IMG/VR virus record: IMGVR_UViG_3300042473_001265 | Location: 276,173-340,172 of that record | Length of the DNA: 64,000 nt | Reading direction: 5' to 3' (one strand) | In this document: in pieces, positions 1 through 64,000 of the stretch | How positions within the stretch are numbered: the stretch's first letter is position 1 | How the letters are laid out: each line of letters starts with the position of its first letter | Notes under the pieces: generated by a model | The model's input: only the letters and a program-made list of their open reading frames with translations | Databases searched by the model: none | What the model was told of the DNA's origin: nothing | Made by a program: the position numbers and the translations under genes

Positions 1-40
1 TTGCCCATCCGATAAATAACACAAAGGTGTCAGGCCCAAA

Positions 41-289
41 ATGCAAAAGAAAACTAGAAGTTTGTTAGAAGAACTCGATTCAATGTACGTTGAGCGTGAC
101 AACCGCCATGTGATTGAAAACCGTGCCAGTAACATCATAGCCAGTGCCATACGCCTGCTAGAGCAGATTGACTCCATTTACGAGCCCGAAACTGCTAAGA
201 ATTTACAACGCAAATTGCTCAATGCCATCAACCTGCGTGACCCAGGCAAATTTACCAGAACCGTGAGAAAAACTGATGCAAATTCATGA
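41..289 (+). CDS. Hypothetical phage protein (82 aa)
   Basis: Late-promoter-like GATAAATA at 11-18; ORF overlaps start of next gene. Confidence 0.7.
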
Positions 290-1829
290 ACTGAGTCGTA
301 GACGCCGCACAGACGAAGGTGTCTTTGACGTCGTTAAAGGTATCGGTAAGGCCGCAGGTTCTGCTCTCGGGGCTGCCACCGGCGTCACCAATCCCAATGC
401 ACAAGCAGCCTCTGCAGGAATTCTTGACCCTGCAAAAAAATTAGACGCAGTAAGAAAAAACAAGGACATGCAGAGAGTTGCTGCACAACTGGCCGCAGGA
501 TGGACTGCAGAAGCAACAAAACTAACTAAGGCACCAGCAGCTGGTGCAGCACCACTGCCCGAAGCAGTGGGCACATACAATAAAAAAACTGGCGCAGCAA
601 ATTTAGATGGTAAAACAATGACTTCATTGTCAGACTTGCCGCCTGCAATACAGCAACAGATACAAGCAAAACAACAAGCTGCTGTACCAGGCAGCGATGC
701 TACACCAACATCTGCAGAACAAGATGCAGCCGATGCAAGAGTTGCAGCTTCTGGTGCAAGTCCCGAAGAAGTTGCAAAGCAACGAGCAGCTAGAGAACAA
801 ACAATAGCAGCCAGAACTTCGCGTACTGCACCAACGGTCAAAACAGCTGATCCATCCGTTGATCCAAGATTAAATCCAACTGCTAATCCAAGATTAAATC
901 CAACTGCTAATCCGGCGATAAATCCAACTGCTAATCCGGCGATAAATCCAACTGCTAATCCGGCGATAAATCCAACTGCTAATCCGGCTGCCGCAACAAC
1001 AACACCAACTAAACCTGGCGCACCACCGGGATTCAATGCTGCCAATGTAATGAAGATGCCAGGCATGCAGCCGGCTGGTAAGAAACCTGCACCTGCCTCT
1101 GCTGCAACGACACCCAAGCCCGGTGCCCCTCCTGGATTCAATGCTGCCAATGTGATGAAGATGCCGGGCATGCCCGGACAACCTGCAACACCCGGGTCAA
1201 TAACACCCGGAGCAGCAGGAGGTGGTGCTGGACAGCCCGACGCAGTAACACCGCCTGCTGACCCGGCAGAAAAAGAATATTGGAACAAGTTTTTAGCATA
1301 TGTAAATAAAAAAACCGCCATTAGAGATGCCAGCACTTATCAAATGATCGGGCTAGATCAAATTCAAAAGCAATCTGGATATAAAAATGAACTTGAAGCA
1401 GCCAAAGCCAAAATTTTACAAGCATACAAAGCCGGGCAAGATGTAACACCAGCAGCCACTGAATATATATTGACAGCAATGGCTGGCGCCCAACTGATAT
1501 CTTCAAAAAATAGGGCCGGCGTGGAACTAGAACAGCCAGAAGTAGATCCAAACGATCCAGACGCTGCCGCAGGAGCCACAGGAGACAACGGTGCTGCCGC
1601 AGGCGGTGCAGCGCCTGGTACTGCGCCCGGTACTGCGCCCACTGCTGGTGGCAGAATTCTTGATACCGCAGGTGTACAAGGGCTATTCAAGTTGAACGGG
1701 GTTGATCCCGCACTGCTACCCAAACTTGGAACTGAATTAAGACGAGCCAGCGGAACCAACGCTGTGACCACAACTGGCAACGGCACAGTTGATAACATGC
1801 TGAAAGCATTGGGATTCAAAGTAACATGA
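276..1829 (+). CDS. Low-complexity Ala/Pro/Gly/Thr-rich protein with internal repeats, possible internal head protein
   Basis: 517 aa ORF, N-terminus MQIHEL...TDEG, tandem repeats, ATGA overlap with next gene. Confidence 0.75.
870..989 (+). repeat. Five tandem 24-nt units encoding (L/I)NPTANP(R/A)
   Basis: Units [t/a]taaatccaactgctaatcc[a/g]nnn start at 870, 894, 918, 942 and 966, in frame with the 276 ORF. Confidence 0.95.
994..1175 (+). repeat. Duplicated peptide block TP(T)[19 protein letters not shown]
   Basis: Two copies in the translation; DNA copies differ mainly at synonymous positions; ends approximate. Confidence 0.9.
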
Positions 1830-3694
1830 TATTAAAAGAAGGCGGCAATGTATTTAAAGATCAGAATGGTCGCATTCTGACTCAACGCATCAATCAAACA
1901 GACGTGAATCCCACCTTGGCCTGGTTGGAAATGCTGCTGCCGGGCCTGGATCTACAAAACAACAAACTGGGCTCAACTGGGCTAAAACCCACATCCGGTG
2001 ACTTGGATATAGCAGTGGATGCCAATGTTGTCAGCAAAGACCAATTGGCTGCAAAACTGACTCAGTGGGCTCAGAGCCATGGTCTCAAACCCGAAGACTA
2101 TGTGAAACGGTCCGGCATCAGTGTGCATTTTAAAACGCCCATCAATGGAAGACCCACAATGGGCTATGTGCAAACTGACTTTATGTTTTTGACCAATGTG
2201 CCATTCTCCAAGTTTGCGCTGACAGCCGCTGCTGACAGCAAGTACGGCGGATCTGATCGCAATGTGCTGATCAACAGCATAGCCAAAAGCATGGGTTACA
2301 AACTGAATCAAACTTCGGGCATTGCCGACCGCGCAACCAACAAAATTATCACAGATGATCCTGACAAGATTGCCAAGCTGTTGCTGAACAATCGTGCAAC
2401 CAAAGAAGATTTGTACAGTGTAGAAACTATTGTGGCTGCATTGGAACAGGATCCCAAGCGTGATGCCAAGTTGGCAGATGCTAGAGATCACTTTGCTAAA
2501 AAAGGTGTGCCTTTTATGGAAAGCGATGAACCAGTGTACAAAGAATACACCGAAGTGGATTTTCTTGCACGCCTGCGTGATCGTATTGTGAATCAAGGCA
2601 TGCAGGTCATTGTGGAAGGTGCAAAGGATGCCAGAATTGAACACTTAGAAGATCTAGTGTTTGAAAAAGGAACCCGGGGCATTCGTGAAGCAGTGGACAT
2701 CATGCGACATGCTGCTGAAAATACTAGAGCAACTACCACTGTCAAGTGGGATGGAAAGCCCGCCATTATATTTGGACGCAAGCCTGACGGCACATTTGTG
2801 CTCACAGACAAAAGCGGATTCAGTGCCAAAGGCTACGACGGCTTGGCCACATCACCGGAGCATATTCAACAAATAATGGCCCTGCGCAAAGGTGACAGAA
2901 CTGAACTGGTAGCTATCTATCAAAAGTTATTTCCTCTGTTACGGGCTGCCACTCCGGAAAACATGCGCGGCTATGTGCAAGGCGATCTGTTGTACACCAA
3001 CACTCCGCCCGAAGTTGCTGGCGCATTTGTGTTCCAACCAAACTTTGTTGAATACAAGATACCTGCTGGTAGTCAGCTGGGGCAGCGTATTGCTGCCAGC
3101 GAAGTGGGTGTTGCAATTCACACCAGATACAAAGATCCTGACAGTTCGCCTACTGCAATTAAAAACATCGCACTGGATCCTGTTCCAGGATTGTTGTTGA
3201 TTGAACCCAGTGTCAAAGACATTCAAAATATCGAACTCAATACTCAGTTGGTCAAGCAACTGAGTCAAATCATTTCTGTTCACGGCAAAGACATTGATGG
3301 ATTGTTCAATCCTGCGGACCTTCGTTCAGCTGGTATCACTGACTTACCACAGTTATGCAAACGCTATATCAATTCTAGAATTACCAGCAACTACGACAAC
3401 CTGCTGAATGGCTTTGGTGACTGGTTGCAGGCCAATGTGACACCACGCAAATTCAACAACATTGTGGAATATTTACAAAGCCCGCGATCCAACACCGACG
3501 GCATTACCGCAGCATTCGCAGCGTTCATGTTGTTGCACGATATCAAAACTGACATGTTGACACAGTTGGATCGTCAGCAGCCAGGCCAGGAAGGCTGGGT
3601 ACTAGCAACACCAGCAGGCCGCGCCAAACTGGTGAATAGATTTGGATTCAGTGCAGGAAACCGTGCTCTAAACAACCCAGAACAAGCAGCCTAA
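1826..3694 (+). CDS. Fusion of a pol-beta-type nucleotidyltransferase-like domain and a KWDG-motif ligase-like domain
   Basis: GSTG...SGDLDIAVD motif at N-terminus; RIEHLEDL...[13 protein letters not shown]...VLTDKSGF in C-terminal half. Confidence 0.65.
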
Positions 3695-3715
3695 CCGGTA
3701 ATTTTTCTCCAAATA

Positions 3716-3723
3716 CATAAATA
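3716..3723 (+). promoter_or_regulatory. T4-like late promoter CATAAATA
   Basis: Close to the TATAAATA consensus; upstream of SD AGGAGA and ATG 3766. Confidence 0.65.
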
Positions 3724-3765
3724 AAAGTAGGTCAACCAAGACCACATACTTTAGGAGATTTTAAA

Positions 3766-4143
3766 ATGGCAAATATCACAACAGCAACGAACGGCACATA
3801 CCAACCAGTATCCAACATGGACTCTGGAACAGTAGCATCTTCACCAGGTGCTGGTTATCCAACACCGTTAAACAGCGCAACCAGTGCTGTCACAGTTAAC
3901 TTGGCTGGTCCAAAGTTAGACTTCTTCACAATCACTTTGGCAAGTTTGGCCACTAGTGGCGCAGTTTTGAATGCATGTATGCTTGCCATTCAAACCAAGG
4001 CCACTATTGCCATGTACGAAGTCACTGACGCTGGTACAGATACACTGGCTATTGCTGTGTATCCCACAGGCGCTTGGACCACTGCTACACTAGACACTGC
4101 CACTGGCGGTAGTACAGCAGCCACTGCAACATTCACAAACTAA
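3766..4143 (+). CDS. Small Ala/Thr-rich protein, probable virion structural component
   Basis: Own late promoter, strong SD and downstream terminator. Confidence 0.7.
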   Translation: MANITTATNGTYQPVSNMDSGTVASSPGAGYPTPLNSATSAVTVNLAGPKLDFFTITLASLATSGAVLNACMLAIQTKATIAMYEVTDAGTDTLAIAVYPTGAWTTATLDTATGGSTAATATFTN

Positions 4144-4162
4144 GCAATTAGTTTTTGATACA

Positions 4163-4195
4163 AAAACCCTGGATTAAAACCCAGGGTTTTCTTTT
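4163..4195 (+). terminator. Intrinsic terminator
   Basis: Perfect stem AAAACCCTGG/CCAGGGTTTT followed by a T-rich tract. Confidence 0.85.
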
Positions 4196-4213
4196 GGCGT
4201 TAAATACTTCATT

Positions 4214-4468
4214 ATGATGGTGAGCAAGATTACCGAAGTGACGATATTTGAAAGTCCAGATGGCGGCCGGACAGTGTATGCACGTCACCCAGGCGCACAG
4301 AATCGGTCACTGCATTATCAAGATCCCAAACTAAAACAAGAACTAGATGAATTAGAACACAAGCGCCGCTGGGCAGAAATATTTGAATCCCGGCACAACA
4401 ATGTAGCACTCAATGAACTGTGCAGTAAAGTTGAAGTGCTGTATGAATTGAGTAAAAAGAACAAATGA
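4214..4468 (+). CDS. Hypothetical protein
   Basis: 84 aa ORF just after TTAAATA; ATGA overlap with next gene. Confidence 0.7.
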   Translation: MMVSKITEVTIFESPDGGRTVYARHPGAQNRSLHYQDPKLKQELDELEHKRRWAEIFESRHNNVALNELCSKVEVLYELSKKNK

Positions 4469-4905
4469 AATATGCAGTACAAACTTTCTTTGACATAACA
4501 GCCACTGGAATTACAGGACATTTTAAACCGTCAAGGATTCCGTTTCGCGACAATGCAGGAAATATGATAACCGATGCAGAATCCTGGAATCGTGCTAGAA
4601 ATCAACAACGCAACTGGGAAACCGTAACACAGATTCTTGGACTAAGAACTCAGCTGTTCCGCCTGCAAGATCCCATAGTAGACACATCACGCAGTGCATG
4701 GATGTTTGAATTCGAAACAGAATCTGACAACATATACGGCAATGATGTTGATCCCACCAGCATATTGAGAGCCGATGCGGATGGTGTGCCCATGCTGACC
4801 GGACTGGATAACAAGCACGAATTGGCATCGACCATTGTCACTCAGGGCCCGGCTCAGAATATTTGGTTTGTTCCGGTCTCCATAAATAGATCAACGGAGA
4901 CTTAA
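4465..4905 (+). CDS. Hypothetical protein
   Basis: 146 aa ORF in a translationally coupled run. Confidence 0.7.
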   Translation: MKYAVQTFFDITATGITGHFKPSRIPFRDNAGNMITDAESWNRARNQQRNWETVTQILGLRTQLFRLQDPIVDTSRSAWMFEFETESDNIYGNDVDPTSILRADADGVPMLTGLDNKHELASTIVTQGPAQNIWFVPVSINRSTET

Positions 4906-5169
4906 ATGGTTGATACTACCAATATTGAAAAGAAAAGTTTAGAAGCACATGTGGAACTGTGTGCTGAACGCTACAGTGCGTTGGAATCAAGATTGGATAA
5001 TGTAGATTCTAAAATTTCTCAGCTTGAAAAAATCATTTGTGAAGTGCGCGACATGGTACAGTCCATGGCCGAAAAACGCAATGATCAATTGATCAACTGG
5101 GGCATAGGTACCATTGGTACACTAGTTGCTGTGGTTGGGTACCTTATTACACAATACGTTCTTAAATGA
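4906..5169 (+). CDS. Coiled-coil protein with C-terminal transmembrane helix
   Basis: Heptad-rich N-terminus, hydrophobic WGIGTIGTLVAVVGYLI; late promoter CATAAATA 4881-4888 and SD GGAG. Confidence 0.7.
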   Translation: MVDTTNIEKKSLEAHVELCAERYSALESRLDNVDSKISQLEKIICEVRDMVQSMAEKRNDQLINWGIGTIGTLVAVVGYLITQYVLK

Positions 5170-5663
5170 CCCTAGACACACAATTTGAACGCCTGTTTAA
5201 AACTGAGTTTGCGGCGCTACAGTCCAACAGTCTTTGGAAAAATGATGCTGGAGAATACCAAGTATTTGGGCGTTATCGCATTGTGAAAGAATCAGCAGGC
5301 TACAGAGTATACTGTTCTCTAACTGAAGTTGGGCTTTTTCACAGCACAAGAGCAGCACTGAGCTGGTGTATTGCCGACAAGTTTGCGCGGTATAACACAG
5401 CCAGGGATATACTACAGCTGGACAATAATTTACATTTTTTAACAGTGGATATCAACACCAGAGCTGCCCTGGGTGATCGTGCAAAAACTGCTGATCAGCA
5501 TGAAATTATACTGACCAAGCTGGAAAGTAAAATTATACAGAAAAAAGAGATAGAAAATAGGTTAGACATTTGTGTCAACTGGGCTAAATATTATCAACAA
5601 CAAGGATTCGACAATGAAACTGCAAGACCTGGCCGTGCTGCCACAAACAAAACAAATCGCTAA
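5166..5663 (+). CDS. Hypothetical protein
   Basis: 165 aa ORF, ATGA overlap. Confidence 0.7.
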   Translation: MTLDTQFERLFKTEFAALQSNSLWKNDAGEYQVFGRYRIVKESAGYRVYCSLTEVGLFHSTRAALSWCIADKFARYNTARDILQLDNNLHFLTVDINTRAALGDRAKTADQHEIILTKLESKIIQKKEIENRLDICVNWAKYYQQQGFDNETARPGRAATNKTNR

Positions 5664-6483
5664 AGTATTCGAAAGTTACTTTGGTAATACCATTACCTTT
5701 GAATCAATTTCCAAGCGCCATGCACATGCCATGTTGGGCCGAGTACGCAGCTTGATAAGCGAGCACCGTGCCACCACTTCCTATCATGGCAGTGAAAAAA
5801 GCCCAGCCTACTTAAAGTTGGTAATGATGGAACAAGTGCTGACCAAGAAACTTCGTGAAGAATTTCCAAGCACTGATGGCACTGCTGCGGTTGATCCAGC
5901 CAAGACCAAACAGGCCCTGGCCAAAATTCAAGATCCCAAACTCAAAGCTGCCATGACCAAAAGCGCAGCCGGACAGACACTTTCACCAGACGAACAAAAA
6001 CTTGTGCAAGGTGCAGCACTGCAAGCAGTGGCCGCAGAAAGCCGTCGTAGAACTGGTCGCCGTTTGAGTGAAAGCGAAGTGCAACAAGCTCAGGTTATCC
6101 TGGCCAGTCAAGACATGGTTGACCAAGTACAGAAGATGATTGAACAGGTCACTTCGTTACAATTTAAAGATTTGCCTGCGTTGGTAGATCAGATTCGCAA
6201 TGAAATTGGCTACGAGCAAGCAACAAAATTCAATGCCGACGCAACTGCTGCACTGGGCGGCATGGTTCAAAACTTGCAGGGCTCCAAAACACAATTGGAA
6301 GCTGCAATGGGCACAGTCACTGGTCAAGCTCCAGTAATACCCGGCGGCGATGTAGCTGCTGAATTACCAGTTGATCCAATGGCTGATCCAATGGCTGCTG
6401 CGCCAGCAGATGATTTAGACATCGATGTTGATGCAGACATTGAAGAACCAGTTTCGGCTGGTCTAGGTCGCGATCGCAGATAA
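5614..6483 (+). CDS. Hypothetical helical protein with acidic tail, possible head assembly/internal protein
   Basis: Start moved to ATG 5614 (SD AAGGA, late motif CTAAATA near 5584); L-x-E motifs (VFES, LSES). Confidence 0.65.
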   Translation: MKLQDLAVLPQTKQIAKVFESYFGNTITFESISKRHAHAMLGRVRSLISEHRATTSYHGSEKSPAYLKLVMMEQVLTKKLREEFPSTDGTAAVDPAKTKQALAKIQDPKLKAAMTKSAAGQTLSPDEQKLVQGAALQAVAAESRRRTGRRLSESEVQQAQVILASQDMVDQVQKMIEQVTSLQFKDLPALVDQIRNEIGYEQATKFNADATAALGGMVQNLQGSKTQLEAAMGTVTGQAPVIPGGDVAAELPVDPMADPMAAAPADDLDIDVDADIEEPVSAGLGRDRR

Positions 6484-6824
6484 TGCGTTTACGAGAGTTC
6501 GCTGAAGATCAAGCTGATGGTCAAAAACTTGCGGCATTGGCCACCTTTCTCAGCGACCGAGCCAATGACGAAGCAGCAGCAAAACAAATTAGCAAAAAAA
6601 CATTCATCGAACTTGCCCGCTCTGTGGGTGTCAATGTAAACGACACCAATCTCAATGACATGGTTGCTGCTGAACCACTCAGCAACATCCTCAACCCAAT
6701 TGATACTGGTTCAGACATAATCAGTTTCAAAGGCGACACAGAAGCTGCCACCGGCATGAGTGTTGATCAAGCTCAAGAAGTGGTCAACAGCAATGCCAAG
6801 TCGGCAATGAAACGCCGTCAGTAA
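6483..6824 (+). CDS. Hypothetical protein with MRLREFAE leader
   Basis: 113 aa ORF, TAATG overlap. Confidence 0.7.
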   Translation: MRLREFAEDQADGQKLAALATFLSDRANDEAAAKQISKKTFIELARSVGVNVNDTNLNDMVAAEPLSNILNPIDTGSDIISFKGDTEAATGMSVDQAQEVVNSNAKSAMKRRQ

Positions 6825-6949
6825 CACACTCAAAATCGCAGTATACTCAAAAGACTAGTAAATACACTGAGAGTGTAGTATACTATACGCATAGCTATTA
6901 TTACGATAGCTGTAAATTCAACAATTTAATACAACAGGAAATTTTTTAA

Positions 6950-7153
6950 ATGGCATCAGGTAAAGTAAAATGGTTTAATGAAACCAAAGGTTTTGGGTTT
7001 ATTACTCCAGACGCAGGCGGAGAAGAACTGTTCGCACACTACACAGCAATTCAAACAGATGGATTCAAGGTCCTCAAAGAAAATCAGCGTGTATCTTACG
7101 ATGTAGTTCAAGGACAAAAAGGCCTGCAAGCATCTAACATTGTGCCACAGTAA
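6950..7153 (+). CDS. cspA: Cold-shock protein (CSD)
   Basis: [15 protein letters not shown] (RNP1) and LFAHY (RNP2); 67 aa. Confidence 0.97.
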
Positions 7154-7162
7154 ATCGCAACA

Positions 7163-7185
7163 GGCCGGGTTACTCCGGCTTTTTT
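7163..7185 (+). terminator. Intrinsic terminator after cspA
   Basis: GCCGG/CCGGC stem followed by TTTTTT. Confidence 0.8.
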
Positions 7186-7209
7186 ATCAAATTATAAAAC
7201 AATCAACAT

Positions 7210-7593
7210 ATGGCCTATTCAGAAAAAGTAGTTGATCATTATGAGAACCCAAGAAATGTAGGCAGCTTTGCCAAAGAAGATGGTGATGTCGGCACAGGCA
7301 TGGTCGGGGCTCCGGCCTGCGGCGATGTGATGAAGCTGCAAATCAAAGTCACCGACGGAGTAATCACAGATGCAAGATTTAAAACATACGGTTGCGGCAG
7401 CGCGATTGCGTCAAGTTCGCTTGTTACTGAATGGGTCAAAGGACTCACCCTTGAGCAGGCGGAAACGATCAAAAATAGCGAAATTGCTACTGAGCTTGCC
7501 CTTCCCCCTGTTAAAATTCATTGTTCAATACTTGCAGAAGATGCCATCAAAGCGGCGGTAGCTGACTATAGAATCAAGCATCCAGCGCAATGA
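7210..7593 (+). CDS. iscU: Fe-S cluster scaffold IscU
   Basis: YSEKVVDHYENPRNVG, GAPACGDVM, GCGSAIASSS, LPPVKIHCS. Confidence 0.97.
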   Translation: MAYSEKVVDHYENPRNVGSFAKEDGDVGTGMVGAPACGDVMKLQIKVTDGVITDARFKTYGCGSAIASSSLVTEWVKGLTLEQAETIKNSEIATELALPPVKIHCSILAEDAIKAAVADYRIKHPAQ

Positions 7594-7913
7594 TCGAAGT
7601 CACTGACACTGCTGCTAAAAAAATTAAAAAAAGTTTAGCCGCTCGCGGTCGCGGTGAAGGCATCCAAATTGGTGTACGAACCACTGGTTGTTCGGGACTT
7701 GCTTATGTGTTAGAATATGTAGACAATCCCAATTTGCATTGTGTACGACATTACGATTCAAATGGTGTACGGGTGTTCATTGATCCCAAACACCTGCCGT
7801 ACTTGGATGGCATGATAGTAGATTTCAAAAGGAACGGCCTCAACGAAGGTTTTGAGTTTATCAACAAAAACGAGCGCGACCGCTGCGGTTGCGGAGAATC
7901 ATTCAGAGTTTAG
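7590..7913 (+). CDS. iscA: A-type Fe-S carrier IscA
   Basis: TTGCSGLAY and C-terminal CGCGESF. Confidence 0.95.
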   Translation: MIEVTDTAAKKIKKSLAARGRGEGIQIGVRTTGCSGLAYVLEYVDNPNLHCVRHYDSNGVRVFIDPKHLPYLDGMIVDFKRNGLNEGFEFINKNERDRCGCGESFRV

Positions 7914-9542
7914 ATGAGAGTAAAATTTTGTTCGCATAGTCTGACACAACTAATCAAGCATGAAAAAGTCAGTGTAAATCCTGCATGGCTCTACATGCAA
8001 AAATGGTACGAACTGCATGGAAAAAATCCCAATGTAAAATGGTTGCTTCCTGGGATTGTATTATTAGATCCAATGGATGTTGTAATTGATAAAATTGTGC
8101 AAGAACAACCTGATATTTTGGGTCTTGGATTCTATGTTTGGAACTTTGACTTGCAATATCACATTGCCAGAGAAGTTAAAAAACAATTACCAGATATAAT
8201 TATAGTCTGCGGCGGTCCGCAACTATCGGTACACAAAGAAACAGAGACTGACAACCAAGTTGATTTTTTCATCAACCATCCGTATATAGACTATGTAGTG
8301 TACGGCGACGGCGAACGACCATTTCAGCAAATTATTGATTATCATTCCGGGCTCCTGTTCAATAAAGACGAGTTTGTTAACATTATTGAAAATGCCAATG
8401 GGGTAAGAAAAATATATCCGCACGAAACGTTGACAGATGAACTTTACCTAAGTCAAAGTCCTTATGTGAGTCAAGAAGCTCATATGGCCGAAGTGCGTGA
8501 TCATCTGGCAGCTTACGGAATTCCAATCGAAGACCAATACTGGGCTATTGAATTTGCCCGAGGATGTATGTATAGTTGTACATTTTGTGATTGGTCACAA
8601 AATTTAACTAAAAAAGTCAAACGTCGTACACACAACTGGAAACACGATATTGATTTGTTCCATCGACTAAATGTGGCCATACGAGAAACAGATGCCAACT
8701 TTGGACAATGGCCAGATGACATAAAAGCGTTTGATTATGCAATTTCTTTATATGATCCTGCTCGTAGTTTTTCTTTTATAGTGAACAACACTCCCAAACT
8801 CAAGAAAGATGTAACCGAGTATATTATTACTCAAAATAGTCTTGTGTATGATGTTCCGCCTGTGATCAATCTTCAAGATGCCGATGAAGATGTATTAAAG
8901 GCAATCGATCGTCCAGCAGTTCCGTGGGAAGCTATTGTTAAAATGACAAACAATCTAAGAAATAACTTACCGCCTGAAAAATTTCGCAAGACAGAACTGC
9001 AATGCATACTAGGGTTACCGGGGCAAACAGTTGACAGTCTAATTAATTCTTATGTTAAGTTTTTTGAATTGGGCTTGTTAAGAGCTTCATGGGCCAATTG
9101 GTCATTTTTACCAAACAGTCCAGCAGCTGATCCTGCTTATCAAAGATTCTGGGGGCTTGATATCAAGGAAGTGTACTTTGCATTTGAGTCTCATGTGGTG
9201 CCAGATCTTGGGGAACTATACAGCGAGTTAGCGTCTGGCAACAGTTTGTCAGACAAATTTTATAAGCTACCAATGGTGGTTGGTCATAAAACAATGAAAA
9301 TGTTAGATTTATGGACTGCTCAAATACTAGCAAAAAAATGGAACGAGTTGACTAGTCGTGTAGATCTAGTAGAAAAATACAATAGTTCTCAGGTAAGAAA
9401 CATACTGGGTAAATTAAAAACACACGCAATAAAAGAAGCAACAACACAATATGACATACATCAACACCATATCAACCAGCATGGTATTGTTGTATGGGGT
9501 CATTACCAAACTGAATCAAAACTCATACACAAAAATCTTTAA
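7914..9542 (+). CDS. Cobalamin-binding-domain radical SAM protein
   Basis: CxxxCxxC (CMYSCTFC) preceded by B12-BD-like region (GFYVWN, CGGPQ, YGDGE); GLPGQT; AT-rich. Confidence 0.85.
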   Translation: MRVKFCSHSLTQLIKHEKVSVNPAWLYMQKWYELHGKNPNVKWLLPGIVLLDPMDVVIDKIVQEQPDILGLGFYVWNFDLQYHIAREVKKQLPDIIIVCGGPQLSVHKETETDNQVDFFINHPYIDYVVYGDGERPFQQIIDYHSGLLFNKDEFVNIIENANGVRKIYPHETLTDELYLSQSPYVSQEAHMAEVRDHLAAYGIPIEDQYWAIEFARGCMYSCTFCDWSQNLTKKVKRRTHNWKHDIDLFHRLNVAIRETDANFGQWPDDIKAFDYAISLYDPARSFSFIVNNTPKLKKDVTEYIITQNSLVYDVPPVINLQDADEDVLKAIDRPAVPWEAIVKMTNNLRNNLPPEKFRKTELQCILGLPGQTVDSLINSYVKFFELGLLRASWANWSFLPNSPAADPAYQRFWGLDIKEVYFAFESHVVPDLGELYSELASGNSLSDKFYKLPMVVGHKTMKMLDLWTAQILAKKWNELTSRVDLVEKYNSSQVRNILGKLKTHAIKEATTQYDIHQHHINQHGIVVWGHYQTESKLIHKNL

Positions 9543-9545
9543 CCA

Positions 9546-10262
9546 ATGTACAATCCAAAATTCAACTATCACTCACTTGCCCGAGAGCAAGTGGACGGAA
9601 AACGTCTATATGCCACTCCTGATGGCAACAGGGTTCCTAGTGTAACCACTATTCTTGACAAGACCAAACCTGCAGAAAGTCGCATTGCACTGGCCAACTG
9701 GCGTAAAGCAGTGGGCGAAACAAAAGCACAGCAAATCACAACAGAAGCGGCCAACCGCGGCACAAGAATGCACACCTATCTTGAAAACTATGTCAAGACA
9801 GGCGAAATCAAAGACAAAGGCACCAATCCGTTTGGATGGGCAAGTCACGCCATGGCCGAAGTTGTGATCGAAAACGGGCTTAAAAATGTAGATGAGTTTT
9901 GGGGTGTGGAAGTGCCCTTGTACTTTCCCGGCATTTACGCAGGTACAACAGACTGCTGTGGCATGCACAACAACCAACAAAGTATTTTGGACTTTAAGCA
10001 AACAAACAAGCCCAAAAAAATTGAGTGGATTGAAGACTATTTCTTGCAACTGTGTGCCTATGCCGAAGCGCACAACGAAGTGTACGGCACAGACATACGC
10101 AAAGGTGTCATTTTAATGTGCGTTAAACCCACCACAGATGACATGGGCAATGTGACCAGCGCACCGCAATACCAAGAATTTGTCATTGAAGGTGCGGAAT
10201 TTGACCACTGGAAATCCCAATGGTGGAAAAGAGTCGAACAGTATTATCTGCTAAATAGTTGA
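9546..10262 (+). CDS. PD-(D/E)xK exonuclease (Cas4/MGME1-like)
   Basis: PSVTTIL, RGTRMH, YAGTTD, LDFK, QLCAY motifs. Confidence 0.85.
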   Translation: MYNPKFNYHSLAREQVDGKRLYATPDGNRVPSVTTILDKTKPAESRIALANWRKAVGETKAQQITTEAANRGTRMHTYLENYVKTGEIKDKGTNPFGWASHAMAEVVIENGLKNVDEFWGVEVPLYFPGIYAGTTDCCGMHNNQQSILDFKQTNKPKKIEWIEDYFLQLCAYAEAHNEVYGTDIRKGVILMCVKPTTDDMGNVTSAPQYQEFVIEGAEFDHWKSQWWKRVEQYYLLNS

Positions 10263-10280
10263 CAACAGAGGACAACTAAA

Positions 10281-11864
10281 TTGGCTATTGTACAAATTTC
10301 GCGAATTACCCAGCGTAAAGGGTTACAAGAAGATCTACCGCAATTGGCAGGCGCTGAATTGGGATGGAGTATCGACGAACGCAGATTGTTCATTGGTAAC
10401 GGAACATTGGAAGAAGGTGCTCCAGTAATTGGTAATACAGAAATTCTCACTGAATTTTCTGACTTATTGTATCTGGTGCAAGATTATGTATATTCGGGCC
10501 AAGAAGCCACCGGATACACAGTACAAACAGGTGCAACACCCGGAACTCCGGTTCAACTGTCCTTGCAAAACTGGATGGATCAATTTGCCACAGTCAAAGA
10601 CTTTGGTGCAGTTGGCAACGGTGTTGCTGACGACACTGCGGCCATTAACCGCGCACTTTATCAATTGTACTGTAGAGAAGTGAATCCTGCAATTCGTAGA
10701 AGTTTATTCTTTCCAGCTGGCATTTACAAAGTTTCAGGCACTATTGTTATTCCACCCTATGCCACACTGATTGGCGAAGGCCCCAAGAACAGTATTATTC
10801 AACTGACAGCAACTGCCACAGCAGTTTACACAATGCAGACTGGCGACAGCCTACAACAGACCGGTGTCAACATTGGCACCAATGGCGCTCAACCTCCAAT
10901 AAGTGTCACATGTGAAAATATGGCCTTTGCCAGTCTCAAAGCAACAGATGTTGCATGTATAGAACAGGCAACTGAATTTGTGTTTAATCAGGTTGAATTC
11001 CTTGGACCATTGACCACTGTTGATTTGACATCGGCTGTGGCCGATATTTCGTGTGTTAAATTTATCAGTACTGCTGCCAATGACACGCATCAGATCAAGT
11101 TTGACAACTGTACATTCTCCGGCTGTACCTATGGCATGCGAACAGATCAGCAGGTGCGTGGTATTGACTTTACTGGATCACATTTCTCCACACTGTTCGA
11201 AGGCATACTGGTTGAGCCAAACCCCCTGGGTTCTGCCTATGACCCGCGTGGTATTGGCATACAAAGTTGCGACTTTGATACTATCTATGCTCGCGGCATT
11301 GTGTTTGAAGTGGAACGCAATGCCACTGCACAAAATACATTCGGTGATGTCGGCAACCACTTTGGTGGTGTCACACAGCCCTACACTGCCATTATTGATT
11401 TTGTATCGCCCAACAACATCAGCGTTGGCGATATTTTTGATCGACCAGACCAATATGCCACACTGTATCCCAGAGTTGATTTGAATGGCACTGCCAGCAT
11501 TGCGTTTACCAATGGTCAACAGTTGGCCATGGGTCCGTATGTGCGAGAATCTGGCCTCACAGCAACATTGAACAACAATGTAACTTCGCCCACTGCTGCT
11601 TTTTCTTACAGTGAACTTGACACCTGGTCACTCAACATTGATTACAGCATTTCTAGAAGCACTGCATATAGAACTGGCAGAATTACTGTTGTTTTATTTG
11701 ACGGCGCCGGTGCGCTAACATACACTGATGATTTTTCTGAAAATACTTCTACTGGCATCACGCTGACAGTGTCACAGACCGGTAATGAAATTTTTGTAAA
11801 CTACGTCAGCACAAATACCGGCACCGGTGGATCGATAACCTACAGCATAAACCATATACATTGA
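10281..11864 (+). CDS. Tail/baseplate-associated protein: Mtd-like N-terminal anchor plus pectate-lyase-3-like beta-helix
   Basis: PQLAGAELGWSIDERRLFIGNG; VKDFGAVGNGVADDTAAI; late motif CTAAATA at 10251. Confidence 0.75.
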   Translation: MAIVQISRITQRKGLQEDLPQLAGAELGWSIDERRLFIGNGTLEEGAPVIGNTEILTEFSDLLYLVQDYVYSGQEATGYTVQTGATPGTPVQLSLQNWMDQFATVKDFGAVGNGVADDTAAINRALYQLYCREVNPAIRRSLFFPAGIYKVSGTIVIPPYATLIGEGPKNSIIQLTATATAVYTMQTGDSLQQTGVNIGTNGAQPPISVTCENMAFASLKATDVACIEQATEFVFNQVEFLGPLTTVDLTSAVADISCVKFISTAANDTHQIKFDNCTFSGCTYGMRTDQQVRGIDFTGSHFSTLFEGILVEPNPLGSAYDPRGIGIQSCDFDTIYARGIVFEVERNATAQNTFGDVGNHFGGVTQPYTAIIDFVSPNNISVGDIFDRPDQYATLYPRVDLNGTASIAFTNGQQLAMGPYVRESGLTATLNNNVTSPTAAFSYSELDTWSLNIDYSISRSTAYRTGRITVVLFDGAGALTYTDDFSENTSTGITLTVSQTGNEIFVNYVSTNTGTGGSITYSINHIH

Positions 11865-12289
11865 AGTGGCCTGCAACATTTGAAGCAAGACTCGACAGCT
11901 GGAATCAACTTCGAACACAAGTTGCTGACCAGCCTGTTGAATCGGCACTGGAAACCATTAACTCTTGGTGGTTTCAATCTCCTTGGACTGCTTACCATTT
12001 GCACTGGGACGACCAAATCACTTGGCCGGATCCTTGGCAGTTGTTGAGCGACAACATGTATTGTGAGGTTGCAAGAGGGCTGGGAATCCTGTATACTATA
12101 ACATGCTTGAATCGTGGCGATATGGACTCTGCAGAGCTGGTTTTGACCAATGATGGCCGTAATTTAGTCCTCGTGGACAAATCTAAATATATACTGAATT
12201 GGGACCGGACAGTTGTATTAAATACCAGCTCGGAGATAGAAGTCAAGAAGAGCCTGCACCAGTCACAGATAACACAGCAGTACAAGTAA
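11861..12289 (+). CDS. Hypothetical Trp-rich protein
   Basis: 142 aa ORF with TTG start overlapping the previous stop. Confidence 0.65.
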   Translation: MKWPATFEARLDSWNQLRTQVADQPVESALETINSWWFQSPWTAYHLHWDDQITWPDPWQLLSDNMYCEVARGLGILYTITCLNRGDMDSAELVLTNDGRNLVLVDKSKYILNWDRTVVLNTSSEIEVKKSLHQSQITQQYK

Positions 12290-12306
12290 AATAACAAGAG
12301 AAGTAA

Positions 12307-14625
12307 ATGTCAACAATCAATGTAGTAAAACGAAGCGGTCGGCGCGAGATCATGGCCATCGAAAAATGGCAAACCCAAGTAGCAAAAGTGTGCCAAGGCA
12401 TAGCAGATGTCAGCCAAAGTATGGTGGAGATCAAAGCACAATTGCATTTCTACGATGGTATCACCACCAAAGAAATTGACGGTATCACACTTAGAGCTAT
12501 TGTGGATTTGATCGATGTTGAATCAAATCCTGATGTGGGCCATACCAACTATCAATATGTGGCCGGCAAACAAAGACTTAGCATGTTGAGAAAAGATGTG
12601 TACGGCAGCTATGATGTGCCATCACTGTACACGATTGTAAAAAAGAATGTGGCCACTGGCCTGTACACTCCTGAGCTGCTGGAATGGTACACTGAAGATG
12701 ATTGGAACCGAATGGATTCTTTCATTGACCACAGCAAAGATGAACTGTATGGTTATGCAGCCATTGAACAGCTGATTGAAAAATATCTAGTTAAAAATCG
12801 TTCAACAGGACAAATTTATGAAACTCCACAAATTAGATACATGGTCGCGGCCGCTACTGTATTTCACTCAGAAGAACCGAACACAGCGAGAATGCGCTTC
12901 ATCAAAGAATACTACAACGCTGCCAGTGATGGGCTATTTACTCTTGCTACTCCTGTTCTTGCTGGGCTTGGTACTCCTACGAAACAATTTTCATCTTGCG
13001 TTCTTATTAGATCAGATGATGATTTGGATAGTATTTTCGCGTCTGGTGAAATGATGGCCAAGTATGCCAGCAAGCGAGCTGGCATTGGATTAGAGATTGG
13101 TAGATTGCGTCCACTAGGTTCGCCCATTCGTGGTGGTGAGATCATGCACACAGGTATGATACCATTCTTGAAGAAATGGTTTGGAGATTTGCGTAGTTGT
13201 AGTCAAGGAGGTATTCGTAATGCTAGTGCTACTGTGTTTTACCCTATTTGGCATCATCAATTTGATGATCTTATTGTACTCAAGAACAATCAAGGGACTG
13301 AAGAGACCCGAGTTCGACACATGGATTATGGAGTCGTATTGTCAGCATTCTTCTGGAGACGATTTAAAAACAAAGAAGACATAACATTCTTTGATCCTAA
13401 CGAAGTGCCCGACTTGTATCAAGCGTTCTATAGTAATACAGAACTATTCGAAGAACTTTATGTAAAGTATGAAAAGCAATCTGGCCTGCGTAAGAAAACT
13501 ATGAGTGCTGAAGAAGTATTTAAATCAGGCATCTTGAAGGAGCGCACAGACACTGGACGCATCTATCTAGTGTTCATTGACAATGTGATGAAGCAAGGAC
13601 CGTTTGATCCTGAATACCACACCATTTACCAAAGTAACCTTTGTTGTGAAATACTTTTACCTACTCGTTCTTTTAAGCGTCTCGATGATGCTGATGGGCG
13701 CATCGCTTTATGCACTCTTGGTTCAATTAATTGGGGTGCCTTCCGTAATCCTGAAGATATGCGCAGGGCTTGTCGCATTCTACATAGAAGCCTCAATAAT
13801 ATACTGGACTATCAAGATTTCCTATCAATTCAGTCGAAGTTGAGCAACGATGAAATCAGACCACTGGGAATTGGTATCACCAATCTTGCCTACTGGCATG
13901 CCAAGCGTAGTTTGAAATATGGTGAGAAGGATGCTCTGGCAGAAGTCAAAACTTGGATGGAACATCAGACATATTATCTAACTGAGATGAGTGTTGAACT
14001 GGCTGAGGAGCGAGGCCGATGTGAAGGCAGTGATCACACACGCTATGGCCAAGGACAGTTTCCCTGGGAACTTCGTGCAGTAGGAGTCAATGAACTGACT
14101 GATTTTACCCCGGAACTTGAATGGGAAACACTTCGTGCTAGAATGAAAGTGAGTGGCGTTCGTAATGCTACTAATGGAGCAATTGCTCCTGTTGAATCCA
14201 GTTCGGTGGCCATCAACTCAACCAACGGCATTGAAATGCCCATGAGCCTGATCACTGTGAAAGAAAGCAAGGCCGGCAGTTTGATTCAAGTGGCGCCCGA
14301 ATACAACCGGTTGAAAAACAAATATCAACTGATGTGGGCACAAAAAGATTGTGATGGCTACTTGAAAACAGCCGCAGTACTAGCTGCCTATGTGGACCAA
14401 AGCATCAGTACCAACACATTCTACAATCCTGCACACTTTGCAGATCGTAAGGTACCAACAACTCTAATTGCTCGGAACTTGATGCAGTCGCACTACTGGG
14501 GTCTAAAAACTTTCTACTACAGCCTGATCAACAAAGCAGGTAGCAAAGGTCAAGACGAAGTTGTTGCACCATTGGAAGCGATTGAGTTTGATGATCAAGA
14601 AGATTGCGAGGCATGCAAGCTCTAG
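12307..14625 (+). CDS. nrdA: Ribonucleotide reductase class Ia alpha subunit
   Basis: ATP-cone, FSSC, SNLCCE, LCTL, TFYY and C-terminal CEAC; no intein-size insertion. Confidence 0.97.
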   Translation: MSTINVVKRSGRREIMAIEKWQTQVAKVCQGIADVSQSMVEIKAQLHFYDGITTKEIDGITLRAIVDLIDVESNPDVGHTNYQYVAGKQRLSMLRKDVYGSYDVPSLYTIVKKNVATGLYTPELLEWYTEDDWNRMDSFIDHSKDELYGYAAIEQLIEKYLVKNRSTGQIYETPQIRYMVAAATVFHSEEPNTARMRFIKEYYNAASDGLFTLATPVLAGLGTPTKQFSSCVLIRSDDDLDSIFASGEMMAKYASKRAGIGLEIGRLRPLGSPIRGGEIMHTGMIPFLKKWFGDLRSCSQGGIRNASATVFYPIWHHQFDDLIVLKNNQGTEETRVRHMDYGVVLSAFFWRRFKNKEDITFFDPNEVPDLYQAFYSNTELFEELYVKYEKQSGLRKKTMSAEEVFKSGILKERTDTGRIYLVFIDNVMKQGPFDPEYHTIYQSNLCCEILLPTRSFKRLDDADGRIALCTLGSINWGAFRNPEDMRRACRILHRSLNNILDYQDFLSIQSKLSNDEIRPLGIGITNLAYWHAKRSLKYGEKDALAEVKTWMEHQTYYLTEMSVELAEERGRCEGSDHTRYGQGQFPWELRAVGVNELTDFTPELEWETLRARMKVSGVRNATNGAIAPVESSSVAINSTNGIEMPMSLITVKESKAGSLIQVAPEYNRLKNKYQLMWAQKDCDGYLKTAAVLAAYVDQSISTNTFYNPAHFADRKVPTTLIARNLMQSHYWGLKTFYYSLINKAGSKGQDEVVAPLEAIEFDDQEDCEACKL

Positions 14626-14636
14626 CATGAAATGGT

Positions 14637-15134
14637 ATGAAAATAAATGAACTGTTAGAAAGTGCAGATGACATAGAGTTCAAGGCAAAAACTCTTGCTG
14701 TTGATGCACACAAGAACCAAAAATACGGTGTACACCCTTATGTCACTCATTTGGCGGATGTTGTTGCCCGTGTTAAAACAATTACACAAGACCCGGAAAT
14801 AATTGCTGCTGCTTGGTTGCATGATATAGTGGAAGATACAGATGTTACCTTAGAACAAATCAAACAACAATTTGGTGATAATGTTGCCAATATAGTTTGG
14901 GCAGTGACAGGACGCGGAGAGAACCGAAAAGAAAAAATGGCAAATGCCATTGCCAAGATTGCTCAAACTCCGGGAAGTGAATTGGTAAAGAGTGCAGACC
15001 GATTGAGCAATGTTTCTGCCAGTTTAGCAAACAATCCAAAAAAACTTAAAATGTACCGAGATGAACACAAGGATTTGAGTCCAGTCTTGGGCAATAATGC
15101 ATTGGCTTTAGAGCTAGTGGATTTATTTAAATAA
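14637..15134 (+). CDS. Stand-alone RelA/SpoT-type HD hydrolase (small alarmone hydrolase-like)
   Basis: PYVTH, AAWLHDIVEDT, VKSADRLSN; leader MKINELLES. Confidence 0.85.
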   Translation: MKINELLESADDIEFKAKTLAVDAHKNQKYGVHPYVTHLADVVARVKTITQDPEIIAAAWLHDIVEDTDVTLEQIKQQFGDNVANIVWAVTGRGENRKEKMANAIAKIAQTPGSELVKSADRLSNVSASLANNPKKLKMYRDEHKDLSPVLGNNALALELVDLFK

Positions 15135-15149
15135 AGAAAATAAATCGTA

Positions 15150-15248
15150 ATGTTAGAAACCATTTGTGATGTGATGTTGGATGCGTACGAGCGCAATTGG
15201 TCAGCCGGTGATGATTGGTTTTACTCCATTGATGCAAAAAAAGAATAA
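15150..15248 (+). pseudogene. 32-codon ORF MLETICDVMLDAYERNWSAGDDWFYSIDAKKE, possible deletion remnant
   Basis: Fills the nrdA-nrdB gap; first half resembles the start of phage class II aldolase-like genes (from memory, unverified). Confidence 0.4.
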
Positions 15249-15263
15249 CAGGAAAATATTAAA

Positions 15264-16364
15264 ATGAGCCAAGCGCAATACAACTTAAAAACAAAAACAG
15301 ATTATCTCAATCGTAAGATGTTTCTGGATCCTGCGGGTCCTGTGACCATTCAACGCTTTGAAGAAGTCAAATACAACAAGATTGTAAAATTTGAACAAGA
15401 GGCTCGCGGATTCTTCTGGGTGCCCGAGGAAGTCAGCCTGACCAAGGATGCCAACGACTTCAAGGAAGCCAGCAGCACAGTCAAACATATTTTTACATCA
15501 AACCTGCTGCGTCAAACAGCACTGGACAGTTTACAAGGTCGTGGACCCACACAGGTGTTTACTCCTGTGGTATCAATTCCTGAATTAGAAGCCTTAATGT
15601 ACAACTGGGGATTCTTTGAAACCAACATTCACAGTAGAAGTTACAGTCACATCATCCGTAACATCTACAATGTGCCCAAGGATGTGTTCAGCACAATCCA
15701 TGACACAAAAGAAATTGTTGAAATGGCCAGTACAATTGGCCTGTATTATGATCGCCTGCACATGATCAACTGCCGCAAAGAACTACAAGAAGATTTTGAC
15801 GAATATGAACACATCAAAGCCATCTGGTTAGCACTGAATGCCAGCTACGGACTAGAAGCGTTCAGATTCATGGTCAGCTTTGCCACCAGCTTGGCCATGG
15901 TTGAGAACAGAATCTTCATTGGCAATGGCAATATCATCAGCTTGATACTGCAAGACGAAATTCTACACAAGGACTGGACAGCCTGGATCATCAATCAGGT
16001 GGTCAAAGAAGATCCACGCTTTGCCCGAGCCAAGCAAGAATGCGAAGCCGAAGTGTATCAAATGTATCTAGATGTGATTCGTGAAGAAAAAGCCTGGGCC
16101 GACTATTTGTTCAATCAAGGTCCAGTGATTGGACTCAATGCCAACATTCTCAAAGACTTTGTGGACTACACAGCCGTGGGCGCACTGAAAGAAATTGGTA
16201 TCAAGTATCAAGAACCTGCACCTCGTTCAACCCCCATTCCGTGGTTCAACAAGCATACAAACACAGCCAACAAGCAGACAGCTTTGCAAGAAAATGAAAG
16301 CACAAATTATGTCATTGGCGTGATGTCGTCTGACCTGGACTACGAACAACTACCGGAGCTATAA
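15264..16364 (+). CDS. nrdB: Ribonucleotide reductase class Ia beta subunit
   Basis: FWVPEE, DSLQGR, ExxHSRSY, EAFRF, DExxH di-metal ligands. Confidence 0.96.
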   Translation: MSQAQYNLKTKTDYLNRKMFLDPAGPVTIQRFEEVKYNKIVKFEQEARGFFWVPEEVSLTKDANDFKEASSTVKHIFTSNLLRQTALDSLQGRGPTQVFTPVVSIPELEALMYNWGFFETNIHSRSYSHIIRNIYNVPKDVFSTIHDTKEIVEMASTIGLYYDRLHMINCRKELQEDFDEYEHIKAIWLALNASYGLEAFRFMVSFATSLAMVENRIFIGNGNIISLILQDEILHKDWTAWIINQVVKEDPRFARAKQECEAEVYQMYLDVIREEKAWADYLFNQGPVIGLNANILKDFVDYTAVGALKEIGIKYQEPAPRSTPIPWFNKHTNTANKQTALQENESTNYVIGVMSSDLDYEQLPEL

Positions 16365-16366
16365 AA

Positions 16367-16819
16367 ATGAATGACGATATTCGACAATCTATTGCAGCAA
16401 CCGCACCCGGAGTAGATGATGCCTGGTTTGATGCTGGCGGTTTCCAGACCTACAAACACCCAACACCTATCAGTTATGAAACTGCCACAGACAACGGCAC
16501 AGTAGATACACTAGAAGGACCTGTGGACTACACCGTGGGTCACAAGATCATCACTGGTCCCAAAGGTGAGAAGTATCCTGTGAGCCCCATCAAGTTTGCT
16601 GCATACTACGACGACAATGGTGATGGCACAGCAACACCCAAGAAAATCATGAAGGTGGCAAAGATTGCCGACCATGACGGTGTTGTCCGAGCCAGCTGGG
16701 GAGATTTAAATTATACCAAGGGCAATGACTACATTGTGAAACATGGTCCTGGTGACTACGGTGTTGTGAAAGCAGACATCTTTGCCAAAACATACAACAA
16801 ATCAAAAGAAGGAAAATAA
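16367..16819 (+). CDS. PGDYG-motif protein
   Basis: TLEGP...GPKGEKYPV and HGPGDYGVVKADIFAKTY; two similar halves. Confidence 0.7.
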   Translation: MNDDIRQSIAATAPGVDDAWFDAGGFQTYKHPTPISYETATDNGTVDTLEGPVDYTVGHKIITGPKGEKYPVSPIKFAAYYDDNGDGTATPKKIMKVAKIADHDGVVRASWGDLNYTKGNDYIVKHGPGDYGVVKADIFAKTYNKSKEGK

Positions 16820-17047
16820 ATGAAAGCAATTATATGGTCAAAAGACTCGTGCCCTTACTGTGTTCAAGCCAAGGCGATGTTAGAAAGCCGCGGCATAGAT
16901 TACGAAGAACGCAATATTACACAAGGCACCTGGACCCGAGAACAACTATTAGAAGCTGTACCAACAGCTCGAACACTGCCACAAATCTTCTTGGACCAAG
17001 AACTGGTGGGCGGATTTACAGAACTTAGAAAGAAACTAACAGAATGA
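16820..17047 (+). CDS. Glutaredoxin
   Basis: CPYC active site, TLPQIF, GGF; next to nrdB. Confidence 0.93.
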   Translation: MKAIIWSKDSCPYCVQAKAMLESRGIDYEERNITQGTWTREQLLEAVPTARTLPQIFLDQELVGGFTELRKKLTE

Positions 17048-17349
17048 ATATTGAAAAAACAATGGGACAGGTTTGCACATTTAAACTCAATTCAGGAGAA
17101 GAACTGATTGCAAGAGTAGAACTGATTGAATACAATTTTATCACAGTGAGCGAGCCAGTCAGTGTGGCACCGGGCCCACAAGGACTTGGTCTTGTACCCA
17201 GCGTGTTTACCGCAGAACGAAAGGGTTCTGTCACACTAAATATTAACAATGTTGCAATCTATGCACTCACTGACGAAGAAGTCAAAATGAAGTACATTGA
17301 AGCAACCACTGGCATCCGGGTGCCGGAGAAAAAACTTATACTAGGATAA
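17044..17349 (+). CDS. Hypothetical protein (possible Sm-like beta fold)
   Basis: FKLNSGEELIA pattern; coupled to neighbours. Confidence 0.6.
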   Translation: MNIEKTMGQVCTFKLNSGEELIARVELIEYNFITVSEPVSVAPGPQGLGLVPSVFTAERKGSVTLNINNVAIYALTDEEVKMKYIEATTGIRVPEKKLILG

Positions 17350-17350
17350 C

Positions 17351-17632
17351 ATGCCAGCAGTACAGCGAGTAGGCGATTCAAATTCAGCAGGCGGTCAAGC
17401 CACCGGTGGCGTGGCTTCTGTACGAGTGAATGGCAGTCCTATTGTTGTCGCGGGCAACGGTGTCACTGGGCATGCTCCGTGGGGAAAACCGCATCCTCCA
17501 CATGCTTCTGCCACAGTCAAAGGTGGCAGCGCCACAGTGCGAGCCGGCGGCAAGCCAGTGATCCGAACTGGAGATACCGACACCTGCGGTCATCCACGAT
17601 CAGGTGGTAGCTCCAATGTAAGGGCTGCATAA
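17351..17632 (+). CDS. PAAR-domain spike tip protein
   Basis: PAVQRVGD, VRVNGSPI, VRAGGKPVIRTGD, CGH. Confidence 0.9.
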   Translation: MPAVQRVGDSNSAGGQATGGVASVRVNGSPIVVAGNGVTGHAPWGKPHPPHASATVKGGSATVRAGGKPVIRTGDTDTCGHPRSGGSSNVRAA

Positions 17633-19581
17633 TGGCAGCAATACTAACACCATTGCAATTGCAAGCAGGTGCTGCTCTGCTGCAAAATACAGGAATTGAC
17701 ATTCCTTCTACACTGACAACAGCAATCACCAATTATACCTCGTTGCCGTTGTTGGCAAATTTGATTGCAACCATTGGTAATTCTGGTTCTTTGCCCGGCA
17801 GTACACAAACAGCGCTACAGACATTTGCAGGCAACATTGGCAATAGTTGTCCTGCATTGGCGGATTCCATAGTGACCGGAACTGTGTCGTCGGTGTCGTC
17901 TACCATTGTTGATCCAGGCATGACCGGCATCATTACATTGACTGCTGATGAGTATTTGGGCAACAACAATGTCAGCAAGTTTACACAGATATTCAACACC
18001 GCAGCAGCGTATGCAGACACTACAAATATCTTTATCAACAGTGCTGTAAACGCCAACACTTATCTGGCAGACACATTCACCAACATGAATAGTCTGACCA
18101 CCGGTGGATTGACAGATGTAAATTTGGCAACTCAGGCCATGGGCGATGATTTGTTCAATGCCGGCTATTGGATAAATTTAGGTAACTTGGCCAACCTGGG
18201 ATCACCCTTGGCCTTGATACAACAAATCTCATTACGATCGGGCACAATAACTCCGCTGATTGGCGCATTGTCTGATGCCGGCATAAATGAAAATATCATA
18301 TTGAACCTAAGCAACAATGATTTAATTGTCACTGACGATGTGCAAAAAATCATGTACTTGGCACTGACAGCCATAACAGGCTCTACGCTAGAACAGATAC
18401 TGCAAACACTTGGCATATGGACACCCAACATCAATTCATTGGCAGATTTATTAAACCCAGCCATAATGCTGCCCAACAGTTATGCGTCATTGACAACAGC
18501 CACTGCTGATGGTCTTCGTGGCATCTATATAACACCCGAACCTGTGCCACCCTACAGCACTTTAGATCAAGAAGCCGCAGCACGAGTAGTTGAACGCCCA
18601 TTGGCATGTGCAGTGCGACAAAGTTCCACGATTCCCACCACCAACAACACCAGCTCAGGTGTATTTTACACAGTGAATTCTAATTTGGAAACTACACTGC
18701 CACCGTTTGGTATAAGTCTTGAGCGCTTGTCCATCATAACTGAGCCTGGCCTGGCTTTGGCTAACAAAGCGCTTGCCAATGCTCTATTGCAAATTACCAA
18801 CATCAGCAGAATGACATTGCCACAGTTGTCAGATGCATTCTTGGCAGTGGAAACAAACACTGACTTGCCAGATATCACTGCACAGACTCAGGCTGTTCCG
18901 CAAACAGATTTAGATTACTATGCCAACACCTATGCCACGGGTTCTGGCGACAACGGCACAATACTGATAACAGATATTCTTGGCACAGCAGTGGGCACCA
19001 ACATCATTGACAGTTTAAACAATTCTGTCACAGTTATCAATTCACTGTATGCTGCTGGTCAGCTGACCAATCTAATTACCATTTACAACAACATGTTGGG
19101 GAATGTGGCATCGGACGCCACAATACTGACCTTGATTGGGCAAGCACAAACTGAAATTGGAAATATTATCACGGCCAACCCTACACAGACCACAGAACTC
19201 AACACATACTTCTCAGCAATCAGTTCACAGATAACGTCAGAAGTCTCTTTCCAAACAGCAGCCGCAATAGATGTTGCAAATGTTGTGGCCAGTCAAACCT
19301 CCACTCAAAGTTTTATATTCTCTTTGCCCAGCTACGGCGTTGATACCAAAGTAGGTGGCACTGCGCAATATCTCGAAGATGTTGCCAATGTGGCCACAGC
19401 AGGCGGACAAGCAATAGTGGCCACCTTGAGAGAAGGACGCAGCAAGTTAGGACTAAACAGTTCAGGCGTAGGAACCGCATCCAATGTTGTGCCTGCTGAT
19501 CCAGATCAAATACCACCACAGGCAAATTTGATACCGTCCATAGTGAGCGAAAGCGCTGCCCGGGCCAATGTAGTTTACTAA
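17632..19581 (+). CDS. Large Thr/Ala/Asn-rich protein, probable tail/baseplate component
   Basis: 649 aa, directly after PAAR, composition typical of virion proteins. Confidence 0.65.
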   Translation: MAAILTPLQLQAGAALLQNTGIDIPSTLTTAITNYTSLPLLANLIATIGNSGSLPGSTQTALQTFAGNIGNSCPALADSIVTGTVSSVSSTIVDPGMTGIITLTADEYLGNNNVSKFTQIFNTAAAYADTTNIFINSAVNANTYLADTFTNMNSLTTGGLTDVNLATQAMGDDLFNAGYWINLGNLANLGSPLALIQQISLRSGTITPLIGALSDAGINENIILNLSNNDLIVTDDVQKIMYLALTAITGSTLEQILQTLGIWTPNINSLADLLNPAIMLPNSYASLTTATADGLRGIYITPEPVPPYSTLDQEAAARVVERPLACAVRQSSTIPTTNNTSSGVFYTVNSNLETTLPPFGISLERLSIITEPGLALANKALANALLQITNISRMTLPQLSDAFLAVETNTDLPDITAQTQAVPQTDLDYYANTYATGSGDNGTILITDILGTAVGTNIIDSLNNSVTVINSLYAAGQLTNLITIYNNMLGNVASDATILTLIGQAQTEIGNIITANPTQTTELNTYFSAISSQITSEVSFQTAAAIDVANVVASQTSTQSFIFSLPSYGVDTKVGGTAQYLEDVANVATAGGQAIVATLREGRSKLGLNSSGVGTASNVVPADPDQIPPQANLIPSIVSESAARANVVY

Positions 19582-19605
19582 TCTGTTGCTAAAAAACAAC
19601 AAAAA

Positions 19606-19630
19606 TTACCCCAAAATCAGGGGTTTTTTT
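19606..19630 (+). terminator. Intrinsic terminator
   Basis: ACCCC/GGGGT stem followed by a T-run. Confidence 0.7.
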
Positions 19631-19644
19631 GTGGCATAAAACGG

Positions 19645-19673
19645 TTGACCCAAAATCGCCATTCTGCTATAAT
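19645..19673 (+). promoter_or_regulatory. Sigma70-type early promoter
   Basis: TTGACC-17 nt-TATAAT. Confidence 0.9.
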
Positions 19674-19679
19674 ACAGTT

Positions 19680-19913
19680 ATGAAATTAGATGTTAACGAA
19701 ATTTTGCAGTGGGCCGGCGCTGTATTCATAGTGGCCGGGCATAGCCTGAACGCCATGGGCCCGGAGGCTTACCCCTACAATATACTTACATTCTTTGTGG
19801 GAACAATACTGTTTCTAGCATGGACTATTCGTGTTGCAAATAAACCACAAATGTTTGTGAATCTTGTAAGTGTAGCCATTGGCTTTTCTGGGCTGGTAAA
19901 AGCATTTGGTTGA
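19680..19913 (+). CDS. Small membrane protein (three hydrophobic segments)
   Basis: Start moved to ATG 19680, 6 nt after the -10; stop TGA lies in the next -35. Confidence 0.7.
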   Translation: MKLDVNEILQWAGAVFIVAGHSLNAMGPEAYPYNILTFFVGTILFLAWTIRVANKPQMFVNLVSVAIGFSGLVKAFG

Positions 19914-19938
19914 CTCAAAATTGCCATTCTGCTATAAT
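19910..19938 (+). promoter_or_regulatory. Sigma70-type early promoter
   Basis: TTGACT-17 nt-TATAAT; spacer nearly identical to 19645. Confidence 0.9.
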
Positions 19939-19968
19939 TAATGCATAAACAGCAAACAGGAGCCAGAG

Positions 19969-20193
19969 ATGATCAAGCAATTTGTCCAAGTTAGTGCCCA
20001 CAGAGACAGCAACAATTTTGCTCATTGCAGTAATCTAAGCCTGATGGCTGATCGCGATATGAGCGCCACACAGGCCCTGCACTACCTGCAGGTCATGGCC
20101 GATGACTATGCCCAGCGCGGATATGCCATCGAATGGATCCGCGAAGACTTTGATGCAGTGTACGAAGAAATGTACGGAGAATTGTTTGCCTAA
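19969..20193 (+). CDS. Hypothetical protein
   Basis: SD CAGGAG and own promoter. Confidence 0.75.
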   Translation: MIKQFVQVSAHRDSNNFAHCSNLSLMADRDMSATQALHYLQVMADDYAQRGYAIEWIREDFDAVYEEMYGELFA

Positions 20194-20199
20194 TTTTGG

Positions 20200-20228
20200 T
20201 TGACCCAAAATTGCCATTCTGCTATAAT
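20200..20228 (+). promoter_or_regulatory. Sigma70-type early promoter
   Basis: TTGACC-17 nt-TATAAT. Confidence 0.9.
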
Positions 20229-20258
20229 ATACATACACAGACACAAAAGGAGTTGATT

Positions 20259-20480
20259 ATGGGCTACAAGGTACTGGCAGACAAATTCGAGACAGACCTG
20301 ATGCGTGTCAAATACGGTCCACGGGCGGGACTTGAAGGTCCGTTCAACTTCTCGGGTCGTGTGCTCTACTATGATGTCAAACAAGGTCAGTACTATGATC
20401 CAACCACAGACTTCTATGTGGAACGCGACGAGATGGACATGATCAACAACAGTTTGATGGCGGTACTGGCGGCAGCATGA
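20259..20480 (+). CDS. Hypothetical protein
   Basis: Start moved to ATG 20259 after SD AAGGAG. Confidence 0.75.
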   Translation: MGYKVLADKFETDLMRVKYGPRAGLEGPFNFSGRVLYYDVKQGQYYDPTTDFYVERDEMDMINNSLMAVLAAA

Positions 20481-20662
20481 TATCAATCCATCCTGATCTT
20501 AATCTGTTTGAAGTCATGCTGGTGCAGGAGCACTATCGAAAGCGTGGCATCAAGTGTTACACCTTGACCAAAGGCAACGATTGCATCTGGGCTTACCATG
20601 GCGCGATCAACGAGTATTTTATTTTTCGCAACGGCCAAATTGCCGACATTCAAATTGACTAA
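20477..20662 (+). CDS. Hypothetical protein
   Basis: ATGA overlap. Confidence 0.65.
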   Translation: MISIHPDLNLFEVMLVQEHYRKRGIKCYTLTKGNDCIWAYHGAINEYFIFRNGQIADIQID

Positions 20663-20672
20663 GGAGTATGTT

Positions 20673-20948
20673 ATGAATATCCAAGAAATCAACACTGCCA
20701 TCATTCAAGGCCCATTTACCAACGATCAGCTGACCAGCATTGTAGACGCAGTGCGATTTGCTCGTAGTCAACTCACTCGCCGCAACACTGGATCCTTTGT
20801 GATTGGTACTCGCGTCAAGTTTCACAATCGTAAAACTGGTGTGACCTATACCGGAACAGTCAACAAGGTCAAGCTGAAGAATATTCTGGTCGACACCGAT
20901 GTTGGTGTTCGATACAATGTTCCGGCTGCCATGTTGGAAACAGTATAA
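20673..20948 (+). CDS. Hypothetical protein with SH3-like C-terminus
   Basis: Start moved to ATG 20673 after SD AAGGAG; IGTRVKF...GTVNKV. Confidence 0.7.
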   Translation: MNIQEINTAIIQGPFTNDQLTSIVDAVRFARSQLTRRNTGSFVIGTRVKFHNRKTGVTYTGTVNKVKLKNILVDTDVGVRYNVPAAMLETV

Positions 20949-20964
20949 TTGACTGTGCTTGCAA

Positions 20965-21129
20965 ATGAAACAATCAACTTTTCGTCTGTGGTTAACACAG
21001 ATGTGGATGGAAAATCGCGAAGAACATCAGGCCCATCGAGAGCCTGTTGTCAGCCAACAAGAGTATTTTAACCGATACAAATATTGGCTTAAACGAGAGT
21101 ATAAACATCAGCAACGCAACAGTAAATAA
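20965..21129 (+). CDS. Small hypothetical protein (54 aa, MKQSTFRLWL...)
   Basis: Not in ORF track; fills the gap and ends 1 nt before the ligase ATG. Confidence 0.6.
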   Translation: MKQSTFRLWLTQMWMENREEHQAHREPVVSQQEYFNRYKYWLKREYKHQQRNSK

Positions 21130-21130
21130 C

Positions 21131-22507
21131 ATGAACAAAATAGATTTTAGCACAAAAGAATTTGAAGGGATCAAGTTGGCAGCAGACTGGATTCGAGATC
21201 TTGAAAGCAGCGACAGTAGATTACACAAAGAATCTGTGATCGAAAAAGCCTATGTGGCCTCACAACTTGGCAGCGCCAGTGCTCAATGCTTTTTGTTCAA
21301 CTGCTATCAGGCCTACAACCCTTTCTATGTGTTCGGCGTCAAACAAATACCCGAGACTACTGGACTTGAGAACCAACCCAACAACTGGCCTGTGTTCTGG
21401 GCCTTGTGTGAAGCACTGCGCACTCGTAGCTTGACCGGACACGAAGCTCGTGATCGTATTGCGGCCGTGAGCCAAGAGTTTGACAGTGCCGAATGGAACA
21501 TGTTGTGTCGTCGAGTGCTGATCAAAGACCTGCGATGCGGCATCAGTGAAAAGACCATCAACAAAGTTGTGGGCCGAACAGAATGGAAGATCCCTACCTT
21601 TACTTGTCAGCTGGCACAGGACTCCACCGACCACCCCAAGAAGATGAAGGGCATCAAACGCCTGGAAGTCAAATTGGACGGTGTGCGTGTGATTGCAGTG
21701 GTGTCGGGCAATAGCTGTGTGTTGTACAGCCGCAATGGCAAGGAGTTTGAAAACTTTCCGCAGATTGCTGAGGCTATCTTGGACAACCGTCGGGCATTCC
21801 AACACGGTCGAGGCACAGGTGGACACTTTGTGTTGGATGGTGAAATTGTAGGTGAGAATTTCCAAGCCTTGATGAAACAGGCACAACGCAAAAGCAATGC
21901 CAAAACAACTGGTATGGTTTATCACATTTTTGATATCATTCCATTGGATGCACTCAAAGAAGGCCATTGCAACTTGCAACAGCACAAACGTATAGCATGG
22001 CTAGAAAGTGCAAAAACGGTGTTGGACGAAACCGATTGTTTGCGTATCATGCCGGGTATGGATGTGAACCTGGACACTGCGGAAGGACATGATGTTATGC
22101 GCAGGTTTGCTGAAGCGTCAGTTGAGCAAGGATATGAAGGCATCATGATTAAAAATCTCGATGCTCCGTACGAATGCAAACGCAGTGATCACTGGATGAA
22201 ATGGAAACCCACCATCACAGTGGATTTGACCATTGTGGGTTTTGAAGAAGGAACTGGTCGCAATGCAGGCCGGTTGGGTGCTATAATTTACGAAGGAGTT
22301 GATAATGAACGAAATATTCGGGTTAATGTTGGTACTGGCTATAGTGATAATGATCGTGATGAGTTTTGGGCTGCCCGGGATCAGTTACTTGGTGTCATTG
22401 GCGAAATCCAAGCTGATGCAGTTACTCAAAATCAAGACGGATCATACAGTTTGAGATTCCCTAGGCATGTTCGGTTCCGTGGATTTGAAGCCGGGGAGAA
22501 ACTGTAA
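21131..22507 (+). CDS. ATP-dependent DNA ligase
   Basis: Motif I EVKLDGVR, LDGEI, EGIMIK, WMKWK, OB-fold SLRFPR; start moved to ATG 21131. Confidence 0.95.
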   Translation: MNKIDFSTKEFEGIKLAADWIRDLESSDSRLHKESVIEKAYVASQLGSASAQCFLFNCYQAYNPFYVFGVKQIPETTGLENQPNNWPVFWALCEALRTRSLTGHEARDRIAAVSQEFDSAEWNMLCRRVLIKDLRCGISEKTINKVVGRTEWKIPTFTCQLAQDSTDHPKKMKGIKRLEVKLDGVRVIAVVSGNSCVLYSRNGKEFENFPQIAEAILDNRRAFQHGRGTGGHFVLDGEIVGENFQALMKQAQRKSNAKTTGMVYHIFDIIPLDALKEGHCNLQQHKRIAWLESAKTVLDETDCLRIMPGMDVNLDTAEGHDVMRRFAEASVEQGYEGIMIKNLDAPYECKRSDHWMKWKPTITVDLTIVGFEEGTGRNAGRLGAIIYEGVDNERNIRVNVGTGYSDNDRDEFWAARDQLLGVIGEIQADAVTQNQDGSYSLRFPRHVRFRGFEAGEKL

Positions 22508-22626
22508 TGCATTGGCTACTGGTATTGATCTTGGCATTTGTTAACCTGCCGCTGGCCCTGGGGTTGGCAGCAATTTTTATATTTTTTGGCAAACAAACAA
22601 AAAATTAATCTAACAAGGAATTGAAA

Positions 22627-22800
22627 ATGGAAAAATTTATGGAATGGTTTGGTCGGCACCGTAAGACGATTGGATACACTGTCGGTGGTGTTAACTTAGG
22701 AGCTGGCATTGCCGCAATTGCCGGTGGCAGTGTTTGGCCTGGGATATTATGGTTAGTCTTGGGCGCTGCAATAATTTTAGATGCTAGGATGTTCAAATGA
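22627..22800 (+). CDS. Small two-helix membrane protein (57 aa)
   Basis: SD AAGGA; hydrophobic; ATGA overlap with next gene. Confidence 0.6.
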   Translation: MEKFMEWFGRHRKTIGYTVGGVNLGAGIAAIAGGSVWPGILWLVLGAAIILDARMFK

Positions 22801-23348
22801 TTTCAATGAAAGAATGGATGGAATTGGTCGACTATAAGATCACCGAAGGCAGTGCATACGGCTGGTCATGCTACGGTCCCGATGCTTATACACTAGATTC
22901 GTGGAACGGTGTTCAAGGCGAAGGCGGATACAGTTTCAGCATTGTGTTCAGTACTGAATCTGCACAAACAGCGCATCAAGTGTCGGCATACGACTACACC
23001 AACAATCGTGCTTACCGAATGATCAATCCAGACTATGCAGAGCAGTATCATAACGAAGCCAAGTCTAGAAATGTGCCGGCTAATCAAGCCTGGGACAATG
23101 TTGACTATGTGGATTTGGAAGTGGCAGACGACTTTATTCAAAAGTGCCTGGCCATTCGCGCCGGTGAGGATTATGACACACGAGTACAGATTACAGTTGA
23201 CTTTTCAGATGAAGATCTGTTGAAGTACATGAAACTGGCACACGAGCGTGATATCACATTCAACGAATTGGTGGTGCAGGCCTTGACCGAGGCCATTCAA
23301 CTCCGCGACGCGAACCCAGAAAGATTTGGTCAGTTGTACAACGATTAA
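22797..23348 (+). CDS. Hypothetical protein
   Basis: 183 aa ORF in a coupled run. Confidence 0.75.
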   Translation: MISMKEWMELVDYKITEGSAYGWSCYGPDAYTLDSWNGVQGEGGYSFSIVFSTESAQTAHQVSAYDYTNNRAYRMINPDYAEQYHNEAKSRNVPANQAWDNVDYVDLEVADDFIQKCLAIRAGEDYDTRVQITVDFSDEDLLKYMKLAHERDITFNELVVQALTEAIQLRDANPERFGQLYND

Positions 23349-23364
23349 GCACTTGGAATAACAT

Positions 23365-23559
23365 ATGAACAAGAAACTTGAAATTGATTTTGAAACAGCA
23401 GACCGCATCACAGTGCTCACACTGAAAGAACAGCGCAAGTATCTCAAAAAAGAACTGGCCGACTTCAAAAAAGGCGAATACCTGCATCCTGAAGATGTAA
23501 GCGGAAACACAATCATGATCCATCACTTGGATGCTGTGATCAAACATTTTGGTGGCTAA
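23365..23559 (+). CDS. Hypothetical protein
   Basis: 64 aa ORF abutting next gene. Confidence 0.65.
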   Translation: MNKKLEIDFETADRITVLTLKEQRKYLKKELADFKKGEYLHPEDVSGNTIMIHHLDAVIKHFGG

Positions 23560-24000
23560 ATGAAAATTGGACTCAGTTACAGCCGATGTGTTCGAGACAT
23601 TGCGGAAGGTCGTGTGGACATTGACGATGTGCTGGTTATCATTGCTCGTACAGATTTTGATCCCAATGACGACGAGCAATGGGCAAACATGTGGTCGGCC
23701 TACGGCGGCGGCTCGCCTAGATTTGATTCTATTACGGGCTTTAGTCGTAGTGCTCCAGAGTGGGCTGGTCAAACTGACGAAGATCTTTTCCGTAGTGTGA
23801 GCGTAGGCTTATGGAAGTTGGGCAAGCTGCACCAGCCACGCAAATTTGGCGCAAATCCGAGTCGGCGTGGTGAATTTTGGTTGGAAGCAGTGCTGCCTGA
23901 TTCTGAACTGGAATCACGCCCCGCAGTAAAAGACGCATGGGATCGGTTTCAGATGCTGGCCGGATTAACCAACACAAAGTTGGATCGAGATTATCAATGA
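23560..24000 (+). CDS. Hypothetical protein
   Basis: 146 aa ORF. Confidence 0.7.
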   Translation: MKIGLSYSRCVRDIAEGRVDIDDVLVIIARTDFDPNDDEQWANMWSAYGGGSPRFDSITGFSRSAPEWAGQTDEDLFRSVSVGLWKLGKLHQPRKFGANPSRRGEFWLEAVLPDSELESRPAVKDAWDRFQMLAGLTNTKLDRDYQ

Positions 24001-24461
24001 AAAAGGTGTATTATGAAAAAATTGGACGGCGGTATCGGCCTGTGGCTGAGTATGATAGCAATCTTTTGGATAGTTTCCATCGAGGTAGTCACCTTGTCTG
24101 CGTATACCCCGGGGGACAATCCCGTAGGTTTAATGTGGAACCTAACCATGCGGCCATGATTGCCGCTGGACGGCTGGCTGAAGATGCCATCTGTCAGGCC
24201 CTACACAAGGCCAGTGAAATGCGGCCACAAAAAACTCCCATCACTCCGGGTCAACTCAAGGCCTGGCAAAAATTAGCCAAGGAGTTTGGTGATGAATTGT
24301 GTACATTACAGCATGCCAGTGCCAGAGATTTGGCCGAAGCAGGTGTCAAGGCCATGCAGGCCGAAGCTGACAAACTGATGAGTCATCCCGCAGTGGTTGA
24401 CGCATGGGAGAAATTTATGTTAACATGTGAACTTACTAAGGAGAGAAAAAATGGCAACTAA
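23997..24461 (+). CDS. Hypothetical protein
   Basis: Start moved to ATG 23997 (ATGA overlap). Confidence 0.7.
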   Translation: MKKVYYEKIGRRYRPVAEYDSNLLDSFHRGSHLVCVYPGGQSRRFNVEPNHAAMIAAGRLAEDAICQALHKASEMRPQKTPITPGQLKAWQKLAKEFGDELCTLQHASARDLAEAGVKAMQAEADKLMSHPAVVDAWEKFMLTCELTKERKNGN

Positions 24462-24663
24462 AGCAACAGTATCAAAAATCAGCGACAAGCTGACCAAGAT
24501 AAATGAATCATACACTGTGTATCGTTACGACAACGGCTTCATGATAGAAGCAGGCGGTCGCAACAAAAAAGGCGACTATGTTACTGCCAAGATCCTGTGC
24601 AACACACTAGATGAGGTACTGATTCTTGTGAAAGAAGCCGGCGAAATGGACCTAGACGTTTAA
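24451..24663 (+). CDS. Hypothetical protein
   Basis: Start moved to ATG 24451 after SD AAGGAG. Confidence 0.7.
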   Translation: MATKATVSKISDKLTKINESYTVYRYDNGFMIEAGGRNKKGDYVTAKILCNTLDEVLILVKEAGEMDLDV

Positions 24664-24673
24664 GGACAACAAC

Positions 24674-25351
24674 ATGGCCACCTGGAAACTATCACCACAG
24701 TACAAAAAATCAGCAGTAGAGACAATGTTTTTCTACAATGGCAGCAAAACTATTGTTGTTGAACAAGGCTGGCGCTGGGGCACGTTCACAGTAGAATCAG
24801 ATGAGCGTCCGCTTACAGATTCAGAACTTGCAAATGAAGACGGCTATGAACTTGGTTGCATTGACAACGACGAGTCATGGGAACTTTATGAAATGACCGA
24901 CGGTTGCTGGCTAGATATTGACGCAGGCCGCGACGCCACTGAAGAGGATGTGGCAGCGTTTGAACAAGCCTGGGAAGATGATGGCTACGATGGCGTGGAA
25001 GCTCTGGGCTGGAGCAATGACGATACTGAGTATTGGTACCATGGTCCGTTGGAATTAACCAACGAAGACACTGGTGAAGTATTCCTAGGTAACGCTGCGG
25101 GTACTCAAGCTCAAACTGAACAACAGTTGCTGGCAGAGTTGGACCAGCTGATTGCCGCCATGCCAGATCCAGATGAACCTGCTGTTACCGACTGGTTTAC
25201 AGCAGATGTCAAGCCTGTACATAAAGGCAATTATCAAGCAATTACTGAGGCAGCACCTATGTGGCCGTTTCCTACCATGGTAGAGTGGAATGGCAAGCAG
25301 TGGGGCGAGCCTGTCAAAGAATGGCGCGGACTGGCAAATAAACCTGAGTAA
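24674..25351 (+). CDS. Acidic hypothetical protein
   Basis: 225 aa, SD AAGGA. Confidence 0.75.
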   Translation: MATWKLSPQYKKSAVETMFFYNGSKTIVVEQGWRWGTFTVESDERPLTDSELANEDGYELGCIDNDESWELYEMTDGCWLDIDAGRDATEEDVAAFEQAWEDDGYDGVEALGWSNDDTEYWYHGPLELTNEDTGEVFLGNAAGTQAQTEQQLLAELDQLIAAMPDPDEPAVTDWFTADVKPVHKGNYQAITEAAPMWPFPTMVEWNGKQWGEPVKEWRGLANKPE

Positions 25352-25354
25352 AAC

Positions 25355-25383
25355 TTGACAACACTGGTTGCTACTGTTATAAT
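25355..25383 (+). promoter_or_regulatory. Sigma70-type promoter
   Basis: TTGACA-17 nt-TATAAT. Confidence 0.85.
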
Positions 25384-25418
25384 CGCTATGCATAACATAC
25401 AAATGTCAAGGGTTTATT

Positions 25419-25877
25419 GTGATAAAAAATGTAAGGACAGACTATTATTTGAATTTCATTAAAGACGACCCTGTTCGTCCTCATCTGCCGACCTTTTGGC
25501 GTGTAGAACCCAATCGCGAAGTCTATGTGTTGGAAGATGATGAAACCAACGAAGTTACTGCAATGATATGTGTGGCATTCTGCAACGAAATACCCATTGA
25601 CGAAGGTGAATTAGAAAAATATTCCACGCCAACAGACGAACACAGCGCCCGAGGCACCAATGCAATATTCTATACTGTGTGGAGTTACCGGCCTGGTTCA
25701 GGTAGAACAATTGTGTTGGGTGTGGCTGAATTGATCAGAAACACAATGCCCGATGTCAAAAGATTTGTCACACTGAGTCCAATGACCGACATGGCACGCC
25801 GATTTCATCTCAGCAACGGCGCTGGTGTACTACAGGTCAATTCAACATCGGTAAATTACGAATACAAATTTGACTAA
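25419..25877 (+). CDS. GNAT-like protein resembling the malonyl-CoA decarboxylase catalytic domain
   Basis: AIFYTVWSY..GSG and KRFVTLSPM resemble MCD motifs. Confidence 0.5.
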   Translation: MIKNVRTDYYLNFIKDDPVRPHLPTFWRVEPNREVYVLEDDETNEVTAMICVAFCNEIPIDEGELEKYSTPTDEHSARGTNAIFYTVWSYRPGSGRTIVLGVAELIRNTMPDVKRFVTLSPMTDMARRFHLSNGAGVLQVNSTSVNYEYKFD

Positions 25878-26275
25878 TGAGCGACGATCAATCCCACGAT
25901 GATCTGATTCGACATCTCAAAGGCATACGAGAAATAGTCATTAACAGATGTCATGGTGGGTTTGGGCTGAGTCATGATGCTGACCTGTTGTATCTTAAAC
26001 TGGCCATGATTGACTATACCCAACAGGATCGAACAAGTCGCGATGAAACCACAAGACTGGGACCGCAACTGATGGTCGACGGAGATGAGTGGTTGTCAAC
26101 TGACTTGAAAAGAGACGATCCTGTGCTGGTATCTGTGGTAAAAAGATTGGGGAAAAAAGCCAATGGTCCGTATGCCGACTTAAAAATTGTAAAAATCCCT
26201 GCCAGTGTTGAATGGGAAATTATGAATCGCGGTGGTAAAGAGTGGGTGGCTGAAGCTCATCAGCGCTGGTACTAA
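25877..26275 (+). CDS. Hypothetical phage protein (INRCHGGFGLS motif)
   Basis: 132 aa ORF, TAATG overlap. Confidence 0.7.
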   Translation: MSDDQSHDDLIRHLKGIREIVINRCHGGFGLSHDADLLYLKLAMIDYTQQDRTSRDETTRLGPQLMVDGDEWLSTDLKRDDPVLVSVVKRLGKKANGPYADLKIVKIPASVEWEIMNRGGKEWVAEAHQRWY

Positions 26276-26279
26276 ACCC

Positions 26280-26287
26280 TATAAATA
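26280..26287 (+). promoter_or_regulatory. T4-like late promoter TATAAATA
   Basis: Perfect consensus 6 nt upstream of ATG 26294. Confidence 0.8.
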
Positions 26288-26293
26288 CACATT

Positions 26294-28042
26294 ATGATAT
26301 TCGGATACTTTACATTATTTGTTGCACTGGTCATCAGTGCAGTGGCAGAGTTCTATAGCATTATAGGCCTGACTTCTATTTTTTCCGCAGCTTTTTGGCC
26401 GGTGGTTATTATGGGTGTTGCACTTGGAGTAGGCAAAATCACAGCCGCAATTTGGTTGAAATTAAATTGGCACCGTGCCAGTATAACTTATAAACTGTAT
26501 CTGGTTCCAGCACTGGTATTCCTCATGTTGTTGACCAGCATGGGCATTTTTGGCTTTTTGAGCAAGGCACACAGCGATCAAAGTCTGGTGTCGGGCGATG
26601 TTACCAGTAAGATTGCAATATATGATGAAAAAATCAAAACCGAAAAAGAGAATATTGAAGCAAACCGTAAGGCACTTAAACAGATGGATGAAGGAGTGGA
26701 CCAAGTACTGGGCCGCTCAACATCAGAAACGGGTGCCGACAAAGCTGTGGCTCTGCGTCGAGCCCAGCAGAAAGAACGTGCTCGCCTTCAAGCTGAAATA
26801 TCGCAGTCGCAAAAGTCTATTGCGGAACTTAACGATGCCCGTGCGCCTATTGCCGCTGAGGTCCGTAAAGTTGAAGCCGAGGTTGGACCAATAAAATACA
26901 TTGCGGCATTTATCTATGGTGATAATCCCGACGCCAATTTGTTGGAAAAAGCAGTGACATGGGTGATTATTATTATTGTTGCAGTGTTTGATCCTCTGGC
27001 GCTGATGTTAATTCTTGCTGCTCAACAAAGTATAAAATGGAATCGTGAAGAAACGGATGAAGACGCCCACAAAAGGATTGAGCAAGAGTTAACAGAAACA
27101 ATGCAGGATCTCGGCAGAGTGGCCGAGCCCAAGTATGAAGCCGACGACGGCGCGTTGACCGGCCATCAGGTTGAACAGATTAAAAAAACACTAGCACAGC
27201 AACACCCTTATCTGGACCAGCCGTTTGTGCATTTTAAAAATCTTACACCAATGGTGTATAAACCGGGTGAAACAACTACACTGCCAAAACATCCAAGCAT
27301 CAATGACTTTGTACCGCAGACCACAGAGTACATCATTGAAGAAGATACTATCCCTTGTCACAAGTGCGGCACTGATTTAGTAAATGCACCGGGCATCGGG
27401 CTATTTTGCCCCAACAAGGCGTGTGATGTACTAGACGGCCCATTGTGGGATGATCAACTAGAACTTGATTTTACCCAGCCATTGCCCTCAGAGTACCGTT
27501 CTTACAAATTGTTTGTGCAACCGGAAACAGTGGTTGAGCCAGAAGTGCAGCCACCAACAACAATTATCAGCAGCGACGACCCAATGGATGACGATGTCGA
27601 ACTTAGTTCGATGGATTCTGTTGAAAAGGACGCGGCCAGACGATGGAAAGCAGCTCACCCCGGCCACACTTTGAAATTTCAACGACGACTAGTTGACATG
27701 GGAAAACTGGCACAACTTCCTTGGTTGGCAGCAGAATACAATTCTAGCTTGGTTCCAGATATTGATTTGGGCAATGAAACACAATCAGGATTTGGCATTG
27801 CGTTTCCTACTGCTCCCAACAAAGGCGACAGCTATCTGCGTGTAGACCGACTGCCAAGTGTGCTGTACAAGTTCAATGGCCTTGGCTGGATAGAAGTAGA
27901 CAAAGCTCTCAGTGACCGTTACGCACACGACGAAGCATACATTGATTATCTCATCTCCAAGATAGACACTGGTGAGTATGATCCAGACCTGCTGAGTGAT
28001 GCCGAGAGAGAACAGATTGAACAAAGATTAACTGGAAACTAG
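26294..28042 (+). CDS. Multi-pass membrane protein with coiled coil and Cys4 zinc-ribbon-like insert
   Basis: Three N-terminal TM helices, coiled coil, further TM, CHKC...CPNKAC. Confidence 0.75.
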   Translation: MIFGYFTLFVALVISAVAEFYSIIGLTSIFSAAFWPVVIMGVALGVGKITAAIWLKLNWHRASITYKLYLVPALVFLMLLTSMGIFGFLSKAHSDQSLVSGDVTSKIAIYDEKIKTEKENIEANRKALKQMDEGVDQVLGRSTSETGADKAVALRRAQQKERARLQAEISQSQKSIAELNDARAPIAAEVRKVEAEVGPIKYIAAFIYGDNPDANLLEKAVTWVIIIIVAVFDPLALMLILAAQQSIKWNREETDEDAHKRIEQELTETMQDLGRVAEPKYEADDGALTGHQVEQIKKTLAQQHPYLDQPFVHFKNLTPMVYKPGETTTLPKHPSINDFVPQTTEYIIEEDTIPCHKCGTDLVNAPGIGLFCPNKACDVLDGPLWDDQLELDFTQPLPSEYRSYKLFVQPETVVEPEVQPPTTIISSDDPMDDDVELSSMDSVEKDAARRWKAAHPGHTLKFQRRLVDMGKLAQLPWLAAEYNSSLVPDIDLGNETQSGFGIAFPTAPNKGDSYLRVDRLPSVLYKFNGLGWIEVDKALSDRYAHDEAYIDYLISKIDTGEYDPDLLSDAEREQIEQRLTGN

Positions 28043-28043
28043 A

Positions 28044-29252
28044 ATGACCATCAGATCAACACCCACGCATTGCAGTTTTTGTGACAAGCACAAGGATCAA
28101 GTCGTCAAACTGATTGTGGGGCACAATGTAGGCATATGCAACGAGTGTGTTGATTTTTGTCACGGGCTACTGATAAAAGAACAGGCCAAAACAAAAAACG
28201 TCACAGAAGAATCAATTTTAGATCCACGAGCAATACACAAATATCTTGATCAGTATGTGATTGGTCAACCAACTGCTAAAATTGTGTTGAGTGTGGCTGT
28301 GGCCAATCATTACAAGCGCATCAGTGATACAGGTCTAGAACAAGAAATACAAAAAGCCAATATCTTAATAACAGGACCAACCGGCACAGGCAAAACACTG
28401 ATGGCCCGTACTGTGGCCAAATATTTAGATGTTCCTTTTGTCATTGCAGATGCAACCACATTGACCGAAGCAGGTTATGTGGGTGATGATGTTGACAGTT
28501 TGATCACACGGTTATATCATGCCAGTGGAAATGATGTGGAACGCACACAGCGCGGTATTATATTCCTAGACGAAGTAGACAAAATAGCCCGCAAAAGCGA
28601 AAGCGCCACGGTAACACGGGACATATCCGGCGAGGGTGTGCAGCAAGCACTGCTCAAACTGATCGAAGGTACCAAGTGCAAAGTGGCCCAGCAAAATAGT
28701 CGCAAGGTCTCAACAGGTGAAACAGTTGACATCGACACTACCAACATCCTGTTTATCTGTGGTGGAGCTTTTGTTGGGCTAGACAAAGTTATCAAAACCC
28801 GCACACACGGAACTGCCATTGGATTTGGTGCAAAGTTAACAGTGCCAAACAACGCCACAACAGAAGCAATCACTCCAGACGATCTAGTACGCTACGGAAT
28901 GATACCGGAGTTTGTGGGAAGATTTCCCAGCATTATACAACTGGACGAGCTGACCAAACCACAACTTATTACCATTCTTACCGAAGTAAAAAACAACCTG
29001 GTTGGTCAGTACAGATGGTTGTTTAACCAAGATGGGGTAGCATTGGACTTTGATACCGACAGTTTAGATCTAATTGCTGAACGCACAATGGTCACAAAAA
29101 CTGGTGCTCGTGGACTGCATACAGAACTAGAGCGTGTGTTGTTGCCGCATATGTACAACTTGAAAGATTATCAGTCACGCAATGTGCTAAAAATTGCCAT
29201 TGACAAAACACAAGTCACAACGCCTCTTAAATTAGAACAACAAAATTCTTAA
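28044..29252 (+). CDS. clpX: ATP-dependent Clp protease ATP-binding subunit ClpX
   Basis: Zn finger CSFC...CNEC, Walker A GPTGTGKT, Walker B IFLDEVDK, IGF loop, GARGL. Confidence 0.95.
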   Translation: MTIRSTPTHCSFCDKHKDQVVKLIVGHNVGICNECVDFCHGLLIKEQAKTKNVTEESILDPRAIHKYLDQYVIGQPTAKIVLSVAVANHYKRISDTGLEQEIQKANILITGPTGTGKTLMARTVAKYLDVPFVIADATTLTEAGYVGDDVDSLITRLYHASGNDVERTQRGIIFLDEVDKIARKSESATVTRDISGEGVQQALLKLIEGTKCKVAQQNSRKVSTGETVDIDTTNILFICGGAFVGLDKVIKTRTHGTAIGFGAKLTVPNNATTEAITPDDLVRYGMIPEFVGRFPSIIQLDELTKPQLITILTEVKNNLVGQYRWLFNQDGVALDFDTDSLDLIAERTMVTKTGARGLHTELERVLLPHMYNLKDYQSRNVLKIAIDKTQVTTPLKLEQQNS

Positions 29253-29257
29253 ATTTA

Positions 29258-29288
29258 TTGACAGATGTTGAGATATCTGTTATAAATA
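29258..29288 (+). promoter_or_regulatory. Overlapping sigma70 and late promoters upstream of hsp20
   Basis: TTGACA-17 nt-TATAAA; the same site reads TATAAATA. Confidence 0.75.
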
Positions 29289-29353
29289 ATCGTGTAGTGC
29301 CCATGGTGGGGCTACATTTTAAAAGTCATCTTGCTTAATAAAGGAGAAAACAA

Positions 29354-29812
29354 ATGACAAAAACTCTCACCCTTCGCTCTTTCGACATTCCTGCAATTCA
29401 CAAATTTGGCATCGGATTCGACAACATGTTTGATGATCTCATGCGTGTGAGTGCTCAACAATCTACCACAAATTATCCACCTTATGATATTGTACAAATC
29501 AACGAAGATGAGTACATGATTGCTGTGGCTGTGGCCGGATTTGGCGACGACAATCTTTCAGTGATCAAGGACAAAAAAGTTTTGGTCATTGAAGGTAAGC
29601 ACAGCCGTGAAACTGTGGACAATGAAGATTCTACTGCAAAATATCTGCACAAAGGCATCAGTGAAAGACATTTCCGCAGGGAATTTCAGTTGGCTGATCA
29701 TGTGGAAATTGTCAATGCAAATCTTGAACTGGGCATCTTGAGCATACACCTAAAGCGTGATATTCCTGAAGAAGCCAAGCCAAAGACCATTGCAATCAAC
29801 TACAAAAAGTAA
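29354..29812 (+). CDS. Small heat-shock protein Hsp20 (IbpA-like)
   Basis: NYPPYDIV, AVAGF, YLHKGISERHFRREFQL, LGILSIHL. Confidence 0.93.
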   Translation: MTKTLTLRSFDIPAIHKFGIGFDNMFDDLMRVSAQQSTTNYPPYDIVQINEDEYMIAVAVAGFGDDNLSVIKDKKVLVIEGKHSRETVDNEDSTAKYLHKGISERHFRREFQLADHVEIVNANLELGILSIHLKRDIPEEAKPKTIAINYKK

Positions 29813-29873
29813 TATAATAATCATAAGTACAGTGGCAGCACAGTGCTGCCACTACTACAACAAAGGACACACT

Positions 29874-30188
29874 ATGACATCACCAGATATCAATACATTA
29901 ATCAAATCAAAAGTAGAACTGCGTGAACCACCAATGTTTAAGATCATCTACTTGAACGACACCAAGACATCTGTAGATTTTGTAGTTGAAAGTTTAATCA
30001 CACACTTTGAATACACAGCAGACACTGCTGTCGCCATCACTGAAGATATCCATAATTCTGGATCCGCAGTGGTAGCAGTATTGCCCTACGAAATTGCTGA
30101 ACAAAAAGGCATCGAAGTCACTGTGGATGCTCGCAATCATAATTTTCCATTGCAGATCAAGCTGGAACCTGAAACAGTTGTGCATTGA
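29874..30188 (+). CDS. clpS: ClpS adaptor-like protein
   Basis: PPMFKIIYLND...FVVESL, IHNSGSAVV, EIAEQK, FPLQIKLE; start moved to ATG 29874. Confidence 0.85.
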   Translation: MTSPDINTLIKSKVELREPPMFKIIYLNDTKTSVDFVVESLITHFEYTADTAVAITEDIHNSGSAVVAVLPYEIAEQKGIEVTVDARNHNFPLQIKLEPETVVH

Positions 30189-30195
30189 ATAAAAT

Positions 30196-30984
30196 TTAAA
30201 AATCTATGCTGATGCGTTTGGGATAATAAGTTGGTGTCCAGCCACTGTCTTCTTGTCGGCCCTTGCAATTGTTCACATAGCGTACCCCGTTGATGTTGCG
30301 ATCTACTGAATTGTGATAGTGACCAAAGCACCATGTGTCTATTTTGTTTTCAGTGTCTTCGTCCAGCACTAGCGACATGTGCGAATTACCCATTTTGTTG
30401 AACTCGTAGGTGTCGGTTATGCTGACATCGTGACTGATAAGATCCATGGCAGGCACAGTGTGCGTGACCACAACAATGCGTTTGACATCTGAATGTGTTT
30501 GTAGTTTTTTAACACTGTTGATTAGATAAGCAACATCATCAAATGCAAAAGACTCTATTTCTGCGGTGGTATCGTAATTGGTTTTCATCACATCAGTCCA
30601 CCACAGCTTGCACTGTTGTTCGTCTATGTTGCGATCAAAGTCCCAGGTCCACCATCCATTGGTGCCAATGATAGCAACACCATTGATGATCACACAGTTG
30701 TTTTGTAAAAACACAACATTTGGAATGTCAGTTATTGCTTCTTCCAGTATGGAATAACTTTGTTCAATCACATCTAAATTGTATCTGTGTTCGTTGTTGC
30801 CATCTATATAAAACACTGCTTGATAGCATTTGCCCAAGTGCTCAAGAGTTTCTCTTACCACTTCTACATCACGGGAAATGTCTCCGGCAACTATACAAAT
30901 AGGACTGGTAGCTTGCCCCATCCAGTCCAGGGTCTCATGCGGATCCAAATGCAGGTCGGAAATTAAATCAAAGGTCATTTGCAT
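30196..30984 (-). CDS. Calcineurin-like metallophosphoesterase
   Basis: SDLH, AGD, GNNEH, HTVP, FGHYH. Confidence 0.85.
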   Translation of the reverse strand: MQMTFDLISDLHLDPHETLDWMGQATSPICIVAGDISRDVEVVRETLEHLGKCYQAVFYIDGNNEHRYNLDVIEQSYSILEEAITDIPNVVFLQNNCVIINGVAIIGTNGWWTWDFDRNIDEQQCKLWWTDVMKTNYDTTAEIESFAFDDVAYLINSVKKLQTHSDVKRIVVVTHTVPAMDLISHDVSITDTYEFNKMGNSHMSLVLDEDTENKIDTWCFGHYHNSVDRNINGVRYVNNCKGRQEDSGWTPTYYPKRISIDF

Positions 30985-31010
30985 GATACATATTTAAAAG
31001 GATTTACAAC

Positions 31011-31373
31011 ATGAACATTATTATTGACCCAGATCAGCTGAAAACATATCAGGAAAAATACACTGTGTTGGAACTGGACACTATTCGCATGGTGCCAGAA
31101 AACAAACAAGTGACGGCCTACTGTGTGGTTGAATCAATTCCTATTTTGGAATTGCATTTGACAGAAAGCAAGCGAAATCTACACAATGGTCTATTGGAAA
31201 ACTATCGCAAACGCGACTGGAACTACTGCCATCAGGCCCTGGACCATTTGATCGGCAGTTGGAATGGCGAATTAGATTCATTCTACGATGATGTACGCAA
31301 CAGAATCAATGTGTTTATGGAAAATGATCCCGGGCCGCAATGGGACGGCATTATAGAAAAACACACAGCATAA
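31011..31373 (+). CDS. Hypothetical protein
   Basis: SD AAAGGA; 120 aa. Confidence 0.7.
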   Translation: MNIIIDPDQLKTYQEKYTVLELDTIRMVPENKQVTAYCVVESIPILELHLTESKRNLHNGLLENYRKRDWNYCHQALDHLIGSWNGELDSFYDDVRNRINVFMENDPGPQWDGIIEKHTA

Positions 31374-31445
31374 TTGTATTGGACACTGGTGCGATAAATA
31401 TCAACAAGCCAACAAAGATTGGCTGCGATTATAAAGGCCAGTGAA

Positions 31446-32021
31446 ATGAAAAAATTAAATTACCTGGCGGCAATTTTGGGGTTTGTTGCCGTTTCTGCGT
31501 TTGCACAGTCAGACCCAATTGTGACTGACAGTACCAGTCGTAGTACCAGCACCAGCAACAATACCAATACCAACATCAGTGACAGTCGTAGTGTGAGTGA
31601 CAGCACTCAGACTCTACGGTCGCCACCACCCACGGCCGTGGCACCAGCAGTCACAACCATCAACAATGATGTGTGCGCTGTGGTAGCATCAGGTGCTGTG
31701 CAAACACAGATTTTTGGATTCAGCATGGGCGGTACCATGCGGGACATGAACTGCGAACGCATCAAACTCAGCAAGAACTTGTTTGACATGGGCATGAAAG
31801 TAGCAGCCGTGGCCACCTTGTGCCAAGACGAGCGTGTGTTTGCTGCCATGATTGCAGCAGGAACACCTTGCCCCATAGACGGCAAAATTGGTGTACAGGC
31901 CAAGGCTGAATGGGACAGTCGCGGTGTGCTAGCAAATGACAAAAAGGCCATTGGCTTCTACGGCGTACCGCCCAAAAAAGCACCTGCTGCTGTTGTGTCT
32001 GAGACTCCTGAGGTCAAATGA
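31446..32021 (+). CDS. Secreted Cys-containing hypothetical protein
   Basis: Signal peptide MKKLNYLAAILGFVAVSAFA; start may be 31419 or 31446; late motif GATAAATA near 31396. Confidence 0.7.
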   Translation: MKKLNYLAAILGFVAVSAFAQSDPIVTDSTSRSTSTSNNTNTNISDSRSVSDSTQTLRSPPPTAVAPAVTTINNDVCAVVASGAVQTQIFGFSMGGTMRDMNCERIKLSKNLFDMGMKVAAVATLCQDERVFAAMIAAGTPCPIDGKIGVQAKAEWDSRGVLANDKKAIGFYGVPPKKAPAAVVSETPEVK

Positions 32022-34264
32022 AACTGATCAGTCAACTGCTTGTGGCATTGGCTGTGTCAATCTCAGGGTTGACTGTGTCAGCACAGACCACAGGAACCAG
32101 TGCTCCACTCACAGGCAGTTGGAACAATGTAGTGACCGGCACTCATCCCGGTGCCAATGAGTGTTGCTGGGGCGGTCCACAACCTCTGTATGATCCTGCA
32201 ACCAACACCATACATTTCTCCTACACTCTGACCGCAGTGCATAGAGTCATAGCCATCAATCAAGCACTGTCTGGTTCTGGTGTACAAATCAATGGGTACA
32301 ACTGGGGCTATGATTTGAGAAACATGAACGGTGTGCGTGGTGTGCAAACCGGAACTGACTCTATTGTGGCCACCACATTCATGACCAATCGGTTCAATCA
32401 GTTTCTAGCGCAAGATGACCGACACTACAACACACAGTTTGACTGGACTAGATTTTCTGGCACAGTGGGATTGCCCACTAGTGTGAGCCTGGCAGATAGT
32501 GGTTCCCTGGGCATTCAGTTTGTGGCCAACGACAGCGGTAACTGGGGTGGATATTACGGCCCTCAGGTGCGCGATGTTGAGATGACTGTGAACTATACCT
32601 CGGCACCGCCGGATCCTTGTGTGGCCAATCCTCAGAGTTCGCCTTCATGCCCGGGCTACACAATTATTTCAGACAACCTGGTGCCATTTCCCAACCACTG
32701 GACCACTGCCGGCCAAGGCATCAATCAGACCTATGCCATCAACCAGGCCCTGAGTTCAGTGGGCGCTGGTGTTGTGATCCACGGTTTCAATTATGGCTAT
32801 CAATACAATCTGGGCAGCTCATACTCTCAGTGTACAGCGTTCAATCAAGACGGCAGTTGCTCATGGACCATGACATTTAATCCGCGAGTGGATGTGAACT
32901 TTAAAATTCGCAGCAACACCAATAGCCTGTTGTATGATGTTACTCACAGCGAAACTGGCAATAATACCGGCAATCGCAGTAGAGATTATCAATACAGATT
33001 TGCCAATCCCCGATCAATCACTGAACTGGGCAACATTGGATACTCAGCTACGACTGCAGGTAATTCTACAATTTTTGGTATGTATAGCCAGGCTGCTTAT
33101 ACCATAGACGAGTGCGTGGTCAACCCACTTAGTTCAACCACCTGCTCGGGCTATGCACAGGCCTACTTTGACCAACAGTGCGGTGCTAATCCCCTATACA
33201 ACTCACAGTGTGCTGGCTATGCACAGGCCTATTTTGATCAACAGTGCTCGAACAATGCGTTATACAGCTCACAGTGTCCAGGCTATACTCAGGCCTATTT
33301 CAACCAACAATGCACAGCCAATTCCTTGTACAGCACTGCCTGTCCAGGATATGCCACTGCCTACTACAATTATCAGTGTTCGGCCAACCCATTATACCAC
33401 ACAGGCTGTACAGGATATGCACAGGCCTATTTTGACCAACAGTGCAGCTTGAACACACTTTACAATTCGCAGTGTCCTGGGTATGCTGATGCCTATTATG
33501 TACAACAATGCACTGGCAGTCCACTGTATGATTCAGGATGTACAGGATATGCTCAAGCCTACTTTGATCAACAGTGCGGCCTGGATCCACTCTACAATTC
33601 GCAGTGTACAGGCTATCGTGAAGCTTATGCTTTGAAATACATTGTGATTGAAAAACCCAAGGCAGAAGAAACAGTGTCAGTCGGAGTCATGGCCATAGCA
33701 AACACCGCTCCGGCAGCAGCCGAACCAGCACCTCCAGCAGCACCTGCACCAATGGCCACAGCATCGCCTGCAGAGTCTGCCACTGCCCCTGTGCAACTTG
33801 TGCCACCACCTGCACCCGTGGCCGCAGCAGCACCTGCAGAAAGCAAAAAAGAAACCAAGGCCACTGCTGATGCAACCAGCAGCACCTCCGGCACCTCCAA
33901 CAGCAGCGGTTCAAAAGAACAGCCCAAAACCAATCGGCAAGCCTTGGCCGAACGCAGAATGGAAGCAGCCCGTGAAAAAGCAACAGCCGCGGCCAAACAA
34001 AATCCTGCTGCAATGGCAGCACAAATGGACGCAGCAGGCAGCATGGAACAACAGGTTGAACTGCAATCCGTGGTACTAGGTGCAATGGGATTTGTAGCAG
34101 GATTTGATACATACAGCCGCAGCACCATACCCGACGCTGTGGGATACAAGCCATTTGATATCTATCCTGGGCAGCGCAACATAGACTCACCTGCAGCAAG
34201 ATTGCTGCTGGTGCGCAGTGATAGAATCCACCAAGACATGGTGGACAGTCAATACAAAAAATAA
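32018..34264 (+). CDS. Secreted protein with duplicated beta domain and eight Cys-rich 22-aa repeats
   Basis: Signal peptide; two AINQALS...G(Y/F)N(W/Y)GY blocks; repeats; Ala/Pro linker. Confidence 0.8.
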   Translation: MKLISQLLVALAVSISGLTVSAQTTGTSAPLTGSWNNVVTGTHPGANECCWGGPQPLYDPATNTIHFSYTLTAVHRVIAINQALSGSGVQINGYNWGYDLRNMNGVRGVQTGTDSIVATTFMTNRFNQFLAQDDRHYNTQFDWTRFSGTVGLPTSVSLADSGSLGIQFVANDSGNWGGYYGPQVRDVEMTVNYTSAPPDPCVANPQSSPSCPGYTIISDNLVPFPNHWTTAGQGINQTYAINQALSSVGAGVVIHGFNYGYQYNLGSSYSQCTAFNQDGSCSWTMTFNPRVDVNFKIRSNTNSLLYDVTHSETGNNTGNRSRDYQYRFANPRSITELGNIGYSATTAGNSTIFGMYSQAAYTIDECVVNPLSSTTCSGYAQAYFDQQCGANPLYNSQCAGYAQAYFDQQCSNNALYSSQCPGYTQAYFNQQCTANSLYSTACPGYATAYYNYQCSANPLYHTGCTGYAQAYFDQQCSLNTLYNSQCPGYADAYYVQQCTGSPLYDSGCTGYAQAYFDQQCGLDPLYNSQCTGYREAYALKYIVIEKPKAEETVSVGVMAIANTAPAAAEPAPPAAPAPMATASPAESATAPVQLVPPPAPVAAAAPAESKKETKATADATSSTSGTSNSSGSKEQPKTNRQALAERRMEAAREKATAAAKQNPAAMAAQMDAAGSMEQQVELQSVVLGAMGFVAGFDTYSRSTIPDAVGYKPFDIYPGQRNIDSPAARLLLVRSDRIHQDMVDSQYKK
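33098..33625 (+). repeat. Eight 66-nt units encoding YFDQQCxxNPLYNSQCxGYAQA-like repeats
   Basis: Two Cys per unit with fixed spacing, read from the translation. Confidence 0.92.
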
Positions 34265-34275
34265 AGGAGACCAAA

Positions 34276-34896
34276 ATGTCAGAAGAAATTAAAGATGTCA
34301 ATGCCAAAATTGACGAAGCTGAAAAAGCTGTAAAGAAGTATGCCAGCAAAGACACTGTGATCAGCATTGGCGGGTATGAATTTACTCCAGCCAAGCTCAT
34401 GGTAGCAGCTACCATTGTGAGTTCAACACTAGGCGGCTTATATGGTGCGTTTGAAGTGTACAAGGACTATCAGGGCATGAAGAAAAAGATTGCTGAATAT
34501 TCAGCACCAGACTTGAGTGGCTTTGACAAAAGGCTGGCCGTGATTGAAGAAAATTCAGGCAAGACCAGCGACTACACTCGTGACATCAAAAATGATCTAA
34601 AGAACGATATTCGCCGCAACGAAACTGTGACAGAACAAGTGGAGCGCAGTGTAAAAACTGCTCAGCGTGAGACTGAAGCTGAAATGCGAGCAGCCCGCAA
34701 AGATGTGCGTGAAGACCTTGACAAGGCTCGTGCTGAAGTCAATACTATACGCAAAGAAATGGCTGATGCTCGTAGAGAGATCAATTCTGAAACTCAATCA
34801 CTCAAGAGAGAAGTCAATAGAGAAGTGGAAGCATTGAAGAAAGAACTTGATCAAAAAATTCAGCGAGCCATTGATAATCCCTTGGCTGGTAAATAA
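34276..34896 (+). CDS. Membrane-anchored coiled-coil protein
   Basis: SD AAGGAG; one hydrophobic helix then long heptads. Confidence 0.75.
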   Translation: MSEEIKDVNAKIDEAEKAVKKYASKDTVISIGGYEFTPAKLMVAATIVSSTLGGLYGAFEVYKDYQGMKKKIAEYSAPDLSGFDKRLAVIEENSGKTSDYTRDIKNDLKNDIRRNETVTEQVERSVKTAQRETEAEMRAARKDVREDLDKARAEVNTIRKEMADARREINSETQSLKREVNREVEALKKELDQKIQRAIDNPLAGK

Positions 34897-34911
34897 TTCA
34901 AAGGAGTTAAC

Positions 34912-35460
34912 ATGGCAGAAGAAAAGAAACCCCTATCAAGATCAGAACGTGAAGCACAAATCAAGGACAAAGCAGGCTTAGTAATTGTTTTCATGGCCTT
35001 GTTCCTAGCAGCAAATACATACATTGCCAACAACTTCAGCAGTGTAGCACAAACCAATCTGCTGAAGGCCAGCAACACCTACGGATTTTATCAGTCCAAA
35101 AGTATCAAGCAAACTCTGGCTGAAGGACAACTGGAAGAAGCCCGGATTGTTGGCAACAAAGAACGCATGGAAAAACTGCAGGCCAAAATTGATCGCTACG
35201 AGTCAGAACCCGACACAGGCGAAGGCAAACGAGAGTTATTGGTCCGAGCACGAGCACAAGAAGCTGCAAGAGATGAAGCTAGACTACACAGTCCGTGGCT
35301 GAACTTTTCGGGCATGCTGTTTCAGTTGGCCATTGTGCTGTTATCTGCCAGTATTTTAGCAGTTAACATGCGTATGTATTGGGGTTCAATAGGAGTAGGA
35401 GCACTAGGTCTGGTACTCATGAGTCAAGGCCTATGGCTGTGGGCTCCGCTAAGTATGTAA
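34912..35460 (+). CDS. Membrane protein (DUF4337-like)
   Basis: N-terminal TM, YGFYQSKSIKQ, coiled coil, FQLAIVLLSASIL and C-terminal TMs. Confidence 0.65.
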   Translation: MAEEKKPLSRSEREAQIKDKAGLVIVFMALFLAANTYIANNFSSVAQTNLLKASNTYGFYQSKSIKQTLAEGQLEEARIVGNKERMEKLQAKIDRYESEPDTGEGKRELLVRARAQEAARDEARLHSPWLNFSGMLFQLAIVLLSASILAVNMRMYWGSIGVGALGLVLMSQGLWLWAPLSM

Positions 35461-36176
35461 TGACATATTTAATTTACACCTTGATAGTCACGCACATTAC
35501 CATAGTGTGCGTGACTTTGTTTTTGCACCGTAGCCAAGCACATCGTGGCGTGACTTTTCATCCTGTGATTGCTCATGCCATGAGATTTTGGTTGTGGTTG
35601 ACCACAGGCATGGTCACCAAACAATGGGTTGCAATACATCGCAAGCATCATAGATTTAGTGATCAACAAGGTGATCCGCATACACCACATGTGTATGGCA
35701 TCAGGCGTGTGCTATTTCGAGGAGCAATGTTATATCATGCAGCAAGCAAAGATAAAGTCATGGTTGATTCATACGGCGTTGGTACTCCTGCTGATTGGAT
35801 GGAGCGCAACATATACACTGCTCACAGTAGACTTGGCATTGGCATTCTCTTTGTGTTCAACCTAGCGGTGTTTGGCTGGTGGGGGCTGCTGATTTGGGGC
35901 ATACAGATGATCTGGATACCGTTTTGGGCAGCAGGAATAGTCAACGGTGTAGGACACTGGATAGGATACAGAAATGGCGAAACCAAAGATCACAGTAGAA
36001 ACATTATGCCTTGGGGTATTGTTATTGGTGGGGAATGCCTGCATAATAACCATCATTTGGATCCTGCTAACCCTCGACTGAGCAGACGTTGGTTTGAATT
36101 TGACATAGGTTGGATGTATATTACTGTGCTTAAATCCATAGGACTAGCAACGCTGACCACAAGACGGCCGCAATAA
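35460..36176 (+). CDS. Membrane fatty-acid (acyl-CoA) desaturase
   Basis: His boxes HRSQAH, HRKHH, HNNHH; start moved to ATG 35460. Confidence 0.92.
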   Translation: MTYLIYTLIVTHITIVCVTLFLHRSQAHRGVTFHPVIAHAMRFWLWLTTGMVTKQWVAIHRKHHRFSDQQGDPHTPHVYGIRRVLFRGAMLYHAASKDKVMVDSYGVGTPADWMERNIYTAHSRLGIGILFVFNLAVFGWWGLLIWGIQMIWIPFWAAGIVNGVGHWIGYRNGETKDHSRNIMPWGIVIGGECLHNNHHLDPANPRLSRRWFEFDIGWMYITVLKSIGLATLTTRRPQ

Positions 36177-36185
36177 TTAGCCAAT

Positions 36186-36208
36186 AAAAAAGAGCCTTGC
36201 GGCCCTTA
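36186..36208 (-). terminator. Intrinsic terminator after pstS
   Basis: Minus strand GGGCC-GCAA-GGCTC followed by TTTTTT. Confidence 0.7.
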
Positions 36209-36252
36209 GTGCTGGTTACGAGTTCCAGCCTCCGCTCAATCTTGCGGCCGGT

Positions 36253-37254
36253 TTATTTGATCTGTGTCCAAACTCGTTCACGAATTTGTTTAGTCAAGCT
36301 GTCGGGCAATGACACATAGTCAAGGTCAGCAGCATCCTTCTTGCCGTTGCGGAATGCCCAGTCAAAGAACTTGAGCACTTCAGCTGAAGATTTTTTATCT
36401 GCTGGATCTTTGTACATGATAATAAAGCTGGCAGTGCTTATTGGCCAGACCGCATCACCCTTTTGATCCACAATGCTCAAGCCCATGCCCGGCACACTGA
36501 ACCAATCAGCACCTGCGGCTGCGGCCGCAAATGTCACATCATCAGGGCTGACAAATTTACCGTTTTTGTTCTGTAGCTGCATAAAAGTCATGTTGTTTTT
36601 CTTTACATAAGCATACTCAACATAACCAATGCCGCCCTTGGTACGATTCACAATGGCTGCAACACCTTCGTTGCCTTTGCCACCAATACTGCTCACAGCA
36701 GGCCATTTGATTGCTGCACCACGACCCACACGCTTGGCCCACTCGGTGCTGGCCACAGTCAAGTAGTCAGTCCAGTTGAATGTTGTGCCCGACCCGTCTG
36801 CACGATGAACCACGGTGATTGGTTGATCAGGCAGCTTCTTGCCAGGGTTCAGTGCTGCCAGTCTGGCATCATTCCAACGAGTGATGTCACCCAGAAACAC
36901 TTCTGCCAACACTGTGCCAGTGATTCGCAACTCTCCAGGTTTAAACCCTTCCAAGTTCACAATAGGCACTGTGCCACCAATGATGGCGGGAAACTGTACT
37001 TGTGCTAGCTTGTCTAGCTCTGCACCTGCTACTGGAGCATCGCTGGCACCAAAGGTCACTGTTTTGTTGTTGATCTGGCGTATGCCACCTGAACTACCAA
37101 TTGACTGATAGTTGAGTCCAATGCCTGTTTCTTTCTTGTAGGCTTCTGCCCACTTGGCATAGATGGGATAGGGGAATGTTGCGCCTGCGCCAGTGATGTC
37201 TGCGTGAGCTGTGACAGTTATGGCCGCTAGCAAAATAGCTAATAGTTTGTTCAT
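36253..37254 (-). CDS. pstS: Phosphate ABC transporter substrate-binding protein PstS
   Basis: Signal peptide; GAGATFPYP, YQSIGSSGG, HRADGSGTT, GKGNEGV, WPISTASF. Confidence 0.96.
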   Translation of the reverse strand: MNKLLAILLAAITVTAHADITGAGATFPYPIYAKWAEAYKKETGIGLNYQSIGSSGGIRQINNKTVTFGASDAPVAGAELDKLAQVQFPAIIGGTVPIVNLEGFKPGELRITGTVLAEVFLGDITRWNDARLAALNPGKKLPDQPITVVHRADGSGTTFNWTDYLTVASTEWAKRVGRGAAIKWPAVSSIGGKGNEGVAAIVNRTKGGIGYVEYAYVKKNNMTFMQLQNKNGKFVSPDDVTFAAAAAGADWFSVPGMGLSIVDQKGDAVWPISTASFIIMYKDPADKKSSAEVLKFFDWAFRNGKKDAADLDYVSLPDSLTKQIRERVWTQIK

Positions 37255-37320
37255 TTTGTATGTTCCTTAAATAATTGTGCAATGCAGAATGCTCTTGCAC
37301 AGTTATTTAAGTGTTAATAT

Positions 37321-37349
37321 ATTACAGTTTTGTTACAAATTTGTGAATA
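37321..37349 (-). promoter_or_regulatory. Putative Pho box upstream of pstS
   Basis: Minus strand TATTCAC-AAAT-TTGTAAC-AAAA-CTGTAAT, 11-nt period, similar to CTGTCAT repeats. Confidence 0.7.
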
Positions 37350-37350
37350 T

Positions 37351-38667
37351 TTACTTTTTAAGCGATTTCAAATATCTCTTGTAATAGCTTCTGGCCTTAA
37401 GCGTTACAACCATTGTTTCGCTGATATCATTTCTTCTACTCTCTCTTTCACTTTTATAAAGTCCTGGTATCTTTCTAATAGTTTTTTTAAAATCAAAAAA
37501 AGTTTTACTGGTATTGGTTTCTTCCATTTCAGCAAATGCCACGGCCAAGTTGTGTTTTAATTCATTGACGATCAAATTAAAAAACTGTTCACTAAAAAAA
37601 TGTTGCTTATTGTGATTTGTAATTTCTTTAATCTTTGCCCAATTGATCAATTGTTCTTCGGGCGTCCACTCTGTGATAGTTTTCATTGCAGCAACAATTG
37701 AATTTAATCGATCAACCGGATCTGTCACAGTGTCATACGATTCGTCGATGATGCCGGCAAATGTTTTAAAGCCGTAATTTTGAAGATATGCCAAGCTGCC
37801 CGGGGTTGCCGCCAATATAAACGGGTGTCCACAAGCAATGGGTCTGAGTATTTTTTCAGTCAACTGTATTCTATCGTCGTCAAACAGTGTTTCTAACACC
37901 ACTTCAAATTTTGTATTGGCATAGTCGTCAACAGTAAAATCTGCACTAGAACTGCTTGATGCTGCGGTAGTGGGTAATGTGTCTTGAATGTGAACTGGTT
38001 TAAATACTGCATTCTTAAACTCATGCGCAGCGTAGTGTACACTGTGTTCGGGGTCAATAGGATTGAATGATGTTTGACAATCGTCGACCAATTGATGTTG
38101 TTGTAGTAGTTCTACAAATTTAAGTCTGTATTCTCTTGTTCCTGCCCAGGCACGATTGTAAATAAGAAATTGTTTTTGTAATTTGTTAGGTGTGATATCC
38201 ATATGTTTTGCAAAACGAAACCAGTCTTGTGCGATCACAGCATGTGCCCAATAATATACCGGGATAAAGTGACTGTGTTGGTATTTTTGAACATTTGTAG
38301 ATTGTTGTTCACTGTGTAACAGGATACATTTATCATATATATTATCCATGTATATTCTTAGATTTGGTGGCTGTGCGTATGGCACAGGGCCGCCGTTAAG
38401 ATGCTCGGTAATCCAGTGGTGAGTGCGAACAAAGTTACTGGATTGATAAAAATCATAATCCAATGGTTCTTGATCGTGGCACACTATCTCTGGATATATT
38501 CGGTAAGTTGGCGATGCATAGGCTCCGACATGATCACACACCATATCTAAATCTTCAATATTTTTTGAGCCATGTGGGAAAAAGCGATAAATTAATACAT
38601 AGTCGCCGCGCACCTGTTCGGCAATACTATGAATGTAGTGATACAATCGATCTAAAGGAATACTCAT
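37351..38667 (-). CDS. Glycosyltransferase-like hypothetical protein
   Basis: VLETLF...LTEKILRPI...PFIL...GFKTF; start moved to ATG 38667, divergent from the dehydrogenase. Confidence 0.55.
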   Translation of the reverse strand: MSIPLDRLYHYIHSIAEQVRGDYVLIYRFFPHGSKNIEDLDMVCDHVGAYASPTYRIYPEIVCHDQEPLDYDFYQSSNFVRTHHWITEHLNGGPVPYAQPPNLRIYMDNIYDKCILLHSEQQSTNVQKYQHSHFIPVYYWAHAVIAQDWFRFAKHMDITPNKLQKQFLIYNRAWAGTREYRLKFVELLQQHQLVDDCQTSFNPIDPEHSVHYAAHEFKNAVFKPVHIQDTLPTTAASSSSSADFTVDDYANTKFEVVLETLFDDDRIQLTEKILRPIACGHPFILAATPGSLAYLQNYGFKTFAGIIDESYDTVTDPVDRLNSIVAAMKTITEWTPEEQLINWAKIKEITNHNKQHFFSEQFFNLIVNELKHNLAVAFAEMEETNTSKTFFDFKKTIRKIPGLYKSERESRRNDISETMVVTLKARSYYKRYLKSLKK

Positions 38668-38670
38668 AAA

Positions 38671-39930
38671 ATGAAAAATATAGGCTTTATTGGCATTGGA
38701 AAATTGGGGCTGGATTGTGCCGAAGTCATGGCAGAAAAGTTCACAGTGCGGGGTTATGATATTTACCCAAGAACCAGTGACCTGATAAAAGTTTGCGGCA
38801 TTGAAGAAACTGTAAATGAAAGTGAATGGATTTTTATTGCTGTTCCTACACCGCACGAAGCTGGATACGACGGTTCGGTTCCCAGCAGTCATATGACGCC
38901 AAAAGATTTTGGACATGATGCTGTCAAAGATGCCATTGCCAAAATAAATCAATACGCCACAGAGCCTAAAAAGATTGTGTTGATCAGCACAGTGCTGCCC
39001 GGAACCACTCGCAGGCATTTTGTTAATCTACTAGACAAGCAACATCAATTTTTATACAATCCTTACTTGATTGCCATGGGTTCGGTCAAATGGGACATGG
39101 CTCATCCAGAAATGGTCATGATCGGAACCGAAGATGGCAACTGGAACGGGGTAGCATCTGAACTGGTAGACATTTACAAACAGATTATGGCCAACAATCC
39201 ACGCTACGAAATTGGCACCTGGGACGAATGCGAAGCAATAAAGATTTTTTACAACACATTCATTTCGGCCAAAGTTGGACTGGTCAACATGATACAGGAC
39301 TTTGCCATGAAGATTGGCAATATCAATGTGGATGTAGTAACTGATGCCTTGGCTCGTAGCACCATGCGTATCATGGGTCCAAAGTACATGACAGCAGGCA
39401 TGGGCGATGCCGGTGCTTGCCATCCCCGTGACAACATTGCACTGCGGTGGCTGGCCGAAGAATACGACATTGGCTACGATCTGTTTGACACTGTGATGAG
39501 TGCTAGAGAAGTGCAGGCAAAGAATCTTGCTCAGTTTTTGTTTGACACAGCCCTTCAGGACGGAAAAGCCTTTGGTCTTTTACCCATTGTGATTCACGGC
39601 AAAGCCTACAAACCCGATGTACCATACTGCATTGGCAGCTACAGCACCCTGGTTGGACACTACTTGAAAGAACTGGGAGTATTGGTCAAGTATGTTGACC
39701 CATTGGCCGACGACCTTGCTGATGTGGTGGCCACAGTTGACGGGCCCGCGGTATTTTTATGGGCTCACAATCGCAAGATCACTTACGAATACACCGGTGA
39801 TCAGCAGGACACTCAACCGTACTGTACAATTCATCCCGGCAGTGTCATTGTTGATCCGTGGCGTAAACTGTCCAAGACCATGAATGACATTACAGTAATA
39901 CACTACGGAAATACTCGTAAAACAACATGA
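38671..39930 (+). CDS. UDP-glucose/GDP-mannose dehydrogenase family protein
   Basis: GIGKLG, AVPTP, STVLPGT, KIFYNTF, GACHPRD, AYKPD. Confidence 0.92.
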   Translation: MKNIGFIGIGKLGLDCAEVMAEKFTVRGYDIYPRTSDLIKVCGIEETVNESEWIFIAVPTPHEAGYDGSVPSSHMTPKDFGHDAVKDAIAKINQYATEPKKIVLISTVLPGTTRRHFVNLLDKQHQFLYNPYLIAMGSVKWDMAHPEMVMIGTEDGNWNGVASELVDIYKQIMANNPRYEIGTWDECEAIKIFYNTFISAKVGLVNMIQDFAMKIGNINVDVVTDALARSTMRIMGPKYMTAGMGDAGACHPRDNIALRWLAEEYDIGYDLFDTVMSAREVQAKNLAQFLFDTALQDGKAFGLLPIVIHGKAYKPDVPYCIGSYSTLVGHYLKELGVLVKYVDPLADDLADVVATVDGPAVFLWAHNRKITYEYTGDQQDTQPYCTIHPGSVIVDPWRKLSKTMNDITVIHYGNTRKTT

Positions 39931-39991
39931 TTAATTCTGATTTTGGATTTACGCCATTGAGACAAATATGGATTAGTGATCAGTACTGAAT

Positions 39992-40789
39992 ATGAATGCA
40001 GTCATTGATTTATTAACAGTGCCAGAATTAGCCAACAAACAATTTGCTTACTCCGGAATAGATACTTTAAACAGTTGTTTGGATAAAGAATTATTCATTC
40101 ATTGGTCACACCCGATTGAGTACAAATATAACACTAGAGGATTTCGTGATCAAGAATGGCCAGTGAATCTGGCCAATGCCGTATGGTGTATTGGTGATAG
40201 CTTTACTGTAGGAATTGGAAGTCCCGAGTCGCACACTTGGCCTAAAGTATTAGCACAAAAAAATAAATGTAGCACTATCAATATCAGTATGGATGGTGCC
40301 AGCAACGCCTGGATTGCACGACAAGCAAGATTGATATTGAATCATATTCGACCGCACTACTGTGTGATACAGTGGAGTTTTTTACATAGAACAGAAAACA
40401 AAAGTTTCAAAAAGATGCATCACACTGCGCTGAGTGCAGACTCTGAACACAATATACCGCAATGGCGCGAGCTGTGTGCAGAGTTTGCTTGCTATCCCAA
40501 TGTTGTTCAAAGTGTCATACCCGACGCTGCTCCGGGAATCAGTCGCTCAGAAGCAGAAGGTTGGTGGTGGAATCTGCGACAAGACAATTGGCCAGAAATT
40601 TTACCCAATTTACCGCCCAAAGATATCACAGTGCCACAGCAGTTTGATCAACATTGGCAACTGCAATCTATTCTGTCAGATTATAATGTAATTTTAGTGC
40701 AACAAAAAGACCGTGCTAGAGACGGGTTTCATTATGATATTCAAACTGCCAACTGGTTTGTGGACAAAATTTCACACAGGTTGCGTTAA
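39992..40789 (+). CDS. SGNH/GDSL-like hypothetical protein
   Basis: YNTRGFRD, GDSFTVG, GASN, DGFH. Confidence 0.6.
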   Translation: MNAVIDLLTVPELANKQFAYSGIDTLNSCLDKELFIHWSHPIEYKYNTRGFRDQEWPVNLANAVWCIGDSFTVGIGSPESHTWPKVLAQKNKCSTINISMDGASNAWIARQARLILNHIRPHYCVIQWSFLHRTENKSFKKMHHTALSADSEHNIPQWRELCAEFACYPNVVQSVIPDAAPGISRSEAEGWWWNLRQDNWPEILPNLPPKDITVPQQFDQHWQLQSILSDYNVILVQQKDRARDGFHYDIQTANWFVDKISHRLR

Positions 40790-41926
40790 TTGTGGACGAG
40801 TGTGCCACTGATTCATCTCTGTTTCTGTTTGTTGATCAATATCCTGGTCTGAATAAACATCGCCTAACCCGCATATTTTACTGTGTTGATCAGTCATCCA
40901 TTGATTGTAAACTGCTACGCACTGATCAAAGTTCTTGATCAACAAACGTTTTTCCAACAGAGTGTTTAATTTGATGGGTATTGGTGTGGTGAGTGTTTTT
41001 CTTTCTACTAATTCATCAATGGCCTGTTGAACTAATTGATATTTGGGTCCGTGTGTTAATAAAAAGTCCCGATCAGCACTGCTGAGACTGAGCGAGATGT
41101 CGTTGTGTGCAATGCTTTGTAGTTGCATATTCGTGTGGCTGCTGTGAGAATGTTCTAGCTGCAACATTTTATCGGGTGCAGGCAATTGTTGACTTATGCC
41201 ACTCAAATCGCTCAACAAATAATGACAGCGATTCCACTGCTGAAAATCAATGCCAAAATGTTCGTTCCAATTGATTTTTTTAGACTGGCCGCGAAATATT
41301 CCAAGATTCAGTATGTACTGTTCTATATTGGGCAAGTGCTGCTCGTATTCAAAATGACTGCTGACCACAAAGTGTTGATCTACCCATTCCAGATAGGCCT
41401 TGTATTTGAATAGGTAATTGATCATTATCCCTGTATCAACTGTGATTCTATCACGATACAGTGCGCCCAGTGTTTGTATTTTTTCTGCGTGGCTGTACAC
41501 ATTCAATCGTTTGGTTTCATTGTAAATGCACCAGCTCAATGCATGTTCTAATAGATTATGACGTCGGGCTTGAATAATGAAAAAGTTTTCGTTTAGATAG
41601 TTGTAAAAAGGTATCTGCTGCTCCAGTGAGTCTGCACGGCCTTGAATGTGATAGTGCGCCAGTCTAGACGTTTTGTAGTGATCAACAGAATTCAGCAATT
41701 CAGTTATGTCATCAAGGCTCTGATAATAACCCCAAGATCTTCCATTTGGCTTGCCCAGTACTTCACGCTGATAAGCAGGATTGTAATATTTGATCAGGCC
41801 ATTGCTGAGTTCGTGCAAGTTGATCACAGGACGATCAAAAAAATCGTGAAAATTCATGTACACTGTGATTAGCCGTTGCAATAAGGTACTTCCCACTCGA
41901 TCGGGGGTAAGGATTAATACATTCAT
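40772..41926 (-). CDS. Sulfotransferase-like P-loop protein
   Basis: ILTPDRVGSTLL resembles a PAPS-binding loop; start moved to ATG 41926. Confidence 0.5.
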   Translation of the reverse strand: MNVLILTPDRVGSTLLQRLITVYMNFHDFFDRPVINLHELSNGLIKYYNPAYQREVLGKPNGRSWGYYQSLDDITELLNSVDHYKTSRLAHYHIQGRADSLEQQIPFYNYLNENFFIIQARRHNLLEHALSWCIYNETKRLNVYSHAEKIQTLGALYRDRITVDTGIMINYLFKYKAYLEWVDQHFVVSSHFEYEQHLPNIEQYILNLGIFRGQSKKINWNEHFGIDFQQWNRCHYLLSDLSGISQQLPAPDKMLQLEHSHSSHTNMQLQSIAHNDISLSLSSADRDFLLTHGPKYQLVQQAIDELVERKTLTTPIPIKLNTLLEKRLLIKNFDQCVAVYNQWMTDQHSKICGLGDVYSDQDIDQQTETEMNQWHTRPQLTQPV

Positions 41927-42099
41927 TATGTACTTATCGAGGATAAATATCATATATATGTTATCATATATGTTTATCTTGCACCTTCTCTCTGACAATT
42001 TGATTTTTAGAACAGCAGTCGGCATTGTTTCACGCTTGACATCAATCGGGATGACAGTAAAAATAATTTATTTTGATATGACAGTCAGACTGGCATACA

Positions 42100-42789
42100 G
42101 TGGAAACTAAATTAAGTTTGCTTATACATGCTGATCCTGGAGCTAGGTCTGGATTCGTGGCTGCATGGCTTACTCAAAAATTAACCAAATTAACATTTGA
42201 TTCGGGCGAAGAACTTAAACCACAATTTTATAAAATACATGACTTAGATAATACACAACAAATTACAAATTTTAGTGGAATAAAAATAAGAATTCGTCCA
42301 ACATTAAAAATGATTGACTTACATTGTTTATTATTTTTAAGAAAGAATGTGCATGTTCAACTTCCAGATTTTACACGAGATGAATTTTGTCTAGACACAT
42401 TTACTAAACTAACGCATTTTGCACAAGAATTGTTTGAGAATGATGCACAGTTGAATTATTCCGTATACGATTACATTATAAATTTTGAAGATACATTTGA
42501 TACACAATGTATGATTGATTTATTTCAACAAATTAATAACAAATCACCAACCGCAGCAGAAATAGATATGTTACTGCAAACTAATCAGTTGAATTCTATA
42601 ACAATTGAAAAAAATCATAGCACATCAATTTTAAAATTGTGTCTTGAAAAAGAGGAACAATTGTCTTTGAAAGAATCAGAAAGATTTTGGTCAATAGTCG
42701 ATGTGTATAATACAGTAGATTGTGAATTATTATATGATGTTGTTTCGGATAAAATTAAAACAGAAAACTATGGAATATTCTTAAAATGA
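42100..42789 (+). CDS. AT-rich hypothetical protein
   Basis: 229 aa, GTG start, visibly AT-richer than flanks; PGARSGF weakly loop-like. Confidence 0.6.
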   Translation: METKLSLLIHADPGARSGFVAAWLTQKLTKLTFDSGEELKPQFYKIHDLDNTQQITNFSGIKIRIRPTLKMIDLHCLLFLRKNVHVQLPDFTRDEFCLDTFTKLTHFAQELFENDAQLNYSVYDYIINFEDTFDTQCMIDLFQQINNKSPTAAEIDMLLQTNQLNSITIEKNHSTSILKLCLEKEEQLSLKESERFWSIVDVYNTVDCELLYDVVSDKIKTENYGIFLK

Positions 42790-43298
42790 ACAACATAAAA
42801 AAATATCAACTGTACAAGTTCTGGGATGACGAGTATAAAAATTTAGCGTATGCTAATGAAAACTTCAATGATGTTGAGTTGTCGGCTCGCTGGGTGACAC
42901 AAGGATATCCCAACCGGTTCACCGGCGACATGTGTGACATGCGACATCCGCAGCCATCATGGAATCAACGATTTGTTGATATCTTTGCTGCCCAAGGGTG
43001 GCGAGACATTGGCACCAGTTATTATCGCATGAATACCGGAACAGTTTTGCCCACACACAGTGATCTATATTTGCGGTATATCGACCTGTTTGACCTACAC
43101 AAAAAACAGACAACCATACGGCGTGCCATAGTATTTTTAGATGACTGGGCACCCGGTCATTATGCCGAATACAGTGACCAGGCATTTGTAAATTGGTCAG
43201 CCGGCGCCACTGTGGAATGGAGTTATGACACTCCGCACATGGCAGCTAATCTGGGACTGACGCCCAGATACACTTTGCAGATCACAGGTCATGTATGA
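42786..43298 (+). CDS. Cupin/2OG-Fe(II) oxygenase-like protein
   Basis: HSD facial-triad start, RRAIVFL, distal PHMAAN. Confidence 0.7.
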   Translation: MNNIKKYQLYKFWDDEYKNLAYANENFNDVELSARWVTQGYPNRFTGDMCDMRHPQPSWNQRFVDIFAAQGWRDIGTSYYRMNTGTVLPTHSDLYLRYIDLFDLHKKQTTIRRAIVFLDDWAPGHYAEYSDQAFVNWSAGATVEWSYDTPHMAANLGLTPRYTLQITGHV

Positions 43299-44212
43299 TT
43301 GACAGTCGCAACGAATGGGATCCATTGCAAGCAATCATGGTTGGCAGTGCATCAATGGCCAACTGGCCCAGCTCAGACCCAGTGTTTGCCAAAGAAGCAT
43401 CTCGAACACTGTGGACCGAAACTCCTGTGCCCAGTGGGCCCGTGCCCGGCTGGATAGTAGAAGAAGCCAATATTGAGTTGGACAAGCTGACAGAAATATT
43501 AGTGGATTACGGTGCTGTTGTGTACAGACCGATACCAATGGACTTTGTGGCACGAAAAGGCATGTACAACTACTGTCCTAGAGATCGACTTATTGTGGCC
43601 GGGGACACTGTGGTAGATTGCAACATGATGTATCCTTGTAGAAATCAAGAATCTCAAGCTCTGCGCACAGTCTTGGATCAGGCCAGAATTATCAAAACAA
43701 TGCCACGAGATCAAGGCATGACATTGGACGCTGCCAATGTGTGCAGACTGGGCAACACATGGTTATATCTGGAAAGTCACAGCGGCAACCGTGCTGCATA
43801 CAATTGGTTGTGTGAACAATTTCCTGAAATCAACATTGAGTTATGTAACTTTTATGCTGGAGTACACATTGACTCCACCATTGTGCCTGTACGCGAAGGT
43901 CTCGTGCTGTTGAATGGCAGCAGAGTGAACGAGTCAAACTGTCCACGGGCGTTTGACTCTTGGGAAAAAATCTACATCAATGATGTGGTTCCGCAAGGCT
44001 TTTTTGAATATCCGTACGCATCCAAATGGATTGCGCTGAACATGCTGGTATTGGATCCCAAGACAGTTATTGTTGATTCGCAACAAACTGAGCTAATTAC
44101 ATTGTTAAAATCAAAGGGAGTTGATGCTGTTCCACATACACTCAGTCACAGTCGTACCTTGGGCGGCGGATTCCACTGCGTAACACTTGACACACGGAGA
44201 AAACATGATTGA
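43295..44212 (+). CDS. Amidinotransferase (glycine/inosamine-phosphate type)
   Basis: NEWDPL, YCPRD, DAAN, HIDST, GGGFHC catalytic Cys. Confidence 0.88.
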   Translation: MIDSRNEWDPLQAIMVGSASMANWPSSDPVFAKEASRTLWTETPVPSGPVPGWIVEEANIELDKLTEILVDYGAVVYRPIPMDFVARKGMYNYCPRDRLIVAGDTVVDCNMMYPCRNQESQALRTVLDQARIIKTMPRDQGMTLDAANVCRLGNTWLYLESHSGNRAAYNWLCEQFPEINIELCNFYAGVHIDSTIVPVREGLVLLNGSRVNESNCPRAFDSWEKIYINDVVPQGFFEYPYASKWIALNMLVLDPKTVIVDSQQTELITLLKSKGVDAVPHTLSHSRTLGGGFHCVTLDTRRKHD

Positions 44213-45482
44213 CACTGAAGTACTAAAACGAATGATAGAACGACAGATTGCTGAAACTGTTGGCAGTCATGTGTCGGGCGTACTCACATCCAACGAATGG
44301 GCTCAGCCAATTGAAGAAAAAATATTAAAATACACTCAAGATCGTATACTTTCCAAGTTTGCTAATTCAACTGCAATGCCCGAAATCATCGAAGCTGTCA
44401 AGGCAAGTGTGGGTGAGTTATTTGCCAATGGGCACATACCTGGAGTATCTGCATTTGTTGACAACGATCTCATACAAACCACAGTGGATAAAGGAGTAGA
44501 AAATCTAACACAATTAACTGTGATAGAACTGTTCAAAGACCCAGCATGGTTAGAAAAAATTGAAAAATTAGTTAACCAGGCAGTTGTTCGTCGAACAGTG
44601 ATGACCATTGGGTCAATTGATATTGCCACTATTATTCATCAGCGTGTGGATGAAAACATGGCTGTGTTCAAGCGTGAATTGCTAGAAAGTTTTTCAAGCA
44701 CTGGCATAGATGACAAAGCAACTGCGTGTCAGTTGACCATTATGGACGATGCCACTGTGATTGAAAATACATTGACTGCTCGGTCTGCAAATTTTGTAGA
44801 ATCTGTCACAGTAAAAGATCTGGCAGTAACAGGTTCTATCAACACAGACAACCACAGTTGGAATGCCTTGGCTGCCGACATCAGTGCCAAGACATTGACC
44901 CAGCTGGATCAAGATTGGAAACACCGGCTGGTTGCTCAGGTAGCAGATGAAATTAAAGCCAATGGGATTGATTTTGCCAATGTAAAAGTTGATGGATATC
45001 CATTGGTATCTGGTGCCGAGCTGGCCAGAACTGTGACACAGAGCAGTTTACGCAAGGTAGGTCGACTGCAGGACTTGATAGTGGATGGTGAAACAAGTTT
45101 GAATGAAACAGTGATAGTGGTAAAGAAACGAGTGGGCATCAACACAGAACAACCGGATGCTGCGCTGAATCTATGGGACGAGGAAGTCAGCATTTCCGCA
45201 GGCAAATATAAAAATCATGAAGCATATTTTGGAACCAACCGCGATCAAGCCTTGAACATCGGCGTCAATAAACTTCCGCACATTACCATTGGTACTGACG
45301 GCATCACCAGCATTAAAAAATTGCGAGTAGCACAGTACCTGATTGGGCACGGTATCTCAGTACCTGGCTACGCTGGTACCAAAGGCGACCTTGTGTTCAA
45401 TGTGAATCCTGTGCCCAACAGTGCATTTGCCTGGGTATGCCTGGGTGGTCACAACTGGAAAGTGCTTCGGGCAGCGGAATGA
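44205..45482 (+). CDS. Hypothetical protein, fibre-like C-terminus
   Basis: RVGINTEQP, GDLVFNVNP, WVCLG; start moved to ATG 44205. Confidence 0.65.
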   Translation: MIDTEVLKRMIERQIAETVGSHVSGVLTSNEWAQPIEEKILKYTQDRILSKFANSTAMPEIIEAVKASVGELFANGHIPGVSAFVDNDLIQTTVDKGVENLTQLTVIELFKDPAWLEKIEKLVNQAVVRRTVMTIGSIDIATIIHQRVDENMAVFKRELLESFSSTGIDDKATACQLTIMDDATVIENTLTARSANFVESVTVKDLAVTGSINTDNHSWNALAADISAKTLTQLDQDWKHRLVAQVADEIKANGIDFANVKVDGYPLVSGAELARTVTQSSLRKVGRLQDLIVDGETSLNETVIVVKKRVGINTEQPDAALNLWDEEVSISAGKYKNHEAYFGTNRDQALNIGVNKLPHITIGTDGITSIKKLRVAQYLIGHGISVPGYAGTKGDLVFNVNPVPNSAFAWVCLGGHNWKVLRAAE

Positions 45483-46036
45483 GAATCAACTGGGTTGTGG
45501 CCGACGCCACTGTGATTGCACCAGATGTGGACATTGCTGCTGTCAAAGACATTGCCAGCATTTGGGGCAGCTGGCGCACCTGGCGTGGATGCAGCACCGA
45601 CAATGTGGTGTGCAATGACGCCGGCAAAGCTCGCGAATTGTTAAAACGCAACATGCAAGAAATGTGCAACATGTATATTCCTGAGTCCATGTATGCTGAA
45701 TTGGATAGACCTCGATCGGTTCGGTTGTTTGGTGGCCAGTTTACATTTGCAGTAGACAATCAAGATGAACTGATTGCTATACAATTGGTATCTGGCCAAA
45801 GCGATATTGTGTTACTGATGGGATTTGATTGGACCGAAAAGCCCATCAGCAGTGATCGGTTAATAGCACACAGAGCAAACAACTATCGTAAATTTGTTGT
45901 GGACGCTGTACAAAACAATCCCCAAGTGCAATGGGTTTTGGTAGACCACGAAGGCGATGTCATGCCCGAATTGGCTGATTTTGATAACTTGACACAAGAT
46001 ACCCTACAAAATGTAATGGAACTACTGTCCACTTGA
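45479..46036 (+). CDS. Hypothetical protein
   Basis: Start moved to ATG 45479 (ATGA overlap). Confidence 0.65.
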   Translation: MRINWVVADATVIAPDVDIAAVKDIASIWGSWRTWRGCSTDNVVCNDAGKARELLKRNMQEMCNMYIPESMYAELDRPRSVRLFGGQFTFAVDNQDELIAIQLVSGQSDIVLLMGFDWTEKPISSDRLIAHRANNYRKFVVDAVQNNPQVQWVLVDHEGDVMPELADFDNLTQDTLQNVMELLST

Positions 46037-46061
46037 CAATGTCCAATGATCAGTGTACAAT
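46033..46061 (+). promoter_or_regulatory. Sigma70-type promoter
   Basis: TTGACA-17 nt-TACAAT. Confidence 0.8.
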
Positions 46062-46068
46062 ACTCTGT

Positions 46069-47100
46069 ATGACTACACTAAAGCGTATTGGTTTCTGTTG
46101 CAAATGGCTCAATGATCCGTCCGAATGCGGCGGCATGAAAGTCAATGCTGTGGACCGTGAACTCAACGGCCGATCAACCACCATGCGCTGGCTGCGCGAA
46201 CATCCTGCCGAAGCTGAACAGCGCCAGTGGGACATCATGAATCACAACACTGCTGCTGCTGTGCGAATGATCGAGCGTGTGGCCACACTGCCGGCCAATC
46301 GCAGAATGGTGCGGTTAGGCAGTGAAATGTTGCAAGGCTACACTGAACCCAGTTGGAAGGCCTGGTGGCAACGACCAGAGATACAAGATCATCTGGCTCG
46401 TATATTTGCACCCATTGGTGAAACTGCTCGTAGACTGGATGTTAGACTCAGCTTTCATCCCGGACAGTTTTGCGTGTTGGCAAGTGAGAATCCTGGCATT
46501 GTAGAACGCAGTATAGAAGAATTCGAATATCATGCAGACATGGTGCGTTGGATGGGCTATGGCCGAACCTTCCAGGACTTTAAGATCAATGTACACATCT
46601 CAGGCAAACGCGGACCAGCTGGTATTCGAGATGCACTCAAACGACTGTCGCCTGAAGCAAGAAGTTCAATCACAATCGAAAACGACGAAAACGCCTGGGG
46701 TGTTGACTCAAGTCTTGAACTGGCCAAAGACTGTGCTCTTGTGCTGGACATACATCATCATTGGATCCGTACTGGAGAATACATCCAGGCCACCGACGAT
46801 AGGGTCAAAGGCATAGTTGACAGCTGGCGCGGTGTTAGACCTGCACTGCATTACAGTGTGAGTCGTGAAGATGTGCTGGTGGATCATGCTGCGGATATCA
46901 TTCCGGATCATGCTGTGTTGTTAGAGGCCGGCTACAAAAAACAAAAGATGCGAGCACACAGTGATTTTTATTGGAATCAACCTGTTACTGATTGGGCTCT
47001 GACCTTTTGGGATCAGTTTGATATACAGTGCGAATCCAAAGGCAAAAACTTGTCCAGTGAACAAGTTTACCGTCGTGCTGTTGAATTGGGATTGGCATAA
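46069..47100 (+). CDS. uvsE: UV-damage endonuclease (UvsE/UVDE family)
   Basis: RLSFHPGQF, IENDE, LDIHHH, HYS, RAHSD, CESKGK; start moved to ATG 46069. Confidence 0.9.
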   Translation: MTTLKRIGFCCKWLNDPSECGGMKVNAVDRELNGRSTTMRWLREHPAEAEQRQWDIMNHNTAAAVRMIERVATLPANRRMVRLGSEMLQGYTEPSWKAWWQRPEIQDHLARIFAPIGETARRLDVRLSFHPGQFCVLASENPGIVERSIEEFEYHADMVRWMGYGRTFQDFKINVHISGKRGPAGIRDALKRLSPEARSSITIENDENAWGVDSSLELAKDCALVLDIHHHWIRTGEYIQATDDRVKGIVDSWRGVRPALHYSVSREDVLVDHAADIIPDHAVLLEAGYKKQKMRAHSDFYWNQPVTDWALTFWDQFDIQCESKGKNLSSEQVYRRAVELGLA

Positions 47101-47402
47101 TGAATTTTATTTCAAAAGCAGTCGGCAGTGTGCGTCAATATATTCGTACTGACTGGGCCAGCAATCGTGTGCGTTTTTGTACAGAAGTATTTGCCTGGGC
47201 TTGCAGCGTAGTTTCTGCTGTGATGTTTGCAGCCACAGTGCCCAATATTCCAGTGGTGCCACTGTATACGATTTTTATTGCAGGCTGTTTTGCCAGCGCC
47301 TGGGCATGTTGGACCAGACGGAGTTTTGGCTTGATGGCCAATTCCGTGTTCCTGGTTGTGATCGATGGTGTCGGCTTGATCCGATACCTGTTGCAGAATT
47401 AA
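47100..47402 (+). CDS. Small membrane protein
   Basis: Three hydrophobic segments. Confidence 0.65.
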   Translation: MNFISKAVGSVRQYIRTDWASNRVRFCTEVFAWACSVVSAVMFAATVPNIPVVPLYTIFIAGCFASAWACWTRRSFGLMANSVFLVVIDGVGLIRYLLQN

Positions 47403-47620
47403 ACTTTGGGTGCTCGTGGCTTGCGAGCAACAGCCTTGGCCACCGCCGGTTTCTTTGCAGCCGGCTTTTTCTTTTCAACCACCGCAGGAGCAACTTCCGC
47501 CACCAATGGAATTGGAGTAGTTGCAGCCGGCTCTGGAATCTTGTATGGTGCTGATTCTACTGTTGGTTCTTGTTTTGGCGCGGTGACAAAAAAGTTCTTA
47601 ATCGCTGATAAAAATGACAT
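47399..47620 (-). CDS. Small Lys/Ala/Pro-rich protein
   Basis: SD AAAGGA, late motif GTAAATA upstream; histone-like tail KKPAAKKPAVAKA. Confidence 0.65.
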   Translation of the reverse strand: MSFLSAIKNFFVTAPKQEPTVESAPYKIPEPAATTPIPLVAEVAPAVVEKKKPAAKKPAVAKAVARKPRAPKV

Positions 47621-47757
47621 AAAGTTTCCTTTTGGTTATGTTAAACATATTTACTCAAACTGCCAAAACAAGTGTAAAAAATGTTGAAGAATACTAATGG
47701 TTTCTACTGAGAGACACTAAATAACTCAGTAGAAACCATGAGAAAGAAAAACACACA

Positions 47758-47901
47758 ATGTTAAAATCTATCAAACAGCTCTTACAACAAGTTTTCTATC
47801 GGCCTTCGGATATTGAAATGTTCGTTTCAAGTAAGAATCCCAAAAATGCAGGCGATGTTGAACATTGGATGAGAGTATATCAGCACAAAGGAAATTGGTA
47901 A
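47758..47901 (+). CDS. Small ORF (47 aa)
   Basis: Follows late motif ACTAAATA; TAATG overlap with next ORF. Confidence 0.55.
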   Translation: MLKSIKQLLQQVFYRPSDIEMFVSSKNPKNAGDVEHWMRVYQHKGNW

Positions 47902-48029
47902 TGAAAAATTTTTTTAAAATCATATATGATCTATCGGACATAATCAGCTCTGCTAATCGCGCTGCTTGGCTGACACGCCGCGGACACATTAAACAGGCTA
48001 GAGAAATATATGAAAAGGCACATACATGA
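47901..48029 (+). CDS. Small ORF (42 aa)
   Basis: Coupled at both ends (TAATG, ATGA). Confidence 0.55.
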   Translation: MKNFFKIIYDLSDIISSANRAAWLTRRGHIKQAREIYEKAHT

Positions 48030-48127
48030 AAGACAGCATCATTCATGTGGCAGTAGCGCTGAGTGTGGCTGTTGTTGCGTTTGGACTGGTAACAGTCAAC
48101 ACTCTGCATTTGATTGGGAAATTGTAA
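48026..48127 (+). CDS. Small hydrophobic ORF (33 aa)
   Basis: Single TM; ATGA overlap. Confidence 0.45.
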   Translation: MKDSIIHVAVALSVAVVAFGLVTVNTLHLIGKL

Positions 48128-48128
48128 C

Positions 48129-48185
48129 ATGTGGCCTGTAACTGACGAAGAATGGGAAGCATGGTTTAATCAACCATCCAACTAA
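48129..48185 (+). CDS. 18-aa peptide MWPVTDEEWEAWFNQPSN
   Basis: Starts 1 nt after the previous stop. Confidence 0.4.
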   Translation: MWPVTDEEWEAWFNQPSN

Positions 48186-48338
48186 TTTGTCCTAACTAGA
48201 ACTTTTTGAAGAGATAGATCAGCAAAAATTGCTGCGTTGCACAAAAATCATAAATAAGTGTGTTATAATAACAACCATAGGATGCCGCAATAAGGCGGGT
48301 CTTATTTTCAGTAAACTCGCTTAAATTAGGAGAAAATT

Positions 48339-48620
48339 ATGTTTACAACCGACTCATTCGTGGACACCGTCCAAACAGCCAAAAAAACCTGGATCAAAAC
48401 TTTCATCACAAACAATCACATTGCCGAGTCAATGAATCATTTTGTTGACAGTCAAGCTGACTACACCAAAAAAGCATTCAAAGCAACCACTGATGCTGCA
48501 CAAGAAATTGCTGCTGAAACAGTCAAAGCTGCACAGGCTGCTGCCAAGTTTGACTATTCCAAATTTGGTGAAGGTATCATGAAGGCCTACTCTGCTCAAA
48601 GCACAGCCAAAGCCAAGTAA
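48339..48620 (+). CDS. Ala-rich amphipathic helical protein, phasin-like
   Basis: SD AGGAGA; late and extended -10 promoter motifs upstream. Confidence 0.6.
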   Translation: MFTTDSFVDTVQTAKKTWIKTFITNNHIAESMNHFVDSQADYTKKAFKATTDAAQEIAAETVKAAQAAAKFDYSKFGEGIMKAYSAQSTAKAK

Positions 48621-48638
48621 TATCCAGTTCAAAACCGC

Positions 48639-48688
48639 TTGACCAATGGATCCAGTTCGTGTACACTAGGTGCATGAACTGGATTTTT
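48639..48688 (+). repeat. Terminator-promoter element, copy 1
   Basis: TTGACC-17 nt-TACACT inside a hairpin ATCCAGTTC...GAACTGGAT followed by a T-run; 45/50 identical to 49511-49560. Confidence 0.85.
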
Positions 48689-48723
48689 TCTTGAGTGTAC
48701 ACAAACAAACAAATGGAGTCGAT

Positions 48724-49473
48724 GTGTCTGTAGATAATTTTGTAGTGTTAGACAGTGTGTATGGTAAATTTATTGTGGCCAGAACCTGTTTGTTCCAGGC
48801 CGAAGCCTTGGTCAAGACCGGCCGTACCCACATCGAAAGTGAGTTGGCCAATATTTTTGCATTGATCAACACACTGTCCGATGATGCAGTGATTGTGGAT
48901 GGTGGAGCCAACATTGGATTCTTCACTGTGCCTGTGGCCCACAAAACACAGGGCCGCGGCATTAGGATCATTTCGTTTGAACCACAACGACAATTGTTCC
49001 ATGCCTTGGGTGGCAGTTTGGCCTTGAACGGATACGATCATGTGTATCTACACAACCGTGGACTTGGCGCCAAACCCGGCATCGGCACTTTGCCCAAAGT
49101 GGATTACAGTCGCATAGAAGATTTTGGCACAGTGTCTTTGAACGATCAAACCAAACTCATTGAAGACAGCTGGATGGCAGACCGTTTGGTTGACATTGTA
49201 AGCATTGATGACATGCATTTGCCCAGACTGGATTTCTTCAAATTGGATGTTGAAGGATACGAAGTTCCAGCGTTGACCGGAGCTCTCAACACAATCAAAC
49301 AATATCGTCCGTGGATTTGGGTTGAGTATTTCATCACCGGAACTGAACCAATCAAAGCAGCCCTGGCAGACCTTACCGATTATTCTTTTTATTTGGTTGA
49401 TTACCAAAACATGTTGGTTGCTCCCAAAGAACGGTTGGCCAACATTTCCACAACAGGACTGCAACAAGTGTGA
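48724..49473 (+). CDS. FkbM-family SAM-dependent methyltransferase
   Basis: VDGGANIG, FEPQ, KLDVEGYE; start moved to GTG 48724 after GGAG. Confidence 0.9.
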   Translation: MSVDNFVVLDSVYGKFIVARTCLFQAEALVKTGRTHIESELANIFALINTLSDDAVIVDGGANIGFFTVPVAHKTQGRGIRIISFEPQRQLFHALGGSLALNGYDHVYLHNRGLGAKPGIGTLPKVDYSRIEDFGTVSLNDQTKLIEDSWMADRLVDIVSIDDMHLPRLDFFKLDVEGYEVPALTGALNTIKQYRPWIWVEYFITGTEPIKAALADLTDYSFYLVDYQNMLVAPKERLANISTTGLQQV

Positions 49474-49510
49474 CAACAGCAACACAATTGACCATTTGGG
49501 TTGCCTGCAC

Positions 49511-49560
49511 TTGACCAATTAATCCAGTTCGTGTACACTAGATACATGAGCTGGATTTTT
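49511..49560 (+). repeat. Terminator-promoter element, copy 2
   Basis: Direct repeat of 48639-48688. Confidence 0.85.
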
Positions 49561-49637
49561 TTGGATTTACACAAACCAATTCTGGTTGACCAATCAAGTT
49601 CAGTGGTAATACACCATCAACATTTAAGGGTATTGAA

Positions 49638-50324
49638 ATGAAACATCGTATTTTAACTGCTGTGGCATTGGCTGCTGCTATGATGACCACAGGATGCAGC
49701 AACAATCCGCTCAAACCCGGCAGCGGCGCAGACCCCGGTGCCAGTGCTACCACTGCCATCAGTGAACAAGTGGCAGTGAACGACTTTACCCGCATCGGAG
49801 TGCGTATCAAATATAAATTGATCACAGGTGAGCTTGAAAGCATTGAAGCCACTGGATATGCTCCAGTCTGGGGCAACAGTGCATCCGCAGTGCGAGAATC
49901 ATTCCGTGTGGCCGAACTCGAAGCCAAGAAAAGTCTTAACGATTTTATCAATCGTGAAAACATCACCAGCAGCACTTCGGTCAAAATGATCAGTCATAAT
50001 CTGGAGCAGGCCACAGACAACAAGAAAAACAACTTTGTAAGCAATGTGGTCAAGTCCACTGACGAGTTTGCCGAAGTTGAAACGGCTGTCAATCCCAATC
50101 GTATCAACAACAACGAAACCAACACTGCTGTACGCAATGACGCATTGAAAATTGCCAGCACTGTGAACAACACAATCACTGTGAAAGCTTCGGGTATCCT
50201 GGGCGGGCTGTACCTGGTCGAAGGTAAAGTGATCAACAGCGGCAAAACTGTAATGACCGTCTATCGCTGGGACGCTCGGAGCAATGCTGTTCGTCCCACT
50301 GTGCGTTCTGCAATGATGCAGTAA
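49638..50324 (+). CDS. Lipoprotein (LPP20-like)
   Basis: Signal with lipobox TTGC; AELEAKKSL helix. Confidence 0.7.
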   Translation: MKHRILTAVALAAAMMTTGCSNNPLKPGSGADPGASATTAISEQVAVNDFTRIGVRIKYKLITGELESIEATGYAPVWGNSASAVRESFRVAELEAKKSLNDFINRENITSSTSVKMISHNLEQATDNKKNNFVSNVVKSTDEFAEVETAVNPNRINNNETNTAVRNDALKIASTVNNTITVKASGILGGLYLVEGKVINSGKTVMTVYRWDARSNAVRPTVRSAMMQ

Positions 50325-50325
50325 C

Positions 50326-51390
50326 ATGTTCAAGCGTTTACTGCTGGCCATCAGCACTGCCACAGTGCTGACAACTGCTCATGCTGATGTGCTTTCTATA
50401 TTTTTACCAACGCCGTGGACTGTGGGCATTGGGTTAGTTCGATGGCTGGCTGAAGGCCAAGAAAAAATTCTTTATGTAGAAGTTGTTGGCGAAGGCGCCA
50501 CTGTGGATCAAGCAAGACAACAGGGATTTGCACTGGCGGTGGAACATGCTGTGGGCACTGTGATTGTGAGCGAAACTGCTGTGCGCAACAGTCGTATAGT
50601 ACGGGACGAGATCATCACCTACTCTTCGGGCTATGTGGATCGATTTGAAATTGTCAAACAACAGCAGGCGGGCAATAGAGTTCAGGTCAGTATGAAAATA
50701 TGGGTCAAGCACAGCAAGTTGGCCAATAGATTGTTGAACCAATCTGAAACAGCCGGCACCATCGACGGTGGGCGTATCAGCGCACAGATACAGTCTCTGC
50801 AACGAGAACGAGTGTCCGGCGATCGATTGTTGCAATCTGTGCTAGCAGACTATCCACGCAGAGCGTTTGATATTGAATTGGCACCGACTCGAGTATTTTT
50901 CGATGCCAACAGAAATGGACAGTTGGAAGTGGCATTTCATCTGTCCTGGAACAAGTTGTACATTGACAGCATAGCCGAAGCTGTTGCTGCAATAAATCAA
51001 AGACCCGACTGCGGTAGATTTCCCGGCTGTACCAATGTGACTTCGGAAGTGACTGTTAAACGGCGTGGATTTGGATCCACCACCACAGCATATTTTGATG
51101 ATCGCAATGCACAGGAATTGATACGAAAAGAAATGGTGCAAAGCCAGCCCACCGTTCGTGTGGCCATTATGGATGTGAACGGCAATGAACAGTTCAAACA
51201 GTGCTTTTATGCCAAAGAACTGGATTATCGCGAGTACGCGGCCTGGTATTATGTAACGCTGGACCACAACAAAGTGTCCATAAACGGCCAGGCCAGCAAG
51301 AGATTCAGCACATTGATCAATCTTGGTTCTGTGCCGGCAAACCGGCTGGACAAAGTGGAAATATCCCTGGTTCGCGGACCTGGTTGTTAA
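50326..51390 (+). CDS. Secreted hypothetical protein
   Basis: Signal peptide ending AHA; GEGAT...ARQQGFALAVE pattern. Confidence 0.7.
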   Translation: MFKRLLLAISTATVLTTAHADVLSIFLPTPWTVGIGLVRWLAEGQEKILYVEVVGEGATVDQARQQGFALAVEHAVGTVIVSETAVRNSRIVRDEIITYSSGYVDRFEIVKQQQAGNRVQVSMKIWVKHSKLANRLLNQSETAGTIDGGRISAQIQSLQRERVSGDRLLQSVLADYPRRAFDIELAPTRVFFDANRNGQLEVAFHLSWNKLYIDSIAEAVAAINQRPDCGRFPGCTNVTSEVTVKRRGFGSTTTAYFDDRNAQELIRKEMVQSQPTVRVAIMDVNGNEQFKQCFYAKELDYREYAAWYYVTLDHNKVSINGQASKRFSTLINLGSVPANRLDKVEISLVRGPGC

Positions 51391-51483
51391 TTTGGATTAT
51401 GGCACAATAGTGCCATAAGTAGTTGTGTACCAATTTGGTTAGCTGTACAATGCTAACTACTATAACTTTAATTAGATCACATC

Positions 51484-52059
51484 ATGGCAAACCAAACAGA
51501 TACAGAATTCAACAAAGACCACACACAGGCCTTGGCCGACATAGGCATGTATGTGCTGATGGGAGAAATCAATGCTGAAACAGTCAAACCGGTGATTGAA
51601 TGGATTTTACACGAAAACTTTGTGTCCAAGAAAAAACGCAAAGAACTCTTGTTGATGATCTGTAGTGAGGGCGGCGATGTACAAGATGCATTTGCCTTGA
51701 TTGATGTGATGCGCAGCAGTCTTATTCCTGTAAAGACAGTGGGCTTGGGAATGATTGCCAGTTCGGGACTGTTGATTTTTCTTGCTGGCAGTGCTGGACG
51801 CCGTGTGTTGACTCCAAACACTTCGATACTGAGTCATCAATTCTCTTGGTACAACGAAGGCAAGGTTCATGAGTTATTTGCCACTATGAAAGAGTTTGAA
51901 CTGACTCAACACCGTATGGTCAAGCACTATCAAGAATGCACTGGGCTTGATGAAGAAAACATTCGTAAAAATTTACTACCACCACATGATGTATGGCTCA
52001 CTGCCGAAGATGCATTAAGACTCCGCATCTGCGATAGCATTTCAATACTTCAGCGCTGA
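51484..52059 (+). CDS. clpP: Divergent ClpP-like protease
   Basis: ICSEGGDV, IASSG (Ser), SHQF (His), DVWLTAEDAL. Confidence 0.85.
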   Translation: MANQTDTEFNKDHTQALADIGMYVLMGEINAETVKPVIEWILHENFVSKKKRKELLLMICSEGGDVQDAFALIDVMRSSLIPVKTVGLGMIASSGLLIFLAGSAGRRVLTPNTSILSHQFSWYNEGKVHELFATMKEFELTQHRMVKHYQECTGLDEENIRKNLLPPHDVWLTAEDALRLRICDSISILQR

Positions 52060-53600
52060 CGTTTACGGCCAAACATTGGCACATTATCTCTCGGAGGTTT
52101 CACAACTTCTGTCTCGTCTTCGTCGCCGCCGGCTCTAGCAGTAACTCTTGAGCGTTTTTGTGTCACTGCATCTAGGTCGGCAGCATTTAGATTTGCAGGT
52201 TCTTGCCCAGTCCCAGCGGCATCCGCATCATACGGTTCCATACTGGGTTCAGACCTGGCACCTTTGGGTTTGAGTTTGAAACTGAATCCGCCTTTGGTAG
52301 GGTTAACGCCGCCAGATTTTGATTCTATAGTAACTTCGCCATCAAGTTTTGCAGGCCATTGAGTGTTGAAAATCAGCGTGTTGCCAGATGCTGTGGTATA
52401 CTGCTGAATGAAATTGTAATCCAACACTTCCAGCACAACAGCTTGAAATTCAGGGACTGCTCCGCTGTTCACAATGTTCATCACAGCAGCTTTGGTCACA
52501 TAGGTAAGTTTTCCACCGTCACTGCCTTTGCTGTCTAACTTGGCAAACAGTGGCTCGTACTTGGGCATGGCTGTGCCATTTTTTAAACTGTCTGACACCT
52601 GGGCCACAATATCTTTTGACCAAGGAAGGAATGGTTGAAAGTCTGCAGGGATCGCGTCAGGTCCCAACCGCTGGTTCAACAAATTCATGACCTGGAACAC
52701 TTGACTCACAGTCCATGGCTTGGGTAAATTTTCGTTTTGACACAGCTCAATCAAATCAATTGCTGTTTGGTATTGAGTCTTTGAACGCAGATGATCAGGA
52801 ATCTTTAAGCTGCTCACACTGGGTGCAGCGCCGCCGCCGGTGCCCTTGCTGCTGATGTTTAGTGTGTGTGCATTTTCTGGATTGGTAACTGAAGCAAAAC
52901 TGTCAGCAATGGGATTATTTTGTTCACTGGGAAAGCTCAATACCAGGCTCATCATATCTGTGCCCAACCAGGCTAAAAACTGGTCACGCGATGCAAATTT
53001 GGATTGATTGTAGACCAATGCCAGCACACCAAGATATTCCCCTGCGTAATCCACAATGGCTTTTTTTAGCTTGTCGTTTTTGCGAATTTCGTCAGGCATC
53101 ACAGCAGGATTGCCAGCCATGATATTCTGTGCCATGACGATGACTGCTTGTCCGTATTCAGTTGATTGTAGCACTGGATTATTCACAATGGCCGCACCAA
53201 ACTCATCTGCTGGAATGGCCTGATCAGTAATACCAATCTGTGCTGGTTTGACCAATACACCTTCTTTGCTGGTCTGCCCAGGTGCTTGCGCTCCGGGCTT
53301 GGCGCTGCTGCCACCAAATTCAGCAGTTTTTCTAAAGTTCGAAAGCGGCCATTGTTTTCCATCGGCGTCGACTGCTTTGATGCTGCCTTGGAATTCGCCG
53401 GCTGCTTTCATCTTTAAGAATCTGTCAGCTTCGGCGGGAGCCAACACAACTTCGGCGCCTTCTTTTTCGGTATAGAATGGCCGTTTATTTTGAATGTGCG
53501 CAATAAATGCGTCAAAGCGTTCGGGATACTTGGTGATCTCACCCGGGCTCAGAGTTGCTTCCTGAAGCAAATCATCTAGTATGTTGATTAAATCTCTCAT
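52050..53600 (-). CDS. Large hypothetical protein with LLQEA leader, possible head-packaged protein
   Basis: 516 aa; late motif GATAAGTA 4 nt upstream. Confidence 0.7.
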   Translation of the reverse strand: MRDLINILDDLLQEATLSPGEITKYPERFDAFIAHIQNKRPFYTEKEGAEVVLAPAEADRFLKMKAAGEFQGSIKAVDADGKQWPLSNFRKTAEFGGSSAKPGAQAPGQTSKEGVLVKPAQIGITDQAIPADEFGAAIVNNPVLQSTEYGQAVIVMAQNIMAGNPAVMPDEIRKNDKLKKAIVDYAGEYLGVLALVYNQSKFASRDQFLAWLGTDMMSLVLSFPSEQNNPIADSFASVTNPENAHTLNISSKGTGGGAAPSVSSLKIPDHLRSKTQYQTAIDLIELCQNENLPKPWTVSQVFQVMNLLNQRLGPDAIPADFQPFLPWSKDIVAQVSDSLKNGTAMPKYEPLFAKLDSKGSDGGKLTYVTKAAVMNIVNSGAVPEFQAVVLEVLDYNFIQQYTTASGNTLIFNTQWPAKLDGEVTIESKSGGVNPTKGGFSFKLKPKGARSEPSMEPYDADAAGTGQEPANLNAADLDAVTQKRSRVTARAGGDEDETEVVKPPRDNVPMFGRKRQR

Positions 53601-53643
53601 CTTGTACTTATCTCAATTGCCTGTATACGAGCAAATTGCTCAG

Positions 53644-53672
53644 TTGACTATTGCACAGTTTGATGTTACAAT
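53644..53672 (+). promoter_or_regulatory. Sigma70-type promoter for clpP
   Basis: TTGACT-17 nt-TACAAT. Confidence 0.75.
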
Positions 53673-53700
53673 TGTTTATTGAACAACAACAAGGAATTTC

Positions 53701-54291
53701 ATGCCCCATCTAGTCCCAATGGTAATCGAGCAAACCTCCAAAGGCGAGCGCAGTTACGACATCTACAGCCGTCTGCTCAAAGATCGTATTGTGATGTTGG
53801 ATACCGAAGTCAGTGATCACAGTGCCAGCTTGATCGTTGCACAAATGTTATTTTTGGAGAGTGAAAATCCCGACGCAGATATCCTGTTTTACATCAACAG
53901 CCCAGGCGGTGTTATTACCGCAGGTATGAGCATTTATGACACAATGAACTTTATCAAATGCGATGTCAGCACCATTGTGATGGGACAAGCCTGCTCAATG
54001 GGGTCATTTTTGGCACAGGCTGGCACAGCGGGCAAACGACTGATGCTGCCACATGCACGACACATGATACACCAACCGTCGGGTGGTGCCCGTGGCATGG
54101 CCAGTGACATTGAAATCAGCTACAAAGAAATCATGCATATGAAAAAGATGCTGACCGATCTGTATGTCAAGCACAACAGCCGTGGCAAAACCTATGAGGA
54201 ATTTGAGCGCGACATGGACCGAGACACCTTTATGAGTGCAGCGGAAGCGCTGGATTATGGGTTGATTGATAAAATTGTGGAAAAGCGCTGA
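53701..54291 (+). CDS. clpP: ATP-dependent Clp protease proteolytic subunit
   Basis: [38 protein letters not shown]. Confidence 0.96.
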
Positions 54292-54299
54292 AATAACAG

Positions 54300-54328
54300 T
54301 TGACCAATAAATCCATTTGTCGTATAAT
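54300..54328 (+). promoter_or_regulatory. Sigma70-type early promoter
   Basis: TTGACC-17 nt-TATAAT. Confidence 0.88.
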
Positions 54329-54352
54329 TAACACTTAGCAACAAGGAGTCGT

Positions 54353-54526
54353 ATGGCAGGCAAAGCAAAATCATGTTATCTTTCGGTAACTCAAATTGAC
54401 ACCAGGAAAACTGTGTTGAACCGAATGTTTTTTAAAATGGCCGACCTTAATGATTTTGTGAAAACTGATGAATTCAAAGCAAAATATCCTCCCGAACAGT
54501 ATCAAGTAACCAAAGAAATCTATTAA
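54353..54526 (+). CDS. Small hypothetical protein (57 aa)
   Basis: SD AAGGAG after promoter; not in ORF track. Confidence 0.7.
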   Translation: MAGKAKSCYLSVTQIDTRKTVLNRMFFKMADLNDFVKTDEFKAKYPPEQYQVTKEIY

Positions 54527-54697
54527 ATGATTTTCAATCCCATTATTAATCCTAGAAAGAAAACCATGACTGTTCCTACCACAATCCGCACTGCCACTGG
54601 CGGCACAATTACCTATACCAAAACAGGGCTGATTCATCGCTCCAATGGCGCATATTCTGGAAAAATTGCTGCACTGGAAAAACCACCAAAAAAGTAA
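54527..54697 (+). CDS. Small hypothetical protein
   Basis: Abuts previous stop; followed by a terminator. Confidence 0.5.
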   Translation: MIFNPIINPRKKTMTVPTTIRTATGGTITYTKTGLIHRSNGAYSGKIAALEKPPKK

Positions 54698-54713
54698 TAC
54701 TTTTTACTACTAA

Positions 54714-54738
54714 AAAACCCGTCTGATTGGCGGGTTTT
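54714..54738 (+). terminator. Intrinsic terminator
   Basis: AAAACCCGTC/GGCGGGTTTT stem. Confidence 0.8.
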
Positions 54739-54744
54739 GTTTTG

Positions 54745-54773
54745 GTTGACTCAAAATGCTCTTTTTGCTATAA
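54745..54773 (+). promoter_or_regulatory. Sigma70-type early promoter
   Basis: TTGACT-17 nt-TATAAT. Confidence 0.9.
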
Positions 54774-54804
54774 TAGTGGTATAGTAAGTAAAAAGGAGCG
54801 TGAA

Positions 54805-54993
54805 ATGGACTACACCAAACACCTGGAACTTGTCACCAATTGGGGCATGTACCACAACATCCAGGGCGGCATGCTGGAAACTTTACAGGCCATGCAGGCA
54901 TGTGGGTCAGACGAACTGCACCGCGACGAGCGCCTGGCCGTGCGTGAATTGATGGCAGGCTTTGGCCAATTGCTGGCGCCAGTTGACCAATAA
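54805..54993 (+). CDS. Hypothetical protein
   Basis: Start moved to ATG 54805; ends VDQ* across the next -35. Confidence 0.7.
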   Translation: MDYTKHLELVTNWGMYHNIQGGMLETLQAMQACGSDELHRDERLAVRELMAGFGQLLAPVDQ

Positions 54994-55011
54994 TTCCCAA
55001 AGTGCTATAAT
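54983..55011 (+). promoter_or_regulatory. Sigma70-type early promoter
   Basis: TTGACC-17 nt-TATAAT. Confidence 0.9.
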
Positions 55012-55041
55012 AGTGGCATAGTAAGTAAAAAGGATGTCAAT

Positions 55042-55371
55042 ATGAACGCAACTGAACTGGACTCTAAAGCCGCACCGTTTGCATGGCTCGCCGCCAGAGA
55101 TGCAGCAATAAAAAGTTATGCTGCCAGCACATTGTACACTGAAGCTCAAAAAATTCGTGCAGAGCGCATGAAGTTGGGACTGGAGATGGTGTACTCCGTT
55201 AAGAGTGCTTTCCTCACTTATCGCAAGAAGTTTGTGACTATTAAATTGGATCAAGCTCAAGTGCGCGACCGTAAGACACTGGCTTTGCTGGAACAAGATT
55301 ATACTGCACAAGGCAACATTAGCAAAGTAATTACCGCACAAGGCATCACTTATCGTATTGCCCGCAGTTGA
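55042..55371 (+). CDS. Hypothetical protein
   Basis: Own promoter and SD; stop TGA lies in the next -35. Confidence 0.75.
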   Translation: MNATELDSKAAPFAWLAARDAAIKSYAASTLYTEAQKIRAERMKLGLEMVYSVKSAFLTYRKKFVTIKLDQAQVRDRKTLALLEQDYTAQGNISKVITAQGITYRIARS

Positions 55372-55396
55372 CTAATAATTCCCAATCGGTTATAAT
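55368..55396 (+). promoter_or_regulatory. Sigma70-type early promoter
   Basis: TTGACT-17 nt-TATAAT. Confidence 0.9.
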
Positions 55397-55426
55397 AGTG
55401 GCATAGTAAGTAAACAGGAGCAGACA

Positions 55427-55681
55427 ATGATTGTTAAAACAGGTGATGTGATTCGCAGTTACGATTTCAAACCCATGCTGGGTCGTGAAGATTGCTTTGT
55501 GGAAGGTATGGTAATCGAAGCCACTGCCGAGCAAGGTTACGATGCTTATAAAATCCGTGTGACTCGGGACTCCTGGTCAGATGCTGAAGACAAAGGTCGT
55601 TTTGGCAAAGTCATCTTTGTGCCTGTGGCAGTGGCCTACAACGACTTTCCGGGTCGTGTGATGAATCTGAGCCGTGTCTAA
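55427..55681 (+). CDS. Hypothetical protein
   Basis: SD CAGGAG. Confidence 0.75.
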   Translation: MIVKTGDVIRSYDFKPMLGREDCFVEGMVIEATAEQGYDAYKIRVTRDSWSDAEDKGRFGKVIFVPVAVAYNDFPGRVMNLSRV

Positions 55682-55686
55682 AACGG

Positions 55687-55715
55687 TTGACTAATATTCA
55701 CCAAAGTGCTATAAT
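55687..55715 (+). promoter_or_regulatory. Sigma70-type early promoter driving the paralogue array
   Basis: TTGACT-17 nt-TATAAT. Confidence 0.9.
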
Positions 55716-55745
55716 TAACACTTGAACAGCAACAAGGAATCGACT

Positions 55746-55946
55746 ATGACACGATATGTTCACATTGTTTATGTCCACCCCGTAGAACTTGGTCTGCCCA
55801 ACCTGTCGAAGGTCAAGTCGGAACAAGAATTTGACACTTGGAAACAGGCAATGGGGTATGTTGAACACTTCAATGCTCACGCAAAAGACGGTGTTGAGGC
55901 CGTGTACTACGGCAGGGTCAATGATGCCACAGGAGAATTAGAATGA
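55746..55946 (+). CDS. Hypothetical protein
   Basis: Start moved to ATG 55746 after AAGGA. Confidence 0.7.
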   Translation: MTRYVHIVYVHPVELGLPNLSKVKSEQEFDTWKQAMGYVEHFNAHAKDGVEAVYYGRVNDATGELE

Positions 55947-56155
55947 ACATGAGCTATTGTATGTTTCAAAATACCGCAACTGATCTGCGGCACTGTCTTG
56001 AGAGCATGGATGCAGCCGAGACCCTGGCTGAACTGGAACTGAGCCGCGACGAAAAACGCAGCTACGATCTCATGCGAGAATACTGCGAAAACTTCCTGAA
56101 CATTGCTGAACGACTGGATGATGCTGACGCTGACGCTGTTGGAGTTGCGAAATGA
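55943..56155 (+). CDS. Hypothetical protein (MSYCMFQNT motif)
   Basis: ATGA-coupled. Confidence 0.7.
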   Translation: MNMSYCMFQNTATDLRHCLESMDAAETLAELELSRDEKRSYDLMREYCENFLNIAERLDDADADAVGVAK

Positions 56156-56397
56156 ACGAACGAATTCTAGAACTGTTGAAACAGGCATCTAAACTTGCCA
56201 ACACCGATGACAACAAAGATATTGACCGCAATTTTGATATGATTGTGGCAGAAAAGTTCGCCGAACTGATTGTGAAAGAATGTTTGAATATTGTTATGCT
56301 TACACACAACGAAGGCAATGCAGATAATTTTTCATACGACGATGCACTTGATCATGTGTTTAGTAACATGAAAGAACATTTCGGAGTTGAATCGTGA
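56152..56397 (+). CDS. MNERI/KFAELIV/HFGVE family paralogue 1
   Basis: All three conserved blocks present. Confidence 0.85.
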   Translation: MNERILELLKQASKLANTDDNKDIDRNFDMIVAEKFAELIVKECLNIVMLTHNEGNADNFSYDDALDHVFSNMKEHFGVES

Positions 56398-56597
56398 AAG
56401 TGACCCATCCCTACACCTTGATAAAGCGGCGTATTGATGTTGTGGCCCGAGTGCCAGCCTGGGCGGTTGGAGAGATAAACAAAGGCGATCTGGTCATACG
56501 TCTGGATGCTCAAACTGTTTTTTTGCGAGATAAAGGCAGATACAAGGTGGGCGAATCCTACACCGAGTTCTGGGGCTACACAGGAGAAAATGCATGA
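56394..56597 (+). CDS. Hypothetical protein
   Basis: GTGA/ATGA-coupled; not a family member. Confidence 0.65.
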   Translation: MKVTHPYTLIKRRIDVVARVPAWAVGEINKGDLVIRLDAQTVFLRDKGRYKVGESYTEFWGYTGENA

Positions 56598-56923
56598 ACA
56601 AACGAATTCAACAACTTGCCGAACAGGCTACATCTTACAATAACAGTGATGGTTGGCTTTTTGATAAAGAAAAGTTCGCTGAACTGATTGTGGCTGAATG
56701 TTTGGCACAGGTTGCCCGGGTGGATGACATGTTGGAAGATGAGCCTGCACAACATGCGGCAGTGGCCTGGGTGGCCCGGTCGATTGCCGACCATTTTGGA
56801 GTTGCGAAACCCCAGTCAGACTGGGATCAAGAAGCAGCTGAATTTATTGCCGCAGAGGATAAAAAGGTTGCCAGCAGATACGGATATGTCCCAAAACTTC
56901 ATCCATCAGAATGGAAAGACTAA
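56594..56923 (+). CDS. Family paralogue 2, with C-terminal extension
   Basis: MNKRIQQLAEQA, EKFAELIVAEC, DHFGVAK. Confidence 0.85.
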   Translation: MNKRIQQLAEQATSYNNSDGWLFDKEKFAELIVAECLAQVARVDDMLEDEPAQHAAVAWVARSIADHFGVAKPQSDWDQEAAEFIAAEDKKVASRYGYVPKLHPSEWKD

Positions 56924-57138
56924 TGAACGAACGAATTAAAGAACTTTATACACAAGTCTGTATGGAACAGAATCTTCCGTTCACACTTGAACATAACAGT
57001 GCGTATATGTTAGATGCATTTGCAGACAAGTTCGCCGAGTTGATTGTGCGGGAATACTCTTACGATGTGATGAATTTACACGGGGCGAGTCCAGAGCGAG
57101 TAGCGATGGCTGCTAAACATTGGGAAGTTGAACTATGA
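56923..57138 (+). CDS. Family paralogue 3
   Basis: MNERIKEL, DKFAELIVREY, KHWEVEL; start moved to 56923. Confidence 0.8.
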   Translation: MNERIKELYTQVCMEQNLPFTLEHNSAYMLDAFADKFAELIVREYSYDVMNLHGASPERVAMAAKHWEVEL

Positions 57139-57365
57139 ACCTACGAATTAAACAACTGGCTGAACAATGCTGGGACAAGCGTCCAGAAGGCCAATTACAT
57201 TTTGACAACGAAAAATTCGCCGAATTGATTGTTCAGGAATGTATATCAGTTATTAATACTAAGGCTACCGAAGTTCCTGTTGAAGATGAATATGAAAGAA
57301 TGTGGAAGATGGGAACGGAATTTGCTGTATATCAGATTGATAAACATTTTGGAGTTGAAGAATGA
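57135..57365 (+). CDS. Family paralogue 4
   Basis: MNLRIKQLAEQC, EKFAELIVQEC, KHFGVEE. Confidence 0.85.
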   Translation: MNLRIKQLAEQCWDKRPEGQLHFDNEKFAELIVQECISVINTKATEVPVEDEYERMWKMGTEFAVYQIDKHFGVEE

Positions 57366-57622
57366 ATCAACGAATTCGAGCTCTTGCTGAAAAAGCAAAC
57401 ATTGAGTTTACCTATGACCCAACAGAGACACCTGTCAGAGCATTTGTCGAGTGTTGGGAAGATGATCTTGAAAAGTTCGTTGACATGATTGTGAAGGAAT
57501 GTATCGCTCAATGTGAAAGCCAGAACACAGTCATTACCACAGATATAGGCACAGAAGCGTGGGGAGAAATTTCTGATGCGGTAGAGCAGATTAAACGACA
57601 TTTTTACGGAGTTGAAGAATGA
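57362..57622 (+). CDS. Family paralogue 5
   Basis: MNQRIRALAEKA, EKFVDMIVKEC, HFYGVEE. Confidence 0.85.
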   Translation: MNQRIRALAEKANIEFTYDPTETPVRAFVECWEDDLEKFVDMIVKECIAQCESQNTVITTDIGTEAWGEISDAVEQIKRHFYGVEE

Positions 57623-57855
57623 ACTTACGAATTCAACAACTTGCCGAACAGGCTAGGCAATATGCTGAATCCAAAATGCATCTAACCGGATGGAACTATA
57701 TTGCCGAGTATAACGAAAAGTTCGCCCAGTTGATTGTGCGGGAATGTATGGATGCAGTGGGTGATGGACCAATGCAAAGACCAGAAATTCAAAGGATCAA
57801 AGCCAAGTTTGGGGTTGAGTATTACAAGCCAATTGAAAAAGCATTTGGGAGTTGA
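57619..57855 (+). CDS. Family paralogue 6
   Basis: MNLRIQQLAEQA, EKFAQLIVREC, KFGVE. Confidence 0.85.
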   Translation: MNLRIQQLAEQARQYAESKMHLTGWNYIAEYNEKFAQLIVRECMDAVGDGPMQRPEIQRIKAKFGVEYYKPIEKAFGS

Positions 57856-57858
57856 ATC

Positions 57859-58254
57859 GTGAACATAACTGTATACAGCTGGAATCTACTAAAAGAATCC
57901 TGTGAGCGTTGGTCGGTGCCCAGAGACTTTGCCGACCCCATGCTGAACTATCTGGTGTATGGTTATGCGCCAGGTAGTTGTTTCTCTGCGGTGTTGGCCA
58001 ATGACTTTTTTAGAGCAATTGGATCCAGCCATCCCAGTAACACTGTGGAAGCATTCAAGGCCTTGTCTGGTTGGATCCAAGATACTATGCCTCGTGAAGC
58101 ATTCGGCAGCTACGAAACTGTTCGACAGTGGTGTCAGCTTGATGCTGGGACTCGCCGAGCGATCCTTGAACGTCAGGGGCTGATCTATACCCAGCATGAA
58201 GAAGTGTTCAAGATTCTACGGAATGAGCATGCTGTGGAACCTGTATTATACTAA
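57859..58254 (+). CDS. Hypothetical protein
   Basis: GTG start after GGAG; PGSCFSAVLANDF. Confidence 0.7.
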   Translation: MNITVYSWNLLKESCERWSVPRDFADPMLNYLVYGYAPGSCFSAVLANDFFRAIGSSHPSNTVEAFKALSGWIQDTMPREAFGSYETVRQWCQLDAGTRRAILERQGLIYTQHEEVFKILRNEHAVEPVLY

Positions 58255-58268
58255 CACGGAGTTGAACC

Positions 58269-58568
58269 ATGATGCAAGATTTCATGTATGAGCAAACTCG
58301 AGTCACTGTGACCGACACATGGGATGACGAGATATCACAGTCTGTGATTGCAGCCGCAGTCAATGCGCCTCGAGTCAGCTACAGGATTTATTATTCCCAG
58401 GACAACCTGACCCGTAGGATTTTTGTTCATCGCGGCTGGCCCAACTGCACACCCGCAGAGATTGACGCATTGTTGGGCTTGGGATTTGTATTTGCACAAC
58501 CCGGTGATGCAGACAACATTCCCAACCAAGCCGTAGAGGAACATGAAATTGAAGGAATCGAACCATGA
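58269..58568 (+). CDS. Hypothetical protein
   Basis: SD GGAG; 99 aa. Confidence 0.65.
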   Translation: MMQDFMYEQTRVTVTDTWDDEISQSVIAAAVNAPRVSYRIYYSQDNLTRRIFVHRGWPNCTPAEIDALLGLGFVFAQPGDADNIPNQAVEEHEIEGIEP

Positions 58569-58687
58569 AAGTCTACAAGCACAGCAACGGTAAAACAAGT
58601 CTATTTCCTGAACACATTCCCCAGGGTTGGGTAGTTTTTCTAAATCCCAACACATTTGACATTGTATGGCGTAGGAGTGGATCATGA
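58565..58687 (+). CDS. Small hypothetical protein (40 aa, MKVYKHSNG...)
   Basis: ATGA-coupled at both ends. Confidence 0.6.
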   Translation: MKVYKHSNGKTSLFPEHIPQGWVVFLNPNTFDIVWRRSGS

Positions 58688-58926
58688 CAATTGAACAAGA
58701 ATATCTAGAAAAATACATAAATCCTCGGATTAAAAAATTGTTTGAACAGGCCAATGGACAATTTTACATTTCTCCTGGCAACCAAACTCCGCGATTCGTG
58801 TTTGAACACAACAACATGCTTGATTTTATTGACTTGATTGTGCAGGAATGTGCCCGGATTGCTGACACAGCAGAGCCCTATCAAACCAGCGATTTGATTT
58901 TGAAACACTTTGGAGTTGAATCATGA
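58684..58926 (+). CDS. Family paralogue 7, with N-terminal extension
   Basis: INPRIKKLFEQA, DLIVQEC, KHFGVES. Confidence 0.8.
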   Translation: MTIEQEYLEKYINPRIKKLFEQANGQFYISPGNQTPRFVFEHNNMLDFIDLIVQECARIADTAEPYQTSDLILKHFGVES

Positions 58927-59042
58927 CCGAAGGAGAACGAGCAGGACGCTGGGCTATGATATATCTCTATACGGCGTTGTTTGCTTTATGGTTTAATATT
59001 GTTGCCATTGCGGTTTGGCACATCCGGGAGTGGTTTTTATGA
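58923..59042 (+). CDS. Small membrane peptide (39 aa)
   Basis: ATGA-coupled at both ends; one TM. Confidence 0.55.
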   Translation: MTEGERAGRWAMIYLYTALFALWFNIVAIAVWHIREWFL

Positions 59043-59269
59043 ACGAACGAATTCGAGAACTTGCCGAACAGGCTGGAATTGAATTTACCTATGACCCAAC
59101 TGAGACTCCTATGCGAGCTTTTGTGGAATGTTGGGAAGATGAGATGGCAAAGTTCGCCCAGTTGATTGTGCAGGAATGTGGTCGAGCATTGAATCCCATG
59201 TTGCGTGACATGATCAGTCGCGGCCAGGCCGTAGACATGATTAAACAACATTTCGGAGTTGAAGAATGA
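59039..59269 (+). CDS. Family paralogue 8
   Basis: MNERIRELAEQA, AKFAQLIVQEC, QHFGVEE; start moved to 59039. Confidence 0.85.
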   Translation: MNERIRELAEQAGIEFTYDPTETPMRAFVECWEDEMAKFAQLIVQECGRALNPMLRDMISRGQAVDMIKQHFGVEE

Positions 59270-59778
59270 AATCACATTATACCTGCGGAAAATGTAACCT
59301 GTTGTTAGAAGCAGGTGACAAACATTTTTTTACTCACAGTCTTAAAAAAGTATCTAATAATAGTAATTTAACAGTTATTGGACAATGTAAAGCCTGCGCC
59401 AAACAATATGCTACAAAATGGCGTAGTGACATTAAGGCCAAAGGATTAGTTCGTAGTCAAAAGACAACAATAGCATTAGCAGGTGCAGTTACAGGAACCG
59501 TGTATGTTATCGGTACTGATAGTCCCGGAGCTCCTTATAAAATTGGAATAACTTCGGGATCAGATACTCGAAAAAGAAAAGCAGCATTACAAACAGCACA
59601 CTGGATGGATCTTAAAGAAGTTTGGAAATCAGACTTGTTGTACCGAGCAGATATTATTGAAAAAAAATTACACAAACATTTTGAAAAGAAATGGGTGAGG
59701 GGAGAATGGTTCAATATCACAAAAGACGATATTACCAATATTCCAAACTTAATAGAACATTTTGGTGTGGAAGAATGA
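59266..59778 (+). CDS. Zn-finger plus GIY-YIG (T5orf172-like) nuclease
   Basis: CGKC...CKAC; VYVIG...YKIGIT...KRKAALQT...EKKLH...RGEWF; ends EHFGVEE. Confidence 0.82.
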   Translation: MKSHYTCGKCNLLLEAGDKHFFTHSLKKVSNNSNLTVIGQCKACAKQYATKWRSDIKAKGLVRSQKTTIALAGAVTGTVYVIGTDSPGAPYKIGITSGSDTRKRKAALQTAHWMDLKEVWKSDLLYRADIIEKKLHKHFEKKWVRGEWFNITKDDITNIPNLIEHFGVEE

Positions 59779-60005
59779 GTGACTCCATCATACCCGTAAC
59801 TCAGTTTGCTACCAGCTTCACTGGCGTGCTGCCCATTGCCACTGTGGGCAAAGGTGTTGTCAAACAGGAAAGTTGGCAACAGACCACTTATCCCAATGGT
59901 GCCACGGTCACCAGGATTTATCACAACAGCATTGAAGTGTATGATAACCGTGCAGTTGTGACCCGGCACAATGAACCAAACATCATTGACATATTGATCA
60001 AGTAA
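59775..60005 (+). CDS. Hypothetical protein
   Basis: Start moved to ATG 59775 (ATGA overlap). Confidence 0.6.
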   Translation: MSDSIIPVTQFATSFTGVLPIATVGKGVVKQESWQQTTYPNGATVTRIYHNSIEVYDNRAVVTRHNEPNIIDILIK

Positions 60006-60047
60006 TATTAAAATAACACACCAGGAGAAAAGACGATTTTGCTCTGG

Positions 60048-60076
60048 TTGACCATTAATTCCCGTTCTGCTATAAT
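60048..60076 (+). promoter_or_regulatory. Sigma70-type early promoter
   Basis: TTGACC-17 nt-TATAAT. Confidence 0.9.
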
Positions 60077-60104
60077 ATACACATAAACAGCAAACGGAGC
60101 AGAC

Positions 60105-60263
60105 ATGCAGATGACACCGGAACAGAAGGCAGTAGAGATTGAGCGTTTGACAGCTGAATACGAGTGGCTGACTCTCATCAGCTGTAACGGTCGTTACGGT
60201 GGCAACATTTTTATCAAGCAGGCTGCTATTTCTGAAAAATTGCGTGAGTTAGCCAACGATTGA
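60105..60263 (+). CDS. Small hypothetical protein (52 aa)
   Basis: SD GGAG; stop TGA lies in the next -35. Confidence 0.65.
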   Translation: MQMTPEQKAVEIERLTAEYEWLTLISCNGRYGGNIFIKQAAISEKLRELAND

Positions 60264-60288
60264 CCATTAATTCCCATTCTGCTATAAT
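60260..60288 (+). promoter_or_regulatory. Sigma70-type early promoter
   Basis: TTGACC-17 nt-TATAAT; nearly identical to 60048, including the leader. Confidence 0.9.
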
Positions 60289-60318
60289 ATACACATAAAC
60301 AGCAAACAGGAGAGCCAA

Positions 60319-60534
60319 ATGAGCAAGTTTGAAGTTCGTTTTTTTCGTAGTGAAGATGCAGCATCTTCCAGCTGGCTGGTGACTGAAGTGCTGGCGGACG
60401 ACGGCGAAGGCAATCGCACCAGCGATATCCGTGCTGAATTTGACCCCACCCCTGCGGGGCAGGAACAGGCCCGCGACCTGGCTCATGCGCTGAACCGCGA
60501 AATTGAACAAGAAATCTACGCAGAATTTGGTTGA
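60319..60534 (+). CDS. Acidic hypothetical protein
   Basis: SD CAGGAG. Confidence 0.7.
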   Translation: MSKFEVRFFRSEDAASSSWLVTEVLADDGEGNRTSDIRAEFDPTPAGQEQARDLAHALNREIEQEIYAEFG

Positions 60535-60541
60535 GGCAATT

Positions 60542-60694
60542 ATGAAACCCGTGTCTTTTGTTATACAACTACCGCGTCAGCGTCGCCGAGCTGTGGAACT
60601 GTACAGCCGCGACACGCCGTTCAAATCCCGTGTTGAGCAGTCACGAACAGTGTACACTCGTCGGGTCAAACATGCCAAACAATTACAAGAGTAA
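60542..60694 (+). CDS. Small basic protein, weak ArfA-like pattern
   Basis: TPFKSRVEQSRTVYTRRVKH; start moved to 60542. Confidence 0.55.
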   Translation: MKPVSFVIQLPRQRRRAVELYSRDTPFKSRVEQSRTVYTRRVKHAKQLQE

Positions 60695-60699
60695 ACCGT

Positions 60700-60855
60700 A
60701 TGACTATTCAACATTGGGATTATTTAAAAACTGCAATGGAAGTGCTGGAGTCTGGCCAAGCCAGTGACGCCAACACCATCAAAATACTCAAGATCATGAG
60801 CGAAATCTGTGCAATGAACGCACAAAAGATGACACAGCTTCTGGTTGACCAATAA
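60700..60855 (+). CDS. Small hypothetical protein (51 aa)
   Basis: Ends VDQ* across the next -35. Confidence 0.55.
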   Translation: MTIQHWDYLKTAMEVLESGQASDANTIKILKIMSEICAMNAQKMTQLLVDQ

Positions 60856-60873
60856 TTGCCATTCTGCTATAAT
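60845..60873 (+). promoter_or_regulatory. Sigma70-type early promoter
   Basis: TTGACC-17 nt-TATAAT. Confidence 0.9.
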
Positions 60874-60903
60874 TAATACTTAAACAGCAACAAGGAGTCG
60901 AAA

Positions 60904-61377
60904 ATGGGTACACGAAGTCGAATTGGTGTCATGCACGGTGACGTTGTTAAGAGTGTTTACTGTCATTGGGATGGCTACCTGGAGCACAATGGCCGGATCC
61001 TGCAAGAGCATTATGGCTCAGATCAATCTCCTAAAGCAAATCATCTTGTAGCACTGGGCGACATCAGTAGTCTGGACAAAGAGATTGGTGAGAAGCATCC
61101 GTTCAGTCGATTTGACACTGACATGTCAGACGAAGCGTATGAGAAACTCTACGGCAACATGACCACTTTTTACGGTCGTGACCGTGGCGAAGAAGGCGTG
61201 GACTTCAAAGTGGCACACACCTTTGCTGCCTTCCTAGATCAGGTTGAGGGCTGTGGCGCAGAGTACTACTACATCATGAAGGACGGTGTGTGGTACTGTG
61301 GTAGCCCTGACAAGGGTAGTAAGCTGGTGGCTCTCTCAGAGGCCTTGGCTGCAATTGGGGAGACTGAACATGCGTAA
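60904..61377 (+). CDS. Hypothetical phage protein (MGTRS...YCHWDGY motif)
   Basis: SD AAGGAG after promoter. Confidence 0.8.
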   Translation: MGTRSRIGVMHGDVVKSVYCHWDGYLEHNGRILQEHYGSDQSPKANHLVALGDISSLDKEIGEKHPFSRFDTDMSDEAYEKLYGNMTTFYGRDRGEEGVDFKVAHTFAAFLDQVEGCGAEYYYIMKDGVWYCGSPDKGSKLVALSEALAAIGETEHA

Positions 61378-61492
61378 AATTGCGTTGGCATTGATTTTGA
61401 TCAGCGTAACTGGCTGCGGCACCATTGGCGGCGCAGTGTCCGGAGCAGGACAAGACCTTGGCCGCGCTGGCGAATACATTCGTAAAATTTAA
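61370..61492 (+). CDS. Entericidin EcnA/B-like small lipoprotein
   Basis: Signal with lipobox VTGC, then GTIGGAVSGAGQDLGRAG; start moved to 61370. Confidence 0.65.
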   Translation: MRKIALALILISVTGCGTIGGAVSGAGQDLGRAGEYIRKI

Positions 61493-61507
61493 CAATAGGA
61501 AATCATC

Positions 61508-61666
61508 ATGGGTTATTTTAGCGAACTGCACTACGACATTCAAGAGCTGTACCTTGACGGATACGAGCCGCACGAAATTGCCAGCAAATTAAAAATCAGC
61601 ATTGGCAAGATTGTGTCTGTGTTGAATGAGTTTGGTGTGCGATACGACCAACAGGATCCAGCGTGA
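61508..61666 (+). CDS. Small HTH-like protein (52 aa)
   Basis: SD AGGA; EIASKLKISIGKIVSVL. Confidence 0.55.
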   Translation: MGYFSELHYDIQELYLDGYEPHEIASKLKISIGKIVSVLNEFGVRYDQQDPA

Positions 61667-62007
61667 AAGTGGTACAAGAAACCACTGAGTGGACTCATCC
61701 CAATCATGTGTATTTCCTCAACGATGCCCGTAACAAAATGGTTGCGTATGTTCGTTGGGGTACTACACAAATACAGGAGTTCAAAAAGCCCATCAGTTTT
61801 TACACCACAGGACGCCGGTTTCGGGAAGTGCCGAATTTGTGGAATTTTGTTCCAAAAGATCTGGAAACACCGCAGGGTCGTAGTTGGACCGTAGCCGGCT
61901 CAAAAGGTGCAGAATACACTGTGACCGAGTACCAGGGCGAACAAACCTGTTCTTGCCCGGGATTCAAGTTTCGTGGCGCTTGCAAACACATCAAGGAGAC
62001 AGCATAA
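61663..62007 (+). CDS. SWIM zinc-finger protein
   Basis: CSCPGFKFRGACKH. Confidence 0.8.
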   Translation: MKVVQETTEWTHPNHVYFLNDARNKMVAYVRWGTTQIQEFKKPISFYTTGRRFREVPNLWNFVPKDLETPQGRSWTVAGSKGAEYTVTEYQGEQTCSCPGFKFRGACKHIKETA

Positions 62008-62213
62008 TGTGGACATTATTGTTAGTGACAGCAATCAACGCTGCACCTGCGCCGGTTGGAACATTTGCAACACAACAGGCCTGCCAAACCTCTGCTAAAG
62101 AATGGCAAGCGCAGGGTGTCAAGGCCGGGTGCGTTCAGCAACCATCGGCGGAAGAGGCCATGAAACAGGCCATGACCATGATGAATGCCTTTGTAAACAG
62201 CATGCCGAAATAA
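62007..62213 (+). CDS. Small secreted hypothetical protein
   Basis: Start moved to ATG 62007; hydrophobic N-terminus, two Cys. Confidence 0.6.
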   Translation: MWTLLLVTAINAAPAPVGTFATQQACQTSAKEWQAQGVKAGCVQQPSAEEAMKQAMTMMNAFVNSMPK

Positions 62214-62330
62214 CCCAGGATAATGGCAAAAGTGCCCAGAAACCCCGTGGGAATTTGTGGTCTTTGGCGATAGTACTTAAATATTTGTCCGTGAGTCGTC
62301 GACTGGCGTATTTTAAAAGGAGTCTATTAT

Positions 62331-62564
62331 ATGGACAAAGCATTAAGCGTATTCAGCAGTCTAATCACTAACATTACCGATGTGGGTATCAAGTTGATTT
62401 CTGTTGCAGTGGTACTTCAAATTCTTTTTGGCGCAGCAGTGCCATTTTTGGGTCTGGATGTAATTGCTAATATCACAAAGATTGTTGCCTCGTTGGGCAG
62501 CCAGGGTCTAGTTGGTTTAGTTGCAGTGGCAGTGTTGTACATGTCATTCACCCGAGGCAAGTGA
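62331..62564 (+). CDS. Small membrane protein
   Basis: Late motif TTAAATA at 62278, SD AAGGAG, hydrophobic helices. Confidence 0.7.
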   Translation: MDKALSVFSSLITNITDVGIKLISVAVVLQILFGAAVPFLGLDVIANITKIVASLGSQGLVGLVAVAVLYMSFTRGK

Positions 62565-62587
62565 TAGACTAGCAGTCTATAGAATAG

Positions 62588-62609
62588 AAAACCCGCCTAG
62601 GCGGGTTTT
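62588..62609. terminator. Bidirectional terminator between convergent genes
   Basis: Perfect palindrome AAAACCCGCCTAGGCGGGTTTT. Confidence 0.88.
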
Positions 62610-62618
62610 TCTTTGTTT

Positions 62619-63344
62619 TTATATTCCGTACTTTAATTGTAGTGCGTTGGAGTTTTGTTTTATTTGGTCAGCAGTCAGGGCTCGTCCGTATACCGCAGTG
62701 ACACCAATGTTGCCATACCAGAAGTTGTCAAGTCTACCTACATTTTCAGTTGAACTGCTCAGATACTGACTAAATGTTTGCCCTGCCACAGTTCCTACTG
62801 CTTGTCCGTTGAAATAAAAAGTTACTACACCGCCTGTGGTCTGTGTCACAGCAACAATCACCCAGGTGTTTGCGGGAATTGACACATTGTCGCTGAGTCC
62901 GCCAAAACTGTTTGCACTGTAATGTATTTGTAAATTATTCGAAACATCGTGGTGTATATAAGTGTTAAAGTTTCTAAGGCCAGTGTTTGTGCCAAATATC
63001 CCCCGGTAAAAATCAACTCCCGGAGTCCAAGCACTGGCATTGATTTGTATGGCTGCCATGACAGTTTTGCCAGTGTAGGTTTGATTGTACTTGTTAGAGA
63101 CAGTGGACGCATACTGTGAACCGGTGCCGTTGAGTGAGAAATAACTGGCTGGCCCAGCACTAGTCCAAGTTGGACTACCAACCAAGGTGGCTGTGTTGTT
63201 GTTGCCTGACAGATCAGTCCATGTGGTTCCAGAACCAGGATAACTGGCAACATTTCCTGGATCTAGGTACAGTAGCGCACCCGTTGAATTAAACGATGCA
63301 TCGTACACAACGGTGTTGCTGAGTTTTACGCCTTGTATAATCAT
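62619..63344 (-). CDS. Concanavalin A/LamG-like domain virion protein
   Basis: LYLDPGNVASYPGSGTTWTDLSGN, FYFNG, YGRALTADQIKQN. Confidence 0.8.
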   Translation of the reverse strand: MIIQGVKLSNTVVYDASFNSTGALLYLDPGNVASYPGSGTTWTDLSGNNNTATLVGSPTWTSAGPASYFSLNGTGSQYASTVSNKYNQTYTGKTVMAAIQINASAWTPGVDFYRGIFGTNTGLRNFNTYIHHDVSNNLQIHYSANSFGGLSDNVSIPANTWVIVAVTQTTGGVVTFYFNGQAVGTVAGQTFSQYLSSSTENVGRLDNFWYGNIGVTAVYGRALTADQIKQNSNALQLKYGI

Positions 63345-63354
63345 GGTTGATCCA

Positions 63355-64000
63355 TTAACTAATTTGTATCCAACCGTAATTCACAGTTACAGTGTTGCCG
63401 CTGGTATTGTCGATACCAAAAGAGAACACATTGGTATTGGCCACCGCAGGAGAGGCATTGCTGATAGCGCCGGCTGTGCCTATGATTTGAGCAGGGATGC
63501 TGGTAAACATCAATATGTTGCCACCGCCTGTATAGTTCCAGGCATACTGATATCCTATTGCTGGCACGTTGGTGTTGGACACACTGACCGTGGCATTGTA
63601 GACTATGATACCGTTGGGTATGTTGCCGTTGATCCATAGTTGATACGTGTTGTTGATTGGCACTGTGAAACTGTAGTTGTTGGTACCTGCAGTCACCGTC
63701 CAAGTTCCTTCGGCCCTGGTGACAACATCCACTGGTGTGTTGTTGGCATAGTTTACAGAGAATGTGTTGCCGGGTAGTGTTAGATTTCCTGTGTTGTCAA
63801 ACACAGTTGAATAACTGCCGGCAACCAGAGTAACATTTGGCTGTGTGCCCACAACATTGCCGGTGATTGAAATATTGCCTACAAAGTTGCTGGCAGTGAC
63901 GTTGCCTGTGGTGCTGATGGCATTGCTGCCAAATGCAGCCAGGAAGGTGGACACATTGGCATTGCCATAACTTGCGGCTATGCCAGTTAACTGGCTACCA
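63355..64000 (-). CDS. Tail-fibre-like protein, 5' end beyond window
   Basis: Frame stays open to the window edge; GNVTASNFVGN and FDNTGNLTLPG motifs. Confidence 0.7.
   Translation of the reverse strand, partial: GSQLTGIAASYGNANVSTFLAAFGSNAISTTGNVTASNFVGNISITGNVVGTQPNVTLVAGSYSTVFDNTGNLTLPGNTFSVNYANNTPVDVVTRAEGTWTVTAGTNNYSFTVPINNTYQLWINGNIPNGIIVYNATVSVSNTNVPAIGYQYAWNYTGGGNILMFTSIPAQIIGTAGAISNASPAVANTNVFSFGIDNTSGNTVTVNYGWIQIS

What the first reader, a model, noticed from the sequence alone, without database searches (positions are those of the whole stretch)
48639..49560. Duplicated terminator-promoter element bracketing the FkbM gene
Two 50-nt direct repeats (45/50 identical) flank the methyltransferase. 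Each holds TTGACC-17-TACACT within a 14-15-bp hairpin followed by a T-run. The copy differences inside the stem preserve pairing (T-G to T-A, T-A to T-G). One element could stop upstream read-through and restart transcription, insulating the cargo; the repeats also offer a route for gene gain or loss.
Basis: partly seen in the sequence, partly recalled or inferred. Interest (0 to 1): 0.62.

Follow-up and report, generated by a model that had tools for sequence, protein, structure and literature searches.

The report
Promoter-terminator cassettes flanking a phage gene
In a 340-kb lake jumbo phage, one short element that probably both stops and restarts transcription was duplicated when a methyltransferase gene was inserted beside it, which matches the "PeSL" gene-shuffling cassettes already described in T4-type phages.

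Summary
Two direct repeats (48638-48689 and 49510-49561; 47/52 identical, 62/72 with their tails) bracket an FkbM-family methyltransferase gene (48724-49473). Each has TTGACC-17-TACACT, a 15-17-bp hairpin with the -10 at its apex, and a T-run.

The window is the end of a 340-kb, Gp23-capsid jumbo phage from lake metagenomes, nearest to Rak2/PA5oct/CBB-type phages.

Relatives supply the "before" state: 93-aa gene, one copy of the element, lipoprotein gene, and no FkbM. That single copy aligns to both window copies. More distant relatives carry FkbM elsewhere without repeats, and that site lacks FkbM in this genome. FkbM was therefore inserted here with a ~69-bp duplication of the resident element.

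Across 19 copies the stem shows compensatory changes (92% paired against 28-44% when slid). The -35 and a -10-like hexamer at 17±1 are always kept. G·U pairs favour the + strand.

Best reading: a composite intrinsic terminator and sigma-70-type promoter. The predicted start lies in the 3' arm, so outgoing transcripts escape termination. This matches the PeSL cassettes of T4-type phages, so it is a new member of a known kind. Transcript ends were not shown, and the RNA contigs were uninformative.

The parts
48339..48620 (+). Conserved 93-aa gene (no Pfam or PHROG hit) whose transcript the first element should terminate
   Evidence: ORF. No family. 84 relatives in viral contigs, 80 fetched. Covered by contigs in three RNA libraries.
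48638..48709 (+). Copy 1 of the composite element (core 48638-48689 plus weaker tail). Its left flank is orthologous to the left flank of the empty site.
48639..48667 (+). Sigma-70-type promoter of copy 1: -35 TTGACC (48639-48644), 17-nt spacer, -10 TACACT (48662-48667). The start is predicted at about A48674.
   Evidence: The start site is inferred from the usual 7-nt distance, not measured.
48648..48689 (+). Hairpin of copy 1 (17 pairs, 5-nt loop, -10 at the apex) followed by TTTTTT (48684-48689): predicted intrinsic terminator for + strand transcripts
   Evidence: Covariation.
48710..49509 (+). Inserted segment (~800 bp): ribosome-binding site, FkbM gene and 36 nt of 3' flank. Absent from empty-site relatives.
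   Evidence: The left edge matches the conserved AAATGGAG upstream of FkbM in relatives.
48724..49473 (+). FkbM-family SAM-dependent methyltransferase gene (249 aa, GTG start)
   Evidence: PF05050 E 1.2e-15. phrog_8156 methyltransferase. 71-100% identical relatives.
49488..49493 (+). Possible relic of a -35 box (TTGACC) carried in with FkbM. Relatives have TTGACC-N17-TATAAT directly after FkbM, but here no -10 follows.
   Evidence: Sequence compared with the downstream flanks. Inference.
49510..49579 (+). Copy 2 of the composite element. Its right flank is orthologous to the right flank of the empty site.
49511..49539 (+). Sigma-70-type promoter of copy 2: TTGACC (49511-49516), 17 nt, TACACT (49534-49539). 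The start is predicted at about A49546.
   Evidence: The start site is inferred.
49521..49562 (+). Hairpin of copy 2 (15 pairs) followed by TTTTTTT (49556-49562): predicted terminator for FkbM transcripts
49586..49614 (+). Decayed second promoter. TTGACC is kept and the -10 is degraded. A relative has an intact TTGACC-17-TATAAT at this place.
   Evidence: Comparison with L020/L027.
49638..50324 (+). 228-aa lipoprotein gene (signal peptide ending in Cys), the original downstream neighbour of the element

Best explanation
Each repeat is a composite regulatory cassette: a Rho-independent terminator with a host sigma-70-type promoter embedded in it. The -35 lies just upstream of the hairpin. The spacer forms the 5' arm, the -10 sits at the apex, and the predicted start (A48674 / A49546) lies in the 3' arm. 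Transcripts arriving from upstream contain both arms plus the U-run and should stop. Transcripts starting inside contain only the 3' arm, cannot form the hairpin, and should run on. One such element originally stood between the 93-aa gene and the lipoprotein gene. An ~800-bp segment carrying FkbM came from another place in this phage lineage, where FkbM has no promoter of its own directly upstream. It was inserted with a ~69-bp duplication of the element. FkbM thereby gained its own promoter (copy 1) and terminator (copy 2), and the lipoprotein gene kept a promoter (copy 2). The two direct repeats can now recombine to delete FkbM or release it as a circle. This is how the PeSL cassettes of T4-type phages are proposed to work. 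Shown here: the repeats, the structure with its covariation, conservation of the promoter boxes, the empty site, the other FkbM contexts, and FkbM's absence from one of those sites in this genome. Inferred: termination, initiation, the start position and the recombination mechanism.
For: Repeats and hairpins. Empty site: in L020/L021, L022/L023, L024 and L091 the 93-aa gene is followed by one element and then the lipoprotein gene. By blastn, 59-67 nt of the single copy align to both window copies, window ~48696-49508 has no counterpart, and synteny holds on both sides. Relocation: ten relatives (L005-L014) have FkbM directly after an 88-aa gene with no repeats and with a TTGACC-N17-TATAAT-type promoter after it in most. 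Their neighbouring genes map mainly to 2-18 kb of this genome. There the 88-aa gene is followed at once by a promoter, with no FkbM. A complete relative (G006) has the single-copy site and FkbM in a third context. Structure: on 19 copies 92.4% of cells pair against 28-44% when slid, 6 of 14 pairs have changes on both sides (25 cells), and 0/500 shuffles reach the covariation score. A G·U pair held in 13 copies fits the + strand only. Promoter: T[TA]GAC plus a -10-like hexamer at 16-18 nt in 19/19 copies, 15/19 with at least 5/6 to TATAAT. The boxes match this genome's own promoter class of 72 strong sites, 65 on the + strand. In the related phage PA5oct, TTGAC/TATAATA motifs lie at RNA-seq start sites. 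Precedent: PeSLs with the stem-loop between -35 and -10 or overlapping the -10, and an ORF flanked by two PeSLs in one phage against a single PeSL in its sister.
Against: No transcript ends or starts were observed. The RNA-library data are assembled contigs from related strains, one of which spans the whole copy-1 hairpin (48649-49056), so they neither show nor exclude termination. The -10 of the window copies (TACACT) is weak, 4/6 to consensus. In FkbM's commonest other context there is no element upstream of it, so a simple PeSL-to-PeSL excision cannot be the donor step, and at least one illegitimate joint is needed. The two copies differ by ~14%, far more than this genome differs from its 96%-identical relative. 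The event is therefore old or the copies have mixed origins, and the crossover point could not be mapped. Only 3 promoter-in-hairpin elements and 9 terminator-then-promoter pairs exist in 340 kb, against ~50 PeSLs in the ~275-ORF genomes of phi1 and RB49.
Confidence: 0.7

Rival explanations
1. The element is only a terminator. The -35/-10 resemblance is incidental, and FkbM is expressed by read-through from the 93-aa gene.
For: The window -10 is weak (TACACT, 9/12 overall). Promoter-like hits in the 10-kb region are no more frequent than in shuffles (21 against 16.5±4.5). One RNA-library contig spans the whole first hairpin into FkbM.
Against: Loop sequences are otherwise free to vary, yet 19/19 copies keep T[TA]GAC and a TAnnnT-type hexamer at 16-18 nt, with 7 perfect TATAAT. 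The -35 and the first spacer bases match the genome's own promoter class. Alternative arrangements at the same orthologous site are a GC-rich terminator directly followed by a canonical promoter, so a promoter is needed there.
Confidence: 0.15
2. The repeats are the target-site duplication or ends of a mobile element (transposon, homing-endonuclease cassette or integron-like cassette) that carries FkbM.
For: FkbM occupies at least three different contexts in this phage group. The insertion is flanked by direct repeats that form hairpins.
Against: The ~800-bp insert holds only FkbM and no transposase, endonuclease or integrase. The duplication is ~69 bp, far beyond transposase target duplications. 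The repeat is the resident intergenic sequence of the empty site and was not brought in by the insert. FkbM in its other contexts has no such ends.
Confidence: 0.05
3. The sequence is conserved mainly because the 3' arm and T-run encode the start of a small protein (MNRIF...). The hairpin is secondary.
For: In L062, L074, L077 and L081 the ATG in the 3' arm opens a 70-86-aa lipoprotein ORF.
Against: In the window copies, and in L027, L065, L066 and L091, the same ATG opens only 6-31 codons, and four relatives have no ATG in the arm, yet the hairpin is kept. The non-coding 5' arm co-varies with the 3' arm.
Confidence: 0.05

Closest known systems
PeSL (promoter-early stem-loop) regulatory cassettes of T4-type phages: RB49/phi1, T4/PST, KVP40/nt-1 (Arbiol et al. 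2010, PMC2839356; Comeau et al. 2014, PMC4122927)
   Same: A sigma-70-like promoter combined with a stem-loop terminator in one short intergenic element. The stem-loop commonly lies between -35 and -10 or overlaps the -10. A variable ORF is flanked by two copies in one phage, against a single copy between the same neighbours in a sister phage. The elements lie in variable regions rich in early promoters. The host phage has a Gp23-type capsid.
   Different: The host is a 340-kb lake jumbo phage nearest to Rak2/PA5oct/CBB-type isolates (capsid 64-71% identical), not one of the phages in which PeSLs were described. Only two near-identical copies exist rather than a family of ~50. The hairpin is long, of mixed base composition with several G·U pairs, and not G-run/C-run. 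FkbM's commonest other context has no upstream element. Mini-circles and promoter or terminator activity were shown experimentally for PeSLs, not here.
Intrinsic (Rho-independent) terminators that overlap the next promoter in compact phage and bacterial genomes
   Same: A stable hairpin followed by a U-run directly after a stop codon. The next transcription unit starts within a few bases.
   Different: Here the promoter is nested inside the hairpin instead of following it, so the predicted start lies in the 3' arm. The tandem form, terminator then promoter, occurs at the same orthologous site in other relatives and at 9 places in this genome.
Early promoters of Pseudomonas jumbo phage PA5oct (Lood et al. 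2020, PMC7318152)
   Same: TTGAC and TATAAT(A) boxes used by host RNA polymerase. That paper reports 32 such promoters at RNA-seq start sites and 36 stem-loop terminators.
   Different: The passages read do not describe composite or duplicated promoter-terminator cassettes. There is no DNA similarity to this locus.

Membership tests
PeSL cassettes | Sigma-70-like promoter (-35, ~17 nt, -10) | tested here: met
   TTGACC-17-TACACT in both copies. The boxes are kept in 19/19 orthologous copies.
PeSL cassettes | Stable stem-loop within or beside the promoter (between the boxes or overlapping the -10) | tested here: met
   15-17-bp hairpin from the spacer across the -10, -24 to -25 kcal/mol, z about -6. 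Covariation.
PeSL cassettes | The stem-loop terminates or attenuates incoming transcription | tested here: inconclusive
   Hairpin plus 6-7 T fits an intrinsic terminator. RNA-library contigs break near the elements, but one spans the first hairpin, and contigs cannot show ends.
PeSL cassettes | The promoter is active | not testable with these tools
   Needs a reporter assay or 5'-end mapping. Only sequence conservation is available.
PeSL cassettes | Intergenic, next to ORFs that differ between close relatives: two copies around an ORF against one copy in a sister genome | tested here: met
   The genes after the 93-aa gene differ widely among 80 relatives.
PeSL cassettes | Many similar copies per genome (~50), concentrated in hyperplastic regions | tested here: inconclusive
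   Only 2 near-identical copies, 1 further promoter-in-hairpin element at genome position 243804 and 9 terminator-then-promoter pairs. The promoter part alone is a large clustered family of 72.
PeSL cassettes | The host is a T4-type phage | tested here: met
   Gp23 capsid family PF07068, 328 bits. The nearest isolates are Rak2/PA5oct/CBB-type jumbo phages, a distant branch.
PeSL cassettes | Recombination between flanking copies gives deletions and mini-circles | not testable with these tools
   No joint skipping FkbM was seen in the one DNA run laid. Contigs drop rare variants.
Transposon or IS insertion | A short target duplication (2-14 bp) and an element-encoded transposase | tested here: not met
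   The duplication is ~69 bp of resident sequence, and the insert encodes only FkbM.
FkbM methyltransferase family (PF05050) | Match to the family model above the curated cut-off | tested here: met
   58.5 bits against a cut-off of 22.7, residues 59-202.

The most novel reading that the evidence does not exclude
PeSL-type cassette shuffling also operates in uncultured lake jumbo phages of the Rak2/PA5oct-like branch, using a nested design. The transcription start lies in the 3' arm of the terminator, so one ~50-nt element stops incoming and launches outgoing transcripts. In some relatives the same start would give a leaderless mRNA for a small lipoprotein. In this case the element captured a gene that elsewhere has no promoter of its own directly upstream and turned it into an autonomous, excisable transcription unit.
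Probability: 0.5. Interest if true: 0.5.

Novelty: new member of a known kind. Interest (0 to 1): 0.4.

Why it matters
This is a clean natural before-and-after pair for how large phages move accessory genes. The same gene is found in three genomic contexts. The recipient site exists both empty and filled. The regulatory element duplicated by the event has enough relatives to show stem covariation. It extends the PeSL idea, so far documented in a few pairs of cultured T4-type phages, to abundant uncultured freshwater jumbo phages. It also offers a compact, direction-specific terminator/promoter part that could be tested as a genetic insulator. It does not reveal a new kind of system.

Tried and rejected
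- **More copies.** A search of the whole genome with the element found only the two copies. A strict scan for promoters nested in hairpins found only these two. A third, diverged one at genome position 243804 was seen by eye and folded.
- **RNA evidence.** Three metatranscriptome runs and one DNA run were laid on 3.8 kb. All were assembled contigs from strains 90-97% alike. RNA-library contigs cover the 93-aa gene, the 5' part of FkbM and copy 2 into the lipoprotein gene. Their breaks (48641/48644, 48649, 49509/49512) sit at strain-variable or repeat borders and cannot be read as transcript ends. I draw no conclusion from them.
- **Lipoprotein gene in FkbM-bearing relatives.** No match in five of them, G001-G005, so no single genome of that group gives both states. 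G006 does.
- **Donor lineage.** Capsid identity is ~92% to all relatives tested and is uninformative. Ribonucleotide reductase puts G006 slightly closer to this genome (91% against 84-87%), although G006's FkbM is more distant (59% against 73-77%). This hints at exchange between lineages but does not prove it.
- **Mapping a crossover inside the repeats.** Comparison with empty-site copies gave a mosaic with no clear breakpoint.
- **Database searches.** The phage isolate collection has no DNA match to the locus. Rfam has nothing at the elements. Terminase_6C gave no hit.
- **Not used.** The large protein searches, structure prediction and complex prediction were not needed. No genetic code other than table 11 was used.

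Full report
**What is there.** The window is the last 64 kb of a 340,172-bp virus record, estimated 98% complete. The genome encodes a Gp23-family major capsid protein (PF07068, 328 bits). Its nearest isolates by capsid (64-71% identity) are Sinorhizobium phage Phosso, Vibrio phage 2.275.O, Pseudomonas phage PA5oct and its kin, Xanthomonas XaC1 and Pectobacterium CBB. These are the giant T4-related phages of the Rak2/PA5oct type. The DNA recurs in some twenty lake-water metagenome runs.

The copies lie at 48638-48689 and 49510-49561, 47/52 identical, or 62/72 if the weaker tails to 48709/49579 are included. They are unique in the window and in the genome. Each has TTGACC, 17 nt and TACACT. Each also has a hairpin of 17 or 15 pairs followed by 6 or 7 T. 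The hairpins fold at -25.2 and -24.1 kcal/mol (z -6.0 and -6.8) on the + strand, but only about -16 on the other strand. The gene between them (48724-49473, GTG start behind GGAG) is an FkbM-family methyltransferase.

**The empty site.** They exist.
- Five contigs from related phages (L020/L021, L022/L023, L024), plus L091 and the complete 346,856-bp genome that holds L092, have the orthologous 93-aa gene, one element and then the lipoprotein gene.
- In a multiple alignment, the left flank of copy 1 and the right flank of copy 2 are the two flanks of this single site.
- By blastn, 59 nt (L020) or 67 nt (L022) of the single copy align to both window copies. Window ~48696-49508 has no counterpart, and synteny continues on both sides.
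- The duplicated stretch runs from the C before the -35 to ACACAAAC, about 69 nt (48638-48706 and 49510-49577).

**Where FkbM came from.** Ten other relatives (L005-L014, FkbM 71-80% identical) carry FkbM in a different place. There it follows a conserved 88-aa gene, with stop and start adjacent or overlapping and no repeat. Most of them have a TTGACC-N17-TATAAT-type promoter right after it.
- The genes around it in those phages map mainly to about 2-18 kb of this genome.
- In this genome the 88-aa gene (10551-10748) is followed at once by a TTGACT-17-TATAAT promoter with no FkbM.
- The complete relative G006 has a single-copy site and a more distant FkbM (59%) in a third context, behind a membrane-protein gene.
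- The inserted segment in the window begins at the conserved AAATGGAG ribosome-binding region.
- It ends 36 nt past the stop and takes with it a TTGACC (49488-49493), which looks like the -35 of the promoter that follows FkbM elsewhere.

So FkbM was moved, or acquired from a related lineage, into this site with duplication of the resident element. It changed from a gene with no promoter of its own directly upstream into a unit with its own predicted promoter and terminator. The two copies differ by ~14%, much more than this genome differs from its 96%-identical relative L019, which has the same arrangement. The event is therefore not recent, or the copies have mixed ancestry.

**Is the element functional?** Eighty loci with the 93-aa gene were fetched. 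Downstream of it there are three arrangements:
- this promoter-in-hairpin element;
- a GC-rich terminator immediately followed by a canonical promoter;
- directly the next gene.

The next gene varies widely, so this is a boundary of a variable region.

Nineteen copies of the nested form were aligned. With a 14-pair stem, 92.4% of cells pair, against 28-44% when the partner is slid by 1-3 columns. Six pairs show changes on both sides (25 cells). No shuffle out of 500 reaches the observed pairing or covariation score. One pair is G·U in 13 copies, which pairs only on the + strand and fits an RNA hairpin for rightward transcription.

All 19 copies keep T[TA]GAC and a -10-like hexamer at 16-18 nt, placed at the hairpin apex. 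Fifteen have at least 5/6 matches to TATAAT and seven are perfect. The boxes and the first spacer bases match this genome's own promoter class. That class has 72 strong sites, 65 on the + strand, clustered at 0-40, 100-120, 260-280 and 320-340 kb. Many sit in a conserved promoter/5'UTR/ribosome-site cassette. In PA5oct, TTGAC/TATAATA motifs lie at RNA-seq start sites.

**Mechanism proposed.** The -10 ends at 48667 (49539), so the start should be near A48674 (A49546), inside the 3' arm.
- Incoming transcripts carry both arms and the U-run, and should terminate.
- Transcripts born in the element carry only the 3' arm and should run on.
- Copy 1 would end the 93-aa gene's message and start FkbM's.
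- Copy 2 would end FkbM's message and start the lipoprotein gene's. The older second promoter of that gene (49586) has decayed.

These steps are inferred. The RNA-library contigs available were assembled, came from related strains and cannot show ends.

**How the duplication arose.** A 69-bp duplication of resident sequence is not a transposase footprint, and the insert encodes nothing but FkbM. Homologous integration of a circular intermediate carrying one copy of the element, as proposed for PeSL mini-circles, gives exactly this product. However, FkbM's commonest other context has no upstream element, so at least one illegitimate joint must have preceded it. Template switching during recombination-dependent replication is an alternative. 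I could not map a crossover. I put the circular-intermediate route at about one in three.

**Comparison with what is known.** This is the PeSL concept. PeSLs are composite sigma-70 promoter/stem-loop terminator motifs of T4-type phages. The stem-loop is most often between the boxes or over the -10. They flank ORFs that differ between sister phages, with a single PeSL at the empty site. The differences here are:
- the host lineage, a lake jumbo phage of the Rak2/PA5oct-like branch;
- the small number of hairpin-bearing copies: 2 alike, 1 further at genome position 243804 before a gp32-like gene, and 9 tandem terminator-promoter pairs;
- the form of the stem.

My literature searches found no description of PeSLs in jumbo phages of this branch. 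That is an absence in the searched library only.

**Verdict.** The finding is a new member of a known kind, of moderate interest.

Noticed in passing
L062:2828, L074:2827, L077:2829, L081:2822 (ATG in the 3' arm of the element); window 48674 and 49546: In four relatives the ATG that lies 7 nt after the -10, inside the hairpin's 3' arm, opens a 70-86-aa lipoprotein ORF (MNRIFLL...GC...). This would be a leaderless mRNA whose first codons are the terminator's 3' arm and T-run. In the window copies the same ATG opens only 6 and 31 codons. These small lipoproteins have no tblastn match in this genome.
   Followed up: partly
window 48276-48344 (+): Sub-threshold Rfam match to the ROSE_3 thermoregulator (31.1 bits, gathering score 43, E 7.7e-4) in the 5' leader of the conserved 93-aa gene. 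It may be chance.
   Followed up: no
window 52172-53685 (- strand ORF 52050-53600, 516 aa): This gene is not alignable with the otherwise 96%-identical relative L019, nor with L020, L022 or L024, while both flanks align. It has no Pfam family and only a weak PHROG hit of unknown function. It is a second variable locus 2.5 kb from the finding.
   Followed up: no
whole genome G000, e.g. window 19645-20200 and 54299-60900 (genome 295817-296372 and 330472-337017): Dozens of promoters share a ~60-nt conserved block: GGTTGACC, an AT-rich spacer, TATAAT, a conserved leader and AGGAG. They are almost all on the + strand and sit in clusters. This is a much larger repeat family than the finding itself and a likely substrate for recombination.
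   Followed up: partly
genome G000:C1:243804-243855 (outside the window): A third promoter-in-hairpin element (TTGACG-17-TACACT) shares the apex GTGTACAC with the two window copies and is followed by a T-run. It stands before an ORF that looks like a gp32-type single-strand DNA-binding protein by eye.
   Followed up: partly
window 48736-48780, DNA run X20, record 4: A low-depth contig joins the 5' end of FkbM to the end of the 88-aa gene context. A relative with FkbM in the other position therefore co-occurs in the same lake sample.
   Followed up: no
window 48339-48620: The 93-aa protein has no Pfam or PHROG family, yet it is conserved in more than 80 large viral contigs and is covered by contigs in all three RNA libraries laid. 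It may be an abundant, highly expressed protein of unknown role.
   Followed up: no

Follow-up and report, generated by a model that had tools for sequence, protein, structure and literature searches.

The analysed window is a 64,000-nt stretch of the lake-water jumbo phage genome IMGVR_UViG_3300042473_001265 (positions 276,173 to 340,172 of the record). An array of 17 small genes at 55722-60005 forms a single-promoter operon of 4.3 kb, in which 13 of 16 gene junctions are 4-nt ATGA/GTGA overlaps. Most genes are stitched together by one almost invariant stop/start junction of about 30 bases. Eight of the genes belong to a very large uncharacterised phage family (at least 7,848 clusters, with no Pfam or PHROG match). 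The features are as follows; L-numbers designate other contigs used in the comparison, of which L091, L093 and L094 are close relatives.

55687..55715 (+), the only strong sigma-70-like promoter site ahead of the array (TTGACT-17-TATAAT, 11/12), part of a 48-64-nt promoter/leader repeat; no other 11/12 site was found until 59986.
55722..55946 (+), first operon gene (74 aa, weak phrog_3627 match), ending GGAG-N7-ATGA into the next gene; absent from L093 and L094.
55943..56155 (+), non-family gene (70 aa, phrog_8760/26791-like) ending AVGVAK, encoded GGAGTTGCGAAATGA; its tail repeat at 56129-56152 is the crossover partner of 56786-56809.
56152..56397 (+), family member 1 (81 aa, tail KEHFGVES); its junction at 56376-56398 contains the 16-mer GGAGTTGAATCGTGAA.
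56394..56597 (+), non-family cassette (67 aa) with a GTG start in a GTGA overlap, ending GGAG-N7-ATGA.
56594..56923 (+), family member 2 (109 aa) with an internal HFGVAK at 56786-56809 followed by a 38-aa extension, which in L094 is joined directly to the 55943-type gene.
56923..57138 (+), family member 3 (71 aa, tail HWEVEL, weakened SD GGGAAG).
57135..57365 (+), family member 4 (76 aa, HFGVEE), the member modelled by AlphaFold2; its head recombined with the member 6 tail in L094.
57362..57622 (+), family member 5 (86 aa, HFYGVEE); its first 141 nt are 79% identical to member 8.
57619..57855 (+), family member 6 (78 aa); its in-frame FGVE is encoded GGG GTT GAG with no start after it, and the gene then runs into a second junction copy, out of frame, and ends FGS-stop.
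57841..57863 (+), out-of-frame junction copy, 21 of 22 nt identical to 56376-56397, supplying the stop of member 6 and the SD plus GTG start of 57859-58254; cassette homology to L010 begins here.
57859..58254 (+), non-family cassette (131 aa, no Pfam or PHROG match), conserved next to the member-6 type gene in L091 and L094.
58255..58271 (+), intergenic junction copy (reading H-G-V-E-P-stop in another frame), the predicted RBS of 58269-58568; homology to the L002 cassette starts at 58258.
58269..58568 (+), non-family cassette (99 aa, ending EGIEP); its homologue in L020 ends KEHFGVEE.
58565..58687 (+), 40-aa cassette ending in GGAGTGGATCATGA, the left crossover site of the member 7 insertion/deletion.
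58684..58926 (+), family member 7 (80 aa, HFGVES), absent from L094 exactly between two junction copies.
58923..59042 (+), 39-aa hydrophobic mini-ORF cassette, shared with L029 at 79% nt identity, junctions included.
59039..59269 (+), family member 8 (76 aa, HFGVEE).
59266..59778 (+), putative homing endonuclease with a CxxC...CxxC Zn-ribbon-type region and a T5orf172/MUG113 domain (170 aa, 35% GC); its tail EHFGVEE is encoded without GGAG.
59775..60005 (+), last operon gene (76 aa), the conserved right anchor of the array in L091-L094, where different cassettes precede it and there is no nuclease.

The sequence observations of the preliminary description, i.e., a recurring junction at the gene ends whose GGAG precedes the next start, were confirmed. 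GGAGTTGAA occurs 8 times in the window against 0.59 expected, and none of 100 shuffles reached 8. Seven of the eight copies lie in the array, at 56383-59263, and the whole 340-kb genome has 13 copies. GGAGTTGAATCGTGAA lies at 56383-56398, in frame as G-V-E-S-stop with a GTGA overlap, and recurs at 57848-57863, where the frame reads F-G-S-stop and the motif is thus out of frame. GGAGTTGAACCATG lies at 58258-58271, between the stop of 57859-58254 and the ATG at 58269. The GVAK ending of 55943-56155 and the EHFGVEE ending of the nuclease gene were also as described. Two corrections were necessary. The tail of the nuclease is encoded GGT GTG GAA GAA, and it carries the peptide and 20 of 23 junction bases, but not the GGAG itself. 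Its domain, described as GIY-YIG, is T5orf172/MUG113, a branch of the GIY-YIG superfamily, and not the canonical PF01541. A second assembly, L001, has the identical array sequence, with all 8 differences located at 61236-61308, so the odd junction copies are not assembly errors.

No strong internal promoter (no 11/12 site inside 55716-59985) and no convincing terminator was found in the array. The SD role of the junction is inferred from sequence alone. The GGAG sits 7 nt before the ATG, and the phage's own genes place GGAG 5-8 nt before the ATG. Among the junctions examined in relatives, GGAG-N7-ATG was found at 162 of 257 and the ATGA overlap at 179 of 257. In 99 family members from other phages, with proteins only about 35-45% identical, the HFGVEE tail is almost always encoded in the same way: CAT 98/99, GGA 99/99, GTT 96/99 and GAA 97-99/99, against backgrounds of 66%, 27%, 41%, and 76%, respectively, and TGA 97/99. 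Free synonymous change in GGAG, which had been named beforehand as an observation that would speak against the SD reading, was therefore not found. The head of the next gene is equally fixed, with AAC 93%, CGA 91%, and ATT 94%, against 36%, 22%, and 71%. The joint is larger than the tail, a block of about 32 nt running into the first five codons of the next gene. Fixation of CAT, GTT, and CGA goes beyond what SD pairing needs, and recombination alone does not explain it. Junction copies persist out of frame (57841-57863; G000 121986-122201) and intergenically (58255-58271; G000 about 122399). In the AlphaFold2 model of member 4 (pLDDT 90), H-F is placed at the end of the last helix and GVEE in coil.

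Gene order is not fixed. L091, L093, and L094 carry different cassette sets, with crossovers inside the tail/junction repeats and in a central family block. L094 lacks 56152-56809, by crossover between the two GGAGTTGCGAAA tails, and lacks member 7, by crossover between GGAGTGGATCATGAC and GGAGTTGAATCATGAC. It also has a member 4/member 6 chimera joined in the central KFAELIV block. In L093, 15 cassettes are replaced by 3, with breakpoints 22 nt into a head and at an ATG. In the group of L002, L020, L021, and L015, the cassette order is permuted and homology starts at GGAGTTGA. Cassettes are shared with unrelated backbones at 70-79% nt identity and start at junction copies, and unrelated ORFs carry the junction or are preceded by it. 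More distant relatives of this jumbo phage (L083 and L085) have no array at this locus, so the comparison rests on a few lake-phage contigs. Exchange is inferred from these assembled sequences and not from experiment or read-level data, and the metagenome contigs were confounded by the abundance of the family.

The putative nuclease gene scored 41.2 bits with MUG113 (cut-off 22.3, E 2.5e-10) and 34 bits with T5orf172 (cut-off 20) over residues 77-163, and the motif pattern VYVI, YKIG, R, E, EWF is visible in its sequence. Genes of this type have a separate DNA-binding module, usually a CapR-like Zn finger (PMC10448857). Here, C7xxC10 and C41xxC44 lie ahead of the nuclease domain, but no profile for CapR, DUF723, or DUF4397 matched in Pfam at E<0.1. 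The gene behaves as a passenger. It is absent from L091/L092, L093, and L094, which share orf76 (87-95% aa identity) and other array parts (86-97% nt identity). It occurs in three other, unrelated contexts, L087, L088, and L089, with 77-87% nt identity confined to 59239/59258/59261-59778, i.e., junction plus ORF. Its G+C content is 35%, against 44.5% for the array.

The region is best explained, with fairly good confidence, as an array of promoter-less cassettes, with one early-type promoter at 55687 followed by 17 small, probably translationally coupled genes. In this view, the genes are joined by a shared junction block of about 32 nt, with the consensus CATTTCGGAGTTGAAGA-ATGA-ACGAACGAATT, which would do three things at once: encode the C-terminal HFGVEE of a huge family of small helical phage proteins (helical as predicted), carry the Shine-Dalgarno GGAG 7 nt before an ATG that overlaps the TGA stop, and encode the MNERI start of the next member. 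Because the block is nearly identical in every copy and in many phages, it would work as portable homology, together with a 37-nt central family block. Recombination between copies, within one genome or between co-infecting phages, would delete, duplicate, permute, and import whole ORFs, each arriving already equipped with a ribosome-binding site and a coupled stop/start. Upstream ORFs reading into a junction in frame would acquire the FGVE tail, while those entering in the +2 frame would end at the TGA inside GTTGAA, giving FGS or FRS endings. The T5orf172 gene would be one such cassette, a mobile gene of the homing-endonuclease type that has landed between member 8 and the last gene. The anatomy, the codon fixation, the cassette polymorphism, and the crossover positions were seen directly in the sequences, whereas a causal role of junction identity in the exchanges, SD use, translational coupling, and cleavage by the nuclease are inferences. 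The interpretation given in the preliminary description was thus supported in part: the junction as SD and as recombination joint and the nuclease as a passenger homing endonuclease are supported, but its alternative proposal, that the nuclease supplies breaks driving the shuffling, is not.

Among other explanations, it is possible, although unlikely, that the synonymous-site conservation reflects an RNA hairpin, in which GAGUU would pair with AACUU of codons 7-8 and AAU of the start region with AUU of codon 5, hiding the SD and AUG until the upstream ribosome melts it and so enforcing coupling. The hairpin appears in the minimum-free-energy fold of family-to-family junctions, and it can form in 87% of cells across 53 junctions, against 23-54% when the partners are slid. 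However, z-scores are weak (from -1.9 to +1.7), RNAalifold predicted no consensus structure, covariation is no better than in shuffles because the columns hardly vary, and non-family cassettes lack the 3' arm.

Slightly less probable is that the junction is only a translation signal, a dual-coded ribosome-binding site and stop/start overlap optimised and inherited by tandem duplication, with rearrangements arising by random illegitimate recombination and selection keeping those at gene boundaries. GGAG-N7-ATG matches the general SD spacing of the phage, the A/T-rich spacer and the early codons are features expected of efficient initiation, and homology breakpoints in phages fall at gene boundaries generally. 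Across 78 loci, 27 of 183 breakpoints lie at junction-type starts and 114 at other boundaries. Per boundary, the junction-type is only about twice as breakpoint-prone (odds ratio about 2, p=0.005, from a crude gene caller), so selection for intact genes could explain part of the pattern. On the other hand, the mapped crossovers lie inside 15-37-nt blocks shared by both parents, and the one in the central block yields a chimeric protein and not a clean gene boundary, which is the signature of homology-guided exchange. Persistence of junction copies where they encode nothing also speaks against this explanation.

It is similarly doubtful that the array-associated nucleases cut at or near the junction, with repair of the breaks driving both their own homing and the shuffling of neighbouring cassettes. 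Two different nuclease families carry the tail and sit at array borders, T5orf172 in 4 contexts and GIY-YIG immediately left of the array in 7 of 7 loci of the L002 group. A 32-nt sequence shared by thousands of phages would be an ideal homing target, and nucleases at boundaries of exchange are documented for T5orf172 genes (PMC10448857). Nevertheless, L091, L093, and L094 and most of the 80 loci show shuffling without any recognisable nuclease, arrays without one are shuffled just as much, and the local nuclease copy has a weakened tail.

Very unlikely is a peptide signal (for degradation, sorting, or partner binding) selected at the protein level, with nucleotide conservation secondary: although H and F are nearly invariant, unrelated proteins end in the tail in frame (the T5orf172 gene, GIY-YIG genes, the homologue of 58269-58568, and small membrane ORFs), the nuclease keeps the peptide with changed codons, and two ClpP-like genes lie 2-4 kb upstream, against it speak the fixed synonymous sites, the out-of-frame and intergenic copies, the predicted position of GVEE outside the fold, the GGG GTT GAG of the internal FGVE not followed by a start, and the decayed tail QFEFEK of the L087 orthologue of the nuclease.

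Of the systems already described, PeSL promoter-early stem-loop cassettes of T4-type phages (Arbiol et al. 2010, PMC2839356; Comeau et al. 2014, PMC4122927) are also short conserved regulatory sequences repeated at the boundaries of small non-essential ORFs in hyperplastic regions. Indels and replacements between related phages break in the repeats, as was found here, so each ORF moves with its own expression signal. The window has PeSL-like promoter repeats flanking the array (repeat families D1 and D3), but the junction itself has no promoter or terminator. It is a predicted Shine-Dalgarno plus overlapping stop/start lying inside coding sequence within a single operon, tied to one protein family and conserved at synonymous sites across very divergent phages. 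Free-standing T5orf172/GIY-YIG homing endonuclease genes of phages (ICP1, T5-like, T4 Seg; Barth et al. 2023, PMC10448857) share with the gene found here a C-terminal T5orf172 domain, low G+C content, presence or absence between close relatives, occurrence in unrelated genomes with homology limited to the gene, and possibly an N-terminal Zn-finger-type region, here suggested by the cysteine pattern alone. The putative endonuclease gene of the array is, however, inserted among dispensable small genes and not next to essential ones, is flanked on both sides by the array junction, and carries the C-terminal peptide of the family. In integron arrays, promoter-less ORFs likewise accumulate behind one promoter, each bounded by a conserved recombination sequence, with content highly variable between relatives. 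Here, neither an integrase (without a dedicated search of the genome) nor an attC-type structured site was seen, folding of the junction showed no significant structure, and the exchange looks like short-homology recombination at a joint that doubles as coding sequence and predicted RBS. The linker or boundary-sequence model of modular phage evolution (Susskind and Botstein; lambdoid boundary sequences) proposes conserved short sequences between functional modules as crossover points, and was largely displaced by illegitimate recombination plus selection; in the array, the linker is explicit, about 32 nt long, and measurable in hundreds of copies. Translational coupling through ATGA overlaps, with the SD inside the upstream gene, is a general feature of bacterial and phage operons. 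The 4-nt overlap and the SD 7 nt upstream within the preceding ORF are found here as well, but the same junction sequence is reused at most boundaries and shared across phages, instead of being idiosyncratic to each gene pair.

The whole IMG/VR virus record is 340,172 bp long and about 98% complete, and the window represents its last 64 kb (276173-340172). The GC content is 44.6%. The virus is a jumbo phage found in many lake-water metagenomes. A class Ia ribonucleotide reductase alpha subunit coded at 12307-14625 of the window is about 60% identical to those of Xanthomonas phages BUDD and X1 and 55% identical to that of Ralstonia phage RSP15, all jumbo or large phages, and these are the nearest cultured relatives seen for any gene checked. 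Just upstream of the array of small genes, two ClpP-like protease genes (51484-52059 and 53701-54291) flank a 516-aa minus-strand gene; the second is 64-66% identical to those of the jumbo relatives L083 and L085. Any link between these proteases and the C-terminal tail of the array proteins is pure speculation. L083 and L085, which were found through the 516-aa neighbour, have no array at this locus and could only show that the array is lineage-specific.

The observation made in the preliminary description holds, and every coordinate given there is correct. The motif GGAGTTGAA occurs 8 times in the window against 0.59 expected; no shuffled sequence reaches 8, and seven of the copies lie in the array. 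The whole genome has 13 copies, clustered where members of the gene family lie. A second assembly from another sample has the identical array sequence. One correction is needed, as the EHFGVEE tail of the nuclease is encoded GGT GTG GAA GAA, which keeps the peptide and 20 of 23 junction bases but not the GGAG. The main features are as follows.

55687 to 60005, + strand: the array of 17 genes, starting from a strong promoter-like site at 55687
56383-56398, + strand: 16-mer junction copy
57841-57863, + strand: out-of-frame junction copy, in which the 16-mer recurs at 57848-57863 and the reading frame gives F-G-S-stop
57859-58254, + strand: cassette that follows the out-of-frame copy
58255-58271, + strand: intergenic junction copy (motif at 58258-58271)
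58269-58568, + strand: cassette that follows the intergenic copy

Of the 16 junctions between the array genes, 13 are 4-nt ATGA/GTGA overlaps. No other 11/12 promoter site and no convincing terminator were found inside the array. Eight genes form a paralogous family with an MNxRIxxLAEQA start, a central KFAELIVxEC block, and an HFGVE(E/S) end, and four more members lie elsewhere in the genome. Interspersed are unrelated small ORFs and, second to last, a 170-aa protein with two CxxC pairs and a T5orf172/MUG113 domain (E 2.5e-10, above the gathering score). The G+C content of its gene is 35%, against 44.5% for the rest of the array. The phage's own genes place GGAG 5-8 nt before the ATG, and GGAG-N7-ATG is thus a plausible SD. 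The conserved head ACGAATTC contains the palindrome GAATTC in many members (consensus ATGAACGAACGAATT followed by C/A), as at 57374-57379, 57631-57636, and 59051-59056 of the window and in most family heads in other phages.

On both sides of the array there are eight copies of a 48-64-nt promoter/leader repeat (54300-54347, 54746-54793, 54983-55030, 55368-55415, 55687-55734, 60048-60095, 60260-60307, and 60845-60892), each ahead of a small gene. The repeat reads TTGACY-17-TATAAT, then AACAGCAA..AGGAG..ATG, and resembles PeSLs. Two close relatives, L093 and L094, lack 55396-55943, so that the 55368-type leader is joined directly to gene 55943. A metagenome contig shows the same joint (55738 to 55943 via GTTGGTC). 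A second mini-array lies outside the window, at 121801-122700 of the genome record (G000). It holds two family members, the second with a frameshifted tail that keeps GGAGTTGAAGAATGA, followed by several 20-40-aa hydrophobic ORFs. One of these ends YHGVDP with an ATGA overlap, and another is preceded by an intergenic TTTGGAGTTGAACTATGA. L091, a further close relative, has a homologous 39-aa ORF inside its array.

Pfam and PHROG scans of the family members gave nothing above noise. No hit was found in 50,697 deposited phage genomes either by tblastn of a member or by megablast of the array, while the nuclease found only one weak hit, to a haloarchaeal virus. The family is nevertheless enormous in metagenomes, with at least 7,848 clusters at 90% identity, all hypothetical and unnamed, and more than 411 stretches in IMG/VR. 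In 80 loci examined it forms arrays of up to 13 members per 12 kb. Summed metagenome contig depth rises 10-50-fold over the conserved head, central, and tail blocks of family members (56132-56275, 56996-57139, and 59012-59299) in four lake runs, which shows how common these nucleotide blocks are among co-occurring phages. An AlphaFold2 model (pLDDT 90) predicts a short helix, a hairpin, and two long helices, with H-F closing the last helix and GVEE in coil. A Foldseek search of this confident model against the PDB gave no match with E<=0.001, and a feature search of the ESM Atlas returned only unnamed viral clusters. Literature searches for the peptide motifs and for coupling-cassette arrays found no prior description.

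The junction is conserved as DNA. The codons of 99 HFGVEE tails from other phages, whose proteins are only about 35-45% identical, were compared with those of the family bodies.

Codon use in 99 HFGVEE tails from other phages, with the background in the family bodies
His: CAT 98/99; background 66%
Gly: GGA 99/99; background 27%
Val: GTT 96/99; background 41%
Glu: GAA 97-99/99; background 76%
Stop: TGA 97/99; background not applicable

The next start overlaps the stop as ATGA in 179 of 257 members, and GGAG lies exactly 7 nt before it in 162. The head of the next member is equally fixed, with AAC in 93% (background 36%), CGA in 91% (22%), and ATT in 94% (71%). The conserved unit is therefore a block of about 32 nt straddling the gene boundary, larger than was recognized in the preliminary description. 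An FGVE that is not at a junction (57808-57819) uses GGG GTT GAG. The intact nucleotide motif persists out of frame (57841-57863, and 121986-122201 of G000) and between genes (58255-58271, and about 122399 of G000). Free synonymous change in GGAG, which had been named in advance as grounds for rejecting the interpretation, was therefore not found. Members without a downstream start still use GGA (5 of 5), but this sample is too small to separate SD use from descent.

The gene order is not fixed. A search with the last operon gene found the close relatives L091/L092, L093, and L094, with 86-97% nt identity in shared parts. Their arrays differ cassette by cassette, and base-level comparison places the crossovers in the repeats. 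L094 joins the 55943-type gene directly to the extension of family member 2, by a crossover between the two GGAGTTGCGAAA tails at 56129-56152 and 56786-56809. It lacks member 7, between GGAGTGGATCATGAC (58674) and GGAGTTGAATCATGAC (58912), and it has a chimera of the member 4 head and the member 6 tail joined in the central block (57209-57245 and 57714-57750). L093 replaces 15 cassettes with 3, with breakpoints 22 nt into a head and at the ATG of the last gene. At 57734-57862, the +1 frame of member 6 reads ...ITSQLKKHLGVES-stop, which looks like the 3' end of another family member fused out of frame behind member 6's own FGVE. It appears to be a deletion scar, and it is shared by L091 and L094, the members of which also end EKAFGS.

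An unrelated phage group shows the same pattern. In its loci L002, L020, L021, and L015, with 83-91% nt identity in the flanks, the array sits between conserved backbone genes, its cassettes are permuted, and homology begins exactly at GGAGTTGA..ATG. Window cassettes also occur on unrelated backbones with 70-79% nt identity, and the homology starts at the odd junction copies, namely at 58258 (L002), 57839 (L010), and 58903 (L029). This explains the out-of-frame and intergenic copies, which are the 5' junctions that came with the cassettes 57859-58254 and 58269-58568. Across 78 loci, however, junction-type boundaries are only about twice as likely as other boundaries to be homology breakpoints (27/225 against 114/1758, p=0.005, from a crude gene caller), and this statistic is not used as the main argument. 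The metagenome contigs gave no clean population variants, as they were dominated by family members of other phages, with depth peaks on conserved blocks and loose ends at 56594, 59039, and 59270. A few of their joints match the arrangements of L091 and of L093/L094, but with sides only 20-36 nt long.

In relatives, unrelated ORFs also end in FGV(E/K), such as the homologue of 58269-58568 in L020, small membrane ORFs, and a GIY-YIG protein. The latter is a 112-aa product (PF01541) ending LNTFGVK with the junction, and its gene (for example L021:5663-6001) sits immediately left of the variable array, after a Toprim-like gene, in 7 of 7 related loci (L002, L015, L020, L021, L029, L051, and L077). 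The junction contains stops in two of its three frames, which accounts for both the FGVEE endings and the FGS or FRS endings.

Orthologues of the putative T5orf172 nuclease with 75-83% aa identity occur in the loci L087, L088, and L089. Their nucleotide homology to the window is confined to the junction plus the ORF, and the flanks are unrelated. L088 and L089 carry the gene inside family arrays with canonical tails, while L087 has no family member nearby and a decayed tail. The gene is absent from L091, L093, and L094. Its predicted Zn-finger plus T5orf172 architecture and its behaviour match the T5orf172 homing endonuclease genes described in ICP1 and other phages (PMC10448857). It is best read as a passenger cassette, and nothing shows that it drives the shuffling, because nuclease-free arrays shuffle too.

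The interpretation offered in the preliminary description is thus supported in part: the SD role, the recombination joint, and the passenger status of the nuclease gene agree with the evidence, but a nuclease supplying the breaks does not have support. The junction is a real nucleotide-level element, dual-coded as the C-terminal peptide, the plausible SD, the stop/start overlap, and the N-terminal head. That cassettes are exchanged at this element, together with a central family block, is shown by the comparative data, whereas translational coupling and nuclease activity are inferred. An SD-occluding hairpin is possible, but alignment folding gave no consensus structure and covariation equals that of the shuffles. 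Much less likely, though not excluded, the junction of about 32 nt could be a dedicated exchange site of an integrase-free, integron-like cassette system spread across freshwater phages. In this view, the tail-bearing T5orf172 and GIY-YIG nucleases at array borders would recognize or cut it, which would let them, and any ORF flanked by the junction, home into every phage that carries the family.

The closest known system is PeSL-mediated modular shuffling (PMC2839356, PMC4122927), in which promoter/terminator cassettes are shuffled through conserved regulatory repeats. The array differs from it in using a translational instead of a transcriptional signal, as a ribosome-binding, stop/start junction embedded in coding sequence would let promoter-less ORFs plug into an existing operon and be expressed at once. 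The junction and its protein family are extremely common in uncultured phages, yet undescribed in Pfam, PHROGs, or the searched literature. The junction gives a concrete, countable linker sequence with which to revisit the old question of whether phage mosaicism uses preferred crossover sites, and shows where a T5orf172 homing-endonuclease-type gene rides along. In practice, the motif is a marker for accessory-gene arrays in metagenomic phage contigs, and it warns annotators about the shared C-terminal peptides, frameshifted tails, and chimeric members that such arrays generate.

Follow-up and report, generated by a model that had tools for sequence, protein, structure and literature searches.

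A phage array of small proteins in which two swappable variable cassettes are held in a constant frame

In T4-type phages, the hyperplastic regions are rearranged by PeSLs, which are intergenic promoter-plus-terminator units repeated among small, mostly unknown early genes, and which serve as points of exchange between otherwise unrelated sequence, creating insertions, deletions and replacements between close relatives (Arbiol et al. 2010, PMC2839356; Comeau et al. 2014, PMC4122927). In pilin antigenic variation of Neisseria, variable minicassettes are flanked by short conserved coding segments that guide the exchange of variable parts within a constant protein frame, with one expressed gene (pilE) and silent, promoterless partial donors (pilS). 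In the orphan toxin/immunity cassettes of CDI and Rhs polymorphic toxin loci, arrays of variable modules are each joined to a constant part at a conserved peptide-coding motif that doubles as the recombination site. Host-takeover and early small-gene modules, such as Bacillus phage SPO1 gp37-60 and the early ORFs of T4 hyperplastic regions, place many small genes behind host-type early promoters; these genes are mostly of unknown function and dispensable in the laboratory, several bind host machinery, and they are collections of unrelated genes. In diversity-generating retroelements, a constant scaffold displays variable residues produced by adenine-directed mutagenesis, giving a repertoire of binders. 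Here we examine an array of small phage genes that resembles each of these systems in part.

The DNA analysed (the window) is a stretch of 64,000 nucleotides at the end of a ~340-kb uncultured lake-phage contig (IMG/VR record IMGVR_UViG_3300042473_001265, positions 276,173 to 340,172). A preliminary description, made from the sequence alone, had claimed eight small paralogues with a constant scaffold of three blocks and two hypervariable loops, translationally coupled behind one early promoter and interleaved with unrelated small genes. This observation is confirmed. All eight ORFs are present and align with blocks MNxRIxxLAEQA / EKFAELIVxEC / xHFGVE(E/S), although two starts needed correction: member 3 most likely starts at its ATG (TAATG overlap with member 2) and not at 56911, and member 8 most likely starts at its ATG (ATGA overlap) and not at TTG 59015. 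An HMM of the eight, run against the six-frame translation of the whole window, found exactly these eight (E 4.6e-30 to 1.3e-25), and the next hit had E 0.12, so the match is far beyond chance. The two segments between the blocks, which we call V1 and V2, differ in length and cannot be aligned, with the exception of V1 of members 5 and 8, which is shared (141 nt, 79% identical). The stop/start overlaps (ATGA, GTGA, TAATG) are real. A near-consensus sigma-70-type promoter (11 of 12 matches, with an extended -10) lies upstream, and no equally good one follows before 59986; that the genes are early is inferred from the promoter type and was not shown. The interleaved genes are unrelated to the family. 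The features are listed in the table, in which L085 is a syntenic relative that carries the same promoter and flanking genes at 83-95% identity.

Table. Features of the array and of its surroundings, in window positions.
Position	Strand	Feature	Remarks
28044-29252		ClpX	
51484-52059		ClpP paralogue	
53701-54291		Second ClpP paralogue	Just upstream of the early small-gene region
54714-54738		Strong hairpin (z -3.85)	In front of the promoter copy at 54746
55687-55715	+	Sigma-70-type promoter that heads the operon	TTGACT, 17 nt, TATAAT, with TG; one copy of a ~48-nt promoter cassette repeated eight times between 54300 and 60892
55746-56155	+	Two leading non-family small genes (55746-55946 and 55943-56155)	The second ends in a degenerate copy of the junction cassette (GGAGTTGCGAAATGA); its orthologue in L085 ends in FGVEE
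56152-56397	+	Family member 1 (81 aa)	
56394-56597	+	Interleaved unrelated gene (67 aa)	GTG start overlapping the stop of member 1
56594-56923	+	Family member 2 (109 aa)	38-residue extension after HFGVA of block 3; in L085 the same tail sits on a different body
56923-57138	+	Family member 3 (71 aa from ATG 56923)	Block 3 is degenerate (KHWEVEL)
57135-57365	+	Family member 4 (76 aa)	Modelled with AlphaFold
57362-57622	+	Family member 5 (86 aa)	Shares its V1 cassette with member 8
57619-57855	+	Family member 6 (78 aa)	In-frame block 3 (AKFGVEY), followed by a second block-3 copy that is out of frame for member 6 but still supplies GGAG 7 nt before the GTG of the next gene
57859-58687	+	Three interleaved non-family genes (57859-58254, 58269-58568, 58565-58687)	A non-coding copy of the junction cassette at 58256-58272 serves the second gene
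58684-58926	+	Family member 7 (80 aa)	11-residue N-terminal extension; block 1 begins INPRI
58923-59042	+	Interleaved hydrophobic gene (39 aa)	
59039-59269	+	Family member 8 (76 aa from ATG 59039)	
59266-59778	+	T5orf172/MUG113 (GIY-YIG-like) gene	Last residues are family block 3 (EHFGVEE); absent from L085 and from the other loci, so probably a mobile insertion that took over the end of a family gene
59775-60005	+	Last gene of the operon (76 aa)	Its orthologue in L085 follows directly after a family member
57210-57240	+	Example of central block 2 at the DNA level	Eight copies, at 56251, 56669, 57025, 57210, 57470, 57715, 58819 and 59147, each 31 nt; where V1 and V2 are re-paired
57336-57367	+	Example of the 3' junction cassette CATTTYGGAGTTGAAnnATGA	Block 3, a Shine-Dalgarno sequence and a stop/start overlap; other copies at 56368, 57833, 58897, 59240 and 59749

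We next asked how widely the family occurs, a census across phages having been proposed beforehand. The family is very large, with at least 7,996 hits at the 90% clustering level and 6,825 representatives at the 50% level, and it was found only in viral or lake-metagenome sequence. Arrays are the rule: in 84 loci that were retrieved there are 309 copies, 1-13 per locus and always on one strand. No known family was matched. The best Pfam E-value for the eight window members is 0.025, below every cut-off, and across 138 aligned members the best is 0.0019, in scattered families each hit by at most 3 members. PHROGs gave only three stray hits at E above 0.003, NCBIfam gave none, and a profile search of the PDB gave E 0.067 at best. 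The preliminary statement that no function is assigned is therefore supported. By contrast, the gene that follows member 8 exceeds the Pfam gathering scores of PF13455 (41.2 bits, cut-off 22.3) and PF10544 (34.0 bits, cut-off 20).

A structure prediction of each member had also been suggested in advance, to look for a common fold with exposed loops. AlphaFold gave a confident model of member 4, the only member modelled (pLDDT 92.6, pTM 0.73), consisting of a helix, a beta-hairpin and a long helical hairpin, with lower confidence in the last residues. In this model the three blocks form one packed base, V1 is the beta-hairpin and linker, and V2 is the distal half of the helical hairpin, so the variable parts are not just loops. 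Foldseek gave E of at least 0.46 against the PDB and at least 0.095 against AFDB clusters, and the only structural neighbours were family members (TM 0.69-0.94).

We then asked how the variable parts vary. Among 485 non-redundant proteins, 4,443 pairs share V1 but not V2, 364 share V2 but not V1, and only 203 share both; there are 270 V1 clusters and 299 V2 clusters in 429 combinations. At the nucleotide level, 195 gene pairs share only V1, 127 share only V2 and 14 share both. The cassettes differ in length (V1 8-49 residues, V2 11-59 residues) and fall into discrete types. A comparison of selection on the parts of the protein had been named as a test, and within a cassette type pN/pS was 0.165 for V1 and 0.209 for V2, indicating purifying selection. 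These data show that V1 and V2 are not hypervariable in the mutational sense, but are discrete, conserved cassettes that assort independently.

Direct cases of re-pairing were seen in related phages. The family genes of L085 include one made of member-1 V1, member-4 V2 and the member-2 tail, and another made of a new V1 and member-5 V2. In L088, another of the compared loci, member-3 V1 (99% identical) is joined to a member-8-type V2. In both comparisons every homology tract ends in a block, at block 2 or at the block 3/block 1 junction. It had been stated in advance that a lack of variation between strains would count against the system, and the nearest strain (99.4% identical) has no difference in the array, so recent change within a strain lineage was not seen, whereas L085 and L088 do differ from the window as described. 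Cassettes are almost never repeated within an array (1 V1 pair and 2 V2 pairs of 422), and block identity is the same within a locus as between loci (0.743 against 0.741 for block 2).

The blocks are also conserved at synonymous sites, with one preferred codon at most positions. The share of the preferred codon in the block against the background is 84% against 17% for CGA, 81% against 20% for GCC, 83% against 23% for GAG, 81% against 25% for TTG and 94% against 25% for GGA. The preference in block 1 could come from selection on translation initiation and that in block 3 from the ribosome-binding site, and only block 2 lacks such an alternative. The GGA codon is that of the Gly in the terminal GVEE of block 3, and these last four residues are mainly the ribosome-binding site of the next gene, together with an ATGA overlap. 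A 4-nt stop/start overlap was found in 194 of 234 copies (83%). GGAG is present in 144 of 190 copies whose downstream gene is not a family member, whereas only 8 of 188 family genes with a non-family upstream gene have the cassette upstream. In the window the cassette is kept out of frame in member 6 and in non-coding DNA.

Absence of expression had been named beforehand as an outcome that would refute the idea of an active system. Short contigs identical or nearly identical to member 5 and to the region labelled g39/V1 occur in two lake or freshwater metatranscriptome libraries. This evidence for transcription is weak, since it rests on a few short contigs in RNA libraries in which DNA carry-over is not excluded, and timing was not measured. 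The proteins are acidic, with a median pI of 4.8.

Comparison with the described systems gave the following results. As with PeSLs, recombination between repeated copies explains the indels and replacements between close relatives, but through a different kind of repeat: the family blocks are coding sequence and not promoters, and they lie in frame, so that exchange makes hybrid proteins as well as new gene orders. The window does have a separate sigma-70 promoter repeat (eight copies, 11 of 12 consensus matches), but only the copy at 54746 has a strong hairpin in front and the other seven do not (z -1.1 to +0.9), and no T4 core genes were identified in the window. As in pilE/pilS, variable minicassettes are flanked by conserved coding segments; however, all eight copies are complete ORFs with a start codon and an upstream GGAG or stop/start coupling, and exchange appears to occur between genomes as much as within one. 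As for CDI and Rhs loci, no large ORF lies in or near the array, there is no large delivery protein and no VENN or PxxxxDPxGL motif, and the interleaved genes are irregular and match no family, without regular toxin/immunity pairing; the products are stand-alone 75-residue cytoplasmic-type proteins. Unlike the SPO1 and T4 early modules, the array is one scaffold family with swappable cassettes. As for diversity-generating retroelements, the only long internal repeat (V1 of members 5 and 8) differs by 30 substitutions of all types, 17 of them at third codon positions, so there is no template/variable repeat pair. No reverse transcriptase was found among about 40 window ORFs scanned against Pfam, but as not every ORF was scanned this leaves its presence undecided.

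Taken together, the analysis itself establishes that the region is a 17-gene, translationally coupled operon behind a sigma-70-type promoter, carrying eight members of a very large unannotated family of acidic proteins of about 75 residues; that each gene is built as block 1, V1, block 2, V2, block 3, the blocks making the base of a small fold in the one confident model; that the cassettes are conserved, assort independently and occur in other pairings in related phages; that the blocks keep preferred codons; and that the 3' end of the family genes, to the extent counted above, carries a ribosome-binding site and an overlap, so that whatever gene follows is translated. The rest of our explanation goes beyond these results and is inferred. 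In this view, the blocks act as in-frame homology anchors, so that phage or host recombination between co-infecting genomes exchanges half-genes and whole genes; copies in one array are drawn from a community-wide pool rather than made by local duplication; the built-in ribosome-binding site makes each gene a non-polar plug-in; and the proteins are made early and act as small two-surface binders of host or defence components, the array being a non-redundant repertoire. We consider this explanation somewhat more likely than not. Mean block-2 identity between copies is only 74% over 33 nt, which is short for efficient homologous recombination, and breakpoints at blocks could partly reflect selection for hybrids that still fold rather than homology-guided exchange. 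In addition, all data come from metagenome assemblies and no host is known. The preliminary interpretation is partly supported: the paralogue array, the constant scaffold, the two variable segments, the translational coupling and the single sigma-70-like promoter are all real. Its functional reading, a diversified binder repertoire such as anti-defence or host-takeover proteins, is plausible and compatible with the non-redundant arrays, the acidity and the promoter of early type, but no result here bears on what the proteins bind, and it remains an inference from architecture and context alone. Curated models of anti-defence proteins (Acr, Ocr/ArdA-type DNA mimics and others) were not compared, and acidity is a weak resemblance only. 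A further reading, which is possible but unlikely on present evidence, is that the family is a natural combinatorial library, in which a roughly 45-residue constant frame presents two independently exchangeable recognition cassettes and the blocks serve at once as protein core, in-frame recombination anchors and, at the 3' end, the ribosome-binding site of the next gene. Lake phages would then draw on a shared community pool of hundreds of V1 and V2 types to assemble non-redundant early repertoires of two-site binders or adaptors against host proteins or defence systems, and these might bridge targets to phage machinery such as the phage-encoded ClpXP.

Among the alternatives, the one that survives best, although we regard it as unlikely, is that the genes are selfish or near-neutral plug-in cassettes, which persist because their conserved ends let them recombine into any operon without polar effects while the proteins do little for the phage. 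The ribosome-binding site carried for the next gene, the lack of greater similarity among copies within a genome, the spread of the family over very different phage contigs of 30-345 kb, and the presence of a mobile T5orf172 gene and small GIY-YIG-like ORFs in or near the arrays are all in its favor. However, purifying selection acts on each cassette type, arrays almost never repeat a cassette, the fold is predicted with high confidence and the core residues are kept. Moreover, the phage keeps an identical array in two independent assemblies, and most of its 31-mers recur in 24 lake-water runs dated 2020-2025.

It is less likely that the blocks are RNA or DNA signals, such as regulatory structures or protein-binding sites, and that the ORFs are secondary. 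Synonymous sites are conserved in all three blocks and block 3 clearly works at the nucleotide level, but amino-acid conservation exceeds codon conservation (for example F 97%, as TTC or TTT), the one candidate pairing between block 1 and block 2 shows no covariation (Fisher p 0.22), and the confident protein model places the blocks in one packed base.

We also wondered whether the mosaics could be assembly chimeras, in which short-read assemblers join different family genes at the shared blocks. All sequences are metagenomic, exact matches of 31 nt between blocks of different paralogues exist, and in lake DNA runs depth spikes at the blocks and many short contigs join blocks of different paralogues. 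Nonetheless, the same hybrid genes, in the same gene order, were assembled independently from different samples and differ by SNPs (locus L085 against L087 at 98.4%, L088 against L089 at 99.7%, L001 against L003 at 96.9%). The halves of hybrids are 80-95% identical to their counterparts, not 100%, so the exchanges predate much divergence; the ORFs stay intact, and one mosaic protein occurs on 45 contigs. We therefore consider this very unlikely.

Equally doubtful is the idea that the proteins are adaptors or substrates for the phage's own ClpXP, with the constant base or the free C-terminal tail docking on phage ClpX and the cassettes picking host proteins for degradation. The window encodes ClpX and two ClpP paralogues, and the last residues of the model have lower confidence. 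However, ClpP lies within 8 kb of the arrays in only 4 of about 79 lineages, and the tail, which has no resemblance to known ClpX tags or adaptors (a comparison that was not tested), is explained by the ribosome-binding site. Finally, targeted hypermutation by a diversity-generating retroelement or similar, suggested by the constant frame with variable segments and by the lack of annotation in much of the window, is the least likely, given the missing repeat pair and the discrete conserved types of different lengths.

Modular shuffling guided by recombination at short repeats is already described in phages, and the family extends the idea from intergenic regulatory cassettes to in-frame positions inside genes. 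The array also gives a clear example of a coding motif (GVEE) that is conserved chiefly because it is the ribosome-binding site of the next gene, which motif-based annotation should take into account. The family is one of the larger protein families without any annotation that were found only in viral or lake-metagenome sequence, and 16 kb of phage DNA can hold up to 13 copies. It shows an unusual and clean evolutionary design, in which variation comes from re-pairing two conserved cassette sets within a tiny fixed frame and not from point mutation. If the cassettes are binding surfaces, the family is a ready-made catalogue of small binders aimed at freshwater bacteria, and a compact scaffold for engineering.

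We first asked whether eight small related genes are indeed present in the window, as a preliminary description made from the sequence alone had claimed. Eight ORFs lie on the + strand and align with three shared blocks, MNxRIxxLAEQA, EKFAELIVxEC and xHFGVE(E/S). A profile HMM built from them and run against the six-frame translation of the 64-kb window found exactly these eight, with E-values of 4.6e-30 to 1.3e-25, whereas the next hit had an E-value of 0.12. The observation is therefore real, although two of the start codons should be moved, because stop/start overlaps and comparison with relatives show that member 3 most likely starts at 56923 and member 8 at 59039. The two segments between the blocks (V1 and V2) differ in length and cannot be aligned, except that members 5 and 8 share V1 (141 nt, 79% identical). 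The array lies within a run of 17 genes that are joined by ATGA, GTGA or TAATG overlaps or by gaps of 3 and 14 nt, and that follow a near-consensus sigma-70 promoter. No promoter of equal quality occurs before 59986 and no convincing terminator lies in between. The term 'early', which the preliminary description had applied to this promoter, is inferred from the promoter type only. The coordinates of these and other features are collected in the table below.

Positions of the features discussed in the text (window coordinates unless another sequence is named)
Feature	Position	Strand	Remarks
Array of eight family genes	56152-59269	+	
Run of 17 coupled genes	55746-60005		
Near-consensus sigma-70 promoter	55687-55715		
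Region of the repeated promoter cassette	54300-60892		Cassette of ~48 nt (TTGACy, 17 nt, TATAAT, plus a shared leader up to the ribosome-binding site) occurring eight times, each in front of one or a few small genes; copies at 60048 and 60260 are 98% identical
Strong terminator hairpin	54714-54738		Precedes the promoter copy at 54746, the only copy so preceded
C-terminal extension of member 2	56810-56923; L085 2785-2897		38 residues after HFGVA
Two block 3 copies of member 6	57800-57862		Second copy out of frame for member 6, with GGAG 7 nt before the GTG of the next gene
Alternative-frame ORF at member 6	57734-57862		Ends in HLGVES
Non-coding copy of the block 3 element	58256-58272		
T5orf172/MUG113 gene	59266-59778		Ends with family block 3 (EHFGVEE, with partly different codons)
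Antisense ORFs opposite the array (examples)	56576-56794, 57332-57601, 58967-59275	-	Contain FHNQ..ELF
Contig from a metatranscriptome library	57467-57617		151 nt, identical
Contig from an RNA library	58903-59045 joined to 57369-57446		39-aa gene followed by a V1 identical to that of member 5 instead of member 8
ClpX	28044-29252		Zinc finger plus AAA domain
First ClpP	51484-52059		
Second ClpP	53701-54291		Just upstream of the early small-gene region
B12-binding radical-SAM enzyme, PstS-like phosphate-binding protein, UV endonuclease UvdE, UDP-glucose dehydrogenase-like protein	7914-9542, 36253-37254, 46033-47100, 38671-39930		
Perfect bidirectional terminator hairpin	62587-62610		Between convergent gene blocks
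Small GIY-YIG-like ORF (example)	L084 7197-7556		~110 aa, near an array in one of the related loci
Two adjacent genes of Synechococcus phage S-SRM01	MW015081.1 58323-58758		71-75 aa; MT.EQIL.LA..., then.FA..I

The window is the last 64 kb of the IMG/VR contig UViG_3300042473_001265 (340,172 bp), which comes from an uncultured phage, and most of the 31-mers of the array (69-99%) were found in each of 24 lake-water metagenome runs dated 2020 to 2025. The window encodes ribonucleotide reductase, a DNA ligase and several auxiliary genes, as well as ClpX and two ClpP paralogues, which together form a complete ClpXP protease. The phage has no close relative among 50,697 phage records, and its reductase is at best 60% identical to that of a Xanthomonas phage. 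DNA and protein searches of the same records found nothing significant for the array, the only hits having E-values of about 1. The best leads were a Manatee Spring virus and Synechococcus phage S-SRM01, a cultured freshwater cyanophage. These are possible distant relatives that share only the N-terminal half of the pattern and not the C-terminal half.

A census of the family, which the preliminary description had proposed as a check, showed that it is very large. A profile search of clusters at 90% identity gave at least 7,996 hits at E <= 0.01, and an exhaustive search of the representatives at 50% identity gave 6,825 proteins at E <= 0.001 and 739 at E <= 1e-10, nearly all of them 65-120 residues long. 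The three blocks are strikingly constant across these proteins, the nearly invariant residues being M1, N2, R4, I5, L8, Q11, A12, K27, F28, A29, L31, I32, V33, E35, C36, H71, F72, G73 and V74 of member 4. Some relatives (proteins P0022, P0075, P0132, P0141, P0162 and P0178) are fused tandems with two family units in one ORF, presumably because the stop between neighbours was lost. Searches of Pfam, PHROGs, NCBIfam and PDB sequences gave no significant match, and in a feature search of the ESM Atlas all 100 nearest clusters were unnamed and viral. Weak resemblances to XkdN-type tail chaperones, the SGTA dimerisation domain and Get1 had TM below 0.6 or E above 0.02, and were judged to be partial helical matches. 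In 185,579 bacterial and archaeal species genomes we found only 17 hits, all on contigs of freshwater MAGs from many unrelated phyla. These are probably mis-binned phage DNA, so they give no clue to the host. In 84 loci fetched around relatives the HMM found 309 copies, 1 to 13 per locus of at most 16 kb, all on the strand of the seed copy, indicating that arrays are the rule. The reverse complement of block 2 gives recurrent antisense ORFs in the window and in 21 other loci, and these cluster as a false 'family' that could mislead gene callers.

We next examined the fold; the absence of a shared fold had been named in advance as a result that would count against the preliminary description. 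AlphaFold2 was run on member 4 alone with a 138-sequence alignment, and gave a pLDDT of 92.6 and a pTM of 0.73, with a helix at residues 3-10, strands at 13-15 and 21-23, helices at 25-46 and 52-72, and a less confident tail (mean pLDDT 76 for residues 71-76). In this model block 1 is the first helix, block 2 is the first half of the second helix, and block 3 is the end of the third helix plus the tail, so that the three blocks lie together at one end of the molecule, whereas V1 is the beta-hairpin and V2 is the far half of the helical hairpin. This placement follows from the secondary-structure map and the antiparallel hairpin, and was not checked against coordinates. Foldseek found no solved fold or AFDB fold that matched. 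The only good matches were family members in BFVD (TM 0.69-0.83) and three unnamed viral ESM Atlas clusters (TM 0.83-0.94), which supports a common fold for members with other cassettes.

We then asked whether the variable segments are hypervariable loops, as had been suggested. The first hits of the family search already looked like mosaics of the window members. When 485 non-redundant proteins were compared pair by pair, 203 pairs shared both V1 and V2 (at least 70% identity), 4,443 pairs shared V1 only and 364 pairs shared V2 only. Clustering gave 270 V1 types and 299 V2 types in 429 combinations; 54 V1 types have two or more V2 partners, and 74 V2 types have two or more V1 partners. One V1 type is over-represented because the search shares words with the query. 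At the nucleotide level, gene pairs from different loci shared only V1 in 195 cases, only V2 in 127 and both in 14. The ratio of non-synonymous to synonymous change, a measure that had been put forward beforehand for a comparison of the scaffold with the loops, was determined within cassette types. The pN/pS was 0.165 for V1 and 0.209 for V2, which indicates purifying and not diversifying selection. The second IMG/VR contig, which is 99.4% identical, has no difference in the array. The V1 shared by members 5 and 8 differs by 30 substitutions of all types, mostly at third codon positions, and this rules out adenine-directed mutagenesis. Taken together, these data show that the variable parts are shuffled cassettes rather than hypervariable loops.

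A direct case of re-pairing was found in contig L085, a syntenic relative that has the same promoter cassette and orthologues of the two leading genes, of the 99-aa gene, of the last gene and of the next operon, all 83-95% identical at the nucleotide level. One of its family genes is block 1 and V1 of member 1, followed by block 2, V2 and block 3 of member 4 (92.9% identical) and then by the tail of member 2 (88.9%). A second gene has member-4 V1 with a new V2, a third has a member-5/8-type V1 with a member-7-type V2, and a fourth has a new V1 with member-5 V2 (94.9%). Every homology tract starts or ends in block 2 or at the block 3/block 1 junction. The tail of member 2 behaves as a third exchangeable module; in L085 it follows a different V2. 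In L088, another related contig, member-3 V1 (99.3%) is joined to a member-8-type V2 (86%). These mosaics were assembled independently from different samples and differ by SNPs (98.4%, 99.7% and 96.9% identity), and their halves are diverged from the copies in the window, so that assembly chimeras are unlikely, though not excluded. The T5orf172/MUG113 gene is missing from L085, where a family gene sits in its place, and it looks like a mobile nuclease gene that replaced the body of a family member. A homing endonuclease as the general driver of the exchange was nevertheless rejected, because this gene is unique to this phage among the loci, and a small ORF that we read by eye as GIY-YIG-like, without scanning it against any family library, recurs near the arrays on the same strand in only 16 of 78 loci.

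The blocks are also conserved as nucleotides. In 274 non-identical copies, most block codons are dominated by one synonym that is far from the background of the same genes. In block 1 the preferred codons are AAC (81% in the block against 34% in the background), CGA (84% against 17%) and CTT (63% against 20%). In block 2 they are AAG (87% against 35%), TTC (72% against 21%), GCC (81% against 20%), GAG (83% against 23%), TTG (81% against 25%) and CGG (57% against 9%), and in block 3 they are GGA (94% against 25%) and GTT (89% against 39%). A codon calibration within one V1 type had only three DNA copies to draw on and was uninformative. We considered RNA pairing between block 1 (GAACTT) and block 2 (AAGTTC), but found no covariation (p 0.22). 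Concerted evolution within a genome was rejected as well, because block identity is the same within and between loci (0.674/0.680, 0.743/0.741 and 0.813/0.812, the second pair being that of block 2), so there is no homogenisation inside a genome. Copies in one array look like draws from a common pool. Whereas the re-pairing of cassettes and the codon preference are shown by the data, it is our reading that the blocks are in-frame homology anchors for exchange between genomes. This reading has caveats: the homology is short and averages 74% identity, selection for hybrids that still fold would also place surviving breakpoints in the blocks, and block 1 may in addition be shaped by translation initiation.

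Block 3 is largely a ribosome-binding site. Of 234 copies, 173 end exactly three residues after the Gly of FG, and the stop overlaps the next start by 4 nt in 194 and by 1 nt in 22 more. The DNA reads GGAGTTGAAnnATGA, that is GGAG, 7 nt, then ATG. The element belongs to the 3' end of family genes. GGAG is present in 144 of 190 copies that are followed by a non-family gene, whereas only 8 of 188 family genes preceded by a non-family gene have the cassette upstream. In the window the element is kept where it is not translated as GVEE, once out of frame at the end of member 6 and once in non-coding DNA. The HF part varies at synonymous sites (TTC 58%, TTT 42%) and ends the last helix, so it is a protein feature. 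Each family gene thus brings the translation signal for whatever follows, which would make its insertion non-polar.

Silence of the genes had likewise been named as an outcome that would refute the preliminary description. We also looked for the array in RNA data. Two lake or freshwater metatranscriptome libraries contain short contigs from the array. This evidence is weak, since DNA carry-over is not excluded and no silent control region was examined. One of these contigs, in which the 39-aa gene is followed by the V1 of member 5, may be a natural variant or a conversion of member 8.

The closest known mechanism is PeSL-mediated modular shuffling in T4-type phages (PMC2839356, PMC4122927). 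It differs from the present case in that the anchors here are coding and in frame, and in that the promoter repeats of the window lack the PeSL terminator in seven of eight copies. Pilin minicassettes and the orphan cassettes of polymorphic toxins are analogous in logic, but their defining features were not found here.

Taken together, the array is real and the family appears undescribed. The interpretation in the preliminary description was supported only in part, because the mechanism that it proposed has to be corrected from hypervariable loops to shuffled cassettes. The proteins are acidic (median pI 4.8, median charge -6), lie behind a host-type promoter and occur as non-redundant sets, in which only 1 V1 pair and 2 V2 pairs of 422 within-locus pairs share a cassette. 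No conserved partner gene accompanies the arrays, and ClpP lies nearby in only four lineages, so that a linkage to ClpP was rejected. Function was not tested by any of these analyses, and what follows is inferred. Our best guess, which we hold only tentatively, is that the arrays are an early repertoire of small two-surface binders of host or defence proteins.
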